The notes under the pieces: model-generated
Told to the model about the DNA's origin: nothing
The model's input: only the letters and a program-made list of their open reading frames with translations
Database searches by the model: none
Shown here: positions 1-64,000 of the stretch, piece by piece
How positions within the stretch are numbered: position 1 is the stretch's first letter
Layout of the letters: every line of letters starts with the position of its first letter
Program-made: the position numbers and the translations under genes
Assembly (NCBI GenBank): GCA_963707915.1
Contig: OY970178.1
Span: forward strand, 2,176,001-2,240,000
Direction: 5' to 3'
Length of the DNA: 64,000 nt
Source of the DNA: Candidatus Eiseniibacteriota bacterium
Lineage (GTDB): Bacteria > Eisenbacteria > RBG-16-71-46

Positions 1-614
1 GCCTGCCCGGCGCGGCCGACGTGATCGGGCGCGGCATCCAGTTCGCGACCTCCGACCGCGTCGGCGTGGCCGCCGCCACCATGCTGTTCGGCGCGCCGGC
101 CGCGGTCTTCATGGCGGTGCTCATCATGGTCTCGACCTTCGGCTGCAACAACGGCCTCATCCTGGCCGGCGCGCGCGTCACCTACGCGATGGCGCGGGAC
201 GGGCTGTTCTTCGCGCGGGCCGGGCGGCTGAACCGCAAGGCCGTCCCGGGCGCGGCGCTGGTCGTCCAGGCCGCCTGGGCGAGCCTGCTCTGCCTCACCG
301 GCACCTACGGCAACCTGCTCGACTACGTCGTCTTCGCGGTGCTGATCTTCTACGGCCTCACGGTCGCCGGGCTGTTCATCCTGCGGCGCAGGCGCCCCGA
401 CGCCGAGCGGCCCTACCGCGCGTTCGGCTACCCGCTCGTGCCGGCCCTCTACATCCTCGCCGCCGCCGCGATCGCCGTGGACCTGCTCGTCCTCAAGCCC
501 GCCTACACCTGGCCCGGGCTCGGCATCGTCCTGCTCGGCGTGCCGGTGTACTTCGCCTGGACGGGGTGGACGAGGACGAGGCGCCCGGGCCCGGACAGGG
601 GCACGAAGGCATAA
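1..614 (+). CDS. APC-family amino acid permease, C-terminal part (5' truncated by window)
   Basis: Hydrophobic helices with GARVTYAMARDGLFF and RRRRPDAERPYRAFGYP motifs typical of APC transporters; stop TAA at 612-614. Confidence 0.9.
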   Translation, partial: LPGAADVIGRGIQFATSDRVGVAAATMLFGAPAAVFMAVLIMVSTFGCNNGLILAGARVTYAMARDGLFFARAGRLNRKAVPGAALVVQAAWASLLCLTGTYGNLLDYVVFAVLIFYGLTVAGLFILRRRRPDAERPYRAFGYPLVPALYILAAAAIAVDLLVLKPAYTWPGLGIVLLGVPVYFAWTGWTRTRRPGPDRGTKA

Positions 615-675
615 ACGAAGGGCCGGCGCGCGATCGCAGGTGTCGAACCGGTGATACGCGGCAGAGGAAGGCGAC

Positions 676-1572
676 CTACTCCTCCGCGGGGCGCCGCCCA
701 CACGGCGACGACCACGGCCGCGATCGCCGCGGCAGCGCACCCGGCCGCACGCCCGCCAGCGTGTCGCGAATGGCCGCGAGCATCAGGGGGTCCACGACCC
801 GCTCGGCCTCGGCCATGGTCTCGGCCCACTCGCGCGACCGGTGGCAGTAGGCCGCGATCACCGCGTTCTCGAACAGCGCCGCAACGCGGCCGAAGTCGTT
901 CGTCCGCCCGGCCGGTGCGCTGCGCCACAGTCGCTCGTTGCCCTGGTAGAGGGGCTGCGACCGCTCCCAAGTATGGGCCAGGTCTGCAACCAACGCCCCC
1001 GCAGAATCGCGCAGGACCAGCTCCACTTTGGGGGCGCCGGCGTGGCCGGTGAAGGCCGATTCCCAGTCGGCGGCGAGGTCGAGGAACTCGCCGTTGCGGT
1101 AGCACGTGTCGGGTGCGTACGACTCGAAATCCCGCTCACCCAGCCACCCGAGCGGAATGAGGCGTCCGGCCCGCAGTCCAATCACCTCGGTGCCGTCGCC
1201 CTTCCAGTGGTTGCCGCCCGGCCCCGAGGTGGCGATGAACAGGTACTCGCCGCGCTGGAGCACGGTACCCTCGAGGCCCTGGCGCGCCTCGGTGCGGTCG
1301 TCGGCCATCGTGTAGGAGAGCATCGAGAGGCACTCGCCACCGCGCGTGATCCGCCAGTCCACCTCCCAGCCGAAGGGCGCACCGTCCGTGCGTGGCCGCA
1401 CGCGCGCGCGCACCTCGACGGGCGCGCGCTGCAGGACGATCCAGGTCGGGCCTAGCGGCACGCCAGGTTTGGTGCCAGCGGCAGAGGCACACACGACCAT
1501 GGTGGCGACCATGATGGCGCTACACATCATGACTTGCGGGGCGTTCGCCTTCATCCCGGCCTCCTTGGGCAT
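676..1572 (-). CDS. Hypothetical protein, probably secreted (start uncertain)
   Basis: 298-aa ORF with protein-like composition and an N-terminal hydrophobic stretch (SAIMVATMVVCASAA); no family recognised. Confidence 0.55.
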   Translation of the reverse strand: MPKEAGMKANAPQVMMCSAIMVATMVVCASAAGTKPGVPLGPTWIVLQRAPVEVRARVRPRTDGAPFGWEVDWRITRGGECLSMLSYTMADDRTEARQGLEGTVLQRGEYLFIATSGPGGNHWKGDGTEVIGLRAGRLIPLGWLGERDFESYAPDTCYRNGEFLDLAADWESAFTGHAGAPKVELVLRDSAGALVADLAHTWERSQPLYQGNERLWRSAPAGRTNDFGRVAALFENAVIAAYCHRSREWAETMAEAERVVDPLMLAAIRDTLAGVRPGALPRRSRPWSSPCGRRPAEE

Positions 1573-1610
1573 TACGCAACGGACCAGCGCCGTACACCGG
1601 TCGGGTGCGC

Positions 1611-1973
1611 TCAGGCGCGGTGAGGTTTCGTGCTCGCCTTCGGGCTGATCTCTCTCGCGCGGGTCCGCCGCCGCGGCGCGGACCGCTCGCGCACCGTCGC
1701 GGGTGCGGCCCGGCTGACGAGCGGGTAGCGCTCCGGGTGCTCGATGGACTCCACCGCGAGATCGACGTCAAGCTCCGGCCACCAGAGGTGGTGCTTCTGC
1801 GGACGCTGGACGTTCAGCAGGGCATCGATCGGCGCCTTCCGGAACCACGGGAACTGCTCGAACGGGAGGAAGAGCTCCCGCTCATCGAGCAGCAGCCACA
1901 GACCGTTGGGAGAAATGTTGCTCACCTCAACGGCCGAAGTGCGCTTTCCATGCCTGGCGGATCTCATCTTCAT
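1611..1973 (-). CDS. DUF2442 domain protein (putative antitoxin)
   Basis: VEVSNISPNGLWLLLDERELFLPFEQFPWF...LWWPELDVDLAVESIEHPERYPL matches DUF2442; directly downstream of a DUF4160 gene. Confidence 0.85.
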   Translation of the reverse strand: MKMRSARHGKRTSAVEVSNISPNGLWLLLDERELFLPFEQFPWFRKAPIDALLNVQRPQKHHLWWPELDVDLAVESIEHPERYPLVSRAAPATVRERSAPRRRTRAREISPKASTKPHRA

Positions 1974-2166
1974 GCTCCCGGATGAGGCGAAGCGCGATCG
2001 ATACCTGGCGGGCGCTGAGTCCGTAGTTCTCGAAGATCACGATCTCCGGGGTGAGCCAGAACTTGGCTTCGCCCCGGGTCCCCTGCACGTGGACATGCAG
2101 GCGGGGTTCCTCGCGCGAGAAGAAATAGAACCGCAGGCCGCCCGCCCGAAAGATCGTCGGACTCAT
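1927..2166 (-). CDS. DUF4160 domain protein (putative toxin)
   Basis: MSPTIFRAGGLRFYFFSREEPRLHVHV...EAKFWL...IRQAWKAHFG is a typical DUF4160 sequence. Confidence 0.88.
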   Translation of the reverse strand: MSPTIFRAGGLRFYFFSREEPRLHVHVQGTRGEAKFWLTPEIVIFENYGLSARQVSIALRLIREHEDEIRQAWKAHFGR

Positions 2167-2250
2167 GACCGGATGCTACCACCGACCCGTGGATCACGGC
2201 ACGTCCGGTCCCGATCGGCTGCGCACCGTCGCGACGGGCGCTGTAACGGA

Positions 2251-2283
2251 GCGACCCCGGCGCCGCGAAGGCCCCGGGGTCGC
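2251..2283 (-). terminator. GC-rich hairpin after pfkA (possible terminator)
   Basis: GCGACCCCGG...CCGGGGTCGC 10-bp inverted repeat just after the pfkA stop; no U-tract. Confidence 0.35.
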
Positions 2284-2298
2284 GGTCGAGGACGGCGC

Positions 2299-3408
2299 TC
2301 AGTCGCCGAAGCTGATGCCGAGGTCGCGCGCGGTGTCGACGGTGTCGCTGTCGAGCGGCACCGTCTTCATGCGCTTGACCGCTTCCTTGAGCGGCTCGTA
2401 GCGCACGGTCGGCGGGTTCAGCGAGACCATCACCGCCGACTGGCCCTCGTCGAGCGCGCGCACCGCGGCCGCGCCGAAGCGCAGGGCCACCAGCCGGTCG
2501 AAACTGGTGGGCGAGCCGCCGCGCAGCAGGTGCCCGAGCACCACGGTGCGCGCCTCCTTGCCGGTCAGCGCCTCGAGCTGGTGGGCGACCTTGTCGCCGA
2601 CGCCCCCGAGCTTCTCGGCCTGCCCGACCGCCTTGCCGGTCACCGAGACCCCGCCGCCCATGGCCTTCGCGCCCTCGGCCACCACCACGACCGTGTAGGT
2701 GCGGCCCTTGCGCTCGCGCTCCCGGATGACCTCCGCCACCTTCTCGATGTCGTAGGGGATCTCGGGGATGAGGATGATGTCGGCGTTCCCGGCGATCCCG
2801 GTGTGCAGCGCGATCCAGCCGGCGTAACGGCCCATCACCTCGACCACCATGATGCGGCGGTGCGAGGTGGCCGTGGTGTGCAGGCGGTCCATGCACTCGG
2901 TGGCGAACGACACGGCGGTGTCGAAACCGAACGTCATGAAGGTGCGGTCGAGGTCGTTGTCGATGGTCTTCGGCACGCCGACCACGCGCAGCCCCTTCTG
3001 CGCCAGCGCATAGCCGATCGACAGCGAGCCGTCGCCGCCGACCGTGATGAGCGCGTCCAGTCCGGCCGCGTTGAAGCGCTCGACCAGCTCGTCGGTGCGG
3101 TCGACTTCGATGAACGAGCCGTCGGGCTGCCGCACCGGGTACGCCGTCGGACTGCCGCGGTTCGTCGTGCCGAGGATCGTGCCACCGAGGTGCGTGATGC
3201 CGGCGACCGATGCGGGCGTCAGGAGGAAGAGACCGCCCGCCGGGTAGTTCTCGGGCGAGAGCAGGCCGTTGTAGCCCTCGCGGATGCCGTAGCACTCCCA
3301 GCCCTTGTGAACCGAGGCGAGCACGACGGCCCGGATCACCGCATTGAGGCCCGGAGCATCACCGCCCCCAGTGCTGATGGCGATCTTCCTGATCTTCTGG
3401 ATGGGCAA
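2299..3408 (-). CDS. pfkA: 6-phosphofructokinase (PfkA family, probably ATP-dependent)
   Basis: TGGGDAPGLN, GGTILGT, GGDGS, PKTIDND and EVMGR motifs. Start set at TTG 3408 behind a GGAG RBS; ATG 3435 is the alternative. Confidence 0.93.
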   Translation of the reverse strand: MPIQKIRKIAISTGGGDAPGLNAVIRAVVLASVHKGWECYGIREGYNGLLSPENYPAGGLFLLTPASVAGITHLGGTILGTTNRGSPTAYPVRQPDGSFIEVDRTDELVERFNAAGLDALITVGGDGSLSIGYALAQKGLRVVGVPKTIDNDLDRTFMTFGFDTAVSFATECMDRLHTTATSHRRIMVVEVMGRYAGWIALHTGIAGNADIILIPEIPYDIEKVAEVIRERERKGRTYTVVVVAEGAKAMGGGVSVTGKAVGQAEKLGGVGDKVAHQLEALTGKEARTVVLGHLLRGGSPTSFDRLVALRFGAAAVRALDEGQSAVMVSLNPPTVRYEPLKEAVKRMKTVPLDSDTVDTARDLGISFGD

Positions 3409-3611
3409 AGGGCACTCCGCCGTCCGTGGAGGCATACCAGGGGCGATGAATACTCCGTGCCCTCATTGTCGGCACGGCCGGGCCGGACTGAAGGGGTGCC
3501 CGGGGGCGAGCGCAGGCCCGGGGTGATGCGAGGCGGGGAAGTGGCGGGGGGCGGGGAGCGGCGGGCCCCGTGCCGGGCATCGTTCCCGGGCACCCCGGCC
3601 GTCGGGCGCAC

Positions 3612-3956
3612 CTACCCCGGCGGCCACCTCAGCGAGCGCCCGCCGAGCAGGTGGACGTGGAGGTGGTAGACGGACTGGCCCGCCTCCGGCCCCACGTTGG
3701 TGACCAGCCGCCAGCCCAGCTCGAGCCGCTCGTCGCGCGCGATCTTCGCGGCCAGCCCGAACAGCTCCGTCAGCATGACGGCGTGCTGCGGGCCCAGGTC
3801 GGCCGCGGAGTCGGCGACGTGCTCCCTGGGGACCAGCAGGACGTGGGTCGGCGCCTGCGGGTTGTTGTCGCGGAAGGCGTAGACGTGCGTGGTCTCGCCC
3901 ACCTTCTTCGCGGGGATCTTCCCGGCGACGATCTGGCAGAAGATGCAGTCGGACAA
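3612..3956 (-). CDS. Histidine triad (HIT) nucleotide-binding protein
   Basis: DCIFCQI...PQAPTHVLLVP...GQSVYHLHVHLLGGR; TTG start with AAGGAGG RBS. Confidence 0.93.
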   Translation of the reverse strand: MSDCIFCQIVAGKIPAKKVGETTHVYAFRDNNPQAPTHVLLVPREHVADSAADLGPQHAVMLTELFGLAAKIARDERLELGWRLVTNVGPEAGQSVYHLHVHLLGGRSLRWPPG

Positions 3957-4125
3957 GCGGGCCTCCTTCGGGTCGGATCGGAGTCTGCCCCGACCCTATC
4001 ACTTCGCCCCGCCGCCGGTGAAGGCGCGGCACGGGTCACGCACCCGGATGGACTTCGTGTAGCATGGCGGGACGGGACCGGCCCGCGGCCGCCCCGCGCC
4101 CGCCGCACAGGAGGACCTCGTCGCG

Positions 4126-5085
4126 ATGAAGCGGATCCTGGCCGTGCTGCTCGTGCTGCTCGCCGGCGCGGCCATGGTGCTGCTGCGCCCCGCCGCGCAG
4201 CGCTTCCCCTCGCACCCCCGCCCGGCCACCAGCTACGCGGACGCGCTGCGGCGCGTCTCGGCGGTCGGGGCCCGCGACGACGCCACGATCGCGCCCGAGT
4301 GCCGCACCCTGCTCCTCACCCACGGCGCCCGCACGGCGCGTGCGGTGGTGCTGCTGCACGGCCTGACGAACTGCCCGGAGCAGTTCCGGGTGCTGGGCGA
4401 GCGGCTCTACGGGCGCGGCGCCAACGTCTACATCCCGCGCCTGCCGGAGCACGGCCTGGCGGACCGCATGACCGGGGCGCTGGCGCGGCTCGACGCGCGG
4501 GCGATGTGCGCCGCCACCGACGAGGCGGTGGACATCGGCCGCGGCCTGGGCGACAGCGTCATCGTGGTGGGGCTCTCGATCGGCGGCGTGATGGCCGAGT
4601 GGGCCGCGCAGGAGCGCGCCGACGTGGTCCGCGCGGTGCCCATCGCCCCGCTGCACGGCCTCGCCCGGGCGCCCGGGGCGCTCGCCGGGCCGGCGATGAA
4701 CCTGCTGCTGACGCTGCCCAACCAGTTCGTGTGGTGGGACGACAAGCGGAAGGCCGACCTGCCCGGGCCGAAGCACGTCTACCCGCGCTTCTCGACCCGG
4801 GCCGCCGGCGAGACCGTGCTGCTGGGCGCCGCGGTCGAGGCCGAGGCGCGCCGCGCCCCGCCCGCCGCGCGCTCGATCGTGGTGATCACGGTGGGCGGCG
4901 ACGTCGCGGTGGACAACCCCGCGGTCGCCCGGCTGACCCAGGTCTGGCGCGCGCACGGCGCGCACGTCATCGCCCGCGAGTTCCCCGCGCGCCTGCGCCT
5001 CAACCACGACATCATCGATCCCGTGCAGGTCGGCGGGAACCCGGCGCTCGTCTACCCGGTGCTCCTGGACCTGATCGCGCCCTGA
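4126..5085 (+). CDS. Alpha/beta-fold hydrolase (esterase-like), N-terminal signal/anchor
   Basis: LLHGL oxyanion motif, GLSIGG nucleophile elbow, C-terminal His (LNHD); GGAGGA RBS. Confidence 0.85.
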   Translation: MKRILAVLLVLLAGAAMVLLRPAAQRFPSHPRPATSYADALRRVSAVGARDDATIAPECRTLLLTHGARTARAVVLLHGLTNCPEQFRVLGERLYGRGANVYIPRLPEHGLADRMTGALARLDARAMCAATDEAVDIGRGLGDSVIVVGLSIGGVMAEWAAQERADVVRAVPIAPLHGLARAPGALAGPAMNLLLTLPNQFVWWDDKRKADLPGPKHVYPRFSTRAAGETVLLGAAVEAEARRAPPAARSIVVITVGGDVAVDNPAVARLTQVWRAHGAHVIAREFPARLRLNHDIIDPVQVGGNPALVYPVLLDLIAP

Positions 5086-5131
5086 GGCCGGCGTGGTGGA
5101 CACGCGAACCGTCGGGCGCGCTCCGCGAGGG

Positions 5132-5935
5132 TCAGGCCTGCGCCACCCGTTCCAGCACGGCACGGATCCCGCGCAGCGTGTCGGCGCCCGAGCGGTGGCC
5201 GACGGCGAGCAGCGCGGCGACCGCCCGTCCCAGCACCTTCGCTCCCGGTTTCGGCAACGCCAGCGTCTCCAGCAGCCCCAGCACCGGCTCGGCGTAGAAA
5301 CCCGCCGCTGCGGCGTCGAGCATCTGCGCGGCGAGGCGCGTGGTCCGGGACGTGCCGCGCTCGAGTTCCGCGCTCAGCCGCCGGCGCAGGGTCGCCGCGG
5401 CGCCGGACGCCTCGCTCGCTGCGTCGAGCCCGGCCAGCACGCCCACGATCACGTCGTCGCCCGAGGGCGTGAGCCCCTCGCCCAGCCCGACGAGCGCCGC
5501 GAGCCCGCGGATCTCGCCGCCCGCCCGGAAGCGCGCCAGCGCGGCCTCGATCACCGGTTCGAACGGCCCGGCCGGCGGCGCCGCGCCCGCGTGCCGCGCG
5601 AGAGCGGCCGCCGATGCCGGCAGCGCGCGCAGCCGGCGCCGCAGCCGCAGCTCCACGACCTCGAGCCCGGCGAGTTCGATCTTCAGGGCCCCCACCTGGA
5701 TGACGCCCTGCGAGACGCGCAGCGGCGCGCCCTCGCAGATGCCCGCGAGCTCCGGCACGGCGAGCGGCACGGCGACCGCCCAGGGGTGCAGCGGCGTCTC
5801 CGCGGGCAGGAGTGCGACCAGCGGCCCGTCGTCCAGCAGCAGGTTCACGGCCCGCGCGTGGACCGAGACGACGGAGCCGCGCCGGTCGCCCATCAGCGCC
5901 TCGGCGGCGAAGGGTCCGGCGCGGCGTGCGCTCAT
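5132..5935 (-). CDS. DUF2877 protein (YahE/AllH family)
   Basis: GLGEGLTPSGDDVIVG and GHRSGAD motifs; context with FdrA and DUF1116. Confidence 0.85.
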   Translation of the reverse strand: MSARRAGPFAAEALMGDRRGSVVSVHARAVNLLLDDGPLVALLPAETPLHPWAVAVPLAVPELAGICEGAPLRVSQGVIQVGALKIELAGLEVVELRLRRRLRALPASAAALARHAGAAPPAGPFEPVIEAALARFRAGGEIRGLAALVGLGEGLTPSGDDVIVGVLAGLDAASEASGAAATLRRRLSAELERGTSRTTRLAAQMLDAAAAGFYAEPVLGLLETLALPKPGAKVLGRAVAALLAVGHRSGADTLRGIRAVLERVAQA

Positions 5936-5948
5936 CGGCTGCGACTCG

Positions 5949-6854
5949 CTAGCGCTTCAGCCTGCGCTTCGCCGTCGTCCGCCGGGCCGCGGGATTGCGG
6001 CCGTGCAGTTGCGGCGCGAGCGCCCCGGCGATGTCGCCGTACTTCGTCAGCTTGCACTTCGCCTTGATCTTCATGAGCTTCGCGTAGCGGGCGTCGTCCA
6101 CGAACGCCACGATGCGGGCGATCGAGGACTCGCCGTCCACGAAGCGCCAGGGGAAGCAGCCGATCTGCACGCGCTGGTTGAGCAGCAGGTCGATGTCGCC
6201 GCCCAGGCACTCGGCGTGGATGATGCCGTGGTTGAACATCTCCAGGTGCATCAGCTGGTACTTGCCGTCGTCGAAGAACTCGGCCAGCGGCTTGCCGTAC
6301 TTCGCGCGGAAGTGCGCGTCCGCCTGGCGCGCCTGGCGCGGCATCCAGTCGCGGATGATGGTGTTCATCGGGTGGTCGGCGCTGCCGCAGTCCACGCCGA
6401 TCCAGCGCAGCTTCTTGCGCTTGGCCCACTGGGCGAACTCCCGGTCGGGACCGGGGTGCTTGACCATGTAGGCGATCTCGTCGGCCGTGGGCTGGTCCCA
6501 GCCGTGGTGGTGGAAGCCGGTGTGGATGATGAGGATGTCGCCGGTCCGCACCTCGACCCGCTCCTCGACCATCTTCGAGGTGTAGACGTCGTAGGCGCCG
6601 CACACGTCCGAGAGATCGACCACCGCCGCGTCGTGCACCAGGAAGTCCATGTCGAGCGAGGCGATGTCCTTGCCCGGCGTGTAGAAGTGGATCTCGCCGT
6701 CGAGGTGCGTGCCGAGGTGGTTCGAGTGCGTGAGCAACTGGCCGTTGGCGCCGTTGGGCGCGAGCCGCTTGAAGTACTTGATCTGCAGCGGCTCGTAGGT
6801 CGGCCACGCCGGGGTGGCGATGCCGAGGGGGATGGTCAGGTCGATGAGCTTCAT
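5949..6854 (-). CDS. Cyclase-family metal-dependent hydrolase (kynurenine formamidase/isatin hydrolase-like)
   Basis: LIDLTIPL, NHLGTHLDG metal motif, GDILIIHTG, IGVDCGSADH, HAECLGG; ATG 6854 with GGAGGAG RBS. Confidence 0.9.
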   Translation of the reverse strand: MKLIDLTIPLGIATPAWPTYEPLQIKYFKRLAPNGANGQLLTHSNHLGTHLDGEIHFYTPGKDIASLDMDFLVHDAAVVDLSDVCGAYDVYTSKMVEERVEVRTGDILIIHTGFHHHGWDQPTADEIAYMVKHPGPDREFAQWAKRKKLRWIGVDCGSADHPMNTIIRDWMPRQARQADAHFRAKYGKPLAEFFDDGKYQLMHLEMFNHGIIHAECLGGDIDLLLNQRVQIGCFPWRFVDGESSIARIVAFVDDARYAKLMKIKAKCKLTKYGDIAGALAPQLHGRNPAARRTTAKRRLKR

Positions 6855-6880
6855 GTTCTCCTCCGGGACGTGACGGCGCG

Positions 6881-8334
6881 TCAGGCCTGCGGGGCCGGTG
6901 CGCCGAGCGACTCTGCGAACGCGAGCAGCGCCTGGCGGAAGCACGCGATCGGCGGCTTCACCAGGCCGGCACCGACCATGCCGATGCCGGGCTGCTTGTG
7001 CGCGATGCCGGTGTTGACGACCGGCACGACGCCGCTCTCGACCACCTTGAGCAGGTCGATGCCGGACGCCGTGCCGCGGAAATCGAGCGCCGGGATCTTG
7101 TAGACCGGGTGCTCGGCGAGCGTGATGTCGTACATGCGACGGGTGTAGCCGAGCGCCTGCGCGGCGCTGCCGCCCACGAACTGGACGATGGCGGGCGCGG
7201 CGGCCATGGCCATGCCCCCGAGCCCGGCGGTCTCGGTGATGACCGAGTCGCCGATGTCGGGCGCGGCGTCGGCGGCGCCGAAGCCAGGCAGGTAGAGCCC
7301 GTCCACCATGGGCGCGGGAGCGGTGAACCAGCGGCCCGGCAGGGCCGACACCTGGATGCCGAAGTCGGTGCCGTTGCGCGCCATGACGCTGATCATCGAG
7401 TCGAGCGCGGGATGCCGGCCGCCGGGTCGAGCGAGCACTTGCTCGCCGCCATCGAGAGGTTGAGGAAGAAGTGATCGTTGCCGTCGAGGAAGCGCAGGAC
7501 CGCGGCGATGTCGTCCGTGGCCGCCCGGATGCCGACCAGGTGCGGCGCCAGCGTGCGGATGAGCAGCGAGGTGGCCGCGCGGTTGCGGTTGTGCACCTCG
7601 TCGCCCATCTGCAGCGCCTGGGCGATCACGTTGCGCAGGTCGAGCGGCCCGTGCGCGGCCAGCGCCTCGCGCAGCGCCGGGGCCAGCACCTGCTCCATCC
7701 AGCGCAGGCGGGTGAGCACCTCGTCGTCGTAGGCGCCGTAGCGCAGCACCTTGCCCAGCCCCTCGTTCAGCGTGGAGTAGGCGCGGTTGCCGAACGCCGT
7801 GTTCTCGAGGATCCAGACCGGCATCGAGGCGGTGACCACGCCGGCCATCGGCCCGACGGCGGCGTGGTGGTGGCAGGGCGCGAACGCGACCTTTCCCGAG
7901 GCGGCGAGCCGCGCGGCCTCCTCGGGCGTCCGCGCCAGGCCCTCGTAGACCAGCCCGCCCATCACCGCGCCGCGGGTCGGCCCGCTCATGCGCTCCCACT
8001 CGACCGGCGGACCGGCGTGGAGCACCAGGTCCTTGCGCATGCCGGGGACGACGTCGAGCGCGGTGCCGATGCCGACGATGGTCGGCCGCGCCGCCAGCAG
8101 CCGCTCGACCGACTGGCGGGTCGCCGCGGCGATGTCGGCGCGCACCGCGCCGTCCGCGCCCAGGCAGGCGTCGAGCGCCGCGAGCAGGGCGGGGTCGCCG
8201 CCCGCGGGCGGGCGCCAGTCCACGTCCACCGCGCTGCCTCCGGCGCTGCGCAGGTCGGCCGCGAACGAGGCCAGGCCGACGTTCACCACCGACAACTCCG
8301 CGCCGAAGAGCGCGAGCACCTTCTCGACGTTCAT
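6881..8334 (-). CDS. DUF1116 protein (YahG/YlbE-AllG family); one frameshift near 7400
   Basis: LHAGPP, PCHHHAAVGPMAG, LNEGLGKVLRYGA, MGDEVHNRN in one frame; MARNGTDFG, DIGDSVITET, NTGIAHK in the next. Confidence 0.88.
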
Positions 8335-9868
8335 CGCGCCGCCCTCCCCAGCACCGCCGCGGCGAACCGCGCGGCGCGCCGGTTGTCGGTCTCGACGGTG
8401 ACCCCGGCATCCGCGAGCCGGCGCACCTGCGCGTCGTAGTCCTGCGGGTCCCCGTCGCGTGCCCGTGACCGAGGCGATGGCCACCAGTTCGCGGCCGGGC
8501 GCGCGGCGCCGCGCCTGTTCCACGCCGGCCGCCAGCACGCCCGCCGGGTCCGGGTGCGAGCCGTAGCCGATCACGCAGTCGAAGAGCAGCACGCCGGCCG
8601 CCGCGTCGGCCATCTCGACCGCGAGCCGCTCGTTGCGCAGCCCGGGCTCGATCATCGGGTGCGGCCGCCCGCGCGTGAACACGTCGTCGCCGAGGTCGAG
8701 CAGGACGTGGCCGGCGACGGGCGCCACGCCGTCCACCCGCAGCGCGCCCCTCTTGTGCAGGTTCGAGCGCACCTCGAGCCCGGCGCGGGTCGAGCAGCGC
8801 GAGCGCCTCCTGGCCGGTGGTGCCCCCGCAGAAGAGCGCCTTGAGCGCCGCGCCCGGCCGCAGCAGGGCGGCCGCCGCCGCGACGCAGGACTCGTCCGCG
8901 ATCGCCGGCGGCGGTGCGGAGGCCAGGCCGCTGCGCCGGCACGCCAGCTCCGCCGCGTCGGCCAGCGAGTCGGCGAAGACGATCCCTCGGGCCGCATCCT
9001 CCGCGCGCGGAACGTCTCCGACGAAGTGGACCACGCACGGCTTGCGCGTGGCCGCCAGCGCGTCGACCACCCGCTGCGCCACCTCCGCCGCCGGCGGCTT
9101 CGAGACGACGACGATCACCTTCGTCTCCGGGTCGGCCGCGAGCGCCTCGATGCCGAGCAGCATCATCAGCCCGCCGACCTCGGCCGAGAGATCGCGCCCG
9201 CCCGTGCCGATGGCCTGCGAGACTCCGCCGCCCAGGCGGTGGATGACGCTCGAGACCTCCTGGATGCCCGTGCCCGCCGCGCCCACGATGCCGATCGGCC
9301 CGCGCCGCACGGCGTTGGCGAAGGCCAGCGGCCGGCCGCCCAGGATGGCGGTGCCGCAGTCGGGGCCCATCAGCAGCAACCCGCGCCCGGCCGCCTCCTG
9401 CTTGAGCGCGACCTCGTCGGCGAGCGACACGTTGTCCGAGAAGAGCATCACGTGCCGGCCCAGCGCGAGCGCGCGCCGCGCCTCGCGGGCGGCGTGCTCG
9501 CCGGGCACGGAGATGAGCACCAGGTTCGCCGCAGGGTGGGACGCGACCGCCGCCGCGAGCGACGACGGCCGGGCCTCCTCGCCCGCGCCGGCGTGCGACT
9601 GCGCCTTCAGCAGCCGCTCCAGCTCCGCCTCGACCGCCGCCGGCGAGTCCGCCGCGCCCTTCACCGCGATGAGCAGGTCGTTGGGCGTGGCGCTCGCCAG
9701 CTCGGCGCCGCCGTAGCCCTGCGCGCCGAGCAGGTCGCGGTTCTGCGGCGTGCCCATGGCGACCACCGCGTCCTCGACGCCCGCGAGGCCGCGCAGCGCC
9801 TGCGAGACGCGCATCAGCAGGACCGAGTCGTGATACGAGTCCCTGCGGACCAGGACGAAGGCGGCCAC
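8331..9868 (-). CDS. fdrA: Acyl-CoA-synthetase-like FdrA/YahF (AllF family); frameshifts near 8790 and 8455
   Basis: YHDSVLLM, LISVPG, FSDNV, MGPDCGTA, GTGIQE, GTGGRDL, LFCGGT, DLGDDVFTRGRPHPMIEP, GYGSHPDP; ATGA overlap with the DUF1116 gene. Confidence 0.88.
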
Positions 9869-9878
9869 GTCGCCCCCG

Positions 9879-12759
9879 CTACTTCCGGCTCGCGTCCGTC
9901 GCGGACCCGGCCGGCCGCGCCTTCGCCTCCGCGGCGCGCTTGAGCGTCAGGAAGACGCGCTCCGGATCGAGCGGCAGCTCGAAGAACTCGACGCCGGTGG
10001 CGTTCGCGACCGCGTTGCCCACCGCGCCCGGCACCGAGATCATCGGGTGCTCGGCCACGCCGCGCGCGCCGTAGGGCCCCTGCGGATGCGGCGTCTCGAC
10101 GAAGAACTGCCGCATCTCGGCCGGGATGTCCTTGGCGGTCGGGATCTTGTAGTCGGTGAACGAGTTGTTGAGCAGCCGGCCGTTCTGGAACACGAACTTC
10201 TCCATGACCGCCGAGCCCAGCCCCTGCACCACGCCGCCGATCACCTGCATGCGGCACTGCTGCGCGTTCAGCACCTTGCCCGCGTCGAAGGCCGAGACGA
10301 GCCGGAGCACGCGGATGTGGCCGGTGTCGGTGTCCACCTCGAGCTCGACGGCGTGCGCGCCGTAGGTCCAGTTGAGCGCCGGCAGCCCCTGGCCGGTCTC
10401 GCGGGTCGAGGTTGGTGAGGCCGGTCGCGATGTAGCGGCCCTTGCCGATCACCGGCCCGCCGATGCTGCTGCCGTCGGGGTAGGTGTAGCCCAGCACGAG
10501 CTGGCTGTAGTCGAGCGTGCGGGCGGGCTTGCCCTTCACCCAGACCTTGCCCTCGTCGCACTCGATCTGGTCGGGCGGGGCGTGCAGCGCCTGCCCGGCG
10601 ACATCGCGGATCTGGTCGAGGCACTCCTTCGCCGCCTGGATGACGGCGTTGCCGCCCATCACCGAGAAGCGGCTCGCCACCGTCTGCCAGTCGTAGGGCG
10701 TGTAGTCGGTGTCGCTGTCCCACGGCACGCGCACCTTCTCGAGCGGGAGCCGCAGCTCGTCCGCCGCGATCTGCGCGAGCGCGGTGTAGGTGCCCTGGCC
10801 GTAGTCCACGCCGCTCACCAGCACGTTGGCCGAGCCGTCGCCGTTGAACAGGATGGTGACCGAGCACGAGGTGTAGGTCGGCATGGCCGGCGCCTTGTGC
10901 AGCATCGCCACGCCCTTCGCCCGCACCTTGCCGGAGCCCGGCGCGACCGGCTTCGCCGCGCGCGCCTTCGGATCCCAGCCGATCGCCTCGCTGACCAGCC
11001 GCAGGCACTCCTCGGGCCGGCCGTGGCCCGTCGGTGAACGGCTCGCCGGTGATGGTGGTCTCGCCCACGCGCAGCAGGTTCTTGCGGCGGAACTCGACCG
11101 GGTCGATGCCCAGCGCGCGCGCCACCATGTCCATGTTGCGCTCGATGCCCCACAGCACCTCGAGGTGGCCGAAGCCGCGGTAGGCGGTGCCGTGGATCTT
11201 GTTGGTGTAGACCACCAGGGAGTCGAGTCTTGCAGTTCGGGCACCACGTAGGGCCCGGCGCCGGAGTAGGCCGCCGCGCGCCCGACGTTGACGCCGTAGT
11301 CGGCGAAGGCGCCCGCGTCCCACAGGTAGGTGAGGTCGAGCGCGGTGATGCGGCCGTCCTTCGTCACCCCGGTCTTGATGGTGCTCTGCAGGCCCTGGCG
11401 CGAGGGCAGGGTGTTGAACTCCTCCTCGCGCGTGGCGCTGATCTTCACCGGGCGCCCGCCGGCCGCCTTCGACAGGCAGTAGACCAGCGGCTCGAGGTGG
11501 ATGCCGGCCTTGCCGCCGAAGCCGCCGCCGACGTAGGGCACCCGCACGCGCACCTTGCTCGGGGGCCATGCCGAAGGTGCGGCAGAACAGCGTGCGCACG
11601 GTGAACGGCGACTGGGCCGAGGTGATGATCTCGACCTCGCCGTCGGCCCGCGCGGTGGCGATGGCGACGTGCGTCTCCATCGGCACGTGCTGGACCGGCG
11701 GGTTCTGGAAGCGCGAACTCGAACACGCGGTCCGCCTCGGCCATGCCCTTCTCGACGTCGCCCTTGCGGATCTTCTGGTGGTGGGCGGTGTTGCGGCCCG
11801 GCTGCGGGAAGAACACGCCCTTCATCCACGAGTAGTCCGCCAGGCCGGGGTGCACCTGCGGCGCGCCCTCCTTCAGCGCGGCGTGCACGTCGAGCACCGG
11901 CTCCAGCACCTCGTAGTCGATCTCGATCGCCAGCGTGGCGAGCTTGGCCTGGATCCAGGTCTCCGCCGCCACCGCCGCCACCGCCTCGCCCTGGTGGTGC
12001 ACCACGCCGCGGGCGAGGATGTCCTTGTCCTCCATGTAGAGCCCGAGCTTGTAGGGCAGGTCGGCGCCGGTGAGCACCGCCTTCACCCCCGGCATCGCCT
12101 TCGCCTTCGACACGTCGATGCGCCGGATGCGCGCCGAGGGGTGCGGCGAGGTGAGGATGCGGCCGTGCAGCATGCCCGTCCAGCACCATGTCGTGCACGA
12201 ACGTCGCCGAGCCCGTCACCTTGGCCGCGGCGTCCACGCGGTTGACCTCGCCGCCCACGTAGGGCGCGGTGGGCGCCGCCTTCGCGCGGTAGTTCCCCTT
12301 CGCCACCGCCTCGACCGCTTCGATGATGGGCTGGTAGCCGGTGCAGCGACAGTAGTTCCCCGAGAGCGCCTCGACGATCTCGTCGCGCGTCGGGTTGGGC
12401 TTGCGCTTCAGCAGCGCGCGCGCGGAGGCCAGCATGCCCGGCGTGCAGAAGCCGCACTGGATCGCGCCGTGGTCCACGAACGCCTGCTGCAGGGCGGAGA
12501 GCGTGCCCGGCTCGCCGTTCTCGGCCTCGGCGGTCTCGATGACCGCGCCGTCGGCCTCGACCGCGAACACCAGGCAGGAGTTCACCGGCTTGCCGTCCAG
12601 GATCACCGTGCACAGCCCGCACTCGCCGATGTAGCAGCCCGACTTCACGCTGTGCTGGTGCAGGTCCTCCGACAGCAGCTGGTGCAGCGTGCGGTCGGCC
12701 GGGACCTCGAGCGTCGAGGTCTCGCCGTTCACCGTCAGGGTGATGCGGTGGAGGCTCAT
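9879..12759 (-). CDS. Xanthine dehydrogenase-family Mo-hydroxylase: 2Fe-2S subunit fused to molybdopterin-binding subunit; about 6 frameshifts
   Basis: GCYIGECGLCTV and QCGFCTPG...CRCTGY Fe-S motifs run in frame into RVDAAAKVTG; later segments carry GGGFGGK, AYRGFG, GQGTYT, TDYKIPT and GARGVAE (catalytic Glu). Confidence 0.88.
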
Positions 12760-13608
12760 GACGGCCTCCCCGTCGCCGAGCAGCCGGCGCGCGAGCCGGC
12801 GGCACAGCACGGCGGTCATCTCGCGCCGGTACTCGGCCGAGGCCCGCACGTCGTCGATCGGCAGGATGTGCTCCAGGGCCAGCGCGGCGAGGCGCTCGCC
12901 CACGTCCTTCGGGTCCGACCGGGGCCCCACCCCGGCGAGCGCCGGCACCAGCGCCGGCCGCACCGCGCACGAGCCGATCGCCACGCGCAGCGTGCCCGCG
13001 ACCGGGTCCCAGGCGGCGGCCGAGTTCACGATCGCCAGGTCGTGCCCGTACGAGCGCTTGATCTTGTCGAACGCGCTGGTCAGCCCCGCCGGCCGGCTTC
13101 GGCACGACCACCGCCGTCACCAGCTCGCCGGGGGCGAGCGCGGTCTGCTTGACGCCCAGGAAGAAGTCCGCGAGCGGCGCCTCGCGCGTCCCCTGCGGGC
13201 CCGCGACCCGCAGCCGTCCGTTCAGCACCAGCAGCGGCGGGGCGGTGTCCATGCAGGGCGAGGCGTTCGAGAGGTTCCCGGCGACGGTGGCCCGCCAGCG
13301 GATCTGCAGCGAGCCGATCGCCTCCGCGCCCTCCGCGAGCGCGGTGAAGGCCTCGCGGATGCGCCGTCCTCGGCCACGTCCTGCACCCGCACGCAGGCGC
13401 CGATCTCCAGCTCGCCCGCCGGCGTCCAGGTGATCCTCCCCAGCTCGGGGATGCGCTTGATGTCCACCAGCACGTCGGGTCGCGGACCGCCGCGCAGCGC
13501 GATCATCAGGTCGGTCCCGCCGGCCAGGATCCTCGCGCCCGCCGGCCCGGCCAGCAGCGCGGTGGCCTCGGCCACCGTGCCCGGTCTCTCGTAGCGGAAG
13601 CCACTCAT
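12760..13608 (-). CDS. FAD-binding (medium) subunit of XDH/CODH-family enzyme; frameshifts near 13362 and 13080
   Basis: YERPGTVAEA, LAGGTDL, VDIKRIPEL, RATVAGNLSNASP, PIDDVRASAEYRR; no stop before the Fe-S ATG in this sequence. Confidence 0.85.
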
Positions 13609-13693
13609 GGTCTCTTCTCCCCTGCGGTCCACGGTCCGGAACGCCGGTGCGCCCGCGGTCGCGAGCGCGCCGCGGGGCACCGGGCGCTTCCGG

Positions 13694-14033
13694 CTAGACG
13701 GCGGTGAAAACCAGCCCGGTGATGTCCTTGCCGTTGGTCTCGCGCACCTTGCCGACGTGCGCCCGCACGCGCGCGCCGGTCTTCGGCTCGGCGATCTCCA
13801 GCCGGCCGGTCGCCCGCACCCCCATGTCCAGCTCGACGATGCCGAGCGTGACGTAGAGCTGGGCGTAGTCCAGCGGCAGCGCGTAGACGCGCGTCCAGGT
13901 CAGCAGCTTGCCCTCGCCCTCGACCGGGACCGGCTCGAACTGGGTGCCGCGGCAGGACGGGCAGTAGAAGTGCGTCGGATACGACGAGCTTGCCGCAGTT
14001 CTTGCACTTGGCGGCTTCGACGTTCATGGCCAT
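13694..14033 (-). CDS. DUF35 Zn-ribbon/OB-fold protein; frameshift near 13983
   Basis: KCKNCGK...YPTHFYCPSC...GEGKLLTWT...LGIVELD after frame correction; adjacent to a thiolase-fold gene. Confidence 0.85.
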
Positions 14034-14034
14034 G

Positions 14035-15222
14035 TCACACCCCCCGCTTGAGCACGGTGGCGACGACGTTGTTGCCGAAGCCGCCGAAGTTCACGGCGAA
14101 GCCGTGCTTCGGCTGGTTCGGCACCTGGTAGTCGCCCGCCTCGCCGCGCAGCTGCAGCACCAGCTCCACGATCTGCGACACGCCGGTGTTGCCCACGGGA
14201 TGCCCGCGCGACTTGAGCCCGCCCGACGGGTTGATGGGCAGCTTCCCGCCGATCTTCGTCTCGCCCCGCTCGAGCGCCTTGTGGCCCTCGCCCTTCTTGA
14301 AGAAGCCGCACTCCTCGCTCTCGGCGATCTCGAGGATGGTGAAGGCGTCGTGCAGCTCGGCCACGTCGATGTCCTTCGGCTTGAGCTTCGCCATGGCGAA
14401 CGCCCGCTCCGCCGCCATCCGCACCGCGGTCAGCTCGGTCGGGTCGGGCCGGTCCTGCACCGCCTGCGAGTCGGTCGCCTGGCCCATGCCGGCGATCAGC
14501 ACCGGCGTCTTCTTGAACTCCTTCACCATGTCGGCCGGGGCCAGCAGCACCGCCGAGGAGCCGTCGCTCACCGGGCAGCAGTCGAAGAAGCGCAGCGGCT
14601 CGGCGATCCACGGGTTGTTGTTGAGCGCGTCCGGCCCGGTCAGGATGCCCTCCATCGTGACCGGGATGCGCAGGTGCGCCTTCTTGTTCTTCGCGCCGTT
14701 GAGGTGGTTCTTGATCGCCACCATCGCCAGGTGCCGGGCCTCGACCCCGTAGCGCTCCATGTACAGGCGCGTGAACATCCCCGCCAGCGCGGGCAGCGTC
14801 ACGCCGTAGACGTACTCGGCGTAGCGGTGCGAGAGGTACGAGACGAACTCGGTCGCCTCGAAGTTGTTGACCTCCTGCATGCGCTCGCCGCCGCACACCA
14901 GCACCAGGTCGCAGTAGCCCGAGGCCACGGAGTGCACGCCGTGCTTGATGGCCGAGGCGCCCGAGGCCGGGCCGTTCTCGATGGTCTCGGAGACCGCGTG
15001 CGGGTACAGGTTCATCCGGTCGACGAGCCCGCTGGACAGGCCGGCCATGCGGTTGTTGCGCGGGGCGCCCATGTTGGCGACGTAGACCGCGTCGATCTTC
15101 CGCTCGCCGATGCCGGCGTCCACGATGGCGTCGTGCGAGGCCTCGCACATCATCTTGAGCAGGCTCCACTGGGCCCGCCCGAACTGCGTCGAGCCCACGC
15201 CGACGATGGCCACGTCCCTCAT
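14035..15222 (-). CDS. Thiolase-fold protein (SCP2/archaeal type) lacking the nucleophilic Cys
   Basis: VAIVGVGST, DCCPVSDG, AELHDAF, INPSGGLKSRGHPVG; ENGPASG replaces the usual ENACASG. Confidence 0.9.
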   Translation of the reverse strand: MRDVAIVGVGSTQFGRAQWSLLKMMCEASHDAIVDAGIGERKIDAVYVANMGAPRNNRMAGLSSGLVDRMNLYPHAVSETIENGPASGASAIKHGVHSVASGYCDLVLVCGGERMQEVNNFEATEFVSYLSHRYAEYVYGVTLPALAGMFTRLYMERYGVEARHLAMVAIKNHLNGAKNKKAHLRIPVTMEGILTGPDALNNNPWIAEPLRFFDCCPVSDGSSAVLLAPADMVKEFKKTPVLIAGMGQATDSQAVQDRPDPTELTAVRMAAERAFAMAKLKPKDIDVAELHDAFTILEIAESEECGFFKKGEGHKALERGETKIGGKLPINPSGGLKSRGHPVGNTGVSQIVELVLQLRGEAGDYQVPNQPKHGFAVNFGGFGNNVVATVLKRGV

Positions 15223-15968
15223 ATGCGGGCCTCCAGCGTGTTCTCGATCTGGGTCAGCATCACGCGCAGGTCCGGCTCGCGCAGCGGGTAGGACGAGGCC
15301 AGCAGCTCGGCGGAGACCGGGCGCGTGCCCGTGACCAGCCGCGACTTGGCCTTGAAGTAGGTGTCGCGGGTCAGCACCCAGGCCGGCGCGCCGCCCAGCT
15401 CGTGCTGCACCTCGAACTTCTTGTCGAGCGGGTACTCGATCATCCAGCGACGGTGGCCGATCGGGCTCTCGGCCACGATCCAGACCTCGTCCTGGCCCAG
15501 GTACTCGATGTGGTGCTCCATCTTCGAGGCGAACAGGTGCGAGCCCACCCGCAGCCCGCGCTTGAGCGTCAGCGTGTGGAACGAGACGCCGTGCTTCTCG
15601 TCGAACAGCCGGCCGTTCACGATGCCGGCCAGCACGCCGTCGATCACCCCGACCAGGCAGTACTCGTTGCGCACGCGGTAGGTCTTCCAGCCCAGCAGCT
15701 CGGCGAACAGGCGGGCCGAGACGATGTCGTAGAAGTCGCGGCTCAGCCAGGAGAGCGGCTGGATGACCTTGAGCATCAGGTCCACCTCGTCCACCGAGGC
15801 CTGGCGCACGACCATGGTCTCGCCGCTCGCGAGCAGGACGGCCTTGGGGGGATAGGGGGCCATGGGCAGCACCGGTGGCCGCAACATGGCCTCGAGTTCG
15901 TCGATCATGCGCTCCTCCTCGGAGGTGAGGTACTCGTCGGCATCCCAGTCGTAGACAGGGGGGCTCAT
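15219..15968 (-). CDS. Putative GNAT-like N-acyltransferase / conserved hypothetical protein
   Basis: 249-aa ORF with strong GC3 codon bias; CLVGVIDGVLAGIV and TLKRGLRVGSHLF resemble GNAT strands and motif A; ATGA overlap with the thiolase. Confidence 0.65.
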   Translation of the reverse strand: MSPPVYDWDADEYLTSEEERMIDELEAMLRPPVLPMAPYPPKAVLLASGETMVVRQASVDEVDLMLKVIQPLSWLSRDFYDIVSARLFAELLGWKTYRVRNEYCLVGVIDGVLAGIVNGRLFDEKHGVSFHTLTLKRGLRVGSHLFASKMEHHIEYLGQDEVWIVAESPIGHRRWMIEYPLDKKFEVQHELGGAPAWVLTRDTYFKAKSRLVTGTRPVSAELLASSYPLREPDLRVMLTQIENTLEARI

Positions 15969-16028
15969 CGAAGGCTCCAGGCTGAAACGGGTCGCCCGCC
16001 GGACAGGAAACGGTGGGCAGAACCCGAT

Positions 16029-16057
16029 TCGATACCACTTTCGCGCGGTTCCAGCAA
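16029..16057 (-). promoter_or_regulatory. Candidate sigma70 promoter of the catabolic operon
   Basis: Minus strand TTGCTG-N17-TATCGA with extended-10 TG, about 60 nt upstream of ATG 15968. Confidence 0.3.
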
Positions 16058-16231
16058 CGAAGTGAGGACTTTCGGGCCATTCGACGGGACCGAAGGACGG
16101 GCGGAACCGCGGATCCCGGTGGGAAGAATCCCGCAGCGGGTCGGGATCGAGGAAGCCACGGGCGGAGAGCGTCGAGCGAGGCGGCCACCCCGGTGTCGAG
16201 GTGGCCGCCCCGTGAACGACCCCTCCCGGTC

Positions 16232-19200
16232 TCAGCGAACGATCACGGCCCGGGCCGTCAACCTGCGGCTGCCCCTTGCCAGGCGCACCAGGTACACGCC
16301 CGGTGCCAGCGAGCGTCTCTCTCCCAACTGCACCACGTGACTGCCGCCACCGAGCGGTCCGACCTCCCGCACCGCCACCCGGCGTCCGGCCAGGTCGAAC
16401 GCCTCCAGCCGCGCCGGCGCGGCATCGGGCAGCGAGAACGCCACCGCCAGCGCCACCGTCGCCGGGTTCGGGCACACCCCGGCGAGCGCCAACTCCGCGA
16501 CGCGCGGCACGTCCACCCAGGTCTCGCCCGCGAAGACCTCCCGTCCCTGGTCGAGCACGCCGAGCCGGTAGCCGTATCGCGTGCCCGGGGTCACCTGCCG
16601 GTCCTCGTAGACGACCAGCCCGGTCCCGTCCGCGGAGACGCTGCCAAGCGCGCTCCACGCTGCGTCGGCCACGCGCCGGTACACCGTCACGGCGCCACCA
16701 TCGCCGCCCGCCGTGTACCACGTCAGGCGCACCCGGTCCGGGTCGGCCAGCGCGCTCACCAGCGAGAGCAGCACCGGCGTGGACACGTCGTGGAGGTTGT
16801 GAGAGCAGGTGACGTGCTGCGGCAGGCCGCGCAGCGTCACGCGGAAGACCAGCGGGTTCAGGCCGTTCGCCGCGCTGTCCGGCACCGGGACCGAGAGGGG
16901 GACCGGCGCCGTGCCGTCCGCGCCGACCACGACGCTCCCCGAGACCGGGAAGCCGGGCCAGTCGCGTCCGCTCGCGAGCGTGTAGTCGGCGGTCTGCGCG
17001 AAGGCGTAGGGGTTGGTGACGCCGTAGCCGAGGTCACTGCTCGCTCCCGCCGTCCACACGACGTCCGCAGGGCAGGTCACGCCGGCCAGGGCGGGCGCGC
17101 CCCAGGTCAGCGACCGGATCTCGCTGCATGGGTTCGCGACCCAGCCGCCGACGAGCATCATGCGATCGCGCAGCGGATCGTAGATCGCGCTGTGGCCGTA
17201 CCGCGCGTTCGGCGGTGAGCCGGAGGGAGTCAGTTGCGTCCACTCGGGCGTGCCCGCCAGCGAGAGGGCCCAGACGTCGTCGAGGGGGTGCTCGCCGCCG
17301 CCCCCGAACACCACCATGCGGTCGCGCACCGGGTCGTAGATCGCGCTGTGGCACATTCGCGCGCCCGGCGGCGTGCCGGTGGGCGTCAACTGCATCCAGG
17401 CCGGCGCGCCGGCCAGCGAGAGGGCCCAGACGTCGTTGAGGCGGTAGTCGCCGTAGCCCCCGAACACCACCATGCGGTCGCGCACCGGGTCGTAGATCGC
17501 GCTGTGGCACATTCGCGCGCCCGGCGACGTGCTGTAGGGAGTCAGGTCCGTCCACCTGGGTGTGCCCGCCAGTGACAACGCCCAGACATCGTCGAGGCGG
17601 ATGTCCCCGCTGTCGTCGCCCCCGAACACCACCATGCGATCGCGCACCGGGTCGTAGATCGCGACGAGGCCGACCCGGCCGACCGGGGGCGCGCCCGTGG
17701 GCGTCAGTCTCGTCCAGGCCGGGGTGTCCCCCATGGACAGTGACCATACGTCGTTCCGGAATTCGGCCGATCCGTCGAGGCCCCCGAACACGACCATTCG
17801 CTCGCGCACCGGGTCGTAGATCGCGCTGTGGAGGCACCGCGCGCTCGGCCGCGTGCCCGTCGGTTCCAGCGCCGTCCAGGTCGGCTTGTCCGCCGGCGAC
17901 AGCGACCAGACGTCATTGAAGGTGGCCGAGGCCCCATCACCTCCGAACACGACCATGCGGTCGCGCACCGGATCGTAGATCGTGCTGTGGAGGAACACCC
18001 CGGGCTGGGAATGGGAACCGGTCCAGGCCAGCGTGTCCGCCAGCGACAATGCCATGACGTCGTTGTAGTAGGCGTACCAAGGGGAGAGCCTGGCGACGCC
18101 CGCGAACACCAGCATGCGGTCGCGCACCGGATCGTAGATGGCGCCGTGACCGGCCCGCGCACCCGGCAACGTGCCGTCGGGTGCCAGCGCCGTCCACGCC
18201 GACGTGCCTGCGAGTGGGAACGCCCAGGTGTCTTCGAGCAGGCCGTCGAGGCCCGTACCCCCGAACACGATCATGCGGTCACGCACCGGGTCGTACACGG
18301 CGCTGTGGGCAAGCCGTGCGCCCGGCGAGGCTCCGTTCGGCGACAGCATCGTCCAGGCCGCCGTGCCCGCCAGCGGCAATGCCCAGGCGTCCCCGTAGGA
18401 GTAGTTCGCAGGGTAGGCGCCGGCGCCACCCCCGAACACCACCATGCGGTCACGCACCGGGTCGTAGATCGCGCTGTGGAGGTACCGTCCGCCCGGCGTG
18501 GTCGGGGAGTTCGGCAGCGCCGTCCAGCCCGGCGTGCCCCCCAGTGACAGCGCCCAGACGTCGTTGTACCAGCGCCAATCGTCATAGCCCCCGAACACCA
18601 CCATGCGGTCGCGCACCGGGTCGTAGATCGCGCTGTGCCCGTAACGCGCGTTCGGCAGCGAACCGGACGGGGTCAACAGCGTCCACTCGGTCGTGTCCCC
18701 CAGCGACAACGTCCAGACGTCGTTGCGGCGGTAGCCGTCGAAGCCTCCGAACACCACCATGCGGTCGCGCACCGGGTCGTAGATGGCGGTGTGGGAATAG
18801 CGCGCGCTCGGCGGCGTGCCGTCGGGCGTCAACTGGGTCCAGGCCGGCGCGCCCGCCAGCGTGAGCGCCCAGACGTCGTTGCGGGCGGAACCGTCGTAGC
18901 CCCCGAACACCACCATGCGGTCGCGCACCGGATCGTAGACCGCGCTCGGGTAGTCCCGCGCGCTCATCGGGCTGACCGGGATGATTCCCGGGTCGGGCTC
19001 GGACCACGAACCGTCGTCCGCCGCCGGAGCGCGGGTCGGGGGGGCCGGGCGGGTGTCGGTCGCAGGAGGACGGAGCGCCGACGGATCGCTCCCGCGCGCC
19101 AGGCGCATCATGAGTGCGCGCTGCCAGCGCGGCAGCAGCGTGTCGGCCGCTGCTAGCGCCAGTCCCTGGCGCGCTTCGGGCGCCAGCGACGGCACGCCCG

Positions 19201-19300
19201 GGAGTCCGGGCTGGCCGGAAGCGGCGACCGGGACCGCCAGGAAGAGGAGGAGGAGCGCGAGGACCCGGGCGGGGGCGCGGAACGGATGCGGCGGCCTCAT
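16232..19300 (-). CDS. Secreted Kelch-repeat beta-propeller protein with C-terminal FlgD/T9SS-like tail
   Basis: Signal peptide; 12 repeats of HSAIYDPVRDRMVVFGG...DVWxL...W; C-terminal PNP...LEAFDLAGRRV...PGVYLVRL. Confidence 0.9.
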   Translation of the reverse strand: MRPPHPFRAPARVLALLLLFLAVPVAASGQPGLPGVPSLAPEARQGLALAAADTLLPRWQRALMMRLARGSDPSALRPPATDTRPAPPTRAPAADDGSWSEPDPGIIPVSPMSARDYPSAVYDPVRDRMVVFGGYDGSARNDVWALTLAGAPAWTQLTPDGTPPSARYSHTAIYDPVRDRMVVFGGFDGYRRNDVWTLSLGDTTEWTLLTPSGSLPNARYGHSAIYDPVRDRMVVFGGYDDWRWYNDVWALSLGGTPGWTALPNSPTTPGGRYLHSAIYDPVRDRMVVFGGGAGAYPANYSYGDAWALPLAGTAAWTMLSPNGASPGARLAHSAVYDPVRDRMIVFGGTGLDGLLEDTWAFPLAGTSAWTALAPDGTLPGARAGHGAIYDPVRDRMLVFAGVARLSPWYAYYNDVMALSLADTLAWTGSHSQPGVFLHSTIYDPVRDRMVVFGGDGASATFNDVWSLSPADKPTWTALEPTGTRPSARCLHSAIYDPVRERMVVFGGLDGSAEFRNDVWSLSMGDTPAWTRLTPTGAPPVGRVGLVAIYDPVRDRMVVFGGDDSGDIRLDDVWALSLAGTPRWTDLTPYSTSPGARMCHSAIYDPVRDRMVVFGGYGDYRLNDVWALSLAGAPAWMQLTPTGTPPGARMCHSAIYDPVRDRMVVFGGGGEHPLDDVWALSLAGTPEWTQLTPSGSPPNARYGHSAIYDPLRDRMMLVGGWVANPCSEIRSLTWGAPALAGVTCPADVVWTAGASSDLGYGVTNPYAFAQTADYTLASGRDWPGFPVSGSVVVGADGTAPVPLSVPVPDSAANGLNPLVFRVTLRGLPQHVTCSHNLHDVSTPVLLSLVSALADPDRVRLTWYTAGGDGGAVTVYRRVADAAWSALGSVSADGTGLVVYEDRQVTPGTRYGYRLGVLDQGREVFAGETWVDVPRVAELALAGVCPNPATVALAVAFSLPDAAPARLEAFDLAGRRVAVREVGPLGGGSHVVQLGERRSLAPGVYLVRLARGSRRLTARAVIVR
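17100..18965 (-). repeat. 12 tandem coding repeats of about 155-170 bp (Kelch blades)
   Basis: Recurring GAACACCACCATGCGGTCGCGCACCGGGTCGTAGA core on the + strand; 17301-17370 and 17457-17526 are identical. Confidence 0.9.
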
Positions 19301-19435
19301 GGGCAGTCTCTCGGGTGACGACTGGGACTCTCGGAGCCGGCGTGGAATCGGCGCCTATCATATAGCGAACGGCGCTCCATATCACCCTATTCCAGCGCAC
19401 GGCTCCCGGACCCGGCCGGCCGGGCCACCGCCCCC

Positions 19436-20332
19436 CTACCGCAGGAACAGCACCACCACCCCCGCCACCGCCACCAGCGCGCCGGCGAGGGTCCGCAGGC
19501 TCAGGCGTTCGCCGTGGAAGCGCGCCGAGAGCAGCAGGGTCAGCACCGGGTAGATGGCGGTGATCGAGGCGGCCACGCCGGCCTCGATGTACTTGAGCGC
19601 GGTGAGCGACAGGGTGACGCCCATGAACGGCCCGAAGAAGGCCCCGCCCACCATGAAGCCCGAGGCCCGGCCGTCGCGCAGGGCGCCCAGCGTGCGGCGC
19701 ACGTCGCGCTGGAGCGCGGCCAGCAACCAGATCCCGACCGCGGCCGCCACGATGCGGACCACGGTCGCCGAGAGCGGATCGAGATCCGAACGCAGCGCCA
19801 TCTTCGACAGCACGTAGCCGCCCGCCTGCCCCACCGCGGCCAGCACCCCCGCCACCACGCCGACGAGCGCCGAGCCTTCGACGTGCGCCTTCGCCGGTTG
19901 CTCGCGCTCCCAGATCACCCAGCCGATGCCGCCCAGCGTGAGCGCCATCCCGAGCAGGATGAGCGGCCCGGGGTGCTCGCCCAGCAGCGGCCACGCGAGC
20001 AACGCCGTGAAGATGGGCGCCGTCGAGGTGACCAGCGCCGCCCGCCCGGGGCCGATGATGACGAGCGAGCGGAAGTAGTAGGTGTCGCCGAAGACAAAAC
20101 CCACGAGACCGCTCAGCGCGAGCAGCCCGACCTGCCACGGGGTCGCCCACACCGGCCAGGGGGAGCCGCGCAGCACCAGCAGCGCCGTGCACAGCAGCAG
20201 CGCGGCCACGCTGATGCGCAGCCGGTTGAGCACCACCGATCCCATGCGCTGCCCGGCGGCGGCGAAGAAGTTGGAGCCGGCCGCCCAGCACACGGCGGTG
20301 CCGAGCGCGGCGAATTCGCCAGCGAATCTCAC
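19436..20332 (-). CDS. DMT/EamA family transporter
   Basis: About 10 hydrophobic helices in two EamA halves (LSGLVGFVFGD, GPFMGVTLS, GERLS); GTG start with AGGAGG RBS. Confidence 0.9.
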   Translation of the reverse strand: MRFAGEFAALGTAVCWAAGSNFFAAAGQRMGSVVLNRLRISVAALLLCTALLVLRGSPWPVWATPWQVGLLALSGLVGFVFGDTYYFRSLVIIGPGRAALVTSTAPIFTALLAWPLLGEHPGPLILLGMALTLGGIGWVIWEREQPAKAHVEGSALVGVVAGVLAAVGQAGGYVLSKMALRSDLDPLSATVVRIVAAAVGIWLLAALQRDVRRTLGALRDGRASGFMVGGAFFGPFMGVTLSLTALKYIEAGVAASITAIYPVLTLLLSARFHGERLSLRTLAGALVAVAGVVVLFLR

Positions 20333-20538
20333 GGGGCGCTCCTCCTGCGAAGGGGAGAGGCAAGGTACCCGAGCGGGAGCTTCGGAGGCCAGTCGGCGCG
20401 CGGCCGTGCGACCGGGGCGCGAGAGAGAGCGCGCTGGTCGCGCGTTCCGCGGCGTTCGCCCGATGACCCGCCGCTTGCCGCTGCGCACGTGGGAGGATGG
20501 AGCCCTCATCCAGCCGGGCGGAGATCCACGGAACCCAT

Positions 20539-21531
20539 ATGCCCGGTGGCGCCGCATCGCAGGTCGACAAGTCGAGGCACGTGCTCGCGACCCCGAGGGT
20601 CGTCGCGATCGCGCTCGTCGTCGCCACCGCGGCCTCCCTGGGCTTCCTGCCCCGCGCCACCCCCGACGCCATCGTGTTCTCCTCGGATTGCTGCACCCGC
20701 TCGGCCGAGATCTACCGGGTCCGTCCCGACGGCTCGGGCCTCGCACGGCTCACGGTCAACTCGACCGACGAGCGCGATCCGGCGGTCTCCCCGGACGGCA
20801 GGCGCATCGCCTACGCCTCCGACGCCTCCGGCTTCTCCCAGATCTACTTGATGGACGCCGACGGGACCGGCTCGCGGTGCGTCTTCCACAGCACCTCGTG
20901 GGACGAGAGCCCGCGCTGGTCGCCCGACGGAACGAAGCTCGTCTTCACGAGGCTGTCGCGGTTCGCGGACGTCTCCGGCATCTGGGTCGTGAACGTGGAC
21001 GGGACCGGACTGCGGGGGCTCACGCCGCGCCGGGGCAGCGACTGGGACCCCGACTGGTCCCCCGACGGGACGCGGATCGTCTTCGCGACCCGCAACGGCG
21101 CCCTGCGCCAGGTCCACACCATGCGGGCCGACGGCCGGGACCGGCGCTGCCTCACCCGCGACGCGTCCGACAAGCGCTTCCCGCGGTGGTCCCCGGACGG
21201 CAGGCGGATCGCCTATTCCGCGGTGGGCACCGCGCCGGCCCGCGCGAGCATCCACGTCGTGCGCGCCGACGGCACCGGTGACGTGGCGCTGACCACGGGC
21301 GCCACCGAGGACGGCCGCCCGACGTGGTCGCCGGACGGCGCGAGGATCGTGTTCCAGTCGGGCCGCGGCGGGGCCCGCTCGATCCGCACCATGAGCGCCG
21401 ACGGCTCGGACCTCCGCCGCGTGACGTCCGGCGATTGCCCCGGGAGCGACCGGAGCCTGGACTGGGGACCGACCGAGCCGGTCGGCCTCCTCCGCGGCGG
21501 CCCGTGGCCCGCCACGCGGGCCGTGCTGTGA
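20539..21531 (+). CDS. TolB-like PD40 beta-propeller protein (start uncertain)
   Basis: Repeated PxWSPDG...IVF/IAY motifs and an N-terminal hydrophobic segment. Confidence 0.85.
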   Translation: MPGGAASQVDKSRHVLATPRVVAIALVVATAASLGFLPRATPDAIVFSSDCCTRSAEIYRVRPDGSGLARLTVNSTDERDPAVSPDGRRIAYASDASGFSQIYLMDADGTGSRCVFHSTSWDESPRWSPDGTKLVFTRLSRFADVSGIWVVNVDGTGLRGLTPRRGSDWDPDWSPDGTRIVFATRNGALRQVHTMRADGRDRRCLTRDASDKRFPRWSPDGRRIAYSAVGTAPARASIHVVRADGTGDVALTTGATEDGRPTWSPDGARIVFQSGRGGARSIRTMSADGSDLRRVTSGDCPGSDRSLDWGPTEPVGLLRGGPWPATRAVL

Positions 21532-21586
21532 ACTGACCGGCGGCGCCCGCGGCACGGAGAGCCGCCGCGCCGCCGCACGAAGCCGA

Positions 21587-21614
21587 GGGGCCGGGCGCAT
21601 CAGCGCCCGGCCCC
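21587..21614. terminator. Hairpin between convergent genes
   Basis: GGGGCCGGGCGC-ATCA-GCGCCCGGCCCC, a perfect 12-bp stem between the TolB-like gene and pepT. Confidence 0.5.
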
Positions 21615-21647
21615 GCTCTCACGCCCCGCGGATCGCGCGAGGGCCGC

Positions 21648-22904
21648 CTACGCCCGCTCTTCCCACACCCGCGCGAGGTTGACGATCATCTCGACCGCCT
21701 TGGCCATGTCCTGGACCGAGATCCACTCCAGTCGCGAATGGAAGTTGTGCTCGCCGGCGAAGATGTTCGGAGTCGGCAGGCCCATGAACGAGAGCCGCGA
21801 ACCGTCGGTGCCGCCGCGGATCGCGGCCTCGCGCAGCTCGAGCCCGGTGCGGCGCACCGCCTCGCGCGCGTTCTCGACCACCTGCGGGTAGTGGTCGAGC
21901 ACTTCCTTCATGTTGCGGTAGGACTCCTCGACCTTGCAGGTGACGGACGCGCCCGGCCAGGCCGCGACGGTCTCCTTCGCCAGCTTCTCGAGGAAGTCCT
22001 CCTTGGTCTTCAGCTCCGCGGTGACGAAGTCGCGGATCAGGAACTTGACCGAGGTCTTCTCGACCGCGGCGTCCACGACGTACGGGTGGACGAAGCCCTC
22101 GCGCTTCTCGGTGGTCTCGGGCGACAGCCCGACCTTGGGCAGCCGCGAGAGGAAGTCGGCCGCGATCTTGATGGAGTTGATCAGCTTGCCCTTGCCGAAG
22201 CCGGGGTGGGTGTTGAAGCCCTCGAACGTGATGGTCATCGAGTCGGCCGAGAAGGTCTCCATCTCGACCTCGCCGAGGTCCTCGCCGTCCACGGTGTAGG
22301 CGCAATAGGCGCCGAACTTCTTCACGTCGAAGTACTTGGTCCCGCCGCCCACTTCCTCGTCCGGCGTGAAGCCGACGCGGATCGCCCCGTGCGCGATCTC
22401 CGGGTGCTGCACCAGGTACTCGGCCGCGGCCACGACCTCCGCCACGCCCGCCTTGTTGTCCGCGCCCAGCAGCGTCTTGCCCGAGGCCGTGACGATGTCG
22501 TGGCCCTTCTTCCCGGCGAGCACCGGGCTGTCGTTCGCCTTGAGCACCGTGGACGGGTCGTCGGGCAGCACGATGTCGCCGCCCTGCCAGTTGCGGTGGA
22601 TGATCGGCTTCACGTTCGCGCCGTCCGCCTCGGGCGAGGTGTCCACGTGCGCGATGAAGCCGACCACCGGCACGTTCGGCTTCTTCGTCGTCGCCGGCAC
22701 GGTCGCGAAGACGTAGCCGTACTCGTCGCGTGCCGCGTCCTTGAGCCCGATCGCCTTCAGCTCCTCGACCAGCTTGTCGATCAGCACGAACTGCTTCGCC
22801 GTGCTCGGGTAGGTCTCGGAGTTCTCGTCCGACTGGGTGTCGTACGTGACGTAGCGCAGGAAGCGCTCGAGCTCGGTGGTCTTGAGCGGCGGGTTCGGCG
22901 ACAT
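21648..22904 (-). CDS. pepT: Peptidase T (tripeptidase)
   Basis: ERFLRYVTYDTQSD, FIAHVDTSP, LLGADNKAG, FTPDEEVG, IRGGTDGSRLS, PTPNIFAGEHNFHS. Confidence 0.95.
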   Translation of the reverse strand: MSPNPPLKTTELERFLRYVTYDTQSDENSETYPSTAKQFVLIDKLVEELKAIGLKDAARDEYGYVFATVPATTKKPNVPVVGFIAHVDTSPEADGANVKPIIHRNWQGGDIVLPDDPSTVLKANDSPVLAGKKGHDIVTASGKTLLGADNKAGVAEVVAAAEYLVQHPEIAHGAIRVGFTPDEEVGGGTKYFDVKKFGAYCAYTVDGEDLGEVEMETFSADSMTITFEGFNTHPGFGKGKLINSIKIAADFLSRLPKVGLSPETTEKREGFVHPYVVDAAVEKTSVKFLIRDFVTAELKTKEDFLEKLAKETVAAWPGASVTCKVEESYRNMKEVLDHYPQVVENAREAVRRTGLELREAAIRGGTDGSRLSFMGLPTPNIFAGEHNFHSRLEWISVQDMAKAVEMIVNLARVWEERA

Positions 22905-23016
22905 GACGGGCTCCTGGGTTGGCCGGAACGTTCGTGGAGAGACGAGCGTGAGGCTAGTCGAGCCCCCCGGTCGAGGCAAACACCGGGCCGAGCCGCCACC
23001 CGCGTGCGCCGCGCGG

Positions 23017-23454
23017 CTAGAGCAGTTCCTCGAGGATCTCCGCGGCGCTCCGCACGAAGGCGGGACAACGGCGCTTGAACAGGTCCTGGGCGCGCGCGCG
23101 CTCGAGCCCCTCGGGGGTGCCGATGTCGCAACCGAGCAACTCCCGGCACACGATCGTCCCGTGCCGCGCCTGGAACCGGGCCAGGAACTCCCGCACCGGC
23201 GGATAGGCCTGCTGCTTGCCCAGCGGATCCGCCTCCGCCGGGACGCCGCAGTGCCGCAGCCCGAGCGCCATGATCGCGCCGGTGACCGCACCGCAGGTCT
23301 CTCCCGCGCGCCCGAAGCCGCCGCCGAAGCCGGCGGCCACGCGCAGCGCGGTCTCGCGCGGCAGGTCCGCGGGGTCGGCGAACGCGGCGAACACCGACTG
23401 GGAACAGGCGAACTCCTGCTCGAACATCCGTACTGCCGTCTCGATGCGGTCCAC
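23017..23454 (-). CDS. C_GCAxxG_C_C family putative redox protein
   Basis: ACSQSV, GFGGG, ETCGAVTGA, IVCRELLG, RCPAFV. Confidence 0.88.
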   Translation of the reverse strand: MDRIETAVRMFEQEFACSQSVFAAFADPADLPRETALRVAAGFGGGFGRAGETCGAVTGAIMALGLRHCGVPAEADPLGKQQAYPPVREFLARFQARHGTIVCRELLGCDIGTPEGLERARAQDLFKRRCPAFVRSAAEILEELL

Positions 23455-23563
23455 GGAGCGTCTCCCGGATCGGGTTGACCTGCCTGGCCTGGCCCATTCA
23501 CGACGCGTCGCTGCGAACGCGGGAGGACCGCGCTCGCAGGCGGCGCGCCACGAACCGTCCAGG

Positions 23564-24811
23564 CTAGATCATCCGCCGCAGGGTAACCGAACGCTCGGCG
23601 CGGGTCCCATCCCGCTCCACGGTCAGGCGAAGCGTGGCGCCCTCCTGCTTGAACAGGTCCAGCAGGCCTTCCTGACGGGTGCTGTCGAGTTCCCGTCCAT
23701 CGATGGCGACGATGCGGTCGCCGGGCGCGATGCTGGCTTCGGCCGCGGACGAACCCTCCATCACGGTGCGGACGGACAAGGAACCATCTCTCCGCGGCCG
23801 CAGGACCAGGCCCGCCATGTTGTGCTCGAAGGGCCGATCGTAGCCGGGCCGGGGGGAGAGCAGCATCCGCTGATGGGGGTAGTCGATGACCACGCGGAAT
23901 CTCCTCAGGACCTGGTTTCCCAGGTTCCCATCTGCGCCCGTGCCCAGGCCAGCGCAGGTCGTTCCGGTCTCCTTGCCGGCGAAGGAACTGACGACGCTCG
24001 GGAGGGTGAACGGCCCGAGGCGCAGGTTCCGGATGCGCCCGATCCGCCCTTTGACTTCCCCCTGGACCCCCTTCCCGACGATGGACGTGATCGTCTTCGC
24101 GGGAAGCGTGAGACGCTTCGTCTCCGGCTGGAGGGAGAGCGCATGCGCGGCCCCCAGATCGACCACGAGACGGACCGCGACCTTCTCCTGATCCTCGTTC
24201 TCGACCTGCGCTTCCACGGTCGGGAACCCGGCGGCCAACTCCACGGGGATGCTCTCGAAGCCCCGCGCCTGGAACGATCCGCTCTCGTAGAGCGAGAGGA
24301 CCGAGCGCTCGAAGTCGAGGTCGACGACGTACCGGTCGAAGATCGACTTGCCGATGACCCCGTCCCACTCCCAGGAGGACGTGTCTCGTGCCTCGGCCAT
24401 GGCGATGACCGTCTGCTCCGGCAACTCGATCCCCCCGAAGGCGACGGTGGCGCCCATGTAGAGCAGGCCCTCCGGAGGGGCCTGCCCGCCTGCTCCGCCG
24501 ATCTGCACGGGCTGACCATCCTCGAGCCGAAGCTCATCGCCGAGTTCCCGGTGCATCAGCAGGACGATCGGGGCGGACATGCCGGTGTCCAGTACCATGT
24601 CCAATTCCCGCGACCCGTTGATCCGGACGGGGACCATGATCATGCCGTTGACGCTGTGGAAGGGGATCCGCGCCACCGGAGCCGGCGACATCGTCGGCAC
24701 GGAGGCGTGGCCTCCCCGGGTGTGGTTGTCTGCCCCGGCCGAAGATGCGCTCACCGCGGCCAGAGCCAGCCCGGTGGCCAGCAGGATCCCGACAAATGGC
24801 TGCCTGATCAT
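23564..24811 (-). CDS. Secreted aspartyl-protease-like protein (two Asp domains) with C-terminal PDZ
   Basis: Signal peptide; VLDTG and VVDLG motifs, DGVIG/DGNLG; PDZ motif SAAEASIAPGDRIVAIDG. Confidence 0.85.
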   Translation of the reverse strand: MIRQPFVGILLATGLALAAVSASSAGADNHTRGGHASVPTMSPAPVARIPFHSVNGMIMVPVRINGSRELDMVLDTGMSAPIVLLMHRELGDELRLEDGQPVQIGGAGGQAPPEGLLYMGATVAFGGIELPEQTVIAMAEARDTSSWEWDGVIGKSIFDRYVVDLDFERSVLSLYESGSFQARGFESIPVELAAGFPTVEAQVENEDQEKVAVRLVVDLGAAHALSLQPETKRLTLPAKTITSIVGKGVQGEVKGRIGRIRNLRLGPFTLPSVVSSFAGKETGTTCAGLGTGADGNLGNQVLRRFRVVIDYPHQRMLLSPRPGYDRPFEHNMAGLVLRPRRDGSLSVRTVMEGSSAAEASIAPGDRIVAIDGRELDSTRQEGLLDLFKQEGATLRLTVERDGTRAERSVTLRRMI

Positions 24812-24888
24812 GGCTTCCTCCCCTGTCTTCCGGTCGTCCCTCTGTCGCACATGCGCGAGCGAGTCCCGGACTCCCGGCGGGCGGTTCG

Positions 24889-26027
24889 CTACCGCCGGAT
24901 GATCCTCAGTCCCGCGGGCGGATCGACCGGATCGGGCGGCGTCCTGCGGGCGGCGTCGAGCGACCGTGCGAGCCGCGTCTTCTCCTCGTCGTTCGCCGCC
25001 TTCCCGAGCAATCGCTCCACCGCCATGACGTGGGCCACGCGGAGCGCGGTGTCGGCAGCGGCCGCGACGTCGGGCTTCACGCCGACGCCCTCCCAGTTCG
25101 TCCCGGTGACCGGGCTCATGACGCGGCCCGTCGCCACAAAGGCGCTGAAGCCTCCTGGCAACTGGACCATCCCGTTGCCGGGGTTGCCCGCGCCGGCGGT
25201 CTGCTCACCGACGAGCGTGGCGCGCTTCTCGGCCTGCAGGGCGTAGGCAAAACTCTCAGCGGCCGAGCCCGTGAATCGCCCGGTCAGCACGTAGACGTCC
25301 TTGCCCGCGAAGCGCGGGCCCGGCACGTAGGGAAGCGTCCAGTCCGACCTCAGGCCGGCTTCCGGCCCCCCCGGTAGCGGAAGTCGAACAGGTGCAATTG
25401 CTCCGCCGGATCGAGCAGGTACGTGATCAGGAGATTGACCATGCTCGCGAAGCCGCCGCCGTTGCGCCGCACGTCGATGATGAGCGCATCGCTGTGGGCC
25501 AGGAAGCCCATGGCTGCCGCCGCGACCTCGCCCGCCCCGGTCGCGGGGTCGTCGAACACGCGCAAGTCGAGATAGCCGACGTTGCCCGCAAGGCGCTGGA
25601 GCTTCTCGAAGCCGAAGTTGCGCTGCCCCGCCATGGCCCGCATCCGCTCCATGTCGACGGCCGCTCCGCCCCCGCAGCCGATCTGCATCCGGCTGGTCGG
25701 ATCGTAGTGCACGCGCAGGTGCAGATCATGGGCGACGGCATAGAGGTGATCGTTCAGCGTGTCCGCGAAGGCCCGGGCGCTCGTGATGCGGGCGTACTCG
25801 CCGCGGGCGACGTGCCGGCGCAGCGCCTTGACGACATCCTTCGCCACGTCCGGGAACACATAGAGCTCCTCGATCCGCGACGCGAGCGTATCGAGCACGG
25901 CGGTGCGCGTGGCGGCGGAGACCGGGCTGTCGGGAGCGGGAGCGGCCGCGTTCTGCGCGCGGACCGGTGCGGACGCGAGGACCAGGAACAGCGAGAGCAG
26001 GCAGATCGGTGGGACGAGCTTCCTCAT
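24889..26027 (-). CDS. S41-family peptidase; frameshift at a G7 run near 25366-25372
   Basis: Signal peptide, GNVGYLDL, LIIDVRRNGGG in one frame; VYVLT...TGSAAESFAY, GEQTAG, WEGVGVKPD in the next. Confidence 0.85.
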
Positions 26028-26125
26028 GGACGTCTTCCTCCGGACGGTGGGTCCATACGGCGCTGCGCAGGGGGCCGACAAGAGGAGTGTCGCGGGCGGC
26101 GATGAAGAAGGTGTGAAGGCGGTGG

Positions 26126-27532
26126 CTACGCCTGCGGCGAGAGGGGCAGCGTGAAGGCGAAGGTCGACCCCTTCCCCACCTCGCTCTCGGCCCGGACCGT
26201 GCCGCCGTGGGCCTCGACCAGCCGCCGCACGATGGCGAGCCCCAGGCCCGCCCCGCCCGTCGCGCGGGCGCGCGACGGGTCGACCCGGTGGAAGCGCTCG
26301 AAGACGAACGCCAGGTGCTCCGCGGGGATGCCCTGGCCGGTGTCGCGCACCGCGAACTCGACGGCACCGTCCACCGGGCGCGCGCTCAGCGTGACGGAGC
26401 CGCCCGCGGGAGTGTGCTGGAGCGCGTTGGTGAGCAGGTTGCGAAGGACCTGCGCAATGCGTTCGCGGTCGGCCAGGACCGGCGGCAGCGGCGGGACCTG
26501 CGATCCCAGGACCACGCCCGCCCCGGCGGCGGCGGGCCGCGACGCCGCGAGCACCGACTCGACCAGCTCCGCCGGGGCCAGCGGCTCCAGCGTCAGCCGC
26601 AGGGCTCCCGCTTCGGCGAGCGACAACTCCTGCAGGTCCCCGACCAGGCGCGCGAGCAGCAGCGTCTCCTCCCGCAGGGAACGGAGCGTCGGGGCGTCGG
26701 GCTGCGCCAGCCCGTCCTCGAGCGCCTCGATCTGGCAGCGCAGGTTCGTGAGCGGCGTACGCAGCTCGTGCGCGACATCGCTGACCATGGTGCGGCGCAG
26801 CGTCTCCTGTTGCGCCACGGCGTCGGCCATCGCATTGAACGAGCGCGCCAGGTGCCCGATCTCGTCCCTGGCGCCGGTGGCCACGCGCGCCGAGAGGTCG
26901 CCGCGCGCCATGCGCTGGGCCGCGGCGGTCAGATCCCGGACCGGCCGCAATACCGCCCGGCTCAGCGTCAGGATGAGGACGAGCGCCAGCGCGCCGCCCA
27001 GCGCCAGCGCCAGAGCCAGCCCCGAGGACATGCCGCGCCGCATGCGGTCCCGGTCGAGCATCTGGCCCACGTCCGGCAGGACGATGGCGTGGAGCGTGCC
27101 GACCACGCGGCCATCGGACACGACCGGGGCGCTGGGGTTGCTCTGCAGCCGCATCATCGATCGCCGCCCGCCGGGCAGACGCATGGAGATGGTGATCGCG
27201 CCGTCGGGGCCGGTGCGCAGCGCGCTCTCGCGCAGCGGGACGCTGGTGGCCGCGACGACCGACCCGGAGCCGCCCGTCAGGAGCAGCTCGAACCCCGCCG
27301 GCTGGTGCCGGCGCAGCACCTCGTCCACCCCGCTCCAGCCGCGTCGTGCGTCCCAGCAGCGCTGCAGAGCCCGGGCCGCGGTGCCCAGATCGGGGCACGC
27401 GCTGGGGACGTTCACCCGCATCATCGACATCTCGAGGTTCACGGTCCGCTGGGTGACCAGCCCGACCACGCCCAGGGCCAGCCCCGCGACCAGCAGGCTC
27501 GCCACCAGGAGGCGGGCGCGCAGGCTGATCAC
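26126..27532 (-). CDS. HAMP-domain sensor histidine kinase (BaeS-like)
   Basis: Two TM segments, HAMP domain, [11 protein letters not shown]-box, NLLTNA, DTGQGI, GAGLGL. Confidence 0.93.
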
Positions 27533-28215
27533 TCCGACGCCTCCCCGGCGAAGCGGTAGCCGACGCCGGGCACGGTGACGACGAACCGGGGCACGGCCGG
27601 ATCCGCCTCGAGCTTGCGCCGGAGGTTCATCACGTGCGCGTCCACCGTGCGCTCGAGCACGTCCGAGTCGGCGCCGAAGGCCACCTCCACCAGCCGCGCC
27701 CGCGTGAAGGCGCGGCCCGGGGCCCGCGCCAGGGCGGCGAGCAGATCGAACTCGCGCGGGGTGAGGGGGACCGGCTCGCCCCGCCGACGCACCTCGTGGC
27801 GCTCGCCGTCGATCTCGAGCAGCCCGAAGCGCAGCGGTGCCCCCGCGGGCGGGGCTCGTCGCAGGATCGCACGCACGCGCGCCACCAGCTCGCGCGGGCT
27901 GAAGGGCTTGGTCAGGTAGTCGTCCGCGCCCAGGTTCAGGCCGGCAAGCTTGTCCGCTTCCGTCGAGAGCGCCGAGAGCATCAGGATCGGCACCTGCGAA
28001 TCGGCGCGCAGCCGGCGGCAGACCTCGAGGCCGTCCACGCGGGGAAGCATGAGGTCCAGCACGACCAGATCGGGCCGCGACTCGCGCGCCTCGTCGAGCG
28101 CCTGCTCGCCGTTGTAGGCGCAGACGACCTCGAAGCCGGCGTGCTCGAGATAGAGCCGGCAGCTTTCGACGATCTTCTTCTCGTCGTCCACGACCAGGAT
28201 GCGGCCTTCAGGCAT
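27529..28215 (-). CDS. OmpR-family response regulator
   Basis: [22 protein letters not shown], winged-helix [18 protein letters not shown] overlap with the kinase. Confidence 0.95.
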
Positions 28216-28330
28216 CCGGCAGCCCTCCGGACTTCGTCGGTGGAACCCGGTCCACTTCCTCTACGAGCATCGGCCGGCGCGATGAAGCATCCATGAAGGC
28301 CGGGGCCGGTCCTTCGGCCCCGCCGCCGGC

Positions 28331-29806
28331 TCACTCCCTCCGCGCCGGACGCAGCGCCTCGAGGAAGGACGCCTCCATCCAGTAGATGTCGCTGTTTCCG
28401 TTGCCGGCCCGGCTCTGGGCGTCCCGCAGGGCCCGGAGGGTCAGGGGCTTCTCCGGCGCGGGCGCGGCCTCGCGCGACCGGGTGGAGCCGAAGAAGAGGT
28501 ACTTCCCATCCGGCGACGCGTACGCGGACCCCGCATTGCCGCCGACCGGGCTCACGTCCTTCCCCAGGCACACGCCCTCGCTCCAGCGATCCTGCGGATC
28601 ACGGAAGAAGACGAAGTACTGCGGCCGTCCCGGCTCGGCGCCGTCGGTGCGTCCGTCCACGCAGGCGATCAGGTAGCTCTCGTCGGGCGCGACGAAGGCG
28701 TTGTAGGGCGTGCCCCGGCCGTTCACGGCCGCCGGCAGCGTGTCGGGGGGCTGGTAGCGGCCGCCCACCAGGCGCGATCGCACGATCCTCAGCCGGCCGC
28801 TGCGCGGCGGCCCGCACGTGTAGTAGAGCGTGCCGTCGCGCGTGAGCGACGGGAAGAACTCGCTGCCGGTGGTGTTGATCGGCGCGCCGAGGTCGTAGGG
28901 TTCGCTCCAGGTGCCGTCCGCCCGGCGGTCGGCGGCGAAGATGTTCTGGTTGGCCCAGCCCGGCCGGGTCTCCTCCCCCGCCGTGGGCCGCGTGGTCAGG
29001 AAGAGCATCCGCTTCCCGTCCGCCGACAGGCACGGCTCGAAGTGGAAGTAGCGCAGGTCCGCGGCGAAGGGCGCCACGACCGGCTCAGTCCAGCGGCCCC
29101 CCTCGAGCCGCGTGACCATGATGGTGTTGACCGGCCCCGTCATGACGCCGAAGTAGATCTCGCGGCCGTCGGGCGCGATCGCGACGTCACGCTCGCTCAT
29201 CCCGGTGCAGACCCGTCCGGGAGCGAACAACTCCGGCGCCGCGCCCGGCGGCGCCTGGCCCAGGTACGGGCCCGAGAGCGCGGAGAAGCGCCCGCCGCCG
29301 CGGGCCTTCGCTTCCACCTCGTCGGAGGCCAGCGAGAAGTGCATCTGCGCGATGAGCCACTTCCCGCCGCGCTTCTCGAGCACGCCGGTCCAGCGCGCGT
29401 CGTCCCAGCCGGTCTTGCGGCCGTCCCACTCGCCGTGGTCGTCCAGCCGGCAGGTGTACCAGGCCACGTCGCCGGACTTCGAGAGGTGGATCCGCAGGTC
29501 CTCGAAGCGCGATCCCGCGGCCTTGAACTTCGGGTTCATGAACACGTCTTCGGTGAGCTTCCGGAACGCCTCGAACCCGTCGATCGTGCCCTTCGAGGAA
29601 GGGTCGAAGATGAAGAAGGTCGAGTCCTGCACGAAGCAGTCGTAGAGCGCCGCCTGGTCCTTGGTGAGCGCCCACTCGATCGAGGTGCGGACCACCTTCG
29701 CGATCCTCGCCTTCTCGGCGTCGTCCCGCCCCGCGCCGCGGGCGGCCGGGACGATCGCCAGGCACACCAGGCAGGCGGACAGCGCTCCACGGTTCCTCGC
29801 GTTCAC
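28331..29806 (-). CDS. Secreted SnoaL/NTF2-like domain plus PD40 (WD40-like) propeller protein
   Basis: GTG start with GGAGG RBS and signal peptide; NTF2 (SGDVAWY...RWTGVLEKRGGKWLIAQMHFS) followed by YLGQAPPG...FAPG and SPDG-type repeats. Confidence 0.8.
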   Translation of the reverse strand: MNARNRGALSACLVCLAIVPAARGAGRDDAEKARIAKVVRTSIEWALTKDQAALYDCFVQDSTFFIFDPSSKGTIDGFEAFRKLTEDVFMNPKFKAAGSRFEDLRIHLSKSGDVAWYTCRLDDHGEWDGRKTGWDDARWTGVLEKRGGKWLIAQMHFSLASDEVEAKARGGGRFSALSGPYLGQAPPGAAPELFAPGRVCTGMSERDVAIAPDGREIYFGVMTGPVNTIMVTRLEGGRWTEPVVAPFAADLRYFHFEPCLSADGKRMLFLTTRPTAGEETRPGWANQNIFAADRRADGTWSEPYDLGAPINTTGSEFFPSLTRDGTLYYTCGPPRSGRLRIVRSRLVGGRYQPPDTLPAAVNGRGTPYNAFVAPDESYLIACVDGRTDGAEPGRPQYFVFFRDPQDRWSEGVCLGKDVSPVGGNAGSAYASPDGKYLFFGSTRSREAAPAPEKPLTLRALRDAQSRAGNGNSDIYWMEASFLEALRPARRE

Positions 29807-30018
29807 GAGCCCCTCCTCCGGTGGATGGCGGCGGTGCGTTCCGGCCGGGCCGCGGCGGGCGGCGGTGCGGACCGGCAGCGAGCGTACCGGCGCCGCGCCG
29901 GCCCCGGTGGGCGCGGTCGAACCTGCGCGGGAAACCGCGCCCCGGACGCGGGCCGGCGAGCACTCCAGCGCGGAGGTCCCCGCACCGCGCCTCGGCCCGG
30001 GAACGGGCCCGGACCCTT

Positions 30019-31854
30019 CTACCGGCCCAGCAGCTCCAGGATGCCGGTGGTCATCCACGGCATGTAGGTGATCAACAGCACGCCGATGCCGAGGATGAGC
30101 AGGAAGGGCAGGACGTGCCGGTAGAGCTCGGGCAGGGGCTTGTCGAATCGCGACGACGACAGGAAGAGGTTGAGTCCGACCGGGGGGAACAGGAACCCCA
30201 GCTCGAGGTTCGCCAGGAACACGACGCCGAGGTGGATGGGGTTGATGCCGAACGCGGCCCCGATCGGGGCCACCAGCGGCGCCAGGATGATGATCGCCGA
30301 GTAGATCTCGAGCACGCTGCCCAGCACCAGCAGCACGACGTTGAGGACCAGCAGGAAGACGACCGGCGAGTGGATGTGGGTCCGCACGCCGTTCAACAGC
30401 GCCATCGGGATCTGCGCGTCCACCAGCCAGCTGGTGAGCCCCATCGCGCTCGCCAGCAGGATGAGCACGGCGCCGCACAGCACGCCGGCCTTGAGCAGCA
30501 CGCCCGGCAGGTCGCGCACCGGGTGGATGTCGCGCTTGATGAAGCATTCGACCACGATGGCGTAGGCGAAGGCCACCGCCGCGGCCTCGACCATGGTGGC
30601 CATCCCCGTGGCGAACAGCACCACCACGACCGCCGGCACCGACAACTCCCACACCGCGGCCCAGCCCGAGACCAGCGCCTCCTTGAGCGAGAACGACTGC
30701 CGCGGCGCGCCGACCTTGCCGCCGACGCGCATGCCGTAGAGCGCGACGATCAGCACCAGCAGCGTGCCGGGCAGCAGCCCCGCGAGGTACAGCGAGTCGG
30801 CGGGCACGCTGGCCACGACCGCGTAGAGGATGACCGGCAGGCTGGGCGGGAACAGCAGGCCGAGGCTGCCCGAGGCGGTCACCAGCCCGAGCGAGAACCC
30901 CTCGGGATACTTCTCCTCGCGCAGGATCGGGTAGAGCAGCCCGCCCAGCGCCATGATGGTGATGCCCGAGCCGCCGGTGAAGGTGGTGAACAACGCGCAC
31001 ACCGCGGCCACCAGCACCGCCACGCCGCCCGGCATCCAGCCGAACAGCGCGCGGAAGAAGCGCACCAGGCGCAGCGAAGCGTGCGACTCGGCCAGCACGT
31101 AGCCGCAGGCGGTCAGCAGCGGGATGGCCGGCAGGGTCGGCGAGAGCATCAGCCGGTAGACCTCCGCCGTCACCGACGCGACCGGCACCGCGTCCTTGAA
31201 GAACAGCAGCAGCGCGATGCCGCCCATGGCGACGAAGACCGGCGCGCCGACCAGCGCGGCCAGCACGATCACCGCCAGCACCGGCACCCAGATCGCGTGC
31301 CCGAGCGCGGGGACGGCGCCGAGCCCGAAGGCGGAGGCCATGGCGGCGAACGCCAGCGCCCGGCCCTTCCAGCCGTCCGAAGCGCCCCAGGCCAGCCGCA
31401 CCGCGATGAGCGCGAGCGCGACCGGCATGACGCACTCGCTGATCCAGACCGGCAGCCCGATCGCCAGCACCTCGCCCTGCGCGCGGTCGGCGAGCACCAC
31501 GCCCCAGGCCGAGTACGCCAGCACGCCGCAGACCGCGGCCGCGACCGCGGAGGAGAACAGGCGCGCGACGTCCCGCGCCTTCGCGTGCCCGAGCGCCTCG
31601 GCGGTCGAGAGGGTGAGGTGCCGGCGCTCGCGCGTCGCCAGCAGGCCGCCGAGGAAGGCGAGCCAGAGCGTCAACTGCGCGCGGTAGGTGGCCGAGCCCG
31701 GGACCGAGAAGCCGCCCAGCGGGCGGCCCACGGCGTCGATGAGCGGCAGCGCCATCGAGAGCAGGAAGGCGACCACCAGCACCCCGCCCTCGAGGCTCCC
31801 CAGGGCCGCGAGCACGCGCCCCGGCCGCGGCTGCGGCGGCGAAGCTTCAGGCAT
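30019..31854 (-). CDS. dctM: TRAP transporter fused small+large permease (DctQM/TatQM)
   Basis: DctQ-like N-terminus, then LPAIPLLT, TTFTGGSG, GSLGLLFPPSLPVILY, LELGFLFPPVGLNLF. Confidence 0.9.
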   Translation of the reverse strand: MPEASPPQPRPGRVLAALGSLEGGVLVVAFLLSMALPLIDAVGRPLGGFSVPGSATYRAQLTLWLAFLGGLLATRERRHLTLSTAEALGHAKARDVARLFSSAVAAAVCGVLAYSAWGVVLADRAQGEVLAIGLPVWISECVMPVALALIAVRLAWGASDGWKGRALAFAAMASAFGLGAVPALGHAIWVPVLAVIVLAALVGAPVFVAMGGIALLLFFKDAVPVASVTAEVYRLMLSPTLPAIPLLTACGYVLAESHASLRLVRFFRALFGWMPGGVAVLVAAVCALFTTFTGGSGITIMALGGLLYPILREEKYPEGFSLGLVTASGSLGLLFPPSLPVILYAVVASVPADSLYLAGLLPGTLLVLIVALYGMRVGGKVGAPRQSFSLKEALVSGWAAVWELSVPAVVVVLFATGMATMVEAAAVAFAYAIVVECFIKRDIHPVRDLPGVLLKAGVLCGAVLILLASAMGLTSWLVDAQIPMALLNGVRTHIHSPVVFLLVLNVVLLVLGSVLEIYSAIIILAPLVAPIGAAFGINPIHLGVVFLANLELGFLFPPVGLNLFLSSSRFDKPLPELYRHVLPFLLILGIGVLLITYMPWMTTGILELLGR

Positions 31855-31860
31855 CTTGGC

Positions 31861-32922
31861 TCAGCGCGCGCCGCCGGTCTTCTGGCGGTAGGCGTCGCGC
31901 GCGCGGCGCGCCAGGTCGAGGATGTCGGGCGGCACGCGGATGCCCTTCATCCCGTTGGCGAACTCCTCCGCCGCCTGGCGGAACTGGGTGGCGCTCGCCC
32001 CGCTCACGACGTTCACCCGGAGCCCGCGCTTCTTCATCTCGGCCACGGCGGTGGTGTCCTGGCGCGGCACCTCGACCTCGAGCTTGTGCTCGAGCTGGCG
32101 GCAGGACGCCATGATCCGTGCGCGGTCGGCCTCCGAGATCTTCATCCACGCCTGCTTGGTCATGACCAGCCCGCCGACCAGGGGCGCCAGCCCCATGCCC
32201 ACCAGGTTGGGCGTCATCCGGTACCACTGCAGCGTGAGCCCGAGCAGCGGCGTGGTCGGGTAGGCGTCGATCATCCCGGTCTGCAGGGCGGTCATGATGT
32301 CGGTGGCCGCGAGCGGCACGGGCTGGAAGTGGAGGTCCCGCCAGAGCGCCACCATCTGGTCGTCGCCCGCCCAGACGAACATCTTGGTCTTGCGCAGCCC
32401 CTCCGCCGACTCGACCGGCTGCTTGGTGAAGAAGTACACCCAGCCGCCGTGCCCCCAGGCCAGCAGCACGAAGCCCTTGGCGTCGAGCCGCTGCTTCAGC
32501 ACCGGCGTCAGCTGGTCGAGCGTGGCGTAGAGCTCGGGGTAGGAGGTGAAGAACATCGGGATGTTGAAGACGTTGAACGCCGGGTCGATGTTGGCCAGCC
32601 CCGCGGTGGTGACCGCCGCGGCCTGCAACTGGCCGATGCGCATCTTGCGAACCAGGTCCGGCTCGTCACCCGCCACGCCGCCCGGGTAGACGCGCAGCAC
32701 GACCCGCCCCTGCGTTCCGGCGGTCCACTGGGCGCCCATGTCGCGCATCGACTTGTCCCAGACCGACCCCTCGGGCACCAGCGTGGCGAGCTTGACGACC
32801 TGCGGCTGCGCCACCGCGGGCGCGGGCGCCAGCGTGGCCACGGCCAGCGCGAGCGCGGCGGCGCACAGCGCGGCCGGGACGGCGGAACGGACGGAGGATC
32901 TCACCTGCGGGACATGTCCCAT
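31861..32922 (-). CDS. dctP: TRAP substrate-binding protein (DctP/TatP)
   Basis: Signal peptide; VKLATLVPEGSVW, YPGGVAGDEPDLVRKMRIGQLQ, ALQTGMID. Confidence 0.9.
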   Translation of the reverse strand: MGHVPQVRSSVRSAVPAALCAAALALAVATLAPAPAVAQPQVVKLATLVPEGSVWDKSMRDMGAQWTAGTQGRVVLRVYPGGVAGDEPDLVRKMRIGQLQAAAVTTAGLANIDPAFNVFNIPMFFTSYPELYATLDQLTPVLKQRLDAKGFVLLAWGHGGWVYFFTKQPVESAEGLRKTKMFVWAGDDQMVALWRDLHFQPVPLAATDIMTALQTGMIDAYPTTPLLGLTLQWYRMTPNLVGMGLAPLVGGLVMTKQAWMKISEADRARIMASCRQLEHKLEVEVPRQDTTAVAEMKKRGLRVNVVSGASATQFRQAAEEFANGMKGIRVPPDILDLARRARDAYRQKTGGAR

Positions 32923-33884
32923 CACTTCTCCTGGGTCGGCGTGGTGTCGGGGGGAGCGGAGTCGTCGACGAAGAGCTCGTCCTCGTGCGCGAGCAGGTCG
33001 CGCGCCTTGCGCTGCAGGACGATGGTGACCAGGCGCTGGGAGGGGTCGCGGTCCGGGTCGAACTCGAGCGAGCGATTCAGCAGGCGCTCGAACTCCTGCC
33101 GGTCCTGCCGGAGCACCGAGATGGTCGTGGCCAGCGTCACGTACGGCGAGGCCTTGGTGTCGTGCGAGAGCTCCACCGCCCGGGCGAAGTGCGCGCGCGC
33201 CCGCACCTCCGAGCCGCCCATCACCTCGGGCAGCGCGTCGAGCAGGATGAGCGCCTCGTGGATCGCGCCGCCCTCGTAGCCCTCGTCGAGCGCGAGCCCG
33301 CGCTCCATCAGGGCCCGGATCGCCGGCAGGTCGGCCAGCAGCTCCGGCCGGTCCTTGCCGAGCGAGATGGCCGAGCCCCACGAGGCCGCGGTCCAGTAGA
33401 GCATCGGCAGGTCGCGCTTCTGGATGCGCGCCGCGGCCTTCACCGGATCGAGCTGGAGCTCGGCGGAGATGCCCCGGCAGCGCTTCTCGAGTCCCCGCAG
33501 CCCGTAGCCACGGGCCCGCAGGTAGAGCTTGAGGGCGCGCTCGTGCAGGCGCGTGGCCCGGGCGTAGTCGCTGTTCACCAGCACGTCGCCTTCGGCCTGC
33601 ACGAACGCGTAGGAGTACTGCGTGAAGCCCTTGCACAGGGTGAGCAGCAGCCCTTCGTGGTCGGGCACCACCGCGAGCAGCGACTCCATGGTCTTCAGGC
33701 CGAACGGGAGCGCGTCGCGCACCAGCTCGGGGTCCTCGTCGGTGCCGTAGACGTCCACGCCGCTGGTGAGCGAGTTCGCCACGCTCTTGACCGCCCAGCG
33801 CTTGACCGAACACGAGGCGAGCGCCAGGGGCAGCGCGAGGAGCAGGAGGAACGCGAGGAACCGACGCGGTGCACGGAGGGACAT
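32922..33884 (-). CDS. TRAP transporter TatT component lipoprotein
   Basis: Lipobox LASC; DPELVRDALPFGLK, YSYAFV, MGGSEVRARAHF; first gene of the tatT-P-QM operon. Confidence 0.88.
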   Translation of the reverse strand: MSLRAPRRFLAFLLLLALPLALASCSVKRWAVKSVANSLTSGVDVYGTDEDPELVRDALPFGLKTMESLLAVVPDHEGLLLTLCKGFTQYSYAFVQAEGDVLVNSDYARATRLHERALKLYLRARGYGLRGLEKRCRGISAELQLDPVKAAARIQKRDLPMLYWTAASWGSAISLGKDRPELLADLPAIRALMERGLALDEGYEGGAIHEALILLDALPEVMGGSEVRARAHFARAVELSHDTKASPYVTLATTISVLRQDRQEFERLLNRSLEFDPDRDPSQRLVTIVLQRKARDLLAHEDELFVDDSAPPDTTPTQEK

Positions 33885-33890
33885 GCCCGC

Positions 33891-33920
33891 ACGCTAGCGC
33901 GGGGCCGGAGACGGGGTCAA
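33891..33920 (-). promoter_or_regulatory. Sigma70-type promoter directly before tatT (leaderless)
   Basis: TTGACC-N18-TAGCGT, 6 nt before ATG 33884; no SD sequence. Confidence 0.55.
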
Positions 33921-34093
33921 GCGCGGGGAGTCGAGCGCCAGGCAGGCGGTGCCCGGAGGAGACGGTGGGCGAGCGCATGGTGCCTCGGCTCGTCCACCGT
34001 CTCCTCCGGGCACCGCAGCCGCACGCACCCGGCGGACCCGGTGCGCGGAGCCCCGACCGGCGGCATCGTCGCCGCGCGGCAGGGCGAGTCCCA

Positions 34094-34519
34094 TCACCGC
34101 GGCAGCGTCCCCATCGCCAGGCGCGCCAGCCACAGCACGGCGAGCGCGGCGGCGTTCGCGGCGAGCACGCGCGGGATCCAGCGGTCGGGGCGCGTGCGCA
34201 GGCGGCCCGCGAGCCAGGCCGCCCACAGCGCCCACGCCCCCAGCAGTTGAAGCACCAGCGCCGCCGCCCACGGGTGTAGCGCCAGCGAATCCCTCCACGT
34301 GCCGCGCGCGAGCAGCGCCAGCGCGCGGGTGACGCCGCAGGTCGGGCACGCGATCCCGCCCCCGCGCCGCAAGGCACACAGCGGCCCGCCGGTGCCGGCG
34401 CTCGAAGCGGCGAGGGCCGCCCAGCCGAGCGCCAGCACCGCGCCCGCCACGAGCCACGACAGCCACGCGCCGCGCCGGCTCCCGACCAGCGCGAGCGCGT
34501 GATCCGGCGCGAGGCTCAC
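34094..34519 (-). CDS. DUF2752-domain membrane protein (in frame with the upstream ORF as sequenced)
   Basis: PLCALRRGGGIACPTCGVTRA...SLALHP motif; candidate GTG start at 34519. Confidence 0.7.
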   Translation of the reverse strand: MSLAPDHALALVGSRRGAWLSWLVAGAVLALGWAALAASSAGTGGPLCALRRGGGIACPTCGVTRALALLARGTWRDSLALHPWAAALVLQLLGAWALWAAWLAGRLRTRPDRWIPRVLAANAAALAVLWLARLAMGTLPR

Positions 34520-35509
34520 GCGGGTGTCCCCGGACCCGGCGTCGCCGGCGGCACCGGTGTCCCCGGCGGCAGCGGGCGACGGTCCCGGCGGCGCGGAGGC
34601 GAAGACCTGGAAGTCGGGGCCGAACTGCCCGAGGAACTCGGGCCCGAACGCCCGGAACGCCACGTGCAACGGCAGCAGGACCACCTGGCCGATGTACGGC
34701 GTCACGACCAGCAGGAAACCGACGCAGCAGGTCGCGAACCCCGCGGCCACCACCACCGCGCCGACCACGACGAAGAGCACCAGCACCAGCAGCGCGTAGA
34801 GCACGAACCGCCCTAGGTGCTCGCGCAGGAGCGGCAGGAAGCGCCGCCAGGCCTCGTTCGTCCGAAGTCCGTGCCGGTACATGAGCGGCACCACGAAGTC
34901 GTCGAGCAGCAGTCCCACGAACGCAGCCAGCAACGCCACGAAGCCCACCAGCGCGATGCCGCCGACGATCGGCGGCGCCATGGCCACGCGCTCGTGGAAG
35001 CCGAGCCAGCCGAGGAACGCGGTGCCGATGGTCGCGAAGATCAGCCCGAGGATCAGCACGCCCGACACGATCGCGAAGCCGAGCTTCCACAGGAAGAGCG
35101 AATTCCCGAGCGGCGCGGTGCGGTGCCAGGGCTCGACGATCGCGGCGCGCCCGAGGGCCACGCCCTCGAGGAAGACGAACTTGCCGCGCGAGCCCAGCCA
35201 CAGGAAGACGACGCCGACCGCGAGGGCCAGGACGATGATTCCCGCCAGCAGCGGTCCCCAGACCAGCGCCGGCAGAAGATCGTGCGGGTGGAACCCCGGG
35301 ATCGAGGGCGTGGGGAAGTGGCCGCCGGGGAAGTACCCGAGCCGCGACTTCCGCTCCCACCCCGAGTGCCCCCAACCGCCGGAGAACCAGTCCGAGAGGA
35401 AGGCGGCGAAGCCCAGCACGAGCCAGGTCTCGAACCGGAACGGCGTGAACAGGATGCTTCGGGCGCGCGCGATGGCGCTCTGCAATGGACCGAGGTAGGA
35501 GATGTTCAA
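34516..35509 (-). CDS. Conserved membrane protein of unknown function
   Basis: TTG start with GGAGG RBS; multiple TM segments (WLVLGFAAFL, SRGKFVFL, DFVVPLMY, PYIGQVVLLP); end inferred at a GTGA overlap. Confidence 0.7.
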
Positions 35510-35791
35510 TGGCGGCCTCCCGCGCCGCGCGGGCGCGCTGGGTGTCCCGGGATGCCGCGGGCGCTCCGGCGGGGAGCGGCGCGAGGGTGCGGAGGCCGGC
35601 GGCGTGGCTCACGGACCACAGTTCGTGCCAGTCCGTGGCAACACCATATCAAAGGAGCGCCTCCGGCACCCGCCCCAAGACGCCCGTCAGCGATTCGGTG
35701 TCAGGCAACGATGGTAGGCCCGACGCCGTGACGGTCAGCCGTAGATCCGGGCTGCAGAGACTCTTCGATGGCCGTGCGGCGCACCGCCGCG

Positions 35792-36883
35792 TCAGTGCAG
35801 CCGCTTCCGGCGGTTCCGCACGAAGTCGCGGAACACGTAGGCGCCGAGGTTCTGCGGGTCGGCCTCGTAGATGCGGCCATGGTTCAATTCCGTCAGGCGG
35901 CGCACGAAGTCGAGCAGCGGCGGGTCGGCCGCGAGCATGAAGGTCGTGATGGTGATGCGCTTGCGGCGGCAGTGCGCCGCCTCGTCGAGCGTGCGGTTCA
36001 CGATCTTGGGGTCGAGGCCAAAGGGGTTCTTGTAGAGCCCGCCCGGCTCGCGGATGGCCGAGGGTTTGCCGTCGGTGACCATGAAGATCTGCTTGTTCAC
36101 GCCCCGGCGGCCCTCGAGGATGCGCCGGGCCAGCGCGAGCCCGGCCTGCGTGTTGGTGTGGAACGGCCCGGCCTGGATCTTGAGCAGGTCGCGGATCGGC
36201 ACCTGCACGGCGTCGTCGCCGAACAGCACGACGTCGAGCGAGTCCTTGGGGTAGCGCGTCTCGATCAGGTGGGCCAGCGCCAGCGCGATCTTCTTCGCCG
36301 GCGTGATGCGGTCCTCGCCGTAGAGGATCATGCTGTGGCTCACGTCCACCATCAGCACGGTGGCGGCCGACGAGAGGTGCTCCTGCTCGTAGACCTCGAG
36401 GTCCTCCTCCTCGAGCCTCAGCTCGTCGATGCCGCGGTTGCGGACGGCGTTGCTCAGCGTGGCGAGCGGATCGAGGCTGCCGAGGTCGTCGCCGAACCGC
36501 CAGGGCCGGGTCTCCGAGAGGCGCTCGCCGCCGTGGCCGGCGACCGGCGTGCGGTGGTCCCCCGCCCCGCCGGCCTGCAGCGCCGAGAAGATCTCGTTGA
36601 GCGAATCCTGGCGGATGCGCTTCTCGCCCTGCGGCGTGACCTCGAAGCCCTCCTCCGTGCGCCGGGCCTCGCCCGACTCCTCGAGCAGCTTCTTGAAGTC
36701 GTCGAGCCCGAACTTCTCGTTGAAGAAGCCGTACTGCTCGCCGAAGTGCGCCATCCAGCGCAGCGCCTCGTCCACGTCACCGCCGGTCTGGAGCAGCAGG
36801 TTCCGGTAGATCTCCAGCATCTGCCGGATGAACTCGAGATCCCCGGGCCTCGGGCCCCGCCACTGCTTGTAGTCGAAGCGCAC
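35792..36883 (-). CDS. VWA-domain protein
   Basis: MIDAS motif DVSHSM, TNTQAGL, MVTDGKPS; partner of the upstream AAA+ ATPase. Confidence 0.9.
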   Translation of the reverse strand: MRFDYKQWRGPRPGDLEFIRQMLEIYRNLLLQTGGDVDEALRWMAHFGEQYGFFNEKFGLDDFKKLLEESGEARRTEEGFEVTPQGEKRIRQDSLNEIFSALQAGGAGDHRTPVAGHGGERLSETRPWRFGDDLGSLDPLATLSNAVRNRGIDELRLEEEDLEVYEQEHLSSAATVLMVDVSHSMILYGEDRITPAKKIALALAHLIETRYPKDSLDVVLFGDDAVQVPIRDLLKIQAGPFHTNTQAGLALARRILEGRRGVNKQIFMVTDGKPSAIREPGGLYKNPFGLDPKIVNRTLDEAAHCRRKRITITTFMLAADPPLLDFVRRLTELNHGRIYEADPQNLGAYVFRDFVRNRRKRLH

Positions 36884-36901
36884 CGCCGCCCCTCCCGCCG
36901 C

Positions 36902-37537
36902 CTAGCCGTCGCGGCGCGCGATGAGCACCGCGTAGCCGGGATTGCCGTCGCGGGGCTCGGAGCCTTCGGCCTCGATCGACAGCCCGGCTTCGGCGAACCA
37001 GCGGCGGTAGGTCGCCACGTCCGCCTGGCTGTAGTACATGCGCACGCCCGGCACGCCGCGCCAGTCCTTCTCGACCCCGGTCCACGGCTGCTTGCCGACC
37101 ATGGCGAGGAACCGCCCGCCGGGCGCGAGCCAGCCCGCCACGCGCGCGATCAGCGGGGACTGGTCGGCCAGGGGCAGGTTGAAGATGGAGTAGAACGCGA
37201 CCACCGCGTCGAAGGAGCCCGACGGGAACTCGACGGCGGTCATGTCGGCGCAGACGAAATCCGCCTCGGGCACCAGCCGGCAGGCGCGCGCGATCTGCAC
37301 GCCCGAGAGGTCCACGCCGGTCACGGCGAAGCGCTTCGCCAGCTCCCGCGCCACCGGCACGCCGTTGCCGCAGCCCAGGTCGAGCACGCGCGCTCCGTCG
37401 GCCAGCGCGGGCGTGAAGCGGCCGAGCCAGTAGCCGTAGCCCGTGCCCGCGAGGTCGAAGGTGTCGCCGCGGTAGGCGTGGGACGCCAGGTCGTAGCCCA
37501 CGCGCACCAGCTCGCGCGGGTCGCGGATGTGGTCCAT
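36902..37537 (-). CDS. Class I SAM-dependent methyltransferase
   Basis: VLDLGCGNG, GVDLS, FDAVVAFYS, LAPGG. Confidence 0.9.
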   Translation of the reverse strand: MDHIRDPRELVRVGYDLASHAYRGDTFDLAGTGYGYWLGRFTPALADGARVLDLGCGNGVPVARELAKRFAVTGVDLSGVQIARACRLVPEADFVCADMTAVEFPSGSFDAVVAFYSIFNLPLADQSPLIARVAGWLAPGGRFLAMVGKQPWTGVEKDWRGVPGVRMYYSQADVATYRRWFAEAGLSIEAEGSEPRDGNPGYAVLIARRDG

Positions 37538-37604
37538 CGGCCGTTCGGGGGTGCCCGCGCGGTGCGGGGGTCCGGGCCGGTCCGCCAGGTGTCTCGCCAC
37601 CGGC

Positions 37605-39104
37605 TCAGTCCTCGCCGATCCCGCTGAGCATGGACTTGAGCATGTCCTTGTAGGACGTGCGCGCGTCGTCGCTGCGCTCGCGCGAGAGCATGGAGTTCTG
37701 GTGCAGCCCCTCGAGCACGAACTCCATCGCCACCGCGGCCTCGCCGGCATCCTTCGGCTCGAGGTACCGGTCCGCCAGCGCCGCCAGCCCGTTCACGCCG
37801 GCCAGCTGGCTGGCGTACTCGGCCTGCGGCATGTCGTCCGCGATCGCGACGCCGTGCCCGGCGGTGAACCACTCGAGCACCGTGCGGTACTCGGACGGCA
37901 CCGGCTCGGGCGGCGGCATCCCGGCGGTGCGGCGCGCCCGCTTCGGCTTGAACGCATCGGGGAAGCGCTGGGAGAAGAGCGACTTGATGCCGCGACCGAG
38001 CAGCGCGCGGGCCACGTTCAGTGCCCCCTCCTGCTCGCCCTCGAGCACCAGCTCGACCTTGCCGCTCACCGCGGAGACCGCCTGCTGCAGGTCGCACACC
38101 CGCGCGACCACGCGCGGCTCGCCGGTGACCAGGCCGCGGCGCTCGGCGTTCGAGACCAGGTTCTCCATCAGCGCGATCGGGAGCCGCGCGGACACCCCCG
38201 AGTTCTGGTCCACGTACTCGCTGTGGCGCGCCTGGATGGCGACCTCCTCCACCAGCTCGCGCAGGAAACCGGGCACCGCGACATCGACGGCACCGCCGCG
38301 CTCGGTCCAGGACTCCTGCGCCGTGATGGCCATGCCGTCCTCGCGGGCCAGCGGGTAGTGGGTGATGATCTGCGAGCTGATGCGGTCCCGCAGCGGCGTG
38401 ATGATGTTCCCGCGGTTGGTGTAGTCCTCGGGGTTGGCCGAGAACACCACCAGCAGGTCGAGCGGCATGCGCACCGGGAAACCGCGGATCTGGAAGTCCT
38501 TCTCCTCGAGGATGTTCAGCAGCCCGACCTGGATCCGCGGCTGCAGGTCGGGCAACTCGTTGATGGCGAAGATGCCGCGGTTGGTGCGCGGGATGATGCC
38601 GTAGTGGATGACGCGCTCGTCCGAGTAGTCGAGCTTGAGCGTCGCCGCCTTGATCGGGTCGATGTCGCCGATCAGGTCCGCGATGGTGACGTCGGGCGTG
38701 GCCAGCTTCTCCTGGTAGCGCTGCTCGCGGCCGAGCCACACCAGCGGCGTCTCGTCGCCCAGCGTCCCGACCAGCTGGCGCGCGTGGCGGGTGACCGGGT
38801 CGAAGGGGTCGCTGTTGAGCGGGCAGCCCTCGACCGCCGGGATCCACTCGTCGAGGAAGCGTGCGAGGGAGCGCAGCAGCCGGGTCTTGGCCTGGCCGCG
38901 CAGGCCGAGCAGGATGAAGTCGTGGCGCGAGAGCAGGGCGTTCACGATCTGCGGCTCGACCGTGCGCTCGTAGCCGACGATGCCGGGGAACAGCCGCTCG
39001 CCCGAGCGGACCGCGGCGATGAGGTTCGCGCGCAACTCCTCGCGGACCGGCCGGGGCCGGTAGCCGGAGGCCTTGAGCGCTCCGAAGGTGCGGGGACGGG
39101 TCAT
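37605..39104 (-). CDS. Mg-chelatase/MoxR-like AAA+ ATPase
   Basis: Walker A GLRGQAKT, EKLATPD, AINELPDL, ANPEDYTNRG.IITPL.DR. Confidence 0.9.
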   Translation of the reverse strand: MTRPRTFGALKASGYRPRPVREELRANLIAAVRSGERLFPGIVGYERTVEPQIVNALLSRHDFILLGLRGQAKTRLLRSLARFLDEWIPAVEGCPLNSDPFDPVTRHARQLVGTLGDETPLVWLGREQRYQEKLATPDVTIADLIGDIDPIKAATLKLDYSDERVIHYGIIPRTNRGIFAINELPDLQPRIQVGLLNILEEKDFQIRGFPVRMPLDLLVVFSANPEDYTNRGNIITPLRDRISSQIITHYPLAREDGMAITAQESWTERGGAVDVAVPGFLRELVEEVAIQARHSEYVDQNSGVSARLPIALMENLVSNAERRGLVTGEPRVVARVCDLQQAVSAVSGKVELVLEGEQEGALNVARALLGRGIKSLFSQRFPDAFKPKRARRTAGMPPPEPVPSEYRTVLEWFTAGHGVAIADDMPQAEYASQLAGVNGLAALADRYLEPKDAGEAAVAMEFVLEGLHQNSMLSRERSDDARTSYKDMLKSMLSGIGED

Positions 39105-39370
39105 CGAATGGCTTCTCCTGGAGTGCCGCGGAGCCACGGCCCGGCGACGATGCGATCGTGCGACGAGCCCGGAGATCCGCGCCAGCGGCGCGCTCGCGCA
39201 AGGTCCCCGGGGCTGCGCACTTGGATGCCCGGGCCGGGGCGGGGATTCCGACGCCCGGATTAGAGTCGGTCCGGCGCCCATCCGCAAGCGGAGGCGCCCG
39301 CTCGAACCTTCCGACCGTTGCCACCCCGCGTCGGGCTCGTTCGTCAGCGCGCTGCGCTATGCTGACGGCC

Positions 39371-40519
39371 ATGCGTGACCCCGCCCTGCTCGAGGAATGC
39401 CGCGCCCTGCGGCGCGCGGTCGAGCCCTACCCGACCCTCGCGGCGCTCCGCGGCGCGCCGGAGTGGACGGAACTCGGCCCGCGCCTGCAGCGCCTGCTCG
39501 GCACGCCCCGTTTCACGCCGGCGCCCGCGGACCCGCCGCCGCCGTCCGATCCCGCGCGGGTGCGGGCCGTGCACTGGAACATCGAGCACGGCAACGAGTA
39601 CGAGCAGGTCGAGCGGGCGCTGCTCACGCACGGCGCGCTGCGCGGCGCGGACCTCGTCCTGCTCAACGAGGTGGACCTCGGCATGGCGCGCGCCGGCAAC
39701 CGGGACGTCGCCGCGGACCTCGCGCGCGCGCTCGGGCTGCACGGCGTCTTCGCCCCGCTGTTCCTCGAACTGACGCCGGGGCGCGACGACGACCTGCGCT
39801 TCGCGGCGCGGCGCGAGAACCAGGAGAGCCTGTTCGGCGTCGCCATCCTCTCGCGCTGGCCCGTCTCCGCGGTGCGCGTCGTGGAACTGCCCAGCCCCGA
39901 GCGCGTCCAGTTCGAGGTCGAGCGCATGGTCGGACGCCACGTCGGACTCGTGGCCACGATCGAGCGGCCGGGGGCGCCGTTCGTCGCGGTCGCGGCCCAC
40001 CTCGAGGTCCACCGCACGCGCGGCCACCGCGCGGCCCAGGTGCGCGTGCTCGCGGGCGCCCTGGGCGGCGAGCGGCGCGCCGTGATCCTCGCGGGCGACT
40101 TCAACTCCCACACCTTCGACCGCGGACGGTGGCACACGCCGCTGGCCGGCGCGCTGGCCCTGCTGCTGACGCCGGGCGGGGCGCTCGAGCGCCGGTTGCT
40201 GCATCCCGACGAGGGCCCGGCGCGCGAGCCGCTCTTCGACGAGCTGCGCGGCGCGGGCTTCGCGTGGACGCCGTTCACGGACCGCGAGCCCACGCTGTGC
40301 CTGCGCTTCGACCGGCTGGAGGAACTGCGCGCGCTCTTCGGCCCGGCGCACGGCCTGGCGCGCCGGATCTTCGCCCGCGCCGAGCGACGCGCGCGCCTGC
40401 GGCTCGACTGGTTCGCGGGCCGCGGCTGGAGCGGCGGGCGCGGGGCCACCGTGCCCGGACTCGACGGTCCCGGGCGGGCGAGCGACCACGCGCCGCTGGT
40501 GGCGGAGTTCAGGGAGTAG
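39371..40519 (+). CDS. Endonuclease/exonuclease/phosphatase family protein
   Basis: HWNIE, LNEVD, AILSRWP, AHLE, AGDFN, LDW, SDH motifs. Confidence 0.88.
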   Translation: MRDPALLEECRALRRAVEPYPTLAALRGAPEWTELGPRLQRLLGTPRFTPAPADPPPPSDPARVRAVHWNIEHGNEYEQVERALLTHGALRGADLVLLNEVDLGMARAGNRDVAADLARALGLHGVFAPLFLELTPGRDDDLRFAARRENQESLFGVAILSRWPVSAVRVVELPSPERVQFEVERMVGRHVGLVATIERPGAPFVAVAAHLEVHRTRGHRAAQVRVLAGALGGERRAVILAGDFNSHTFDRGRWHTPLAGALALLLTPGGALERRLLHPDEGPAREPLFDELRGAGFAWTPFTDREPTLCLRFDRLEELRALFGPAHGLARRIFARAERRARLRLDWFAGRGWSGGRGATVPGLDGPGRASDHAPLVAEFRE

Positions 40520-41315
40520 CCGGGGCGGCGCCGGGACGCCGCCCCGACGAGGTCCGGCGCGGCAGGCCGAGATCCGTGACCTGGGCGAGCTGCTCCTCGG
40601 TGAGCACCGGTCCCTCGACGCAGAGCCGGAGGCCGGAACCGTCCATGCAGCACTGTCCGCAGATCCCGAATCCGCACTTCATGGTGCGCTCGAAGCTCAG
40701 CTGGACCGGGATCCCGCCGTGGCGCAGCGCCAGCTCGCGCACGACGACGAGCATGGCCTCCGGTCCGCTGCCGTAGATCGTCGTCGGCCGGCCGCGTCCG
40801 AGCGCCCGCTCGAGCGCCCGCGTCACCGTTCCGCGCTCGCCCACGCTGCCGTCGTCGCTGCAGAGGAGCGCCGTGCCGGTCAGCTCGGGGGCGAAGACGA
40901 GGTCCGCGGCACACCGCACGCCGACCAGGAAGCGGAAGGGCAGGCCCGCCGCCTCGAGCGCGTGGGCGAGGAACCGCAGCGGCGCGACGCCGATCCCGCC
41001 CGCGACGAGGACCCCGCCGGGACGCAGCACGAAGCCCCGGCCGAAGGGCCCCCGCACCCCGATGCGGTCGCCGGCCCCGGCCTCCACCAGTCTTCGCGAG
41101 AACGGCCCCACCGCCTTGATCGTGAACTCGAAGCGGCCGTCGCGGATGTCGGAGAGCGAGAGCGGCTTCTCGTCCACGCCGGGCAACCACAGGTTCACGA
41201 ACTGCCCCGGGTGCACCGGGAACAGCTCGTCGGTGTACAGGCTCGCGAGGCCGGGCCCGTGGCGCCTGACCTCGAGCACGCGGCAGGTGCGCACGCGGGC
41301 GGGATCATGCGTCAT
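40509..41315 (-). CDS. pyrK: Dihydroorotate dehydrogenase electron transfer subunit
   Basis: PGQFVNLW, EKPLS, RGPFGRGF, AGGIGVAPL, MKCGFGICGQC...LCVEGPV. Confidence 0.92.
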   Translation of the reverse strand: MTHDPARVRTCRVLEVRRHGPGLASLYTDELFPVHPGQFVNLWLPGVDEKPLSLSDIRDGRFEFTIKAVGPFSRRLVEAGAGDRIGVRGPFGRGFVLRPGGVLVAGGIGVAPLRFLAHALEAAGLPFRFLVGVRCAADLVFAPELTGTALLCSDDGSVGERGTVTRALERALGRGRPTTIYGSGPEAMLVVVRELALRHGGIPVQLSFERTMKCGFGICGQCCMDGSGLRLCVEGPVLTEEQLAQVTDLGLPRRTSSGRRPGAAPATP

Positions 41316-42231
41316 GGGCCGCCCCGACCACGTCCGCGAGCGAGCCGAGCGCCTCGTCCCGCAGGTACTCCTCGATCCCTTCGTTGATCTCCCGGAAGAT
41401 CTCCAGGCCGCGGTAGTAGACCCCGCTGCCGATGCCCACGGCGGTGGCGCCGGCCAGGAGGAGCTGCAGCGCGCCGTCGGCGTCGGTGACTCCGCCCGTG
41501 GCGATGATGGGCAGGGCGACGGCGCGCCGGACCTCGAACACCGCGCGCACGGCCAGCGGCAGGATCGCCGGCCCCGAGAGACCGCCGACCTGGTTCGCGA
41601 GCACCGGCCGGCGCGCCCCGACGTCGATGACCATGCCGGGCCCGACCGTGTTGATGGCGGTGATCGCGCGGGCGCCGTTCTCGGCGCAGGTCCTGGCGGC
41701 CCGTCCGATGGCGCCGTAGTTCGCGGACAGCTTCACGGCGACCGGGATCGGAGCCGCCGCCTCGACCACGGCGCGAGTGACCGCCGCCAGGCTGCCGGGC
41801 TCCGACTCGAACGGGGCGCCGTACTCGGAGGCCACGTTCGGACAGGAGACGTTCGCCTCGACCAGGTCGGGCGCGGCGCCCGCGGCCAGCGCCGCGACCT
41901 CGCGGAACTCCTCGATCGTGGCGCCGAAGATGGACGCCACGATCGGGGTGGACGTTCGCCCGCGGTACTCGCGGATCTCCCGGGTCGCGGCCTCGGCCCC
42001 CGGGTTCGACAGGCCGACCGCGTTCAGCAACCCGGGCCCGGAGGAGATGATCGACGGGCCGCGGTGTCCCGCCCGCTCGCGGAGGCAGAAGGACTTGGTG
42101 GTGACCGCCCCCGCACCCGCCCGGGCCACCGCGCACAGCGAGGAGGCGGTCACCCCCAGGATCCCCGACGCCAGCACCAGGGGCGACCCGAGCGCGACGC
42201 CGGCCAGGTCCACGCGCAGGGCGGCGCTCAC
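41305..42231 (-). CDS. pyrD: Dihydroorotate dehydrogenase family 1B
   Basis: LASG, LNAVGLSNPG, NVSCPNV, VKLS, INT, GGLSGPAI; GTGA overlap with pyrI. Confidence 0.93.
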   Translation of the reverse strand: MSAALRVDLAGVALGSPLVLASGILGVTASSLCAVARAGAGAVTTKSFCLRERAGHRGPSIISSGPGLLNAVGLSNPGAEAATREIREYRGRTSTPIVASIFGATIEEFREVAALAAGAAPDLVEANVSCPNVASEYGAPFESEPGSLAAVTRAVVEAAAPIPVAVKLSANYGAIGRAARTCAENGARAITAINTVGPGMVIDVGARRPVLANQVGGLSGPAILPLAVRAVFEVRRAVALPIIATGGVTDADGALQLLLAGATAVGIGSGVYYRGLEIFREINEGIEEYLRDEALGSLADVVGAAHDA

Positions 42232-42707
42232 CCGGGCACCCGGACGAGCACCGGCAACTCCTCCAGCTCGAAGACGCGCTCGCAGAAGGCGCATCGGAAG
42301 CGGCGCCCGGCCGGCGTCTCCCGCCGGAAGCGGGTCACCACGTCGCCCTCGGAGTTCGTGATGCAGTTCGGGTTCCGGCATCGCGCCAGGCCGACGATCT
42401 CCAGGGGCACGGTGGTGGTGATCCGCTCCTGGACCCCGTAGCCCTGGATGCGCTTGAGGGTGACCCCGGAGCAGACCAGCGCCAGGTGCTCCTGCAGCCG
42501 GGGAGGGAGGTCCTGCAGCTGGAGCTTGATCAGGTCCTTGCGGCCGAGCTTCCGGCTCGAGCAGTTCAGCCCGACCGTCGTGATGACCTCGCTCATCTCG
42601 GGGTACGAGCGGATGATCGCCAGGATCTTGAGCCCGTAGCCCACGGGGATGTGGTCGATGACGATGCCCGCTTCGATCTTCGGGATGAACAGCACCGGCT
42701 CGTTCAT
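42228..42707 (-). CDS. pyrI: Aspartate carbamoyltransferase regulatory chain
   Basis: GIVIDHIP, KLGRKDLIK, CRNPNCITN...CAFCE Zn site. Confidence 0.92.
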   Translation of the reverse strand: MNEPVLFIPKIEAGIVIDHIPVGYGLKILAIIRSYPEMSEVITTVGLNCSSRKLGRKDLIKLQLQDLPPRLQEHLALVCSGVTLKRIQGYGVQERITTTVPLEIVGLARCRNPNCITNSEGDVVTRFRRETPAGRRFRCAFCERVFELEELPVLVRVPG

Positions 42708-43624
42708 GACAGGACCTCCAGCAGGTCCGCCAGGATGGCCTGGCGAACCACCACCCCGTTCCCCACCTGGTCGAAGTACTTCGCGTGCAGCGTCGGGTCG
42801 ACGTCGGTGTGGATCTCGTCGACGCGCGGCAGCGGATGGAGGATCCGCAGGTGCGCGGGCGCGCCGGCCAGCATGCCCGCGTCGAGGTGGCACGAATGCC
42901 GGACCTTCTCGAACTCCAGCAGGTCGGGAAAGCGCTCCTTCTGGATCCGGGTGACGTAGAGCGCGTCGCACGAGCGGATGGCCGCGGACAGGTCCTCGGT
43001 CTCTTCGAATGCCAGGCCCCGGCGGGAGCCTTCCTCCCGCAGGTGCGCCGGGAGACGCAGCGCCGGAGGCGACACCAGCCGGCAGTGGATCCCCGGGTAG
43101 TGTCCCAGCGCCTGGACCAGGGAATGCACGGTGCGCGAGTACTTCAGGTCGCCGGCCATCGCGATCCGGAGGCCGTCGAGCCGGCCGAAGAGCTGGCGCA
43201 GCGTGTAGAGGTCGAGGAGCGTCTGGCTCGGGTGCTGGTTGCTCCCGTCCCCCGCGTTGACCACGGGGACACGGCTCGCCTCCGCCGCCACGCGCGCGGC
43301 CCCCTCCCGCGGGTGCCGGATCGCCAGGATGTCCGCGTAGCGCTCCACCGTCCGGATCGTGTCCCGCAGCGACTCGCCCTTGGCCACGGAACTGGTCGCC
43401 GCCTCGGAGAAACCGACCGCGCCGCCCCCGAGGCGCAGCATCGCGGTCTCGAAGCTCAGCCGCGTGCGGGTGCTGGGCTCGAAGAACAGCACGCCCAGGA
43501 TGCGGCCATCGAGCAGGCGGGCCTTCTCGGCCGGACTGCGCCGCTCGAGGCCGGCCGCCAGATCGAGGTACCGGTCCAGCGTCGGCCGGTCGAGGTCATC
43601 CACGGAGACGAGGTCTCGCTTCAC
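42704..43624 (-). CDS. pyrB: Aspartate carbamoyltransferase catalytic chain
   Basis: FFEPSTRTRLSF, KGESL, NAGDGSNQHPSQ, GDLKYSRTVHS, TRIQKERF, HPLPR. Confidence 0.95.
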   Translation of the reverse strand: MKRDLVSVDDLDRPTLDRYLDLAAGLERRSPAEKARLLDGRILGVLFFEPSTRTRLSFETAMLRLGGGAVGFSEAATSSVAKGESLRDTIRTVERYADILAIRHPREGAARVAAEASRVPVVNAGDGSNQHPSQTLLDLYTLRQLFGRLDGLRIAMAGDLKYSRTVHSLVQALGHYPGIHCRLVSPPALRLPAHLREEGSRRGLAFEETEDLSAAIRSCDALYVTRIQKERFPDLLEFEKVRHSCHLDAGMLAGAPAHLRILHPLPRVDEIHTDVDPTLHAKYFDQVGNGVVVRQAILADLLEVLS

Positions 43625-44319
43625 GGGGTCGGCCCTCCCGGGGCCTCGAGTCGTTCCAGGCAGGACATGGGATCCGCGGCCCTCAGCAGGGAGCGTCCCA
43701 CGATGACGTAGTGCTTCCGGAGCGACGGGAGCCCTTCGACCCGTCCGCCCTGCGCTCCCAGGCCCGGCGAGTAGAACTCCCAGTCCCCGTCGGGGCCGAG
43801 CGCGCGGACCACGTCCGCGACTCGCGCGGGCTTCGTGAGGGGCACGACGAAGGCCGTGACCCCCAACCCGGCCGCCCGCCGGTAGGCGTCGAGCATCCCC
43901 TCGTCGGACAGGTAGCCGCCCTCGGACACCAGGTAGCGATCGTGGGTCATGACACCTCCCACGATCACCTTCCGGCCCGCATCCCGGAGCGCCGTGACGA
44001 AGCCGGCCAGGGTGGCCGGGCCGGCCTGGGGGAACACGATCACCTCGTCGATCCCGGCCCGGGACACGACCCCGGCGAAGAGCGCGGCCGTATCGGGGAT
44101 GTCCGTGCCGGCCTTCTGGTGGTCGTAGAGCAACGGTCGTCCGGACACGCGCCGGATCGCCTTCACGACGGCGCCGAGCCCATGGGTGAGCCCCAGCGCG
44201 AAGCCCAGCTTGTAGCCGTACACGGACGGCGCCCGGTCGACGGCTTCGACCAGCCGCAGCGCCTCGGCCAGGTCGTCGGTGTCCAGCGCCGGGATCCACC
44301 GTCGCGTGGCGACGCTCAT
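43621..44319 (-). CDS. pyrF: Orotidine-5'-phosphate decarboxylase (divergent motif)
   Basis: PALD, YKLG, YDHQKAGTDIPDT, SPGLGAQGG, VIVGRS; position in the pyr operon. Confidence 0.82.
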   Translation of the reverse strand: MSVATRRWIPALDTDDLAEALRLVEAVDRAPSVYGYKLGFALGLTHGLGAVVKAIRRVSGRPLLYDHQKAGTDIPDTAALFAGVVSRAGIDEVIVFPQAGPATLAGFVTALRDAGRKVIVGGVMTHDRYLVSEGGYLSDEGMLDAYRRAAGLGVTAFVVPLTKPARVADVVRALGPDGDWEFYSPGLGAQGGRVEGLPSLRKHYVIVGRSLLRAADPMSCLERLEAPGGPTP

Positions 44320-44933
44320 GCGCCCTCCTCGTGGTAGCGGCGGACGACCTGGCCACGCGGGTCCCCGCGCGATTCCAGGTACGCGGCCAGGTCCAGCATG
44401 GTGATCAGCGCGTGCACCGGCAGCCGTTCCCGATCGAAGGAGCAACCCTTCCGCGTGCGGTCGAGGACCACCAGGATGCCGTGGGGCCGCACGCCGAACG
44501 TCTCCTCCAGCAGGCGGGAGGATTCCAGCTTGGTCCCGCCGGAGCTCAGCACGTCGTCGACGACGACGACCTGGTCCTCCGCGGCGGGGCGCGGCCCGAC
44601 GAACCGGCCCCGCTCCCCGTGGACCTTGGCCTCCTTGCGGTGATAGAGGATGGACAGGGACCATCCGAGCTCCCGCCCGGCCGCCATGGCCGTCGCGGCG
44701 GCCAGGACGACGCCCTTGTACGGCGGCCCAAGCAGCAGCGTGGCCCCGGGGAAGCGCCCGCGCAGTCCGCGAGCCAGGGCTGCGCCCAGGAGCATCAGGT
44801 CGTCCCCGCGGACCACGGCCCCCAGGTCCACGAAGAACGGCGACGGCTCGCCCGACTTGAGCGTGAAGTCCCCGAAGCGCACGGCCTCGCAGCGCAGCAG
44901 CAGGGAGATCAGCGGATCGCGGGGATCGTTCAA
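44316..44933 (-). CDS. pyrE: Orotate phosphoribosyltransferase
   Basis: FGDFTLKSG, GPPYKG, RKEAKVHGE, VVVDDVLSSG; TTG start overlapping the pyrC stop. Confidence 0.9.
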   Translation of the reverse strand: MNDPRDPLISLLLRCEAVRFGDFTLKSGEPSPFFVDLGAVVRGDDLMLLGAALARGLRGRFPGATLLLGPPYKGVVLAAATAMAAGRELGWSLSILYHRKEAKVHGERGRFVGPRPAAEDQVVVVDDVLSSGGTKLESSRLLEETFGVRPHGILVVLDRTRKGCSFDRERLPVHALITMLDLAAYLESRGDPRGQVVRRYHEEGA

Positions 44934-46243
44934 CGGGTCACCTCCTCGCCCCGCACGTCGTCCGGGAAGACGGGCCCGGGGACCGTCCCGTCTCCCCCGC
45001 GCGGCGCCTCGCGATAGGCGAGCGCCCCGCCGACGAAGACCGCCTCCACGTGCCACTCGAGCCCGAGGTGGGCGTAGGGCTGGTGGGCCGCCCGCGTGAC
45101 GACCGGCCCCCGCGGGGCCCCGCGACCCAGCACGACCACGTCCGCCGGAGCGCCCGGCGCGAGGCCGAAGTCCCGCGCGAGGCGGTAGCACTCCCGGGCG
45201 CGCGCCCCGATCGCCCCGAGCGCTCGTTCCCACCCCAGCACGCCCCGCTCCACGAGGTGGGCCACGACCGGCAGGTACCACTCGATGCCCGCGATCCCCG
45301 CCGGGGCCCGTGCCCCCTGCGCCTTCTCGGCCGGCGCGTGCGGAGCGTGGTCGGTGGAGAGGAAGTCGATCGTCCCATCCCGCAGCGCCGCCCGCAGGGC
45401 GGCGGCGTCCGCCGCACCGCGCAGGGGCGGATTGACCTTCAACGGAGCCCCCTCGCGTTCGTAGTCCTCCACGGTGAGCAGGAGATAGTGAGGACAGGTC
45501 TCGCCCCAGACGTCGAAGCCCCGGTCCTTCATCTCCCGCAGCCACTCCACGTCGTCCACGGTCGAGGCGTGACAGAGGACCACGCGCGGACGTTCGACGT
45601 CGGGCAGCGACTCCAGCGCCCCGGCCAGCTTCGCCAGGCCCGACCGCACCGCCTGCCGGGGGCGGCGGAGATGGTGATCGTGCGCGTTCGCGCCGGCCGA
45701 CCGCGGCTCGAGGAAGCAGGCCTCGTCCTCGGCATGAACGGCGACGACGCGATGGCTCCGCAGCACCTCCCGCAGCGGGCCCACCTCCCGCAGCGCGGCC
45801 ACCGAGGAGGACCGGGCCATGTAGATCTTCGCCGACGCATACGGCCCGGTCCGCGGCCCGGTCTCGAAGGGGGCGTGCACGTGCAGACCCCAGTGGACCC
45901 GGCACTCGCGGCGGAAGACCTCCCGTTTCTGCTCGAGGCGCGCGGCGTCCGTGATGGGAGGAGCGTCGTTGGGCATGTCGAGGACGGCGGTGACGCCGCC
46001 CTTGAGCGCCGCCCGCGACCCGTTCGCGACTCCCTCCTTGTACTCCTGCCGGAAGCAGCGGAAGTGGGTGTGCGCGTCGATCGCTCCCGGCAGCACCAGC
46101 CGGTCGCGGACGTCCAGGACGCCGGTCGTGACCGTGCCCGCGTCCGGGGACGCCGGGAACCCGATGCGGCCCCCGCGCGCTTCCAGCGTGCCCGTCTCCC
46201 AGTTCCCCGCCTTCGACAGGTACCGGGCATGGGTCAGCAGCAT
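44930..46243 (-). CDS. pyrC: Dihydroorotase
   Basis: LPGAIDAHTHFR, GGVTAVLDMPN, VHAED, CHAST, ETCPHYL, KVNPPLR, TDHAPH. Confidence 0.9.
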   Translation of the reverse strand: MLLTHARYLSKAGNWETGTLEARGGRIGFPASPDAGTVTTGVLDVRDRLVLPGAIDAHTHFRCFRQEYKEGVANGSRAALKGGVTAVLDMPNDAPPITDAARLEQKREVFRRECRVHWGLHVHAPFETGPRTGPYASAKIYMARSSSVAALREVGPLREVLRSHRVVAVHAEDEACFLEPRSAGANAHDHHLRRPRQAVRSGLAKLAGALESLPDVERPRVVLCHASTVDDVEWLREMKDRGFDVWGETCPHYLLLTVEDYEREGAPLKVNPPLRGAADAAALRAALRDGTIDFLSTDHAPHAPAEKAQGARAPAGIAGIEWYLPVVAHLVERGVLGWERALGAIGARARECYRLARDFGLAPGAPADVVVLGRGAPRGPVVTRAAHQPYAHLGLEWHVEAVFVGGALAYREAPRGGDGTVPGPVFPDDVRGEEVTR

Positions 46244-46460
46244 GGGTGCGCACCGCGGCGCCGTGCCGCCGGGACGTCGTCGCGGACAGCCGGGGAAGCG
46301 ACGGGAAGATCGGGACGGCGGGGCCGGTCGGCGGCGGCGGGGACGAGGTGCGAGCGGGGGAGCGCGCCCGGAGTGGATCGCGGAGCGGTCGGACCCGGCG
46401 GGGGTCCGAACTCGGCCATCGCCCATGAGGGCTCCAGCGAAACCACGCTTGCCAACATGA

Positions 46461-46492
46461 CCTCGCCCTGCCTCTCGGGCCCAGTCGAGGAG
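46461..46492 (-). promoter_or_regulatory. PyrR-binding-loop-like hairpin in the pyr leader
   Basis: Minus strand CTCCTCGACTGGGCCCGAGAGGCAGGGCGAGG; core CCCGAGAGGC resembles ARUCCNGNGAGGYU within a CCUCG/CGAGG stem. Confidence 0.4.
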
Positions 46493-46543
46493 TGTGTCAA
46501 CCGACCACCGCGCCGCATCGCGGCCGCGGACATGACCGGGCGG

Positions 46544-46572
46544 AACATAGACCGGTCGGAACGCAAGGGCAA
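46544..46572 (-). promoter_or_regulatory. Candidate sigma70 promoter of the pyr operon
   Basis: TTGCCC-N17-TATGTT on the minus strand, about 300 nt upstream of pyrC. Confidence 0.45.
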
Positions 46573-46600
46573 CCCGGGACCCGCGCGGGCGCCCCCCTCC

Positions 46601-46630
46601 TTGCCGCGTCCGGCGGGGCCCGACTACAGT
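46601..46630 (+). promoter_or_regulatory. Candidate sigma70 promoter of the divergent oxidoreductase gene
   Basis: TTGCCG-N18-TACAGT. Confidence 0.4.
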
Positions 46631-46678
46631 GCCCGGTCCGGTCACCACCTTCCGGCCCCTCCCACGCTCGGAGCCCGC

Positions 46679-47794
46679 ATGGTCCTTCCCGCCCCCAACA
46701 CGCTCGCCATCGTCGGTGCCGGCCCGGTCGGGCTCGAGGCCGCCCTCGCGGCGCTCGACCTCGGCTTCGACCCGCAGGTGTTCGAGCAGGGCGAGGTGGC
46801 CTCGCACCCGCTCGCCTGGGGGCACGTCCGGATGTTCACGCCCTGGGGCATGAACCTCGGGAAGCACTCGCGCGCGCACCTCGAGCAGGCGGGCTGGACC
46901 GCCCCCGATCCCGAGGAACTTCCCAGCGGCCTCGAGCTGGCCGAGCGTTACCTGCAGCCGCTCGCGCAGCTGCCGGAGCTGGACGGCCGCATCCATCCGT
47001 TCACCCAGGTGGTGCGGGCGGGCCGGCACGGCCTGCGGCGCGGCGAGCGCGCCGGCACGCGGCACCTGCGGCCCTTCCGCCTGCTGCTGCGCGACCAGGG
47101 CGGGCGAGAGAGCTTCCACCACGCCTTCTCGCTGGTGGACGCGTCGGGCGTCTACGCCAACCCCGGCTGGGCCGGCACCGGCGGCATCCCGGCGCGCAAC
47201 GAGCAGTACCTGCGCCCGCAGCTCGCCTATCACGTCGAGGACGTGCTGGGCCTGGACCGCGGGAAGTACGCGGGCCGGCGCACGATCGTGATCGGCGAGG
47301 GGACGTTCGCGGCGACGACCGTGGTGGCGCTGGCCCGGCTCGCCGACGAGGCGCCGGGGACCTCGGTGGCGTGGGTCACGCGCCCCGGCGCGGCGGAGCT
47401 CTTCGCCGCCGCGGAGCACGACCCGCTGCCCCGGAGGCGCGAGCTGCGCCTGCGGGCGCGCGCGCTCGCCTCGGGCGGGCACCCGGCGGTGGCGCACGTC
47501 GGCGGCGCGGAGGTCGAGGAGCTCGAGTTCCTCGCGGCCACCCGCGGCTACCGGGTGCTCCTCGCCACCGGCGCGGAGCCGCGCACCGAGGAGGCGGACC
47601 GCGTCATCGTCAACGCGGGCTTCGGGCCGGACGAGGCGCTCTGCCGCGAACTGGACGCCGACGAGCCGCGGTTCTTCTCGCCGGGGCGCGAACCGCACGG
47701 TCTCGAACCGGACTTCCTGCTCGAGGCCGGCTACCGGCAGGTCGCCGCCGCGGTGGCGCGCTTCGCCGACGGGATGCGCGCGGGCGTTTCGTAG
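46679..47794 (+). CDS. FAD/NAD(P)-dependent oxidoreductase (flavoprotein monooxygenase-like)
   Basis: IVGAGPVGL Rossmann motif, WGHVRMFTPW, VDASG, second dinucleotide motif VIGEG, IVNAGFGPD. Confidence 0.82.
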   Translation: MVLPAPNTLAIVGAGPVGLEAALAALDLGFDPQVFEQGEVASHPLAWGHVRMFTPWGMNLGKHSRAHLEQAGWTAPDPEELPSGLELAERYLQPLAQLPELDGRIHPFTQVVRAGRHGLRRGERAGTRHLRPFRLLLRDQGGRESFHHAFSLVDASGVYANPGWAGTGGIPARNEQYLRPQLAYHVEDVLGLDRGKYAGRRTIVIGEGTFAATTVVALARLADEAPGTSVAWVTRPGAAELFAAAEHDPLPRRRELRLRARALASGGHPAVAHVGGAEVEELEFLAATRGYRVLLATGAEPRTEEADRVIVNAGFGPDEALCRELDADEPRFFSPGREPHGLEPDFLLEAGYRQVAAAVARFADGMRAGVS

Positions 47795-47874
47795 CGCCCG
47801 CGCGGCCCGGTGGGCCGCGGCCGTGGCCCTCCCCGCTTGCCGTCGCGGCGCCGCGGGGTGCTACCCTGCGCCGC

Positions 47875-49350
47875 ATGGACCGGGATCCCGGAGCTCTCGC
47901 CGAGTTGCGCGCCCTGCTGGGCCACGACGGCGTGCTCGACGACGGGGCGGCGCGCTTCGCCTACGAGGCCGATGCGCTCACGCTCGAGCGCGGCCTGGCC
48001 GACTTCGTGGTGCTGCCGCGCTCGACCGACGAGGTCGCGGCCCTGGTGCGCTGGGCGCACGCCAACGGAGTGCCGGTGACCCCGCGCGGGGCGGGCACCG
48101 GGCTGGCGGGCGGCGCCACGCCGCGCCACGGCGGCATGCTGCTGGTGACGAGCCGCATGGACCAGGTGCTCGCGCTCGATCCGCAGCGGATGTTCGCGTG
48201 GGTCCAGCCCGGGCTGGTGAACGCGCGGCTCTCCGCGCTGGCCGCGCCGCACGGACTGCATTTCGCGCCCGACCCGTCCTCGCAGCCGGTCAGCACGATC
48301 GGGGGCAACGTCGCCGCCAATGCCGGCGGCCCGCACTGCCTCAAGCACGGCGTCACGGCGAACCACGTGCTCGGCCTGGTCGTGGTGCTGCACGACGGCA
48401 GCGTCGTGACGCTGGGCGGCGAGGCGCCGGACTCGCCCGACGCCGAGCTCGCCTCCCTGGTCGCGGGCAGCGAGGGCACGCTCGGCGTCCTCTGCGAGAT
48501 CTGCGTGCGGCTCGTGCCGCGGCCCGAGGCGGTGCACACCATGAGCTTCTACTTCCCGGTGATCGAGGACGCCTGCCGCGCGGTCTCCGCGGTGATCGCC
48601 GCCGGGATCGTGCCGGCCGCGATGGAGTTGATGGACCGCCAGACCATGGAGCTGGTCGAGGCCTGGCTGCACCTCGGGCTGCCGCTGGACACCGCCGCGA
48701 TGCTCATCATCGAGGTGGACGGGCCGGCCGTGAGCCTGCCGGCGCAGGTCGAGCGCATCACCGCCATCACCCGGGAGCACGGCGCGCGCGGCGTCCGCGT
48801 CGCGAGCGACGCGGCGGAGCGCGCCGCGCTGTGGCGGGGGCGCAAGTCGTCGTTCGGGGCCTACGGGCGCACCGGCCTCGCGTTCACCCAGATGGACGGC
48901 ACGGTGCCGCGCTCGCGCCTGGCCGAGGCGGTCACCGCGGTGTACGCGCTGGCGGCGGCACGCGGCCTGGGCGCCGGCACGCTGATGCATGCGGGCGACG
49001 GCAACCTCCACCCGCACATCCTCTACGACCCGGACGACGAGGCGCAGCGGCGCGCCGCGCTCGAGGTCTCGGAGGAGATCCTGCGCGTCTGCATCCGGCT
49101 GGGCGGCACCATCTCCGGCGAGCACGGCATCGGCCTCGAGAAGGTCCCGATGATGAGCGAGGTCTACGCGCCCGCCGATCTCGCGACCATGGCCCGGCTG
49201 CGCCGGGCCTTCGACCCCGCCGGCCGGCTGAACCCGGGCAAGGTGCTGCCGGACGGTGCCGCCGGCGACGCGACGCCGGGGCGCGAACGCGGTCCGGCGC
49301 GACGCGGGGGCAGCGGCTTCAACGAGGAGCTGGAGGGAACATGGAGCTGA
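47875..49350 (+). CDS. glcD: FAD-linked oxidase, glycolate oxidase GlcD-like
   Basis: PRGAGTGLAGG, APDPSSQ, GGNVAANAGGPHCLKHG, GSEGTLG, HAGDGNLHP, SGEHGIG, LNPGK. Confidence 0.85.
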   Translation: MDRDPGALAELRALLGHDGVLDDGAARFAYEADALTLERGLADFVVLPRSTDEVAALVRWAHANGVPVTPRGAGTGLAGGATPRHGGMLLVTSRMDQVLALDPQRMFAWVQPGLVNARLSALAAPHGLHFAPDPSSQPVSTIGGNVAANAGGPHCLKHGVTANHVLGLVVVLHDGSVVTLGGEAPDSPDAELASLVAGSEGTLGVLCEICVRLVPRPEAVHTMSFYFPVIEDACRAVSAVIAAGIVPAAMELMDRQTMELVEAWLHLGLPLDTAAMLIIEVDGPAVSLPAQVERITAITREHGARGVRVASDAAERAALWRGRKSSFGAYGRTGLAFTQMDGTVPRSRLAEAVTAVYALAAARGLGAGTLMHAGDGNLHPHILYDPDDEAQRRAALEVSEEILRVCIRLGGTISGEHGIGLEKVPMMSEVYAPADLATMARLRRAFDPAGRLNPGKVLPDGAAGDATPGRERGPARRGGSGFNEELEGTWS

Positions 49351-50573
49351 ACCGATCCGACCGCGCGGTTCCAGAACGCGGGCCGGGCGCCGAGCCGGCC
49401 CCCCACGCGGCGTGGCCGCTCGCCATCGTGCTCAGCATCGCGCTCGGCGTCGTCTTCCGGCTCACCGCGTGGCACCGCCTGGGGATGGTGTTCCTGCCCG
49501 GCTACGTGTGGGGCCCGGCGGCGGGCGGGGCGATCCTGCTCTACCTGTGGCTCGCCCGGCGCCGCCTGCGCGCGGCCGGCCCGACCGGGGACGGGACCGC
49601 TTCGCCCGGGCCCGCGCAGGTCGCGTGGGCCGCGCTCGTGCTGTCCGGCTTCGTCGCGAACGCGCTCACCTTCGCGCCGGAGCGCCCCGGCTCGCTTGCG
49701 CTGCTCGCCGCCATCCACCTGCCCCTGCTCACCTGGCTCGTGATGGGCGTGGCGGTGCTGGGCCGGGTGGACGATCCGCTCGAGCGCTTCGCCGCGGTGG
49801 TCAAGTCCATCGAGGTGTTGGTGACGGGCGCGATCTACGCCGGCGTGGCGGCGATCTTCGCCGGCGTGACGATCGGCCTGCTCACCGCGCTGCAGGTCAA
49901 GCCCCCCCCGCCGCTGCTCGAGGCGACCTTCGCGTTCCTCGTCGGGCTCGTCCCCGTGCTGGCGGTGGCGAGCGTCTACGATCCCGCCCTGCGGCCCTCG
50001 GACCAGCGCTTCGGCGCGGGCGTGACGCGGGTGTTCTTCCTCGCGGCGCGGCTCTTCCTCCCGCTCACGGCGCTCGTGCTGCTGACCGTGGCGGTCATCC
50101 TCCCGGCGCGCTTCGGGATGCTCTCGGAGAACCGCGCGACGCTCCTGGTCTTCAACGCGATGCTCTTCGCCGTGATGTTGCTGGTCGTGGGCGCCACGCC
50201 GTTGCGCACCGGCGACCTCGCGCCGCGCCCCGGGGCCTGGCTGCGGCGCGGCATCGTGGTCGTCGCGCTCCTGGCGGTCGTGGTCGGCGCCTTCGCGCTC
50301 GCCGCCGTCCTCTCGCGCACCGCCCGCGGCGGGCTCACGCCCAACCGGCTCACGGTGATCGGCTGGAACGTGGCGAACCTCCTCACCCTGGCCCTGCTCC
50401 TGCTGCGCCAGTCGCGCGCCGGCCGCGACGGCTGGGTGCGCGCGCTGCAGGCGGCGTTCGGCGAGGGGCTCGCCCTCTACGCCGTGTGGTCGGCGTTCGT
50501 GCTGGTCGCCCTGCCGCACCTCGCGCGCGCCGCGCACTGGCCGGTGTCCACCGGCCCCGGGCTCGGCGGCTGA
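49341..50573 (+). CDS. Multi-pass membrane protein (DUF4153-like)
   Basis: About 11 hydrophobic segments; LFLPLT, NRATLLVFN, GLTPNRLTVIGWN; GGAGG RBS. Confidence 0.7.
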   Translation: MELNRSDRAVPERGPGAEPAPHAAWPLAIVLSIALGVVFRLTAWHRLGMVFLPGYVWGPAAGGAILLYLWLARRRLRAAGPTGDGTASPGPAQVAWAALVLSGFVANALTFAPERPGSLALLAAIHLPLLTWLVMGVAVLGRVDDPLERFAAVVKSIEVLVTGAIYAGVAAIFAGVTIGLLTALQVKPPPPLLEATFAFLVGLVPVLAVASVYDPALRPSDQRFGAGVTRVFFLAARLFLPLTALVLLTVAVILPARFGMLSENRATLLVFNAMLFAVMLLVVGATPLRTGDLAPRPGAWLRRGIVVVALLAVVVGAFALAAVLSRTARGGLTPNRLTVIGWNVANLLTLALLLLRQSRAGRDGWVRALQAAFGEGLALYAVWSAFVLVALPHLARAAHWPVSTGPGLGG

Positions 50574-50580
50574 GGGCCGC

Positions 50581-51822
50581 GTGAAGGACGCCCCCGCCCC
50601 GCTCGATCCCGCCCGCTACGCCATCGCGGGCGTCGCGCCCCGGTCGGTGTCGCGGCCGGGCACCGCCGACGAGGCGGCCGAGGCGCTGCGCGCGGCCGCC
50701 CGCGACCGGCTCGCCGTCGTGCCGTGGGGCGGTGGCGTGGCGCTGGCGCGGGCGCGCGCGCCGGAGCGTTACGACCTGGCGCTCGACCTCGCGGCGCTCG
50801 ACCGCGTGGTCGAGCACCGGCCGGAGGACATGACCCTCACCGCGGAGTGCGGCGTCACGCTCGGGACGCTGCGCGCCGCGCTCGCCGCGCACCGGCAGGA
50901 ACTGTCGCTCGAGGGCGCGCGGGCGGAGCGCGCGACGCTGGGCGGCACGCTGGCCGCGAACGCCTCCGGCCCGCGGCGGCTGCGCTTCGGCGCCCCGCGC
51001 GACCGCATCCTGGGCGCCCGCTTCGCGCTGGCCGACGGCACGCTCGCGCGCAGCGGCGGGCGCGTGGTGAAGAACGTGGCGGGCTACGCCGTGCACCGGC
51101 TGCTGTGCGGCTCGCGCGGCGGGCTCGCCGTGCTGCTCGAGGCCAGCCTCAAGCTCGCGCCCGCCCCGGCGCGGCGCGTGGCGCTGGTCTTCGGCGTGGG
51201 GGAACGGGCGCTGCGGGACGCGGACCGCTGGGCGGCGCTGCCGGGGCTCGAGCCGGCGTTGCTCACGGTGGTCGGCCGCGCGCTCGCCGGCGCGCTGCCC
51301 GTGGCGTCCCCCACCGACCCGTTCACCGTGATCGTGGGCCTCGAGGACGACGAGCTCCGCGTGGCCCAGCAGGTCGCGGAGGTCGAGCGCCGGCTGGGCG
51401 AGCCCGACGCGCGGCTCGAGGACGACTCGGCCGCCGCGCTGTGGCAGACGCTCACCGACCTCGAGGACCTCGACGGCGCGCGGCTCGGCTTCACCGGCGC
51501 GGGGAACACGCCCGCGGCGCTCGCGGCGCTGCTCGAGCGTCCCGCGGTCGCGGCCGCGTCGCTGTTCCACGCGGCGGCGGGGCGGCTGCACGTCTACCCC
51601 GGCCGCGGCGAGGCGCCGGGCCTGCTCGGTCCTCTGGCCGAGGCGGGCTTCTCGCTGATCGATGCCGTCCCGGGCGACGGCGACCCCGCGGGCGTCGCCG
51701 CGCTCGAGCCGCCGGTCGCGCCACAGGCCGCGCTGCTCGCGCTGCGTTCCCGCATCCGCGCGGCGCTGGACCCGGCGGGCGTGATGGCGTCCGGGCCGCG
51801 CTGGGAACACGGCGTCCCATGA
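50581..51822 (+). CDS. glcE: FAD-binding oxidoreductase, GlcE-like
   Basis: VVPWGGG, ATLGGTLAANASGPRRLRFG, GGRVVKNVAGY, GSRGGL, LDPAG. Confidence 0.8.
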   Translation: MKDAPAPLDPARYAIAGVAPRSVSRPGTADEAAEALRAAARDRLAVVPWGGGVALARARAPERYDLALDLAALDRVVEHRPEDMTLTAECGVTLGTLRAALAAHRQELSLEGARAERATLGGTLAANASGPRRLRFGAPRDRILGARFALADGTLARSGGRVVKNVAGYAVHRLLCGSRGGLAVLLEASLKLAPAPARRVALVFGVGERALRDADRWAALPGLEPALLTVVGRALAGALPVASPTDPFTVIVGLEDDELRVAQQVAEVERRLGEPDARLEDDSAAALWQTLTDLEDLDGARLGFTGAGNTPAALAALLERPAVAAASLFHAAAGRLHVYPGRGEAPGLLGPLAEAGFSLIDAVPGDGDPAGVAALEPPVAPQAALLALRSRIRAALDPAGVMASGPRWEHGVP

Positions 51823-51901
51823 GCCGAAACCGCCTTTCGACGCCGCTCGCCGCCCCCGGCGATCGGCCTCCCCCCGTGCACCGACCTGGAGCGTCCCCGG
51901 C

Positions 51902-52297
51902 ATGCCGCATCTGACCCTCGAGTACTCGAACAACCTGCCCGCGCCGGTGGACTTCGACGGGATCTTCGCCCGCCTGCACGCGACCCTCGCCGAGATCGGG
52001 CCCTTCCCGCTGGCCTGGATCAAGAGCCGCGCCGTCCCGCACGACGTGTTCCGGGTCGGCGCCGGGGCGCCGGAGAGCGTCTTCGTCCACCTGACCGCGT
52101 CCATCCTGACCGGTCGCGACCTCGAGCAGCGGCGGCGGATCGGCGAACGGCTGCTCCTCGTCCTGCGCGAGGGGTTCGCGCAGGCCTGGGACGGGTGTCC
52201 GTGCGACCTCACCGTGGACGTCCACGAGATGACGCGCGAGACCTACGCGAAGGCGGCGAACGAACGGGCGCAGGCGGCGTCCCCGCCCCCGGGGTGA
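51902..52297 (+). CDS. 5-carboxymethyl-2-hydroxymuconate isomerase-family tautomerase
   Basis: Pro-1 start MPHLTLEYSNNL, IKSRA, FVHLT..IL.GR. Confidence 0.85.
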   Translation: MPHLTLEYSNNLPAPVDFDGIFARLHATLAEIGPFPLAWIKSRAVPHDVFRVGAGAPESVFVHLTASILTGRDLEQRRRIGERLLLVLREGFAQAWDGCPCDLTVDVHEMTRETYAKAANERAQAASPPPG

Positions 52298-52312
52298 CCC
52301 TTCGGGTCCGGG

Positions 52313-54595
52313 CTAGCGCTGCAGCAGGTACGAGACCTTGAAGAACGCGGTGTGGCCCGTGGCCCGGTTCCGGCCGGCGATCCGGTCGGCGTCGCCGTTG
52401 TAGCCCAGGTAGATCACCGAGCCGGGGTGGATGACGTAGCCGACCAGGGCGTCGGCGTCCAGGTGTCTCGTCTCGGTCTCGTACTGCGGGTAGACGCGCG
52501 TGTAGAGCCGCCGCGTGAACTGCCAGGTGGTCTTCGCGCCCAGCGTCCACACGTCGTAGAGCAGGTCGCGGCCGTGGTCGCGCGAGAACCGGCTGCGGTT
52601 CACGGCGAGCTCCGCGGTGAGCCGCGGCGACGGCCGAACGCCGGCTTCGACCTCGTACGCCTCGGACCAGCCGCGGAACGAAGTGGCGTCGCTGTCGCCG
52701 TAGTACAGGCCGTCCCCCAGCAGGACCTCCACGTCGAGCGCGAGCGCCTTCCAGGTGGAGTTCTGCGCGAACAGCGACCACACGGTCTTGAGGTAGTCCC
52801 GCGACTGCCAGCGCTCCTGGATGCGTTCCACCATGGTGTGGACCAGGGTCTGCTTCTGGAACCTCCATTCCATCATCGGGCTCACCCACCACTCCTGGAG
52901 GCGGCCGGACCGGTCGTGCATGACGTAGCCCTCGAGCATGGGCTGGATCGAGCGCACGACGGCGCTGTGCGGCCGCACCATGAAGCTGGAGTTCACGCGG
53001 GTCCGGCGCAGGTCCACGCGGCTGAGGAAGCCGGACTCGGCCCGGAAGTCCGGACCCAGGTACTGGTGGAACAGCTGCAGCTCGCGGATGCCGTCGCTGT
53101 AGTCGAACTCCCCGCCGTAGGCGACGTCCTCGCTCGTGTCGCGCCGCCGCTCCCGGCCGACGAGGCCGCCGCCGCCATCGGAGCGGTTCGAGAAACGGAG
53201 GGTGTCGGCGTTCGTCCGGCTCCCTGCGACCTGCCCGTGGAAGAACCAGCGGCGCGACAGGCGCACGTCGGCGTCGGCGGCGAACACGGCGTTCGCGCCG
53301 CCGTCGGGGACGAGGGTCTCGCCGATCACGGCGGGCACGGCGATCTGCCCCGCCCGGTCGCTCTGGTGCAGCGCCACCAGCGCGCCCACGCTCGAGTTCT
53401 CGCCGATCTCCCACGCCGCGCGCCCGAGATGGAACCAGCCCCTGGTCGAGGTGCCCTCGGACGGCCCGCCGCCCACGCCGGCCAGGGAACCGCCGCCGTC
53501 GTCGCGCACCACGAGGCCGCCCAGGCGCACGTGCCCGAGCCGGCCGGTGAGCTTGGTCCCGTAGGCCGGGTCGGCGATGCGCCGCGTGTAGATCAGGTCG
53601 AAGGCGGTGCCGAAGATGTCCCCGCCCTCGAGGAAGAACGGGCGCTTCTCCTCGTACTGCAGCGGATAGCGCTGGTTCACGTCGATCTGCAGCGCGTCGG
53701 CCTCGATCTGGCTGAAGTCGGGGTGGAGCGTGGCGTTGAGCACCATCGTGGAGGACAGCGCGACGCGGGCGTCGAGCCCCATGTCCCCCTGCCGCCGCTC
53801 CGCCCACGGCCCGGCGACCCCGGCGTCGTCGAAGGCGCGCTGCGACGAGAGGGTCGACGCCGCGTAGGGCTGCAGGTCGACCAGGCCGCCGCCTCGCAGG
53901 CCGGCCAGCCCGGTGAGATCGGCCGCCTGCAGCATGACGTCGCCGCCCTCACCCAGTCGGTAGAGCGGCCACGAGCAGACCTCGTCGTTCTTCTGGATCT
54001 GGCGGCGGATCCACAGTCCCCACGTGCCGGGCCCGTTCCCGGGGAAGCGCAGGGTGCGCAGCGGGATCGCCAGCTCCGCGGTCCAACCCGCGCTGTCGCG
54101 CGTGGCCTCGGCGTCCCAGACCCCGTCCCACTGCGTGTCGAGCTCGCCCCCGGTGAAGATGCCGTCGACCTGCACGCCGTACGGGTTGACGCCGAAAGTG
54201 AAGGCCCGGTGCCGGTCGAGGTAGGGGTCGAGGTGCACCCGGATGTTGTCGAGCTCCAGGACCTGGTCGCGCGGCGCCAGGCTGGCGCGGATCGCCCCGG
54301 GCCCGCGGTTCCAGCAGCGGCAGCCGAAGGTGAGGCTCGTCCCGTCGAAGAGCACGCGAACCTCGGTGGACTCGGAGGGCGCCTCGCCCTCGCGGTCCTC
54401 GATGAGGCGGAAGCCCGAGATCGGGGTGGCGCGCGCCCAGTCGGGCTCGTCGAGCACGCCGTCCACGCGGATGGGGCCGGTCGCGCGCACCGCGGCCGCC
54501 TGCGGGCGCTCGGCCGGGCCCGCGGGCGGGACGAAGACCAGCAGCGCGGCCAGGGCGGCCAGGGCGCCCGGGAGGTGGGGGACGGGACGCGGCAT
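52313..54595 (-). CDS. CBM9-like plus DUF5916 outer-membrane protein
   Basis: IRVDGVLDEPDW, FGVNPYGVQ.D, WTAELAIPL, PDFSQIEAD, EKRPFFLEG, YTRRI; beta-barrel-type C-terminus FFKVSYL. Confidence 0.85.
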   Translation of the reverse strand: MPRPVPHLPGALAALAALLVFVPPAGPAERPQAAAVRATGPIRVDGVLDEPDWARATPISGFRLIEDREGEAPSESTEVRVLFDGTSLTFGCRCWNRGPGAIRASLAPRDQVLELDNIRVHLDPYLDRHRAFTFGVNPYGVQVDGIFTGGELDTQWDGVWDAEATRDSAGWTAELAIPLRTLRFPGNGPGTWGLWIRRQIQKNDEVCSWPLYRLGEGGDVMLQAADLTGLAGLRGGGLVDLQPYAASTLSSQRAFDDAGVAGPWAERRQGDMGLDARVALSSTMVLNATLHPDFSQIEADALQIDVNQRYPLQYEEKRPFFLEGGDIFGTAFDLIYTRRIADPAYGTKLTGRLGHVRLGGLVVRDDGGGSLAGVGGGPSEGTSTRGWFHLGRAAWEIGENSSVGALVALHQSDRAGQIAVPAVIGETLVPDGGANAVFAADADVRLSRRWFFHGQVAGSRTNADTLRFSNRSDGGGGLVGRERRRDTSEDVAYGGEFDYSDGIRELQLFHQYLGPDFRAESGFLSRVDLRRTRVNSSFMVRPHSAVVRSIQPMLEGYVMHDRSGRLQEWWVSPMMEWRFQKQTLVHTMVERIQERWQSRDYLKTVWSLFAQNSTWKALALDVEVLLGDGLYYGDSDATSFRGWSEAYEVEAGVRPSPRLTAELAVNRSRFSRDHGRDLLYDVWTLGAKTTWQFTRRLYTRVYPQYETETRHLDADALVGYVIHPGSVIYLGYNGDADRIAGRNRATGHTAFFKVSYLLQR

Positions 54596-54751
54596 GCGGC
54601 TAGCTGTTACCACGACCCCGGAGGCGGAATCAAGGCCCCGCGCGGCACGGTCCGGCCGGGCCACCCGGTGCCGGGCCCCGCGCACGGGTTCCGCGCCGGC
54701 CCGTTCGCCTGCTAGCTTCCGCGGCGGAGGGCCCTTCTCAAGGAGGTCGTC

Positions 54752-55756
54752 ATGTCGTGGACCACGCTACTGCCCATCGTCCTGCTCGTCGCGTCCCCCG
54801 CCGCGCCGGGTGCGCCGCCGCGGCCCGCCCCGCTCGCGCACACGTTCTCCATCGTCGCCCGCGACTCCCTCACCGGCGAGCTGGGCGTGGCGGTGCAGTC
54901 GCACTACTTCTCCGTCGGCCCGAGCGTGCCCTGGGCCGAGGCCGGTGTGGGCGCGGTCGCCACGCAGTCGCTGGTGCTGGTGGACTACGGCCCCAACGGC
55001 CTCGACCTGATGCGCGCCGGGCTCCCGGCGCAGCAGGCGCTCGACTCGCTGCTGCGCGCCGACGCGCACAACGAGGGCCGGCAGGTGGCGATGGTGGACG
55101 CGCGCGGCGGCGTGGCCGCGTACACCGGCCGGGGCTGCATCCCCGACGCGGGGCACCACCGCGGCGCGCAGTACTCCGTGCAGGCGAACCTCATGGCGAA
55201 CGACCGCGTCTGGCCCGCCATGGCGCAGGCGTACGAGAGGACGCCGGGCGACCTGGCCGAGCGGCTGCTCGCCGCGCTCGACGCCGCGCAGCAGGCGGGC
55301 GGCGACCAGCGCGGCCGCCAGTCGGCGGCGATCGTGGTGGTGAAGGCGCGCTCGAGCGGCAAGCCGTGGGCCGACCGGCTCTTCGACCTGCGGGTCGAGG
55401 ACAGCCCGGAGCCGCTCCGCGAGCTGCGGCGGCTGGTGCGCCTGCGGCGCGCCTACCGCCTCGAGGACGCCGGCGACGACGCCATCGCCGGGCAGCGGCC
55501 CGACGAGGCGCTGCGCGACTACGAGGCGGCGATGAAGCTCGCGCCCGAGGTCGTGGAGCTGCAGTTCTGGGCCGCGGTCTCGATGTACACGAACGGCCGC
55601 CGGCCGGAGGCGCTGCCGCTCTTCCGGAAGGTGTTCGCCCGGGAGGCGCGCTGGGTGCCGCTGGTGGAGCGCCTGTCGAAGGCGGGGCTGTTCCCCGACG
55701 ATCCGAAGCAGGTCGCCGAGGTCCAGGCGCAGGCGGTGAAGGGCGCACGCTGGTGA
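54752..55756 (+). CDS. DUF1028 Ntn-hydrolase-like protein with C-terminal TPR
   Basis: HTFSIVARD, GVAVQS, AVATQS, QANLM, GGDQRGRQSAA, DLRVED; signal peptide; AAGGAGG RBS. Confidence 0.88.
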   Translation: MSWTTLLPIVLLVASPAAPGAPPRPAPLAHTFSIVARDSLTGELGVAVQSHYFSVGPSVPWAEAGVGAVATQSLVLVDYGPNGLDLMRAGLPAQQALDSLLRADAHNEGRQVAMVDARGGVAAYTGRGCIPDAGHHRGAQYSVQANLMANDRVWPAMAQAYERTPGDLAERLLAALDAAQQAGGDQRGRQSAAIVVVKARSSGKPWADRLFDLRVEDSPEPLRELRRLVRLRRAYRLEDAGDDAIAGQRPDEALRDYEAAMKLAPEVVELQFWAAVSMYTNGRRPEALPLFRKVFAREARWVPLVERLSKAGLFPDDPKQVAEVQAQAVKGARW

Positions 55757-55821
55757 GCAGCATCCTCGACCACGGACCGTCGCGCTTCGCCGAGCGCCGC
55801 CCCCGCGGTAGACTCGGCGGC

Positions 55822-57666
55822 ATGTCCGCCCCCACGACGCGCGTGCGTTTCTCGCAGGCGTGGCGCGACGCCCGCGACCTGCTGCGCCAGCACCGGAGCC
55901 GGCTGCTGGTCGGCTTCGGGCTGATGCTGGTGAACCGCGCGGCCGGATTCGTGCTCCCGGCGGCGCCCAAGTTCGTGATCGACGACGCCATCGGGCAGCA
56001 CCGTCCCGAGCTGCTGCCGCTGATCGCGCTCGCGCTCGGCGTCGCCACCGTGATCCAGGCCGGGACCTCGTTCGTCCTCTCCCAGCTCCTCGGCGTCGCG
56101 GCCCAGCGCGCCATCACCGACATGCGCAAGAAGGTGATGGCCCACGTCACGCGCCTGCCGGTGCGCTACTTCGACGCCACCCAGACGGGCGTGCTGATCT
56201 CGCGCATCATGACCGACGCCGAGGGCGTGCGGAACCTGGTCGGCACCGGGCTGGTGCAGCTCGCCAGCAGCCTGGTCACCGCGGCGGTCGCGCTGGTCTG
56301 GCTGTTCGCGATCTCCTGGCAGCTCACGCTGCTGAACCTGGTCTTCCTCGCGATCTTCGGCGCCGGGATGACCTTCGCCTTCGGCACGCTGCGGCCGCTG
56401 TTCCGCGAGCGCGGGAAGATCAACGCCGACGTCACCGGCCGGCTGGGCGAGACGCTCAGCGGCGTGCGCGTGGTGAAGGCCTACACCGCCGAGCGTCGCG
56501 AGCAGATCGTCTTCGCCCGCGGGGCGCACCGGCTGTTCCGCAACATCGCGCGCACCATGACCGGCGTCTCGGCGATCGGCGCGGTCTCGGGCGTGATCGC
56601 CGGCGGCATCGGCATCCTCATGATCCTGGTGGGCGGTCCCGCCATCCTCGGCGGCCGCATGACGCTCGGCACCTTCGGCACCTACGTGGCGCTGACCGGG
56701 ATGCTGGCCGCGCCGCTCATCCAGCTCGCCTCGATCGGCACCCAGATGAGCGAGGCCTTCGCCGGGCTCGACCGCATCCGCGAGGTGATGGGCACCCCGA
56801 CCGAGCGGGACGGGCAGGGCCCCGGGACGCTCGAGGCCCTGCGCGGCGACATCGCCTTCGAGCACGTCTCGTTCGAGTACACCGCGGGCGAGCCGGTGCT
56901 GAAGGACGTCAGCTTCTCGGCCCCCGCCGGGGCCACGACCGCGCTGGTCGGGTCGAGCGGCTCGGGCAAGAGCACGCTCATCGGCCTGGTCATGGCCTTC
57001 AACCAGCCGCAGTCGGGGCGCATCCTGGTGGATGGACGCGACCTCGCCGGCCTGCGGCTGGAGGACTACCGCGCGCGCCTGGGGGTGGTGCTGCAGGAGA
57101 ACTTCCTCTTCGACGGCACCATCGCGGAGAACATCGCCTTCTCGCGGCCCGCCGCCGGCCCCGAGGAGATCCGCGCGGTGGCGCACATCGCCCACTGCGA
57201 CGAGTTCGCGGAGCGCTTCCCGCAGGGCTTCGACACGGTCGTGGGCGAGCGCGGCATCCGGCTCTCGGGCGGGCAGCGCCAGCGCATCGCCATCGCGCGC
57301 GCCATCCTCGCCGACCCGCGCATCCTGATCCTCGACGAGGCCACCTCGAGCCTCGACTCGGAGAGCGAGCAGATGATCCAGGACGGCCTGCGGCGGCTGC
57401 GGCGCGGGCGCACCACGTTCGTCATCGCGCACCGGCTCTCCACCATCCGCAGCGCCGACCAGATCCTCGTGCTCGAGGCCGGCGCGATCGTCGAGCGCGG
57501 CACGCACGACGAGCTGTTCGCGCTGGGCGGGCGCTACCGGCAGCTCCACGACAAGCAGTACCAGATCGAGTTCGACCGCTTCATCAACCCGGGCGAGGAC
57601 TTCACCCCCGAGCCGGCGGGGCACGAGCCCGCGGCGGCCGGGACGCCCGCGCGGGAGGCCCTGTGA
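55822..57666 (+). CDS. ABC exporter (fused permease and ATPase)
   Basis: TM domain plus GSSGSGKS, LSGGQRQR, ILDEATSSLD, IAHRLST; alternative GTG start at 55753. Confidence 0.93.
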   Translation: MSAPTTRVRFSQAWRDARDLLRQHRSRLLVGFGLMLVNRAAGFVLPAAPKFVIDDAIGQHRPELLPLIALALGVATVIQAGTSFVLSQLLGVAAQRAITDMRKKVMAHVTRLPVRYFDATQTGVLISRIMTDAEGVRNLVGTGLVQLASSLVTAAVALVWLFAISWQLTLLNLVFLAIFGAGMTFAFGTLRPLFRERGKINADVTGRLGETLSGVRVVKAYTAERREQIVFARGAHRLFRNIARTMTGVSAIGAVSGVIAGGIGILMILVGGPAILGGRMTLGTFGTYVALTGMLAAPLIQLASIGTQMSEAFAGLDRIREVMGTPTERDGQGPGTLEALRGDIAFEHVSFEYTAGEPVLKDVSFSAPAGATTALVGSSGSGKSTLIGLVMAFNQPQSGRILVDGRDLAGLRLEDYRARLGVVLQENFLFDGTIAENIAFSRPAAGPEEIRAVAHIAHCDEFAERFPQGFDTVVGERGIRLSGGQRQRIAIARAILADPRILILDEATSSLDSESEQMIQDGLRRLRRGRTTFVIAHRLSTIRSADQILVLEAGAIVERGTHDELFALGGRYRQLHDKQYQIEFDRFINPGEDFTPEPAGHEPAAAGTPAREAL

Positions 57667-58382
57667 GCCGCGCCCGGAACGCCGCGCTCGCCCTCGCCGT
57701 CCTGGGCTGCCTCGCGACCGCCTGCGCGCCGTTCGGCCGGCGCGAGGATGCGCACCTCGCCGTCGTGTCGGCCAGCCGCCGGACCTTCCGCGTCCCCGCG
57801 CCCGCCGGGATGGTCTCGGACCTCGGCCGCGATCCGGGGTCCGACGCGGGCTTCCGCGTCGCCGTGCCGTCGGACCTCGAGATGCTCGCGCACTTCTCGC
57901 CCGAGGACACCGCGTCGGGCGGCTGGCACGCCTCGTTCGAGATGGCGCGCAGCCTGCCGGAGGACGACGCGAGCTCGCAGGCGCTGTTCGCCGAGATGCG
58001 CAAGTTCATGCCGCGGCGCTACGAGCGCGCCCGGGCCGCGGCGCGGCCCGCGATCGCCGCGCTGGCGCAGAGCCTGCGCGCGGGCACCAGCGACCCGGCC
58101 GCGGCGGACGTCGCGGTCCTGCCGCGCGAGCAGGTGCCCATCACCATCACCCGGGACGACGCGCAGGCCATCATCGGCTTCGCGCTGATCGGCATGCCCG
58201 AGTCGGCCGACGGCCTCACCGGCCCCCGCGCCGCGCTGGTCGGCACCGCCGTGCTGCTGCTGAAGAATCGGGTCAGCTACCTGTACTACGTGGGCCGACT
58301 GCCGGCCCAGGGCGCCCCCCTGGCCCGGATCCAGCCGGCCCTCGAGGCCTGGACCGCAGAGGTGCTGGCCGCCAACCGGTAG
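57663..58382 (+). CDS. Hypothetical lipoprotein
   Basis: GTGA overlap with the ABC gene; signal peptide with lipobox-like LATAC. Confidence 0.6.
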   Translation: MSRARNAALALAVLGCLATACAPFGRREDAHLAVVSASRRTFRVPAPAGMVSDLGRDPGSDAGFRVAVPSDLEMLAHFSPEDTASGGWHASFEMARSLPEDDASSQALFAEMRKFMPRRYERARAAARPAIAALAQSLRAGTSDPAAADVAVLPREQVPITITRDDAQAIIGFALIGMPESADGLTGPRAALVGTAVLLLKNRVSYLYYVGRLPAQGAPLARIQPALEAWTAEVLAANR

Positions 58383-58467
58383 GACGGCGGGCTCATCCGG
58401 CAGCGCGCATCGTCAGGGCCGTGCAATCCGCGTGCGCCGCGCGCGGACCCGGGGCATCTATCCCTCC

Positions 58468-59496
58468 ATGAGACCCCTTCGACTCGCCGTCCTCGCACTC
58501 GCCACGCTCGCCCCGGCCCTGGCGCCCATGCCGGGCGCCGGCGCGGAGCGCCGCCAGGAGCCCCCCGTGCCCACGACCACCAGCACCTCCCTGCCCGCGG
58601 TCGGGCAGCCCGCGCCCGACTTCACGCTGCCCTCGACCACGGGCCACGACGTCACGCTCTCGCGATTCCGTGGCCGGACCGTCGTGCTCTACTTCTACCC
58701 GAAGGACGAGACGCCGGGCTGCACCAAGGAAGCCTGCGACTTCCGCGATCACACCGCCGACCTCGAGAAGGCCGGCGTCGTGGTGCTGGGCGTGTCGAAC
58801 GACGACCTGAAGTCGCACCGGCACTTCCAGTCGAAGGAGAAGCTCCCCTTCCCGCTGCTCGCGGACGTGGACGCGAAGGTGTCCAGGCTCTACGGCGTCT
58901 ACGGCCGGCAGAGCGTCGTCGGCATCCCCTACACCGGCATCGCCCGCACGACCTTCGTGATCGGCCGGGACGGGCGCATCGCGCGCGTCTGGCCGAAGGT
59001 GAGCGTCAACGGCCACGTCGAGGAGGTGCTGGAGTTCGTCCGCGCCGGCGAGCCCGCCGGGGCGACCGGGGGCCCGGCCGAGCCCGCCCACGACGACCCG
59101 GCGAGGATCGTGAGGAGCGATGCCGAGTGGCGCGGCATCCTCACGCCCGAGCAGTACCGCGTGCTGCGCGGCGCGGACACCGAGCTCGCCTGCTCGGGCA
59201 AGTACTGGAACGAGCACCGGCACGGCATCTACCGCTGCGCGGCCTGCGGCTACGACCTGTTCGATTCGAAGACCAAGTTCGACTCGGGCACCGGCTGGCC
59301 CAGCTTCTGGTCGCCGATCTCGGCCGCGCGCCTGCAGGTCGTGAAGGACACCACCCTGGGCATGGAACGCGAGGAGGTGCGCTGCGCCCGCTGCGGCTCC
59401 CACCTCGGCCACGTCTTCGGCGACGGCCCGAAGCCGACCGGGCAGCGCTACTGCATGAACTCGCTGGCGCTGAGTTTCGTCGAGACGCGGAAGTAG
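58468..59496 (+). CDS. msrB: Peroxiredoxin BCP fused to methionine-R-sulfoxide reductase MsrB
   Basis: YFYPKDETPGCTKEAC (BCP), then EWRGILTPEQY, KFDSGTGWPSF, HLGHVF, RYCMNS (MsrB) in one ORF. Confidence 0.88.
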   Translation: MRPLRLAVLALATLAPALAPMPGAGAERRQEPPVPTTTSTSLPAVGQPAPDFTLPSTTGHDVTLSRFRGRTVVLYFYPKDETPGCTKEACDFRDHTADLEKAGVVVLGVSNDDLKSHRHFQSKEKLPFPLLADVDAKVSRLYGVYGRQSVVGIPYTGIARTTFVIGRDGRIARVWPKVSVNGHVEEVLEFVRAGEPAGATGGPAEPAHDDPARIVRSDAEWRGILTPEQYRVLRGADTELACSGKYWNEHRHGIYRCAACGYDLFDSKTKFDSGTGWPSFWSPISAARLQVVKDTTLGMEREEVRCARCGSHLGHVFGDGPKPTGQRYCMNSLALSFVETRK

Positions 59497-59568
59497 GCCC
59501 CGACCCGTCCGGGCACGCGGCGGGGCATCGCGGGCCCCCGCGCCCGCCCCTGTGCTAGCGTGCCCGCC

Positions 59569-61194
59569 ATGCCTGACTCCGCCCCACCCCGCCGCTCGCT
59601 GCTGCCGCTCATCGTCGCGCTCGCCGCGCTCCTGCTGAGCACGCTGCTCGCCAGCGCCTTCCCCCTGCTCGATCCCGCCGAGGGCCGCAACGCCGAGATC
59701 GCGCGCGAGATGGCCGTGGACGGCGACTGGCTCGTCCCCCACCTCGCGGGCATGCCGAGCCTCGACCGGCCCCCGGCGCTCGCCTGGGCGGCCGCCGCCG
59801 CCATTCGCGTCGCCGGCAACGAGCCCTGGGCCGTGCGCCTGCCCGCCGCGCTCGCCTCCGCGCTGACGCTCGCGCTCCTCACCCGCTCCGCCCAGCGCCG
59901 CGGGGGCCGGCCCTTCGCCCTGCGCGCGGCCGCGCTGCTCTACACCGCGCCGCTCTTCGCCGTGCTCTCGGCCTGCGCCGTCACCGCCGTGCCGCTCGCC
60001 CTCTGCGTCACGGCGGTCTGGCTCGGGCTCGCCGCCGAGGTCACCGGGGGCCCGAGCGCGCGGCGCCGGCTCGGGATGTTCGCCGCCGTGGCCGCCGGCC
60101 TGCTCGTGAACGGCCCGGTCATGCTCGCCTGGGCCCTGGGCGGCAGCCTCGGCGCTGCGCTGATCTGCCGCCGCCCCGCCCCGCTGCGCTGGCTCGCGTG
60201 GTGGCCCGGCTGGCTCGTGGTCCTCGGCGTCGCGGGCGGCTGGCTCGCGCTGGCGAGCGTCCGGCATCCCGGGGTCCCGGGCTACGCCTTCCTCGCGGAG
60301 CCGTCCGGGTGGCTGACCGGAGACCCGATCCGCGGCGGGCGGCCGTGGTGGCTCGCGCCGGTGGCGCTCGCGGCCGGCGCGCTGCCATGGTCGCTCGCCA
60401 CGCCCTGGTGGCGCCGGCGCGCGCCGGGAGAAGAGGGCCTGCTCTCGGCCGAGAGCCGGGTCGGGCTCGGCTTCGTGTCGTTCGCCGTCGCGTGCTTCCC
60501 GCTCTGGAGCTCGAACGCCGCCGGACTGCTCCCCGCGTTGCCGATGCTGGCGTGGACCGCGGCCGAGGCCTGGTCCGACGCGGAGCGCGCGCGCCGCGCG
60601 GCCTGGGGACTGGCCGTCGTCTTCCTCGCGATCACCCTCGCGTCCGCCTTCGCCGGCTTCGGCCCGTGGCTGGGACGCGCCGGAGCGCCCTTCGATTCGG
60701 CCGCCACCAGCGCGAAGATCATCGCCGCCTGTTTCGCCTACGTCGCGCTGCGTTCGGCCGCCGCGGCCCTCGGCCGGCCCGACCGGGCGTTCATCGGCAT
60801 CCTGCTCTTCACGCCGGTCGTGCTGTTCGCCGCCGGCGAGCCGCTGCTGCGCTACGCCGAGACGCGGTCGGGCGAGCCGCTGGCCCGCGCCATCGCCACC
60901 ATCGCGCCCGGCGGGTTCGTGCGCTACGAGGCCTGCTACAGCCCGGGTGCCGATTTCCGGCTGGGGCGGCGCTCGGCGCTGCTCAGCGCGCTCGGCGTCG
61001 AGACCACGAGCGCCTACCAGGCCCGCCACCGTGCCGCGCTGCTCGCCCGCGGGCTGTGGACGCCGCTCACCGCGGTCCCGGACTCCGACCGGGTGGACGT
61101 CGTCGTGCGTCCGGCGCGCGGGGCCCTGCCGCCCCCGGAAGGGTACATGGAGTTCTTCCGCGACGGCCGCTTCGCCGCCTACGTCCGCCGGTAG
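59569..61194 (+). CDS. ArnT/PMT-like GT-C membrane protein with degenerate catalytic motifs
   Basis: LDPAEGRNAEIAREM...DWLVPHL...LDRPP, WAVRLP, GPV, RPWW, LPW pattern; many TM helices. Confidence 0.8.
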   Translation: MPDSAPPRRSLLPLIVALAALLLSTLLASAFPLLDPAEGRNAEIAREMAVDGDWLVPHLAGMPSLDRPPALAWAAAAAIRVAGNEPWAVRLPAALASALTLALLTRSAQRRGGRPFALRAAALLYTAPLFAVLSACAVTAVPLALCVTAVWLGLAAEVTGGPSARRRLGMFAAVAAGLLVNGPVMLAWALGGSLGAALICRRPAPLRWLAWWPGWLVVLGVAGGWLALASVRHPGVPGYAFLAEPSGWLTGDPIRGGRPWWLAPVALAAGALPWSLATPWWRRRAPGEEGLLSAESRVGLGFVSFAVACFPLWSSNAAGLLPALPMLAWTAAEAWSDAERARRAAWGLAVVFLAITLASAFAGFGPWLGRAGAPFDSAATSAKIIAACFAYVALRSAAAALGRPDRAFIGILLFTPVVLFAAGEPLLRYAETRSGEPLARAIATIAPGGFVRYEACYSPGADFRLGRRSALLSALGVETTSAYQARHRAALLARGLWTPLTAVPDSDRVDVVVRPARGALPPPEGYMEFFRDGRFAAYVRR

Positions 61195-61331
61195 GAGAGC
61201 GCCCCGTCCTCGTCCTGCTTGGTGAAGGCGCGGCCGACCGCTAGAATTCAGGTCGTCCCAGCTCCCGTGCGCGGGCCCCGCCCGCGCCGCGCGCACCCAC
61301 CATCGACCTGACAGCACGGGGAGACGCCGCC

Positions 61332-63634
61332 ATGCCACGCGACCTGCCCATCGCCTCTCCGAAGCGCCGGCCCCTGCAGCTGGCGCTCGTCGTCCTGCTC
61401 GGCCTCGTGCTCGCGCCGGCCGGTCATGCCGCCGACCTGATGAGGTAGCAGCCCTACCTGGTCTACCCCGGCGACCCGACCCAGATGCAGATCCTGTGGC
61501 AGCTGACGGCCACGGCGACCTCCACGCTCGCGTGGGGCACCGACACCACCTTGCGCTGGGCAGCGTGGCGAACGACGAGTACGGCGCCGACCACCAGCAC
61601 GCCTGCGCGCTCTCCGGGCTGACGCCGGCCACGAAGTACCACTTCCGGGTCACCACCGACGGCGTCGCGTACCGCGGCTCGTTCACCACGGCGCCGAACT
61701 CCTGGGCGACGAAGCTCAAGTTCCTGGCCTACGGCGACACGCGCACCTACCCCGCGACCCACAACCAGGTCGCGGGCGCCATGCTCTCCACCATCGCCGA
61801 CGACCCGGCCTTCCAGTCGCTGTCCCTCTTCATGGGCGACTACGTGACCAGCGGGACCGTCGAGTCGGTCTGGACCACCGAGTTCTTCGACCCCGCGCTG
61901 ACGAACGTCCGGCAGTTGATGGCGAGCCTCCCCCTGCAGGGCACCATGGGGAACCACGAGGGGACCGGCACCCTGTTCGTGAAGTACTTCCCCTTCCCCT
62001 TCGTCGCGGGGCGCTACTGGTCGTTCGACTACGGTCCCATCCACGTCACGGTGGTGGACCAGTACACCAGCTACGCCCCGGGCTCGGCGCAGCTGCAGTG
62101 GATCGCCGACGACCTCGCCCGCACCAACAAGACCTGGAAGTTCATCCTGCTGCACGAGCCGGGCTGGTCCGGCGGCGGTGGCCACCCGAACAACACGCTG
62201 GTGCAGGCCTACCTGCAGCCGCTCTGCCTGCAGTACGGCGTGTCGATCGTGTTCGGCGGCCACAATCACTTCTACGCCCGGGCGGTCGTCAACGGCGTGC
62301 AGCACCTCACGCTGGGCGGCGGCGGCGCCCCGCTCGAGACCCCGGACATCTTCATGCCGTACCTGGTGGCCAGCGCGCGGGCGAATCACCACGCCACCCT
62401 CGCCATCGACGGGGACACGCTCCGGTTCAAGGCGTTCAACACGGCCAACGGCGCGGCGCTCGATTCCTTCACGCTCCTGAGGCCGTCCGTGGCCCCCGAC
62501 AGCACCTTCCCCGCGGTCACCCTGTCCTCGCCCGCCGGCGGCGAGACCTGGAAGGCCGGCTCCGTGCACCCGGTCACCTGGAGCGCGTCCGACGACGTCG
62601 GCGTCGCCGCGGTGGACCTGGCCGGCTCGACGGACGGCGGCGCCAGCTTCCCGGTCGTGATCGCCCGCGGGCTCGCGAACTCGGGCTCCTACGCCTGGAC
62701 CGTGCCCAACAACGTCTCGGCCACGGTGCGGGTCCGCATCACGGTGCGCGACTCGACCGGCAACATCAGCCGGGACGCCAGCGCGGGCGACTTCGCCATC
62801 GACAACTGGATCGTCCACGCGACCGCCGGGCCGAACGGCAGCATCGTCCCGGGCGGCGACGTGCCGGTCGTCGAGGGCGCGACCCAGCGGCTCTCCATCC
62901 GCCCGGTCGCCGGCTACCGCGTGGCCGCGCTCACCGTGGACGGCAGCCCGGTGTCCGCCGACACGAGCTGGACGTTCACCGCCGTCGCGGCGCACCACAC
63001 CATCGCCGCGACGTTCGCCGACGCCGCGCTCCCCGCGGTGCACGTGGTCTCACCCAACGGGCGCGAGCTGTGGACCCAGGGCACGTCCCACACCATCACG
63101 TGGGTGGCTACCGACAACGCCGCGGTCAGCCGGGTGGACGTGGACTACTCGCTCGCCGGCCCGGACGGGCCCTGGCTGCCGGTGGGCCACGACGTCCCCA
63201 ACTCGGGCTCGCTGGCCTGGACCCTGCCGATGCAGCGCTCGGACAGCGCGCTGGTCCGGGTGACGGCCTGGGATCCCACCGGGAACGCCGGGAGCGACGC
63301 GAGCGACAGCCTGTTCTACGTCTACGACCCCAACGCGTCCGTGGACGGCCGCGGAGCGGTCAGCCTCTTCCTCTCCCGCCCGATCCCCGATCCGAGCGTC
63401 GGGAGCGCCTTGTTGCGCTTCGGCCTGCCCGCTGCGGGACGCGTGCGCCTCGAGATCCTCGACCTCGCCGGCCGGCGCGTCTGGCGCACCGAGGGCGACC
63501 TGCCCGCCGGCGAGCACGCGTGGCGCTGGAACGGCGAGACCGACCCGGGCGGACGCGCGGGGACCGGGCTCTACTTCATCCGCCTGGTCACGCCCTGGGG
63601 CACGCGAACCGACAGGCTGGTGCGGCTGCGGTAG
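61332..63634 (+). pseudogene. Secreted purple-acid-phosphatase-like metallophosphoesterase with Ig-like domains and FlgD/T9SS-like tail; in-frame TAG at 61446 and frameshift near 61551
   Basis: Signal peptide from ATG 61332; YGDTR, GDYV, GNHE, HEP, GGHNH motifs; SPxGGE Ig-like repeats; C-terminal LEILDLAGRRV...GLYFIRL. The lesions may be sequencing errors. Confidence 0.75.
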
Positions 63635-63702
63635 CGCGCCCCCCGCGCCGGACCACGGATTCCCGGCGTCCTTCGCGGTCACCGGGGACCCGGAAAGTCC
63701 GC

Positions 63703-63730
63703 CAAAGGCGCGGGCCGGAAGTGCCGATAA
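63703..63730 (+). promoter_or_regulatory. Sigma28 (FliA/WhiG)-like promoter
   Basis: CAAAG-N15-GCCGATAA with a perfect sigma28 -10 box, 16 nt before the tadE ATG. Confidence 0.55.
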
Positions 63731-63746
63731 CGGGCCCGGAGGAGGC

Positions 63747-64000
63747 ATGACCATGGCCCGGAAGACGTTGCGTGGCGGGAAGGGCGCGACCCTCGTGGAG
63801 TTCGCGATGGTCTTCCCCATGCTGATGGTGCTGATCTTCGCCATCATGGACTTCGGCATGTACTTCTTCGTCCAGCACAGCCTCCAGTTCGCCACCCGCG
63901 AGGGAGTCCGGCTCGCGCTCGTCGGCCGGACCATCAACGACGCCTCGGGCAACCCGATGACCCGCGAGGGCTCGATCGTCCAGACCATCCGGAACAAGGC
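63747..64000 (+). CDS. tadE: TadE/TadG-family Flp pilus pseudopilin (3' truncated)
   Basis: KGATLVEFAMVFP...IMDFG...ATREGVR; GGAGGAGG RBS. Confidence 0.88.
   Translation, partial: MTMARKTLRGGKGATLVEFAMVFPMLMVLIFAIMDFGMYFFVQHSLQFATREGVRLALVGRTINDASGNPMTREGSIVQTIRNK

Follow-up and report, generated by a model that had tools for sequence, protein, structure and literature searches.

The operon described here spans positions 5132 to 15968 of a window of 64,000 nucleotides, the whole stretch of DNA analysed, from an uncultured sediment bacterium. It consists of nine minus-strand genes, listed below in order of transcription and followed by a nearby transporter gene. Domains were assigned with Pfam and NCBIfam profiles, for which intact orthologues were scanned as well.

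15219..15968, minus strand: GNAT-fold protein, 249 aa, first gene of the operon (predicted fold; no described sequence family)
14035..15222, minus strand: thiolase-fold protein without the nucleophilic Cys (Thiolase_N/Thiolase_C_1; frame unbroken)
13694..14033, minus strand: DUF35 protein, zinc ribbon plus OB fold (OB_ChsH2_C; PF01796; N-terminus disturbed)
12756..13608, minus strand: FAD-binding subunit of a xanthine-dehydrogenase-family molybdoenzyme (FAD_binding_5 and CO_deh_flav_C)
9879..12759, minus strand: fused 2x[2Fe-2S] and molybdopterin-binding (FeS-Moco) subunit (Fer2, Fer2_2, Ald_Xan_dh_C (hammerhead), MoCoBD_1/2)
8331..9868, minus strand: FdrA/AllF-like subunit (CoA_binding and Ligase_CoA; NF004760 FdrA)
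6881..8334, minus strand: AllG-like subunit (PF06545, formerly DUF1116)
5949..6854, minus strand: cyclase-family metal-dependent amidohydrolase, 301 aa (PF04199, 100.8 bits; frame unbroken)
5132..5935, minus strand: AllH-like subunit, 267 aa, last gene (PF11392, formerly DUF2877, 78.3 bits)
19439..20404, minus strand: EamA/DMT-family transporter (found by tblastn with the orthologue from genome G004; PF00892)

The initial annotation had proposed nine co-oriented genes with these domains, and both the profile matches and the GC3 phase, which gives a coding signal on the minus strand only at 5.1-16.0 kb, bear this out. Its outer limits are exact to the stop codon of the AllH gene (5132) and the ATG of the GNAT-like gene (15968). 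The tight spacing it described, either an ATGA overlap or fewer than 90 nt between genes, is likewise correct: ATGA overlaps occur at the GNAT-like/thiolase, FAD/FeS-Moco and FdrA/AllG junctions, and the remaining gaps measure 1, 85, 10, 26 and 13 nt.

The product of the first gene has no match among Pfam, NCBIfam or PDB sequences. Its AlphaFold2 model (pLDDT 87, pTM 0.83, from an alignment of 57 sequences with 55 invariant columns) gave 228 Foldseek matches in the PDB at E<=0.001, the top ones listed being all GNAT or GNAT-like, and a top Z of 13.8 in VIA-align. The label GNAT-like thus stands for the fold and not for the sequence family. The second protein scores 405.9 bits against NF004720 (cut-off 420) and, aligned to the archaeal thiolases 7yvy and 6esq, carries the motif E-N-G-P-A-S-G in place of the archaeal-type E-A-A-C-A-S-G, as the earlier description of a Cys-less ENGP thiolase had claimed. 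The Cys-to-Pro replacement is found in 5/5 orthologues of a first comparison and in 49/49 aligned orthologues, where it is invariant together with the HDAF, GHP and NFGGFGN motifs. This pattern marks the active site as conserved, histidines of HDAF and GHP included, rather than decayed. The intact orthologue of the DUF35 protein matches PF01796 and PF12172, and four Cys are invariant among 41 sequences; in the present assembly a +1 insertion near 13984, missing from related contigs, disturbs its N-terminus. The thiolase fold with its DUF35 partner resembles 6esq/6et9, the archaeal thiolase/HMG-CoA-synthase/DUF35 complex.

The molybdoenzyme is broken in both genes. The FAD_binding_5 domain is split over two frames (breaks near 13364, -1, and 13091, +1), and the intact 286-aa orthologue has FAD_binding_5 and CO_deh_flav_C as its only domains. 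The start of the FeS-Moco subunit lies between 12759 and about 12820, and its frame is broken near 12173, 11713, 11564, 11241/11227, 11031 and 10399. Its nearest solved relatives include Desulfovibrio gigas aldehyde oxidoreductase (353 bits), 4-hydroxybenzoyl-CoA reductase alpha (301 bits, third best) and bovine xanthine dehydrogenase (286 bits), and overall it is about equally distant from aldehyde oxidoreductase, 4-hydroxybenzoyl-CoA reductase, xanthine dehydrogenase, quinoline oxidoreductase and nicotinate dehydrogenase. Of the 33 cassette Mo subunits, 31 share the pocket signature Gln767/Ala802/Arg879/Ala880/Arg912/Phe914 without change, and 32 have Ala at the positions equivalent to Glu802 and Arg880, two residues that xanthine dehydrogenases need to bind xanthine. 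This argues for a specificity that is conserved and not of the xanthine type.

The FdrA-like subunit matches NF004760 with 362 and 129 bits over two frames (487 bits for the intact orthologue), with breaks near 8789 and 8456; its identity is 41% with E. coli AllF and 43% with YahF. In the AllG-like subunit a +2 insertion near 7399 divides PF06545 into positions 1-164 and 164-215 in two frames; the gene is unbroken in relatives. It shares an N-terminal extension with YahG and is 47% identical to it, vs 45% to E. coli AllG. In the tree the cassette AllG forms its own clade, with YahG placed nearby at weak support and E. coli AllG grouped elsewhere. The initial assignment to a YahF/G/E type is weakly favoured by identity and the extension. 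The cyclase gene lies between the AllG and AllH genes, the latter adjoining the cassette in all five relatives checked. The cyclase-family protein has an H-x-G-T-H-x-D-x-x-x-H motif, scores only 42-48 bits against arylformamidase TIGR03035 (cut-off 223), and is related to isatin hydrolase. The premise that E. coli AllFGH is the oxamate carbamoyltransferase is correct: the purified complex is reported to have carbamoyltransferase activity on carbamoyl phosphate and oxamate (PMC11326118). All three of its subunit families are present in the cassette.

The frameshifts alluded to in the initial annotation are present in the assembly and amount to about 12 indels between 7399 and 13984. Eleven phase jumps in the operon could be assigned to this genome, ten of which are single- or double-base insertions and none of which lies in a homopolymer; 138 kb sampled elsewhere contain 13, patchily distributed (10 insertions, 3 deletions). 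The density in the operon (11 in 11 kb) is 11 times the average of this assembly, and the operon is accessory and patchily distributed, as are the capsule/EPS genes that form the only other dense patch; together with read comparisons that came from relatives of this strain, this could speak for a recently decayed gene cluster whose counterparts work in relatives. We consider such decay improbable. Insertions outside homopolymers are typical of uncorrected long-read consensus, and bacterial decay is expected to be deletion-biased. Moreover, dN/dS is 0.15-0.33 in the broken genes vs 0.12-0.23 in unbroken ones, there are no in-frame stops after read-through, and the inserted bases are missing from relatives and related metagenome contigs. 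The carbamate kinase gene of this genome is also split, and other few-contig MAGs (G004, G019, G044) have frame-break patches of their own in other genes. The insertion bias, low dN/dS and intact relatives make assembly errors the strongly favoured explanation, and by the same sequence comparisons the operon is probably functional in this genome.

The gene set is syntenic in all five close relatives examined and across many annotated phyla (labels taken from MAG records, some of which may be mis-binned), in line with the conservation that the initial annotation had predicted. Among species-representative genomes at least 543 relatives of the GNAT-like gene were confirmed out of at least 599 pattern matches, which puts this marker in over 500 uncultured bacterial species. 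Within about 10 kb of the gene at 80 loci, many of which stop at contig ends, thiolase (78) and DUF35 (74) genes lie directly beside it, and FAD (33), FeS-Moco (33), FdrA (27), AllG (25), cyclase (23) and AllH (18) genes occur less often. Judged from these neighbourhoods, the cassette is composed of two modules, the GNAT/thiolase/DUF35 trio (A) and the Mo-hydroxylase/FdrA/AllG/cyclase/AllH block (B). Many trios in Bipolaricaulota and 'Thermotogae' have no block B within 10 kb and have unrelated neighbours, as would be expected if the two were separate systems adjacent by chance. Genome-level co-occurrence did not support that reading, which we regard as extremely improbable. All five trio-only genomes checked encode AllG elsewhere, three of them as part of a full operon of its own (FAD-FeS-Moco-FdrA-AllG-cyclase, to which two add an AllH match), and the modules are joined recurrently in at least four arrangements (collinear, divergent, Mo-FdrA-AllG-cyclase-GNAT-thiolase-DUF35, and a permutation in G008). 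In the 151 genomes of the host's own phylum the GNAT-like gene occurs in 17 and AllG in 16, with both in 16, AllG only in 0 and neither in 134; in the single trio-only genome the contig ends inside FdrA. Among 121 Bipolaricaulota genomes the GNAT-like gene is present in 26/26 with a full-length, high-scoring cassette-type AllG, which itself occurs in 0/90 without the GNAT-like gene. The predicted co-occurrence with DUF1116 was thus found at genome level in two phyla, and the nine genes very probably form one functional unit. The literature searched yielded no matching characterised pathway or description of the cassette, in agreement with its being called undescribed.

Hints about the substrate come from flanking genes. 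In relatives of the same genus the EamA/DMT transporter gene immediately precedes the cassette, and at L017, L019, L020 and L021 it adjoins the GNAT-like gene; here an inserted Kelch-repeat gene intervenes. From its position it is a possible cassette accessory. At three unrelated loci from three phyla the neighbours would supply or import uracil. At L093 a uridine phosphorylase recognised at equivalog level (282.5 bits against a cut-off of 280.3) is encoded 31 nt before the GNAT-like gene; at L031 a member of the cytosine deaminase subfamily (381 bits, below the cut-off of 438) stands between DUF35 and FdrA; and at L100 AllH is accompanied by two NCS2 permeases, scoring best as uracil permease. 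These are three of 85 loci fetched with flanks, most of which have no informative neighbour. Uridine phosphorylase was not found in the present genome, which encodes elsewhere an equivalog-level dihydropyrimidinase/D-hydantoinase (594 bits). It may already possess a reductive route for pyrimidines. Carbamate kinase is present in 17/17 cassette-positive vs 92/134 negative genomes of the phylum and in 9/9 vs 17/51 of the family, figures to be read against its commonness (109/151 genomes) and the non-independence of relatives; at no locus examined is it linked to the cassette.

The best reading of these data, to which we give roughly even odds (about 0.5), is an undescribed anaerobic route for uracil or thymine that would yield carbamoyl phosphate. 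The Mo enzyme (FAD, 2x[2Fe-2S], Moco) would hydroxylate the ring without O2, most likely converting uracil/thymine to (5-methyl)barbiturate; the cyclase-family hydrolase would open the barbiturate ring to an N-acylurea (ureidomalonate); and the AllFGH-like complex would convert ureidomalonate and phosphate to malonamate and carbamoyl phosphate, from the latter of which the unlinked carbamate kinase could make ATP. The remaining C3 acyl group would be processed by the trio in CoA-bound form, through enolate-type chemistry that requires no acyl-enzyme; a malonyl-type thioester could, for instance, be decarboxylated to acetyl-CoA. The proteins would form a complex scaffolded by DUF35, similar to the archaeal one. 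The release of carbamoyl phosphate from an N-acylurea is rather likely, uracil or thymine as the substrate has close to an even chance, and the CoA-thioester role of the trio is doubtful; we know of no precedent for a GNAT protein forming a thioester from an amide. Against this route, two amide bonds would have to be cleaved, in opening the ring and in deamidating malonamate, and the cassette encodes a single hydrolase. As for the N-heterocycle/ureide catabolism originally put forward, every comparative prediction held, and it is the chemistry (hydroxylation, ring opening, phosphorolysis, CoA steps) that we infer.

The initial annotation had held a purine-derived substrate to be equally open. 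The Mo enzyme would then act on a purine- or imidazole-type ring (e.g. towards parabanate), the cyclase would cleave a vicinal-dicarbonyl ring to give oxalurate and the complex would be a true oxamate carbamoyltransferase, which fits the activity of E. coli AllFGH, the sole characterised family member, on oxalurate (PMC11326118). In one 'Thermotogae'/Bipolaricaulota clade (L041, L048, L064, L071) the trio is preceded by genes for a purine-nucleoside phosphorylase (equivalog-level) and a glutamate dehydrogenase, and a xanthine-phosphoribosyltransferase-like gene and GMP synthase (GuaA) lie downstream at L051. Bipolaricaulota also have an AllG paralogue beside genes for a Bmp/PnrA-type binding protein and an ABC transporter, with the purine-catabolism regulator PucR at one of three such loci, but the tree separates the cassette AllG from this paralogue with 100/100 support, nor does the cassette AllG cluster with that of E. 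coli. The Ala residues of the pocket and the uracil-type neighbours tilt against xanthine as substrate, an oxalyl-type C2 product would presumably offer the enolate site of the thiolase fold nothing, and the allantoinase, allantoate amidohydrolase and ureidoglycolate dehydrogenase said to be absent have indeed no counterpart among the flanking genes scanned here and in relatives. The purine route is on balance unlikely, and its claim to equal standing is weakened.

If the substrate were instead some other N-heterocycle or a cyclic ureide (hydantoins, dihydro-oxo-pyridines, pterins, creatinine-derived rings), the nucleobase neighbours would be incidental. This reading suits a Mo subunit about equidistant from five solved enzyme types and the scarcity of informative neighbours. 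An Actinomycetota variant with several different amidohydrolases and an F420-type oxidoreductase also fits. However, the informative neighbours are all nucleoside- or nucleobase-related, a spread over more than 500 species points to a substrate that is found everywhere, and the choice of rings is narrowed by the N-carbamoyl amide that an AllFGH-like step requires; we rate this as a minority prospect. Mo enzymes acting on CoA esters are known (4-hydroxybenzoyl-CoA reductase, 2-furoyl-CoA dehydrogenase), and a CoA-thioester pathway, in which FdrA/AllG/AllH would be an acyl-CoA synthetase of the ADP-forming kind, a CoA ester would be the substrate of the Mo enzyme and thiolase/DUF35 would work like BbsAB, could account for the CoA_binding and Ligase_CoA domains of FdrA, the score of 4-hydroxybenzoyl-CoA reductase alpha, the CoA-ester-handling families of the trio and weak NCBIfam matches to BbsA and BbsB. 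It is very improbable, since the FAD subunit is ordinary and shows nothing of the additional Fe-S insertion of HcrB, the thiolase is without the Cys needed for BbsB-type thiolysis, aromatic-CoA genes are missing from the scanned flanks, and purified E. coli AllFGH is reported to be a carbamoyltransferase (PMC11326118).

As judged by comparative genomics, the operon of this sediment bacterium represents a widespread and uncharacterised catabolic cassette that recurs in uncultured bacteria labelled as many phyla. Its probable function is to degrade a nucleobase, with uracil the likeliest candidate, by an undescribed route.

The genome (G000) is a single contig (C1) of 3.62 Mb, 94.8% complete and with about 72% G+C, in which the window occupies G000:C1:2176001-2240000. 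Between 5.1 and 16.0 kb of the window the coding signal, read as GC3 phase, lies entirely on the minus strand. The nine genes described in the initial annotation are all found there, and the limits given there coincide exactly with the end of the last gene at its stop codon (5132) and the first ATG (15968). Domains were assigned with Pfam and NCBIfam, both to stop-to-stop reading frames of the window and to intact orthologues, and in transcription order the cassette reads as follows:

5132-15968, minus strand, nine-gene cassette
Gene 1: 249 aa, no family match (Pfam/NCBIfam), GNAT-like
Gene 2: thiolase-fold protein (Pfam/NCBIfam)
Gene 3: DUF35 protein, zinc ribbon and OB domains (Pfam/NCBIfam)
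Gene 4: FAD_binding_5/CO_deh_flav_C subunit
Gene 5: fused 2x[2Fe-2S]/hammerhead/MoCoBD subunit
Gene 6: FdrA, CoA_binding and Ligase_CoA domains
Gene 7: AllG, PF06545
Gene 8: cyclase-family hydrolase, PF04199
Gene 9: AllH, PF11392

Three of the junctions are ATGA overlaps, and the remaining gaps measure 1, 85, 10, 26, and 13 nt. The cassette is probably an operon for nucleobase catabolism that combines known families in a new way; the literature searched, largely that outside subscription journals, contains no account of such a gene set. A Kelch-repeat protein of 1022 aa (16232-19300, minus strand) is encoded between the cassette and an EamA transporter gene. Since cassette and EamA gene are adjacent in the relative G004, the Kelch-repeat gene looks like an insertion; at locus L018 of another relative a gene for a Kelch and FlgD_ig protein likewise lies upstream of the GNAT-like gene.

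Four relatives (G001, G004, G019, and G025) have a collinear cassette and a fifth (G008) a permuted one, with AllH present in all five. The GNAT-like gene has at least 543 confirmed relatives among at least 599 pattern matches, and among the matches listed all are in MAGs, labeled Eisenbacteria, Bipolaricaulota, 'Thermotogae', Sumerlaeota, Chloroflexota, Atribacteria, Spirochaetota, Armatimonadota, Vulcanimicrobiota, and others, some of which are possibly mis-binned. In the 80 loci kept, the GNAT-like gene is accompanied by the thiolase gene in 78 and by DUF35 in 74, while the Mo-hydroxylase, FdrA, AllG, cyclase, and AllH genes are no more than 10 kb away at 18-33 loci, in at least four gene orders. 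Stand-alone trios of GNAT-like, thiolase, and DUF35 genes have unrelated neighbors, yet all five such genomes encode AllG elsewhere; three of them hold a complete separate FAD-FeS-Moco-FdrA-AllG-cyclase operon, 23-66 kb off or on another contig, with an AllH match in two. Among 151 genomes of the own phylum, 17 (in 10 of 72 genera) carry the GNAT-like gene and 16 carry AllG, 16 carry both and none AllG alone; in the sole exception, GNAT-like without AllG, the contig ends inside FdrA. Among 121 genomes of Bipolaricaulota, the GNAT-like gene is present in all 26 that have a full-length, high-scoring AllG, a class absent from all 90 genomes that lack the GNAT-like gene; of the other genomes with the GNAT-like gene, three show fragments of AllG where contigs end and two lack AllG altogether. 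Synteny is conserved in relatives, the modules co-occur, and no matching described gene set was found, as the initial annotation had predicted; its interpretation as an N-heterocycle or ureide catabolic operon is partly supported, with the comparative tests passed and the chemistry inferred. No universal accessory gene emerged from clustering of the flanking ORFs, which gave only antisense shadow ORFs of the cassette's own genes and single-clade synteny, and the flank censuses of the loci contained no universal transporter or regulator.

An alignment with G004 (92% identical) reveals roughly twelve indels that break reading frames of the operon from 7399 to 13984, with few exceptions +1 insertions outside homopolymers; the GNAT-like, thiolase, cyclase, and AllH genes have none. 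The extra bases sit near 7399, 8456, 8789, 10399, 11031, 11227/11241, 11564, 11713, 12173, 13091, and 13984, and one base (a G, on the artefact reading) is missing near 13364. These breaks are very probably consensus errors, and real recent decay of the operon is an improbable explanation for them. In the frame of G004 the broken genes read through without stop codons and have dN/dS values of 0.15-0.33, compared with 0.12-0.23 for their unbroken neighbors, and relatives carry unbroken versions of them. A phase test (GC3 phase against G004) assigned 11 events to G000 within the 11-kb operon block, and 13 in the 138 kb sampled elsewhere (10 insertions and 3 deletions, 7 of the events in one 7-kb block), as well as 20 frame breaks to G004 itself, in other patches; a further 105 events were too weak in signal to assign and 76 were in frame. 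This test replaced a plain count of indels relative to G004 (2.37 per kb in the operon block and 2.49 per kb elsewhere), in which compensated gaps are pooled with the errors of both assemblies. The little probability left to decay is owed to the other dense G000 patch, which likewise lies in accessory capsule/EPS genes; being located there instead of in essential genes, this second patch is uninformative. Short-read contigs of related populations are free of the inserted bases wherever they cover those positions. They come from relatives, that is other strains, and the public read runs contain at most 0.23 of the sampled words, their contigs being short and mostly 90-99% alike; they establish that intact versions exist and do not show the G000 assembly to be wrong. 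A carbamate kinase homologue elsewhere in the genome (G000:C1:1655259-1656183; L102/L103) is broken into two frames that score 263 + 91 bits against a cut-off of 358, a further indication of indel errors in this assembly. Across 16 sampled 20-kb regions both few-contig MAGs have clusters of insertion-type frameshifts, such as the 7 that fall within 7 kb of EPS genes in G000 and the 9 within one 9-kb block of G004, and other few-contig MAGs show frame breaks of their own. Gene calls in such assemblies need care.

The three subunit families of the E. coli AllFGH complex (FdrA/YlbE/YlbF), namely FdrA, PF06545, and PF11392, are co-encoded in the cassette, with scores of 487 bits for FdrA (intact orthologue; cut-off 433), 330 bits for AllG, and 78 bits for AllH. 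AllFGH, the oxamate carbamoyltransferase of anaerobic allantoin breakdown, converts oxalurate and phosphate to oxamate and carbamoyl phosphate (PMC11326118). Given this homology, phosphorolysis of an N-carbamoyl amide is the probable reaction of the cassette complex, with carbamoyl phosphate as the presumed common product. Both AllFGH and its paralogue YahEFG have the same three families encoded together, and their two large subunits are 41-47% identical to those of the cassette. In E. coli, however, the operon includes the catabolic carbamate kinase gene allK and adjoins allB/C/D/E, whereas the cassette has no adjacent carbamate kinase and no allB/C/D/E, carries a cyclase-family hydrolase inserted between AllG and AllH, and is always coupled to the Mo hydroxylase and the trio. 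The cassette AllG shares an N-terminal extension with YahG and forms its own clade, in which 25 of 26 cassette rows fall (92/88 support); E. coli AllG (YlbE) stands outside on a long branch and YahG near the base, with weak support. The earlier designation as a YahF/G/E-type complex is weakly favored, in that the cassette AllG stands nearer to YahG than to AllG, with weak support in the tree. Membership in AllFGH holds for the subunit families, not for the operon context or for clear orthology. The flanks scanned contained no allantoin-pathway families, in agreement with the absence of that route noted before.

Carbamate kinase is unlinked in G000, about 520 kb from the cassette, and is found in 17 of 17 cassette-positive genomes vs. 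92 of 134 others in the phylum sample (9/9 vs. 17/51 within the own family). Bipolaricaulota also have an AllG paralogue of lower score whose occurrence does not depend on the cassette; it lies in an FdrA-AllG unit (L122-L125; G042, G189, G163, and G196) and forms a separate clade in the tree (100/100 support). Its neighbors are genes for a Bmp/PnrA-type binding protein and an ABC transporter, and AllH and a PucR regulator were detected at a single locus of the three. This setting resembles the one reported for allFGH in nitrifier MAGs (PMC12625717). In G045, a genome in which the trio stands beside uridine phosphorylase, a lone AllG homologue (L101; G045:C5:80524-81903) has no FdrA or cyclase match within 10 kb and is flanked by genes for a tryptophanase-type beta-eliminating lyase and a class-V aminotransferase.

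The Mo hydroxylase has a complete domain set (FAD_binding_5, 2x[2Fe-2S], hammerhead, MoCoBD_1/2). Its Mo subunit keeps Gln767, Phe914, and Glu1261 (bovine numbering), the Gln767 equivalent being present at 33 of 33 loci and Glu1261 in all 31 where the position is covered. At Glu802 and Arg880, substrate-binding residues of xanthine dehydrogenase, it has Ala in 32 of 33 cassettes, with an Arg at position 879. NCBIfam xanthine dehydrogenase equivalogs all score far under their cut-offs, and the subunit is about equidistant from several characterized subfamilies; a reading as a 4-hydroxybenzoyl-CoA-reductase-like enzyme was rejected, since among other things the FAD subunit has no sign of the additional Fe-S insertion of HcrB and the flanks scanned contain no aromatic-CoA genes. 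The enzyme belongs to the xanthine dehydrogenase family but lacks the xanthine-type pocket residues. Since the complete pocket signature is identical at 31 of 33 loci in several phyla, and Ala802/Ala880 recur in 32 of 33, a single conserved specificity other than xanthine is suggested. The actinobacterial uracil/thymine dehydrogenase is also a Mo/FAD/Fe-S hydroxylase.

The cyclase-family protein matches PF04199 with 100.8 bits (cut-off 23.1), and its translation contains H-x-G-T-H-x-D-x-x-x-H, the metal motif of this kynurenine formamidase/isatin hydrolase type. As an arylformamidase equivalog it was ruled out (42-48 bits vs. a cut-off of 223). Aerobic actinobacteria degrade pyrimidines oxidatively by way of a uracil/thymine dehydrogenase, a barbiturase of the AtzD family (EC 3.5.2.1), and a ureidomalonase (PMC3758960). 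The route proposed for the cassette resembles this pathway in the first oxidizing step and in the intermediates: uracil or thymine would be converted to barbiturate and then to ureidomalonate, which would yield carbamoyl phosphate and malonamate, and the trio would convert the C3 residue at the CoA level. It differs in that the cyclase-family hydrolase would replace barbiturase, that phosphorolysis to carbamoyl phosphate is proposed instead of hydrolysis to urea and malonate, that the CoA-linked trio is added, and that the hosts are uncultured lineages, anaerobes by assumption, rather than aerobic actinobacteria. The profile of the AtzD/TrzD-family barbiturase (PF09663) has no match in G000 and is also silent in all 14 control genomes, which leaves the sensitivity of this search unproven. 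Elsewhere in G000 an equivalog-level dihydropyrimidinase/D-hydantoinase is encoded (G000:C1:737554-738915; 594 bits vs. a cut-off of 393), so that next to the cassette the genome may have a reductive route for pyrimidines or hydantoins.

The thiolase-fold protein, whose fold and domains are recognized by Pfam, NCBIfam, and alignment to solved thiolases, is nearest to archaeal acetoacetyl-CoA thiolases (7yvy, 269 bits; 6esq/6et9, 239 bits). In 49 of 49 sequences the nucleophilic Cys of E-A-A-C-A-S-G is Pro, leaving no acyl-enzyme residue, and the thiolase is thus indeed Cys-less, as first described; the motifs HDAF, GHP, and NFGGFGN are likewise invariant. The conservation indicates strong constraint on these active-site residues. 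An invariant Cys at residue 216 (window position ~14575-14577), within F-D-C-C-P-V-S-D-G in the 49 sequences, corresponds to Ser in 7yvy and 6esq and could be a relocated catalytic residue. The DUF35 protein keeps all four zinc-ribbon cysteines invariant. The closest solved family is that of the archaeal acetoacetyl-CoA thiolase/HMG-CoA synthase/DUF35 channeling complex (6esq, 6et9), in which a small zinc-ribbon/OB protein and a third enzyme are also co-encoded; its thiolase, however, has the nucleophilic Cys and its third partner is HMG-CoA synthase instead of the GNAT-fold protein of the putative cassette complex. The Ltp2/Sal steroid side-chain aldolases, which pair with ChsH2/Shy DUF35 partners, are described as having a thiolase fold without thiolytic capacity, CoA-ester enolate substrates, and a YDHF/YDCY motif with a catalytic Tyr (PMC12329534). 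In the cassette protein the motif is HDAF and the Tyr is His, the genomic context is nucleobase-related instead of steroid-related, and the score to the Ltp2/Sal structure 6ok1 is 119 bits, far below the archaeal thiolases. Membership in the Ltp2/Sal-like aldolases was rejected for lack of this Tyr, and enolate chemistry in general was retained. With the nucleophilic Cys replaced by Pro and the catalytic Tyr missing, the protein is, on its residues, neither a thiolase nor an Ltp2/Sal-type aldolase. The enolate-stabilizing histidines are kept and the acyl-enzyme nucleophile is not, a combination that a malonyl-type C3 residue would fit better than an oxalyl C2 one.

Gene 1 has no Pfam, NCBIfam, or PDB-sequence match, the PDB sequence search giving chance matches only (E 1.2). 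An AF2 model from a 57-sequence alignment reached pLDDT 87 and pTM 0.83 and took the place of an earlier model from 6 sequences (pLDDT 58). With it, Foldseek gave 228 matches at E<=0.001, with GNAT acyltransferases or GNAT-like proteins in all the leading places listed, and the independent aligner VIA-align agreed on the GNAT fold, its best Z values being 13.8 and 13.6 and 208 chains reaching Z>=8. The label 'GNAT-like' is therefore borne out by the predicted fold, by which only it is assigned, and not at the level of sequence families. The canonical GNAT CoA-binding motif is Q/R-x-x-G-x-G/A, and the equivalent stretch, K-R-G-L-R-V-G-S, is a partial fit. The family is compact: a search of 1.84 billion proteins gave 211 representatives at E<=0.001, and 57 sequences have 55 invariant columns. 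Its atlas neighbors carry the automatic name N-acetyltransferase and share no Pfam family. Decarboxylation of malonyl thioesters is carried out both by Cys-less ketosynthases and by enzymes of the GNAT fold.

Informative neighbors are few among the loci examined. An equivalog-level uridine phosphorylase lies 31 nt upstream of the GNAT-like gene at L093 in G045, a cytosine-deaminase-subfamily gene separates DUF35 from FdrA in the variant of an Actinomycetota-labeled MAG (L031), and two NCS2 permeases, best scoring as uracil permease, are beside AllH at L100. The variant cassette (L031:2500-18500) also encodes a GntR regulator, an F420-type LLM oxidoreductase, a dihydropyrimidinase/allantoinase-like amidohydrolase, and a TRZ/ATZ-type deaminase, and its Mo subunit is distant (29% identity) with a different pocket. 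A purine-type substrate is suggested instead by one clade (L041, L048, L064, and L071; L057 starts inside the glutamate dehydrogenase gene) in which purine-nucleoside phosphorylase and glutamate dehydrogenase genes precede the trio co-directionally, and by XPRT-like/GuaA genes downstream at L051. These loci count against uracil, as do the dihydropyrimidinase/D-hydantoinase equivalog of G000 and the absence of a uridine phosphorylase from that genome; the lack of the xanthine pocket residues (Ala802/Ala880 in 32/33 loci) speaks against xanthine. Taken together, the AllFGH homology, the non-xanthine pocket, the uracil-type neighbors, and the C3-suited thiolase fold favor the uracil/thymine route as the candidate path of the cassette.

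In its full form, as an energy-conserving fermentation of pyrimidine bases by uncultured bacteria with a new DUF35-scaffolded, amide-converting complex, the reading is tentative, and we put its probability at roughly one in five. Carbamoyl phosphate would then give one ATP through carbamate kinase, and the GNAT-fold subunit and the cysteine-less thiolase, scaffolded by DUF35, would turn the amide into acetyl- or propionyl-CoA, CO2, and NH3. The uphill exchange of amide for thioester would be pulled by decarboxylation, and the acetyl- or propionyl-CoA step would yield a second ATP. We know of no genes assigned to some steps of the oxidative pyrimidine pathway. If true, the fermentation would put genes on these steps, with candidates for an oxygen-independent uracil/thymine hydroxylase, a barbiturate hydrolase other than AtzD, and a phosphorolytic substitute for ureidomalonase. 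The newly defined AllFGH carbamoyltransferase family would gain a second substrate, and the thiolase fold a new catalytic use, in a DUF35-scaffolded complex built on a thiolase without its nucleophile. Should the substrate prove to be another one, nine genes so strictly inherited together still make a well-delimited target for biochemistry. If the uracil/thymine reading is right, hundreds of uncultured species, with record titles that name Eisenbacteria, Bipolaricaulota, Sumerlaeota, Chloroflexota, Atribacteria, and others, would share an unrecognized gain of ATP and nitrogen from the nucleobases of decaying cells.

Follow-up and report, generated by a model that had tools for sequence, protein, structure and literature searches.

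What can a thiolase-fold enzyme do once proline has taken the place of its nucleophilic cysteine? The question is raised by a minus-strand gene (14035..15222; 395 aa) in the 64,000-nucleotide stretch of Candidatus Eiseniibacteriota DNA analysed here (the window), the product of which has Pro85 at the nucleophile site and keeps His291 and His341. The original prediction envisaged a non-thiolytic C-C or C-N lyase or aldolase-type reaction on a CoA ester in a nitrogen-catabolic setting. We propose that the protein is the catalytic subunit of a biotin-independent (methyl)malonyl-CoA decarboxylase and that, with its DUF35 partner, it would work like KSQ-type enzymes and end an oxygen-independent oxidative pyrimidine pathway, a reading to which we give a probability of about 0.6 on comparative sequence evidence.

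A thiolase-fold clade with proline at the nucleophile site

The nucleophile loop reads E79-T-I-E82-N-G84-P85-A-S87-G, with G84 encoded by GGC and P85 by CCG (14968-14970); any Cys codon is three base changes away from CCG, which places the proline, as was originally argued, beyond a single-base error. The motifs HDAF (291-294), GHP (340-342) and VNFGG (377-381) are also present as predicted. In alignments, Pro85 overlies the nucleophilic Cys of 7YVY and 6ESQ, and it is kept, within ENGP, in 119 of the 120 top homologues (64-96% identity), the exception being a fragment without that region. ENGPASG was read in all 80 GTDB loci collected, the titles of which name Eisenbacteria, Chloroflexota, Ignavibacteria, Actinomycetota, Verrucomicrobiota, Riflebacteria, Elusimicrobiota and others; the nearest named loci belong to Candidatus Eisenbacteria. 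The original prediction had allowed that close homologues might all keep Cys; they share the proline instead, and both a sequencing error and a private inactivation of the Cys are rejected on these counts.

Across 84 aligned ENGP sequences, Pro85, H291 (HDxF) and H341 (GHP) are invariant and the nucleophilic Cys of the CxS loop is absent. A293 is invariant as well, so that the acid/base Cys of the HDCF type is absent, and position 377 is Cys in only 46 of the 84. HDAF itself is not diagnostic, because the P. furiosus thiolase 7YVY combines it with a Cys nucleophile. The DCC motif, which had been raised as a possible stand-in nucleophile, is unsupported as a clade-specific replacement: C215 varies (57/84), and C216, invariant (84/84), is common to ordinary SCP2 thiolases, the zebrafish enzyme having an identical CCP motif beside a normal Cys. 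S87 is also invariant, and both it and the CP motif are found in Cys-type thiolases.

The protein has an SCP2/archaeal-type thiolase fold: the best structural match of its model (pLDDT 90.9) is 6ESQ (Z 60.2, rmsd 1.6 over 385 residues). It scores below the cut-offs of all 25 NCBIfam families shown, the best curated family being PRK06064 (408.7 against a cut-off of 420), and the residues that define each group, as read from the alignments, place it outside the acyl-enzyme thiolases, the Ser-His-His thiolases and the Ltp2/Sal aldolases. The ENGP clade is real, conserved and uncharacterised, and we found no assay, knockout or cultured carrier of the protein. Its members, spread over many phyla, are now labelled acetyl-CoA acetyltransferase, though no acyl-enzyme would be possible; the function proposed here is testable.

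Of the 150 best representatives, 88 have Cys at the nucleophile position, 20 have Ser and, besides the query, 11 have Pro. In a tree of 64 sequences, from which solved structures were left out (IQ-TREE fast run with SH-aLRT/aBayes), the ENGP proteins group with a Ser clade that holds the thiolase of H. mediterranei pHM500 (FastTree 0.99; SH-aLRT 92.1, aBayes 1). As monophyletic groups, the 12 ENGP sequences together (37.6/0.7) and the full set of Cys-less sequences (69.9/0.72) have weak support. The H. mediterranei gene (WP_004060618.1) is the fourth on pHM500, with a small overlapping gene next after it, an order from which we take it to be HFX_6004, BktB-alpha. The haloarchaeal Ser-His-His BktB clade is probably the sister group, and the nearest characterised kin, of the ENGP clade. 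A review describes BktB and PhaA as Ser-His-His thiolases that need an OB-fold subunit (PMC7137286). Since BktB is reported as an active thiolase without Cys, Cys loss alone does not abolish thiolase function, and our argument for a new reaction therefore relies on Pro85 together with a gene replacement.

The gene trio and its pathway neighbours

The ENGP gene is the middle member of a fixed GNAT-fold/thiolase-fold/DUF35 trio. Upstream, the stop of the gene for a GNAT-fold protein, X (15219..15968, minus strand; 249 aa, start uncertain), overlaps the thiolase ATG; downstream follows the gene for a DUF35 zinc-ribbon/OB-fold partner (PF01796; 13694..14033, minus strand; ~112 aa). At the 80 ENGP loci a GNAT is present in 79 and DUF35 in 77; in three of the four absences a contig end is no more than ~160 bases away, and the remaining locus, L080, has 561 bases there with no DUF35 match. 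Gene order varies among these loci and the trio stays together, and five more relatives carry the same gene set, which bears out the suggestion that ENGP defines a conserved clade tied to this operon. Searches of Pfam, NCBIfam and PDB sequences did not identify protein X, the model of which (pLDDT 89.1) has a GNAT fold (Foldseek E 1e-6; Z 12.0, rmsd 2.7 over 138 residues) and contains RGLRVG, which we take to be a motif-A-like element of GNATs. We propose that X makes malonyl-CoA from malonamate, the least certain step of the pathway.

Further along the minus strand lie genes, with approximate ends, for the FAD (12805..13608), 2Fe-2S (12290..12750) and large (9882..12270) subunits of a molybdenum hydroxylase, an FdrA/AllF homologue (8440..9868) and an AllG (DUF1116) homologue (6884..8320), followed by genes for a cyclase-family metal hydrolase (PF04199; 5952..6870) and an AllH (DUF2877) homologue (5132..5935). 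Single-base shifts break several of them, the FAD subunit into three pieces, the large subunit into five, and FdrA and AllG into two each, and the DUF35 gene has a surplus base near 13985, which neither locus L002 nor relatives' contigs over the site in 4/4 sequencing runs contain. Because relatives do not have the extra DUF35 base and several neighbours are likewise split, these shifts are most likely assembly errors; no sequencing run with this strain was found, the best share being 0.29. In an RNA library, a relative's contig of 5351 nt extends over Xdh, DUF35 and thiolase, which is not proof of transcription.

Pathway genes lie at most 10 kb away in 35 of the 37 loci with full flanks. Over all 80 loci, the neighbours include FdrA (51), AllG (49), the Mo subunit (48), the cyclase (42), AllH (40) and an AtzD-family protein (7). 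By score, the last is a barbiturase, with 545 bits to barbiturase 5HWE versus at most 313.5 to cyanuric acid hydrolases. When 50 of these genomes were searched whole, 9 had the barbiturase, 37 a cyclase orthologue, none both and 4 neither. The nine are probably one actinobacterial group, and the replacement of cyclase by barbiturase there is therefore one event. A second such replacement sits in the branch of the GNAT tree formed by a sister GNAT subfamily, at 80 loci of which the pathway genes comprise the cyclase (59), the Mo subunit (15), AllG (12) and the barbiturase (6), with zero overlap between cyclase and barbiturase. We propose that the cyclase is the barbiturate ring opener, an analogue of barbiturase, which was not found in a search of the window's own genome. 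Among 400 sampled genomes of the actinobacterial phylum, 16 further barbiturase loci were found, none with the trio; carbamate kinase is present in 12, FdrA in 9 and AllG in 8 (three of the regions are short contigs).

FdrA, which carries CoA-binding and CoA-ligase domains, and AllG are ~39-46% identical to E. coli AllF/YahF and AllG/YahG. E. coli AllFGH is reported to convert oxalurate and phosphate to oxamate and carbamoyl phosphate (PMC11326118), and the product of barbiturase is given as ureidomalonate (PMC3758960). Since ureidomalonate is oxalurate plus one CH2, malonamate would be the product of the AllFGH homologue. The linkage of Mo hydroxylase, AllFGH homologues and cyclase or barbiturase thus points, by analogy, to a route from uracil through barbiturate and ureidomalonate to malonamate. 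The Mo subunit is ~28% identical to those of other actinobacterial barbiturase loci and among solved structures 4-hydroxybenzoyl-CoA reductase matches it best; because its matches are distant, the uracil assignment rests on the links to barbiturase and to permeases, both of the two tested beside the trio scoring best to uracil permease, below cut-off. Cytosine-deaminase-like genes adjoin the sister GNAT.

Carbamate kinase is encoded near 1 of the 80 trio loci versus 12 of the 16 barbiturase loci without the trio. The idea that the trio replaces carbamate kinase was dropped, since 48 of the 50 trio genomes carry one elsewhere (2/14 in controls). The figure of 48 in 50 is also not specific support, because 11 of the 13 carbamate kinase regions read hold an OTCase-family gene.

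Gene replacement and the proposed reaction

The case for decarboxylation comes from operons in which the thiolase is missing. The sister GNAT subfamily is 35-37% identical to the trio GNAT, and 31 near-invariant residues are common to both. In the 80 metagenome loci of the sister GNAT there is no thiolase. Components of a biotin-dependent (methyl)malonyl-CoA decarboxylase are present in 23 of them and in no ENGP locus out of 80; they comprise an MmdA-like carboxyltransferase, a biotin carrier, OadG and OadB, or a fused AccDA-like protein located directly after the GNAT. Such parts occur in 14 of the 37 sister loci of at least 6 kb; no decarboxylase was found nearby in 57 of the 80, including 23 of those 37. 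The replacement can be read directly from two loci, L224 (Xdh-cyclase-GNAT-thiolase-DUF35-AllH) and L237 (Xdh-MmdA-OadG-biotin carrier-OadB-cyclase-GNAT-AllH), which are the same operon with either occupant.

A Chloroflexota-wide sample proved too sparse (3/251), and we used 301 unselected, incomplete genomes of one order. The GNAT family occurs in 38, of which 22 have an ENGP-class thiolase (full-length in 20, each scoring at least 658 bits, and partial in 2, the motif being read directly in 2) and 15 have the sister GNAT only; in the last one (G779) a trio-type GNAT is broken and no thiolase was found. In the 15 sister-only genomes the best thiolase matches reach at most 350 bits; the 14 that were read are non-ENGP, and one genome gave no match. 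OAD_beta, the decarboxylase pump subunit, is present in all 15, at most 8 kb from the GNAT in 11, and in 8 of the 22 ENGP genomes, never on the trio's contig; the window's own genome has an MmdA-like gene elsewhere. Two genomes (G905, G943) have both GNAT types, in paralogous clusters. In a GNAT tree of 115 loci with a labelled partner, a thiolase clade (77) separates from a biotin clade (38), and the exchange is therefore one deep event with one nested Mmd-to-AccDA swap, for which reason the Fisher values overstate the association.

Because related clusters without the thiolase carry a biotin-dependent decarboxylase, we favour malonyl-CoA decarboxylation as the ENGP reaction. The molybdenum enzyme would oxidise uracil (or thymine) to a barbiturate-type product, the cyclase (or barbiturase) would open the ring to ureidomalonate, and the AllFGH homologue would cleave this with phosphate, in the way reported for E. 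coli AllFGH and oxalurate, into malonamate and carbamoyl phosphate. The GNAT would then convert malonamate to malonyl-CoA, and the thiolase-fold enzyme malonyl-CoA to acetyl-CoA and CO2. Ureidomalonate or malonamoyl-CoA may be alternative substrates of the GNAT, and methylmalonyl-CoA, from thymine, is a plausible ENGP substrate; at one locus (L051) methylmalonyl-CoA mutase and epimerase genes lie just upstream.

Thiolases use the backbone NH at the Cys position for the tetrahedral intermediate, and proline is without that NH; Pro85 would remove nucleophile and backbone NH alike, leaving no acyl-enzyme possible. The thioester carbonyl would be bound, and the enolate stabilised, by His291 and His341; the DUF35 subunit probably serves in CoA binding and may be the link to the GNAT. 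To run an N-acyltransferase in reverse from malonamate costs roughly 10-20 kJ/mol, approximately what decarboxylation gives back. Decarboxylation would pull the uphill amide-to-thioester step, and this pairing would explain the tight coupling of the trio. Tight coupling has a reported precedent in the archaeal thiolase/HMG-CoA synthase complex (PMC12960953), as does a DUF35-mediated complex in Sulfolobus (bioRxiv 2024.07.05.601840). Malonyl-CoA decarboxylation is described as needing only stabilisation of the thioester enolate and space for CO2 (PMC3701320), and in ketosynthases, according to another report, two histidines provide that stabilisation and the Cys-less KSQ domains are decarboxylases (PMC7327777). 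More tentatively, with perhaps one chance in three in its favour, the three proteins may form a complex that converts malonamate and CoA to acetyl-CoA, NH3 and CO2 without ATP or biotin, channelling malonyl-CoA from the uphill reverse-GNAT step into a new, thiolase-derived type of decarboxylase.

Other readings have to be weighed against these data. It is unlikely that the GNAT is itself the decarboxylase, with the thiolase and DUF35 proteins as a scaffold or in another step such as removal of the amide nitrogen: a biotin-dependent decarboxylase appearing where the thiolase is missing would then be redundant, given the near-invariant residues that both GNAT subfamilies have in common, and, unlike a scaffold, the thiolase keeps both His and a mean column identity of 73% across phyla. 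That idea draws on the malonyl-CoA decarboxylases MCD and CurA, reported to combine a GNAT fold and a His-Ser/Thr dyad (PMC3701320), on the invariant S129, H131, T132, H144 and H189 of protein X, candidates for such a dyad, and on the occurrence of the X family without the thiolase; the absence of MCD and CurA among the 50 matches listed for the X model excludes nothing. Slightly less probable still is a reading along the lines of the lyase idea of the original prediction, in which FdrA makes malonamoyl-CoA and ENGP cleaves C2-C3 without an acyl-enzyme to give acetyl-CoA and cyanate, carbamate or carbamoyl-CoA. The CoA-binding and CoA-ligase domains of FdrA and the scarcity of carbamate kinase beside the trio would fit, yet nearly all trio genomes have that kinase elsewhere. 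A carboxyltransferase requires a free carboxylate, and the replacement therefore points to malonyl-CoA and against malonamoyl-CoA. Purified E. coli AllFGH, moreover, was active in an assay among the listed components of which CoA does not appear (PMC11326118). C-N cleavage and oxamoyl or 3-hydroxyacyl substrates, also suggested at first, found no support; what stands of that suggestion is a CoA-ester substrate, a nitrogen-catabolic setting, no acyl-enzyme thiolysis and, in the wide sense that covers decarboxylation, a C-C lyase.

We consider it quite improbable that ENGP is still a thiolase or acyltransferase like BktB, using Ser87, Cys216 or direct ternary attack and channelling acetyl- or propionyl-CoA. 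Its probable kinship with an enzyme reported as an active Ser-His-His thiolase with an OB-fold subunit (PMC7137286), the pocket loops in common and the invariance of S87 and C216 speak for it, but the Ser of BktB sits at the Cys position itself, where ENGP has Pro, neither S87 nor the CP motif is peculiar to ENGP, Cys-type thiolases having them too, and the exchange with a decarboxylase is left unexplained. A similarly small chance attaches to the operon degrading another N-heterocycle (e.g. the purine products alloxan or dialurate, or thymine only), with the trio acting on another C3 CoA ester. The Mo enzyme and the cyclase are without a close characterised relative, a paralogous cluster of the same gene families exists, and the carbamate kinases mostly lie beside OTCase/YgeW-like genes; against this stand the two replacements of cyclase by barbiturase, the uracil-type permeases beside the trio and the cytosine-deaminase-like genes beside the sister GNAT.

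No description of the trio or of this uracil route was found in the open-access literature, most subscription papers being outside that scope. Were the decarboxylase reading true, decarboxylation would join thiolysis, condensation, aldol cleavage and Friedel-Crafts acylation among thiolase/DUF35 reactions. If the three proteins also form the complex considered above, it would complete an oxygen-independent, energy-yielding degradation of uracil in many uncultured phyla, and sister lineages would have a variant that pumps Na+. The model puts forward a lower half for oxidative pyrimidine degradation, which has been missing, along with a barbiturase analogue from the cyclase family and, for enzymes of the AllFGH type, a second substrate.

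Comparison with known systems

Haloarchaeal BktB/PhaA, reported as a Cys-less thiolase/DUF35 pair that has thiolase function and probably the sister group, was missing from the original set of thiolase-DUF35 comparisons. ENGP is 38% identical to it and has in common with it the absence of a nucleophilic Cys, the retained His-His and pocket loops; an overlapping DUF35-like gene lies next door, and the DUF35 partner of ENGP is 39% identical over 88 aa to that of H. mediterranei. In contrast, BktB has DQTSSSG, with Ser at the Cys position, where ENGP has ENGPASG, as well as HDMF rather than HDAF and a role in PHA synthesis, and the GNAT beside H. mediterranei bktB is divergent and without similarity to protein X (probability 0.5%). 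Sister clades in which Cys gave way to Ser in a thiolase and to Pro in a non-thiolase would offer a clean case of how the thiolase fold changes reaction. The archaeal acetoacetyl-CoA thiolase/DUF35/HMG-CoA synthase complex (6ESQ, 6ET9) and 7YVY are 37-41% identical to ENGP and have a DUF35 partner and a third coupled gene, which is HMG-CoA synthase there and a GNAT in the ENGP trio, but they keep the Cys nucleophile.

PhlC/MucB acyltransferases, BbsB and Ltp2/Sal resemble ENGP in their SCP2-type fold and DUF35 partner (Z 48.9-56.2). PhlC and BbsB keep the Cys nucleophile, a C88S PhlC-type entry being among the structural matches listed. MucB is reported to have lost HDxF (PMC12960953). Ltp2 and Sal are described as using a Tyr base in YDHF/YDCY (PMC12329534), where ENGP has the His of LHDAF, and their structural Z of 48.9-49.1 compares with 60.2 for the archaeal thiolase, so that the Ltp2-type aldolase part of the original prediction does not stand.

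Malonyl decarboxylation after loss of the Cys is known within the thiolase superfamily from KSQ domains and TbSLP. ENGP matches the KSQ pattern of a lost Cys and two kept His (PMC7327777), although in KSQ domains, which belong to PKS loading modules and act on ACP, the Cys is replaced by Gln, whereas ENGP has Pro and is a stand-alone SCP2-type protein. TbSLP, the SCP2-thiolase-like protein of T. brucei, differs in its YDCF motif, the absence of DUF35 and an identity of 24%, and its malonyl decarboxylation is cited as weak (kcat 0.005 per s; PMC12329534). The Na+-translocating methylmalonyl-CoA decarboxylase (MmdA, biotin carrier, OadG, OadB) takes the same operon role beside the sister GNAT, but it is of unrelated fold and biotin-dependent and keeps the energy as a Na+ gradient, whereas the ENGP enzyme would be soluble and no biotin partner occurs in its loci.

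The pathway as a whole is closest to the oxidative pyrimidine pathway of Rhodococcus, of which the nine barbiturase-bearing trio genomes have the barbiturase orthologue. The textbook version of that route, with barbiturase and ureidomalonase, is described as ending in malonate and urea (PMC3758960), and the E. coli AllFGH route is reported to leave oxamate as a dead end (PMC11326118). ENGP operons differ from both: a cyclase usually stands in place of barbiturase, and the GNAT and the decarboxylase appear to recover the carbon.

Surroundings of the trio

Single-base shifts break the genes for the FAD and large subunits of the molybdenum hydroxylase (Xdh), FdrA and AllG in the window (5132-13608) into 3, 5, 2 and 2 pieces, and the carbamate kinase gene elsewhere in the source genome is likewise split; these shifts are probably assembly errors. 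Upstream of the trio of GNAT-fold, ENGP thiolase-fold and DUF35 genes, a reverse-strand gene (16232-19300) encodes a protein of 1022 aa that has Kelch repeats and begins with a signal-like segment; it is not conserved among trio loci. No link was seen between the trio and either the de novo pyrimidine genes (pyrF, pyrB, pyrI, pyrD and pyrK-like; 40512-44937) or the TRAP-T transporter (TAtT, DctP, DctQM; 30019-34515), both of which are also on the reverse strand. At another trio locus, L051, the region immediately upstream of the trio (L051:5826-9025) encodes a methylmalonyl-CoA mutase, an epimerase and a nitrilase-family amidase. Of 80 loci, 5 have nitrilase-family genes close to the trio.

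Other thiolases lacking the Cys

Further Cys-less archaeal-type thiolases comprised P0130, P0139, P0140, P0159 and P0272, together with P0136, P0165, P0188, P0195 and P0200. They fall into a second Pro group, with the motifs ETGP, ENAP, ESAP and ESGP, and Ser-bearing proteins (ETAS) of 500-540 aa. The P0124 cluster represents an ENGP protein that is distantly related (47% identity); two of its records carry the label 'Halobacteria archaeon'.

A paralogous cluster with the sister GNAT

The paralogous cluster, which carries the related sister GNAT, is ordered sister GNAT-FdrA-AllG-long cyclase (L132, L221, L223, L225, L226, L238). The long cyclase is apparently doubled. After it there is usually an Xdh that is more distantly related (about 28%), and some copies of the cluster include a Bmp-type ABC binding protein. 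In genomes G905 and G943, this cluster and the trio are about 21 kb apart. Its substrate may be a second pyrimidine. At L148 and L149, two sister-GNAT genes stand in tandem.

Carbamate kinase and barbiturase loci

Carbamate kinase occurs in 48 of 50 trio genomes (G001-G050). OTCase- or YgeW-like carbamoyltransferases were found in 11 of the 13 carbamate kinase regions read, and several such regions contain threonine-synthase-like PLP enzymes and amidohydrolases. Common neighbours of actinobacterial barbiturase genes (L105, L108-L110, L112-L114, L116, L117) are a PucR-type regulator, an NCS2 permease, carbamate kinase and AllH-FdrA-AllG, while the trio is absent from these loci. Because barbiturase is commonly accompanied there by AllH-FdrA-AllG without the trio, the AllFGH homologues probably act on ureidomalonate, and malonamate is probably a dead end, as oxamate is in E. 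coli.
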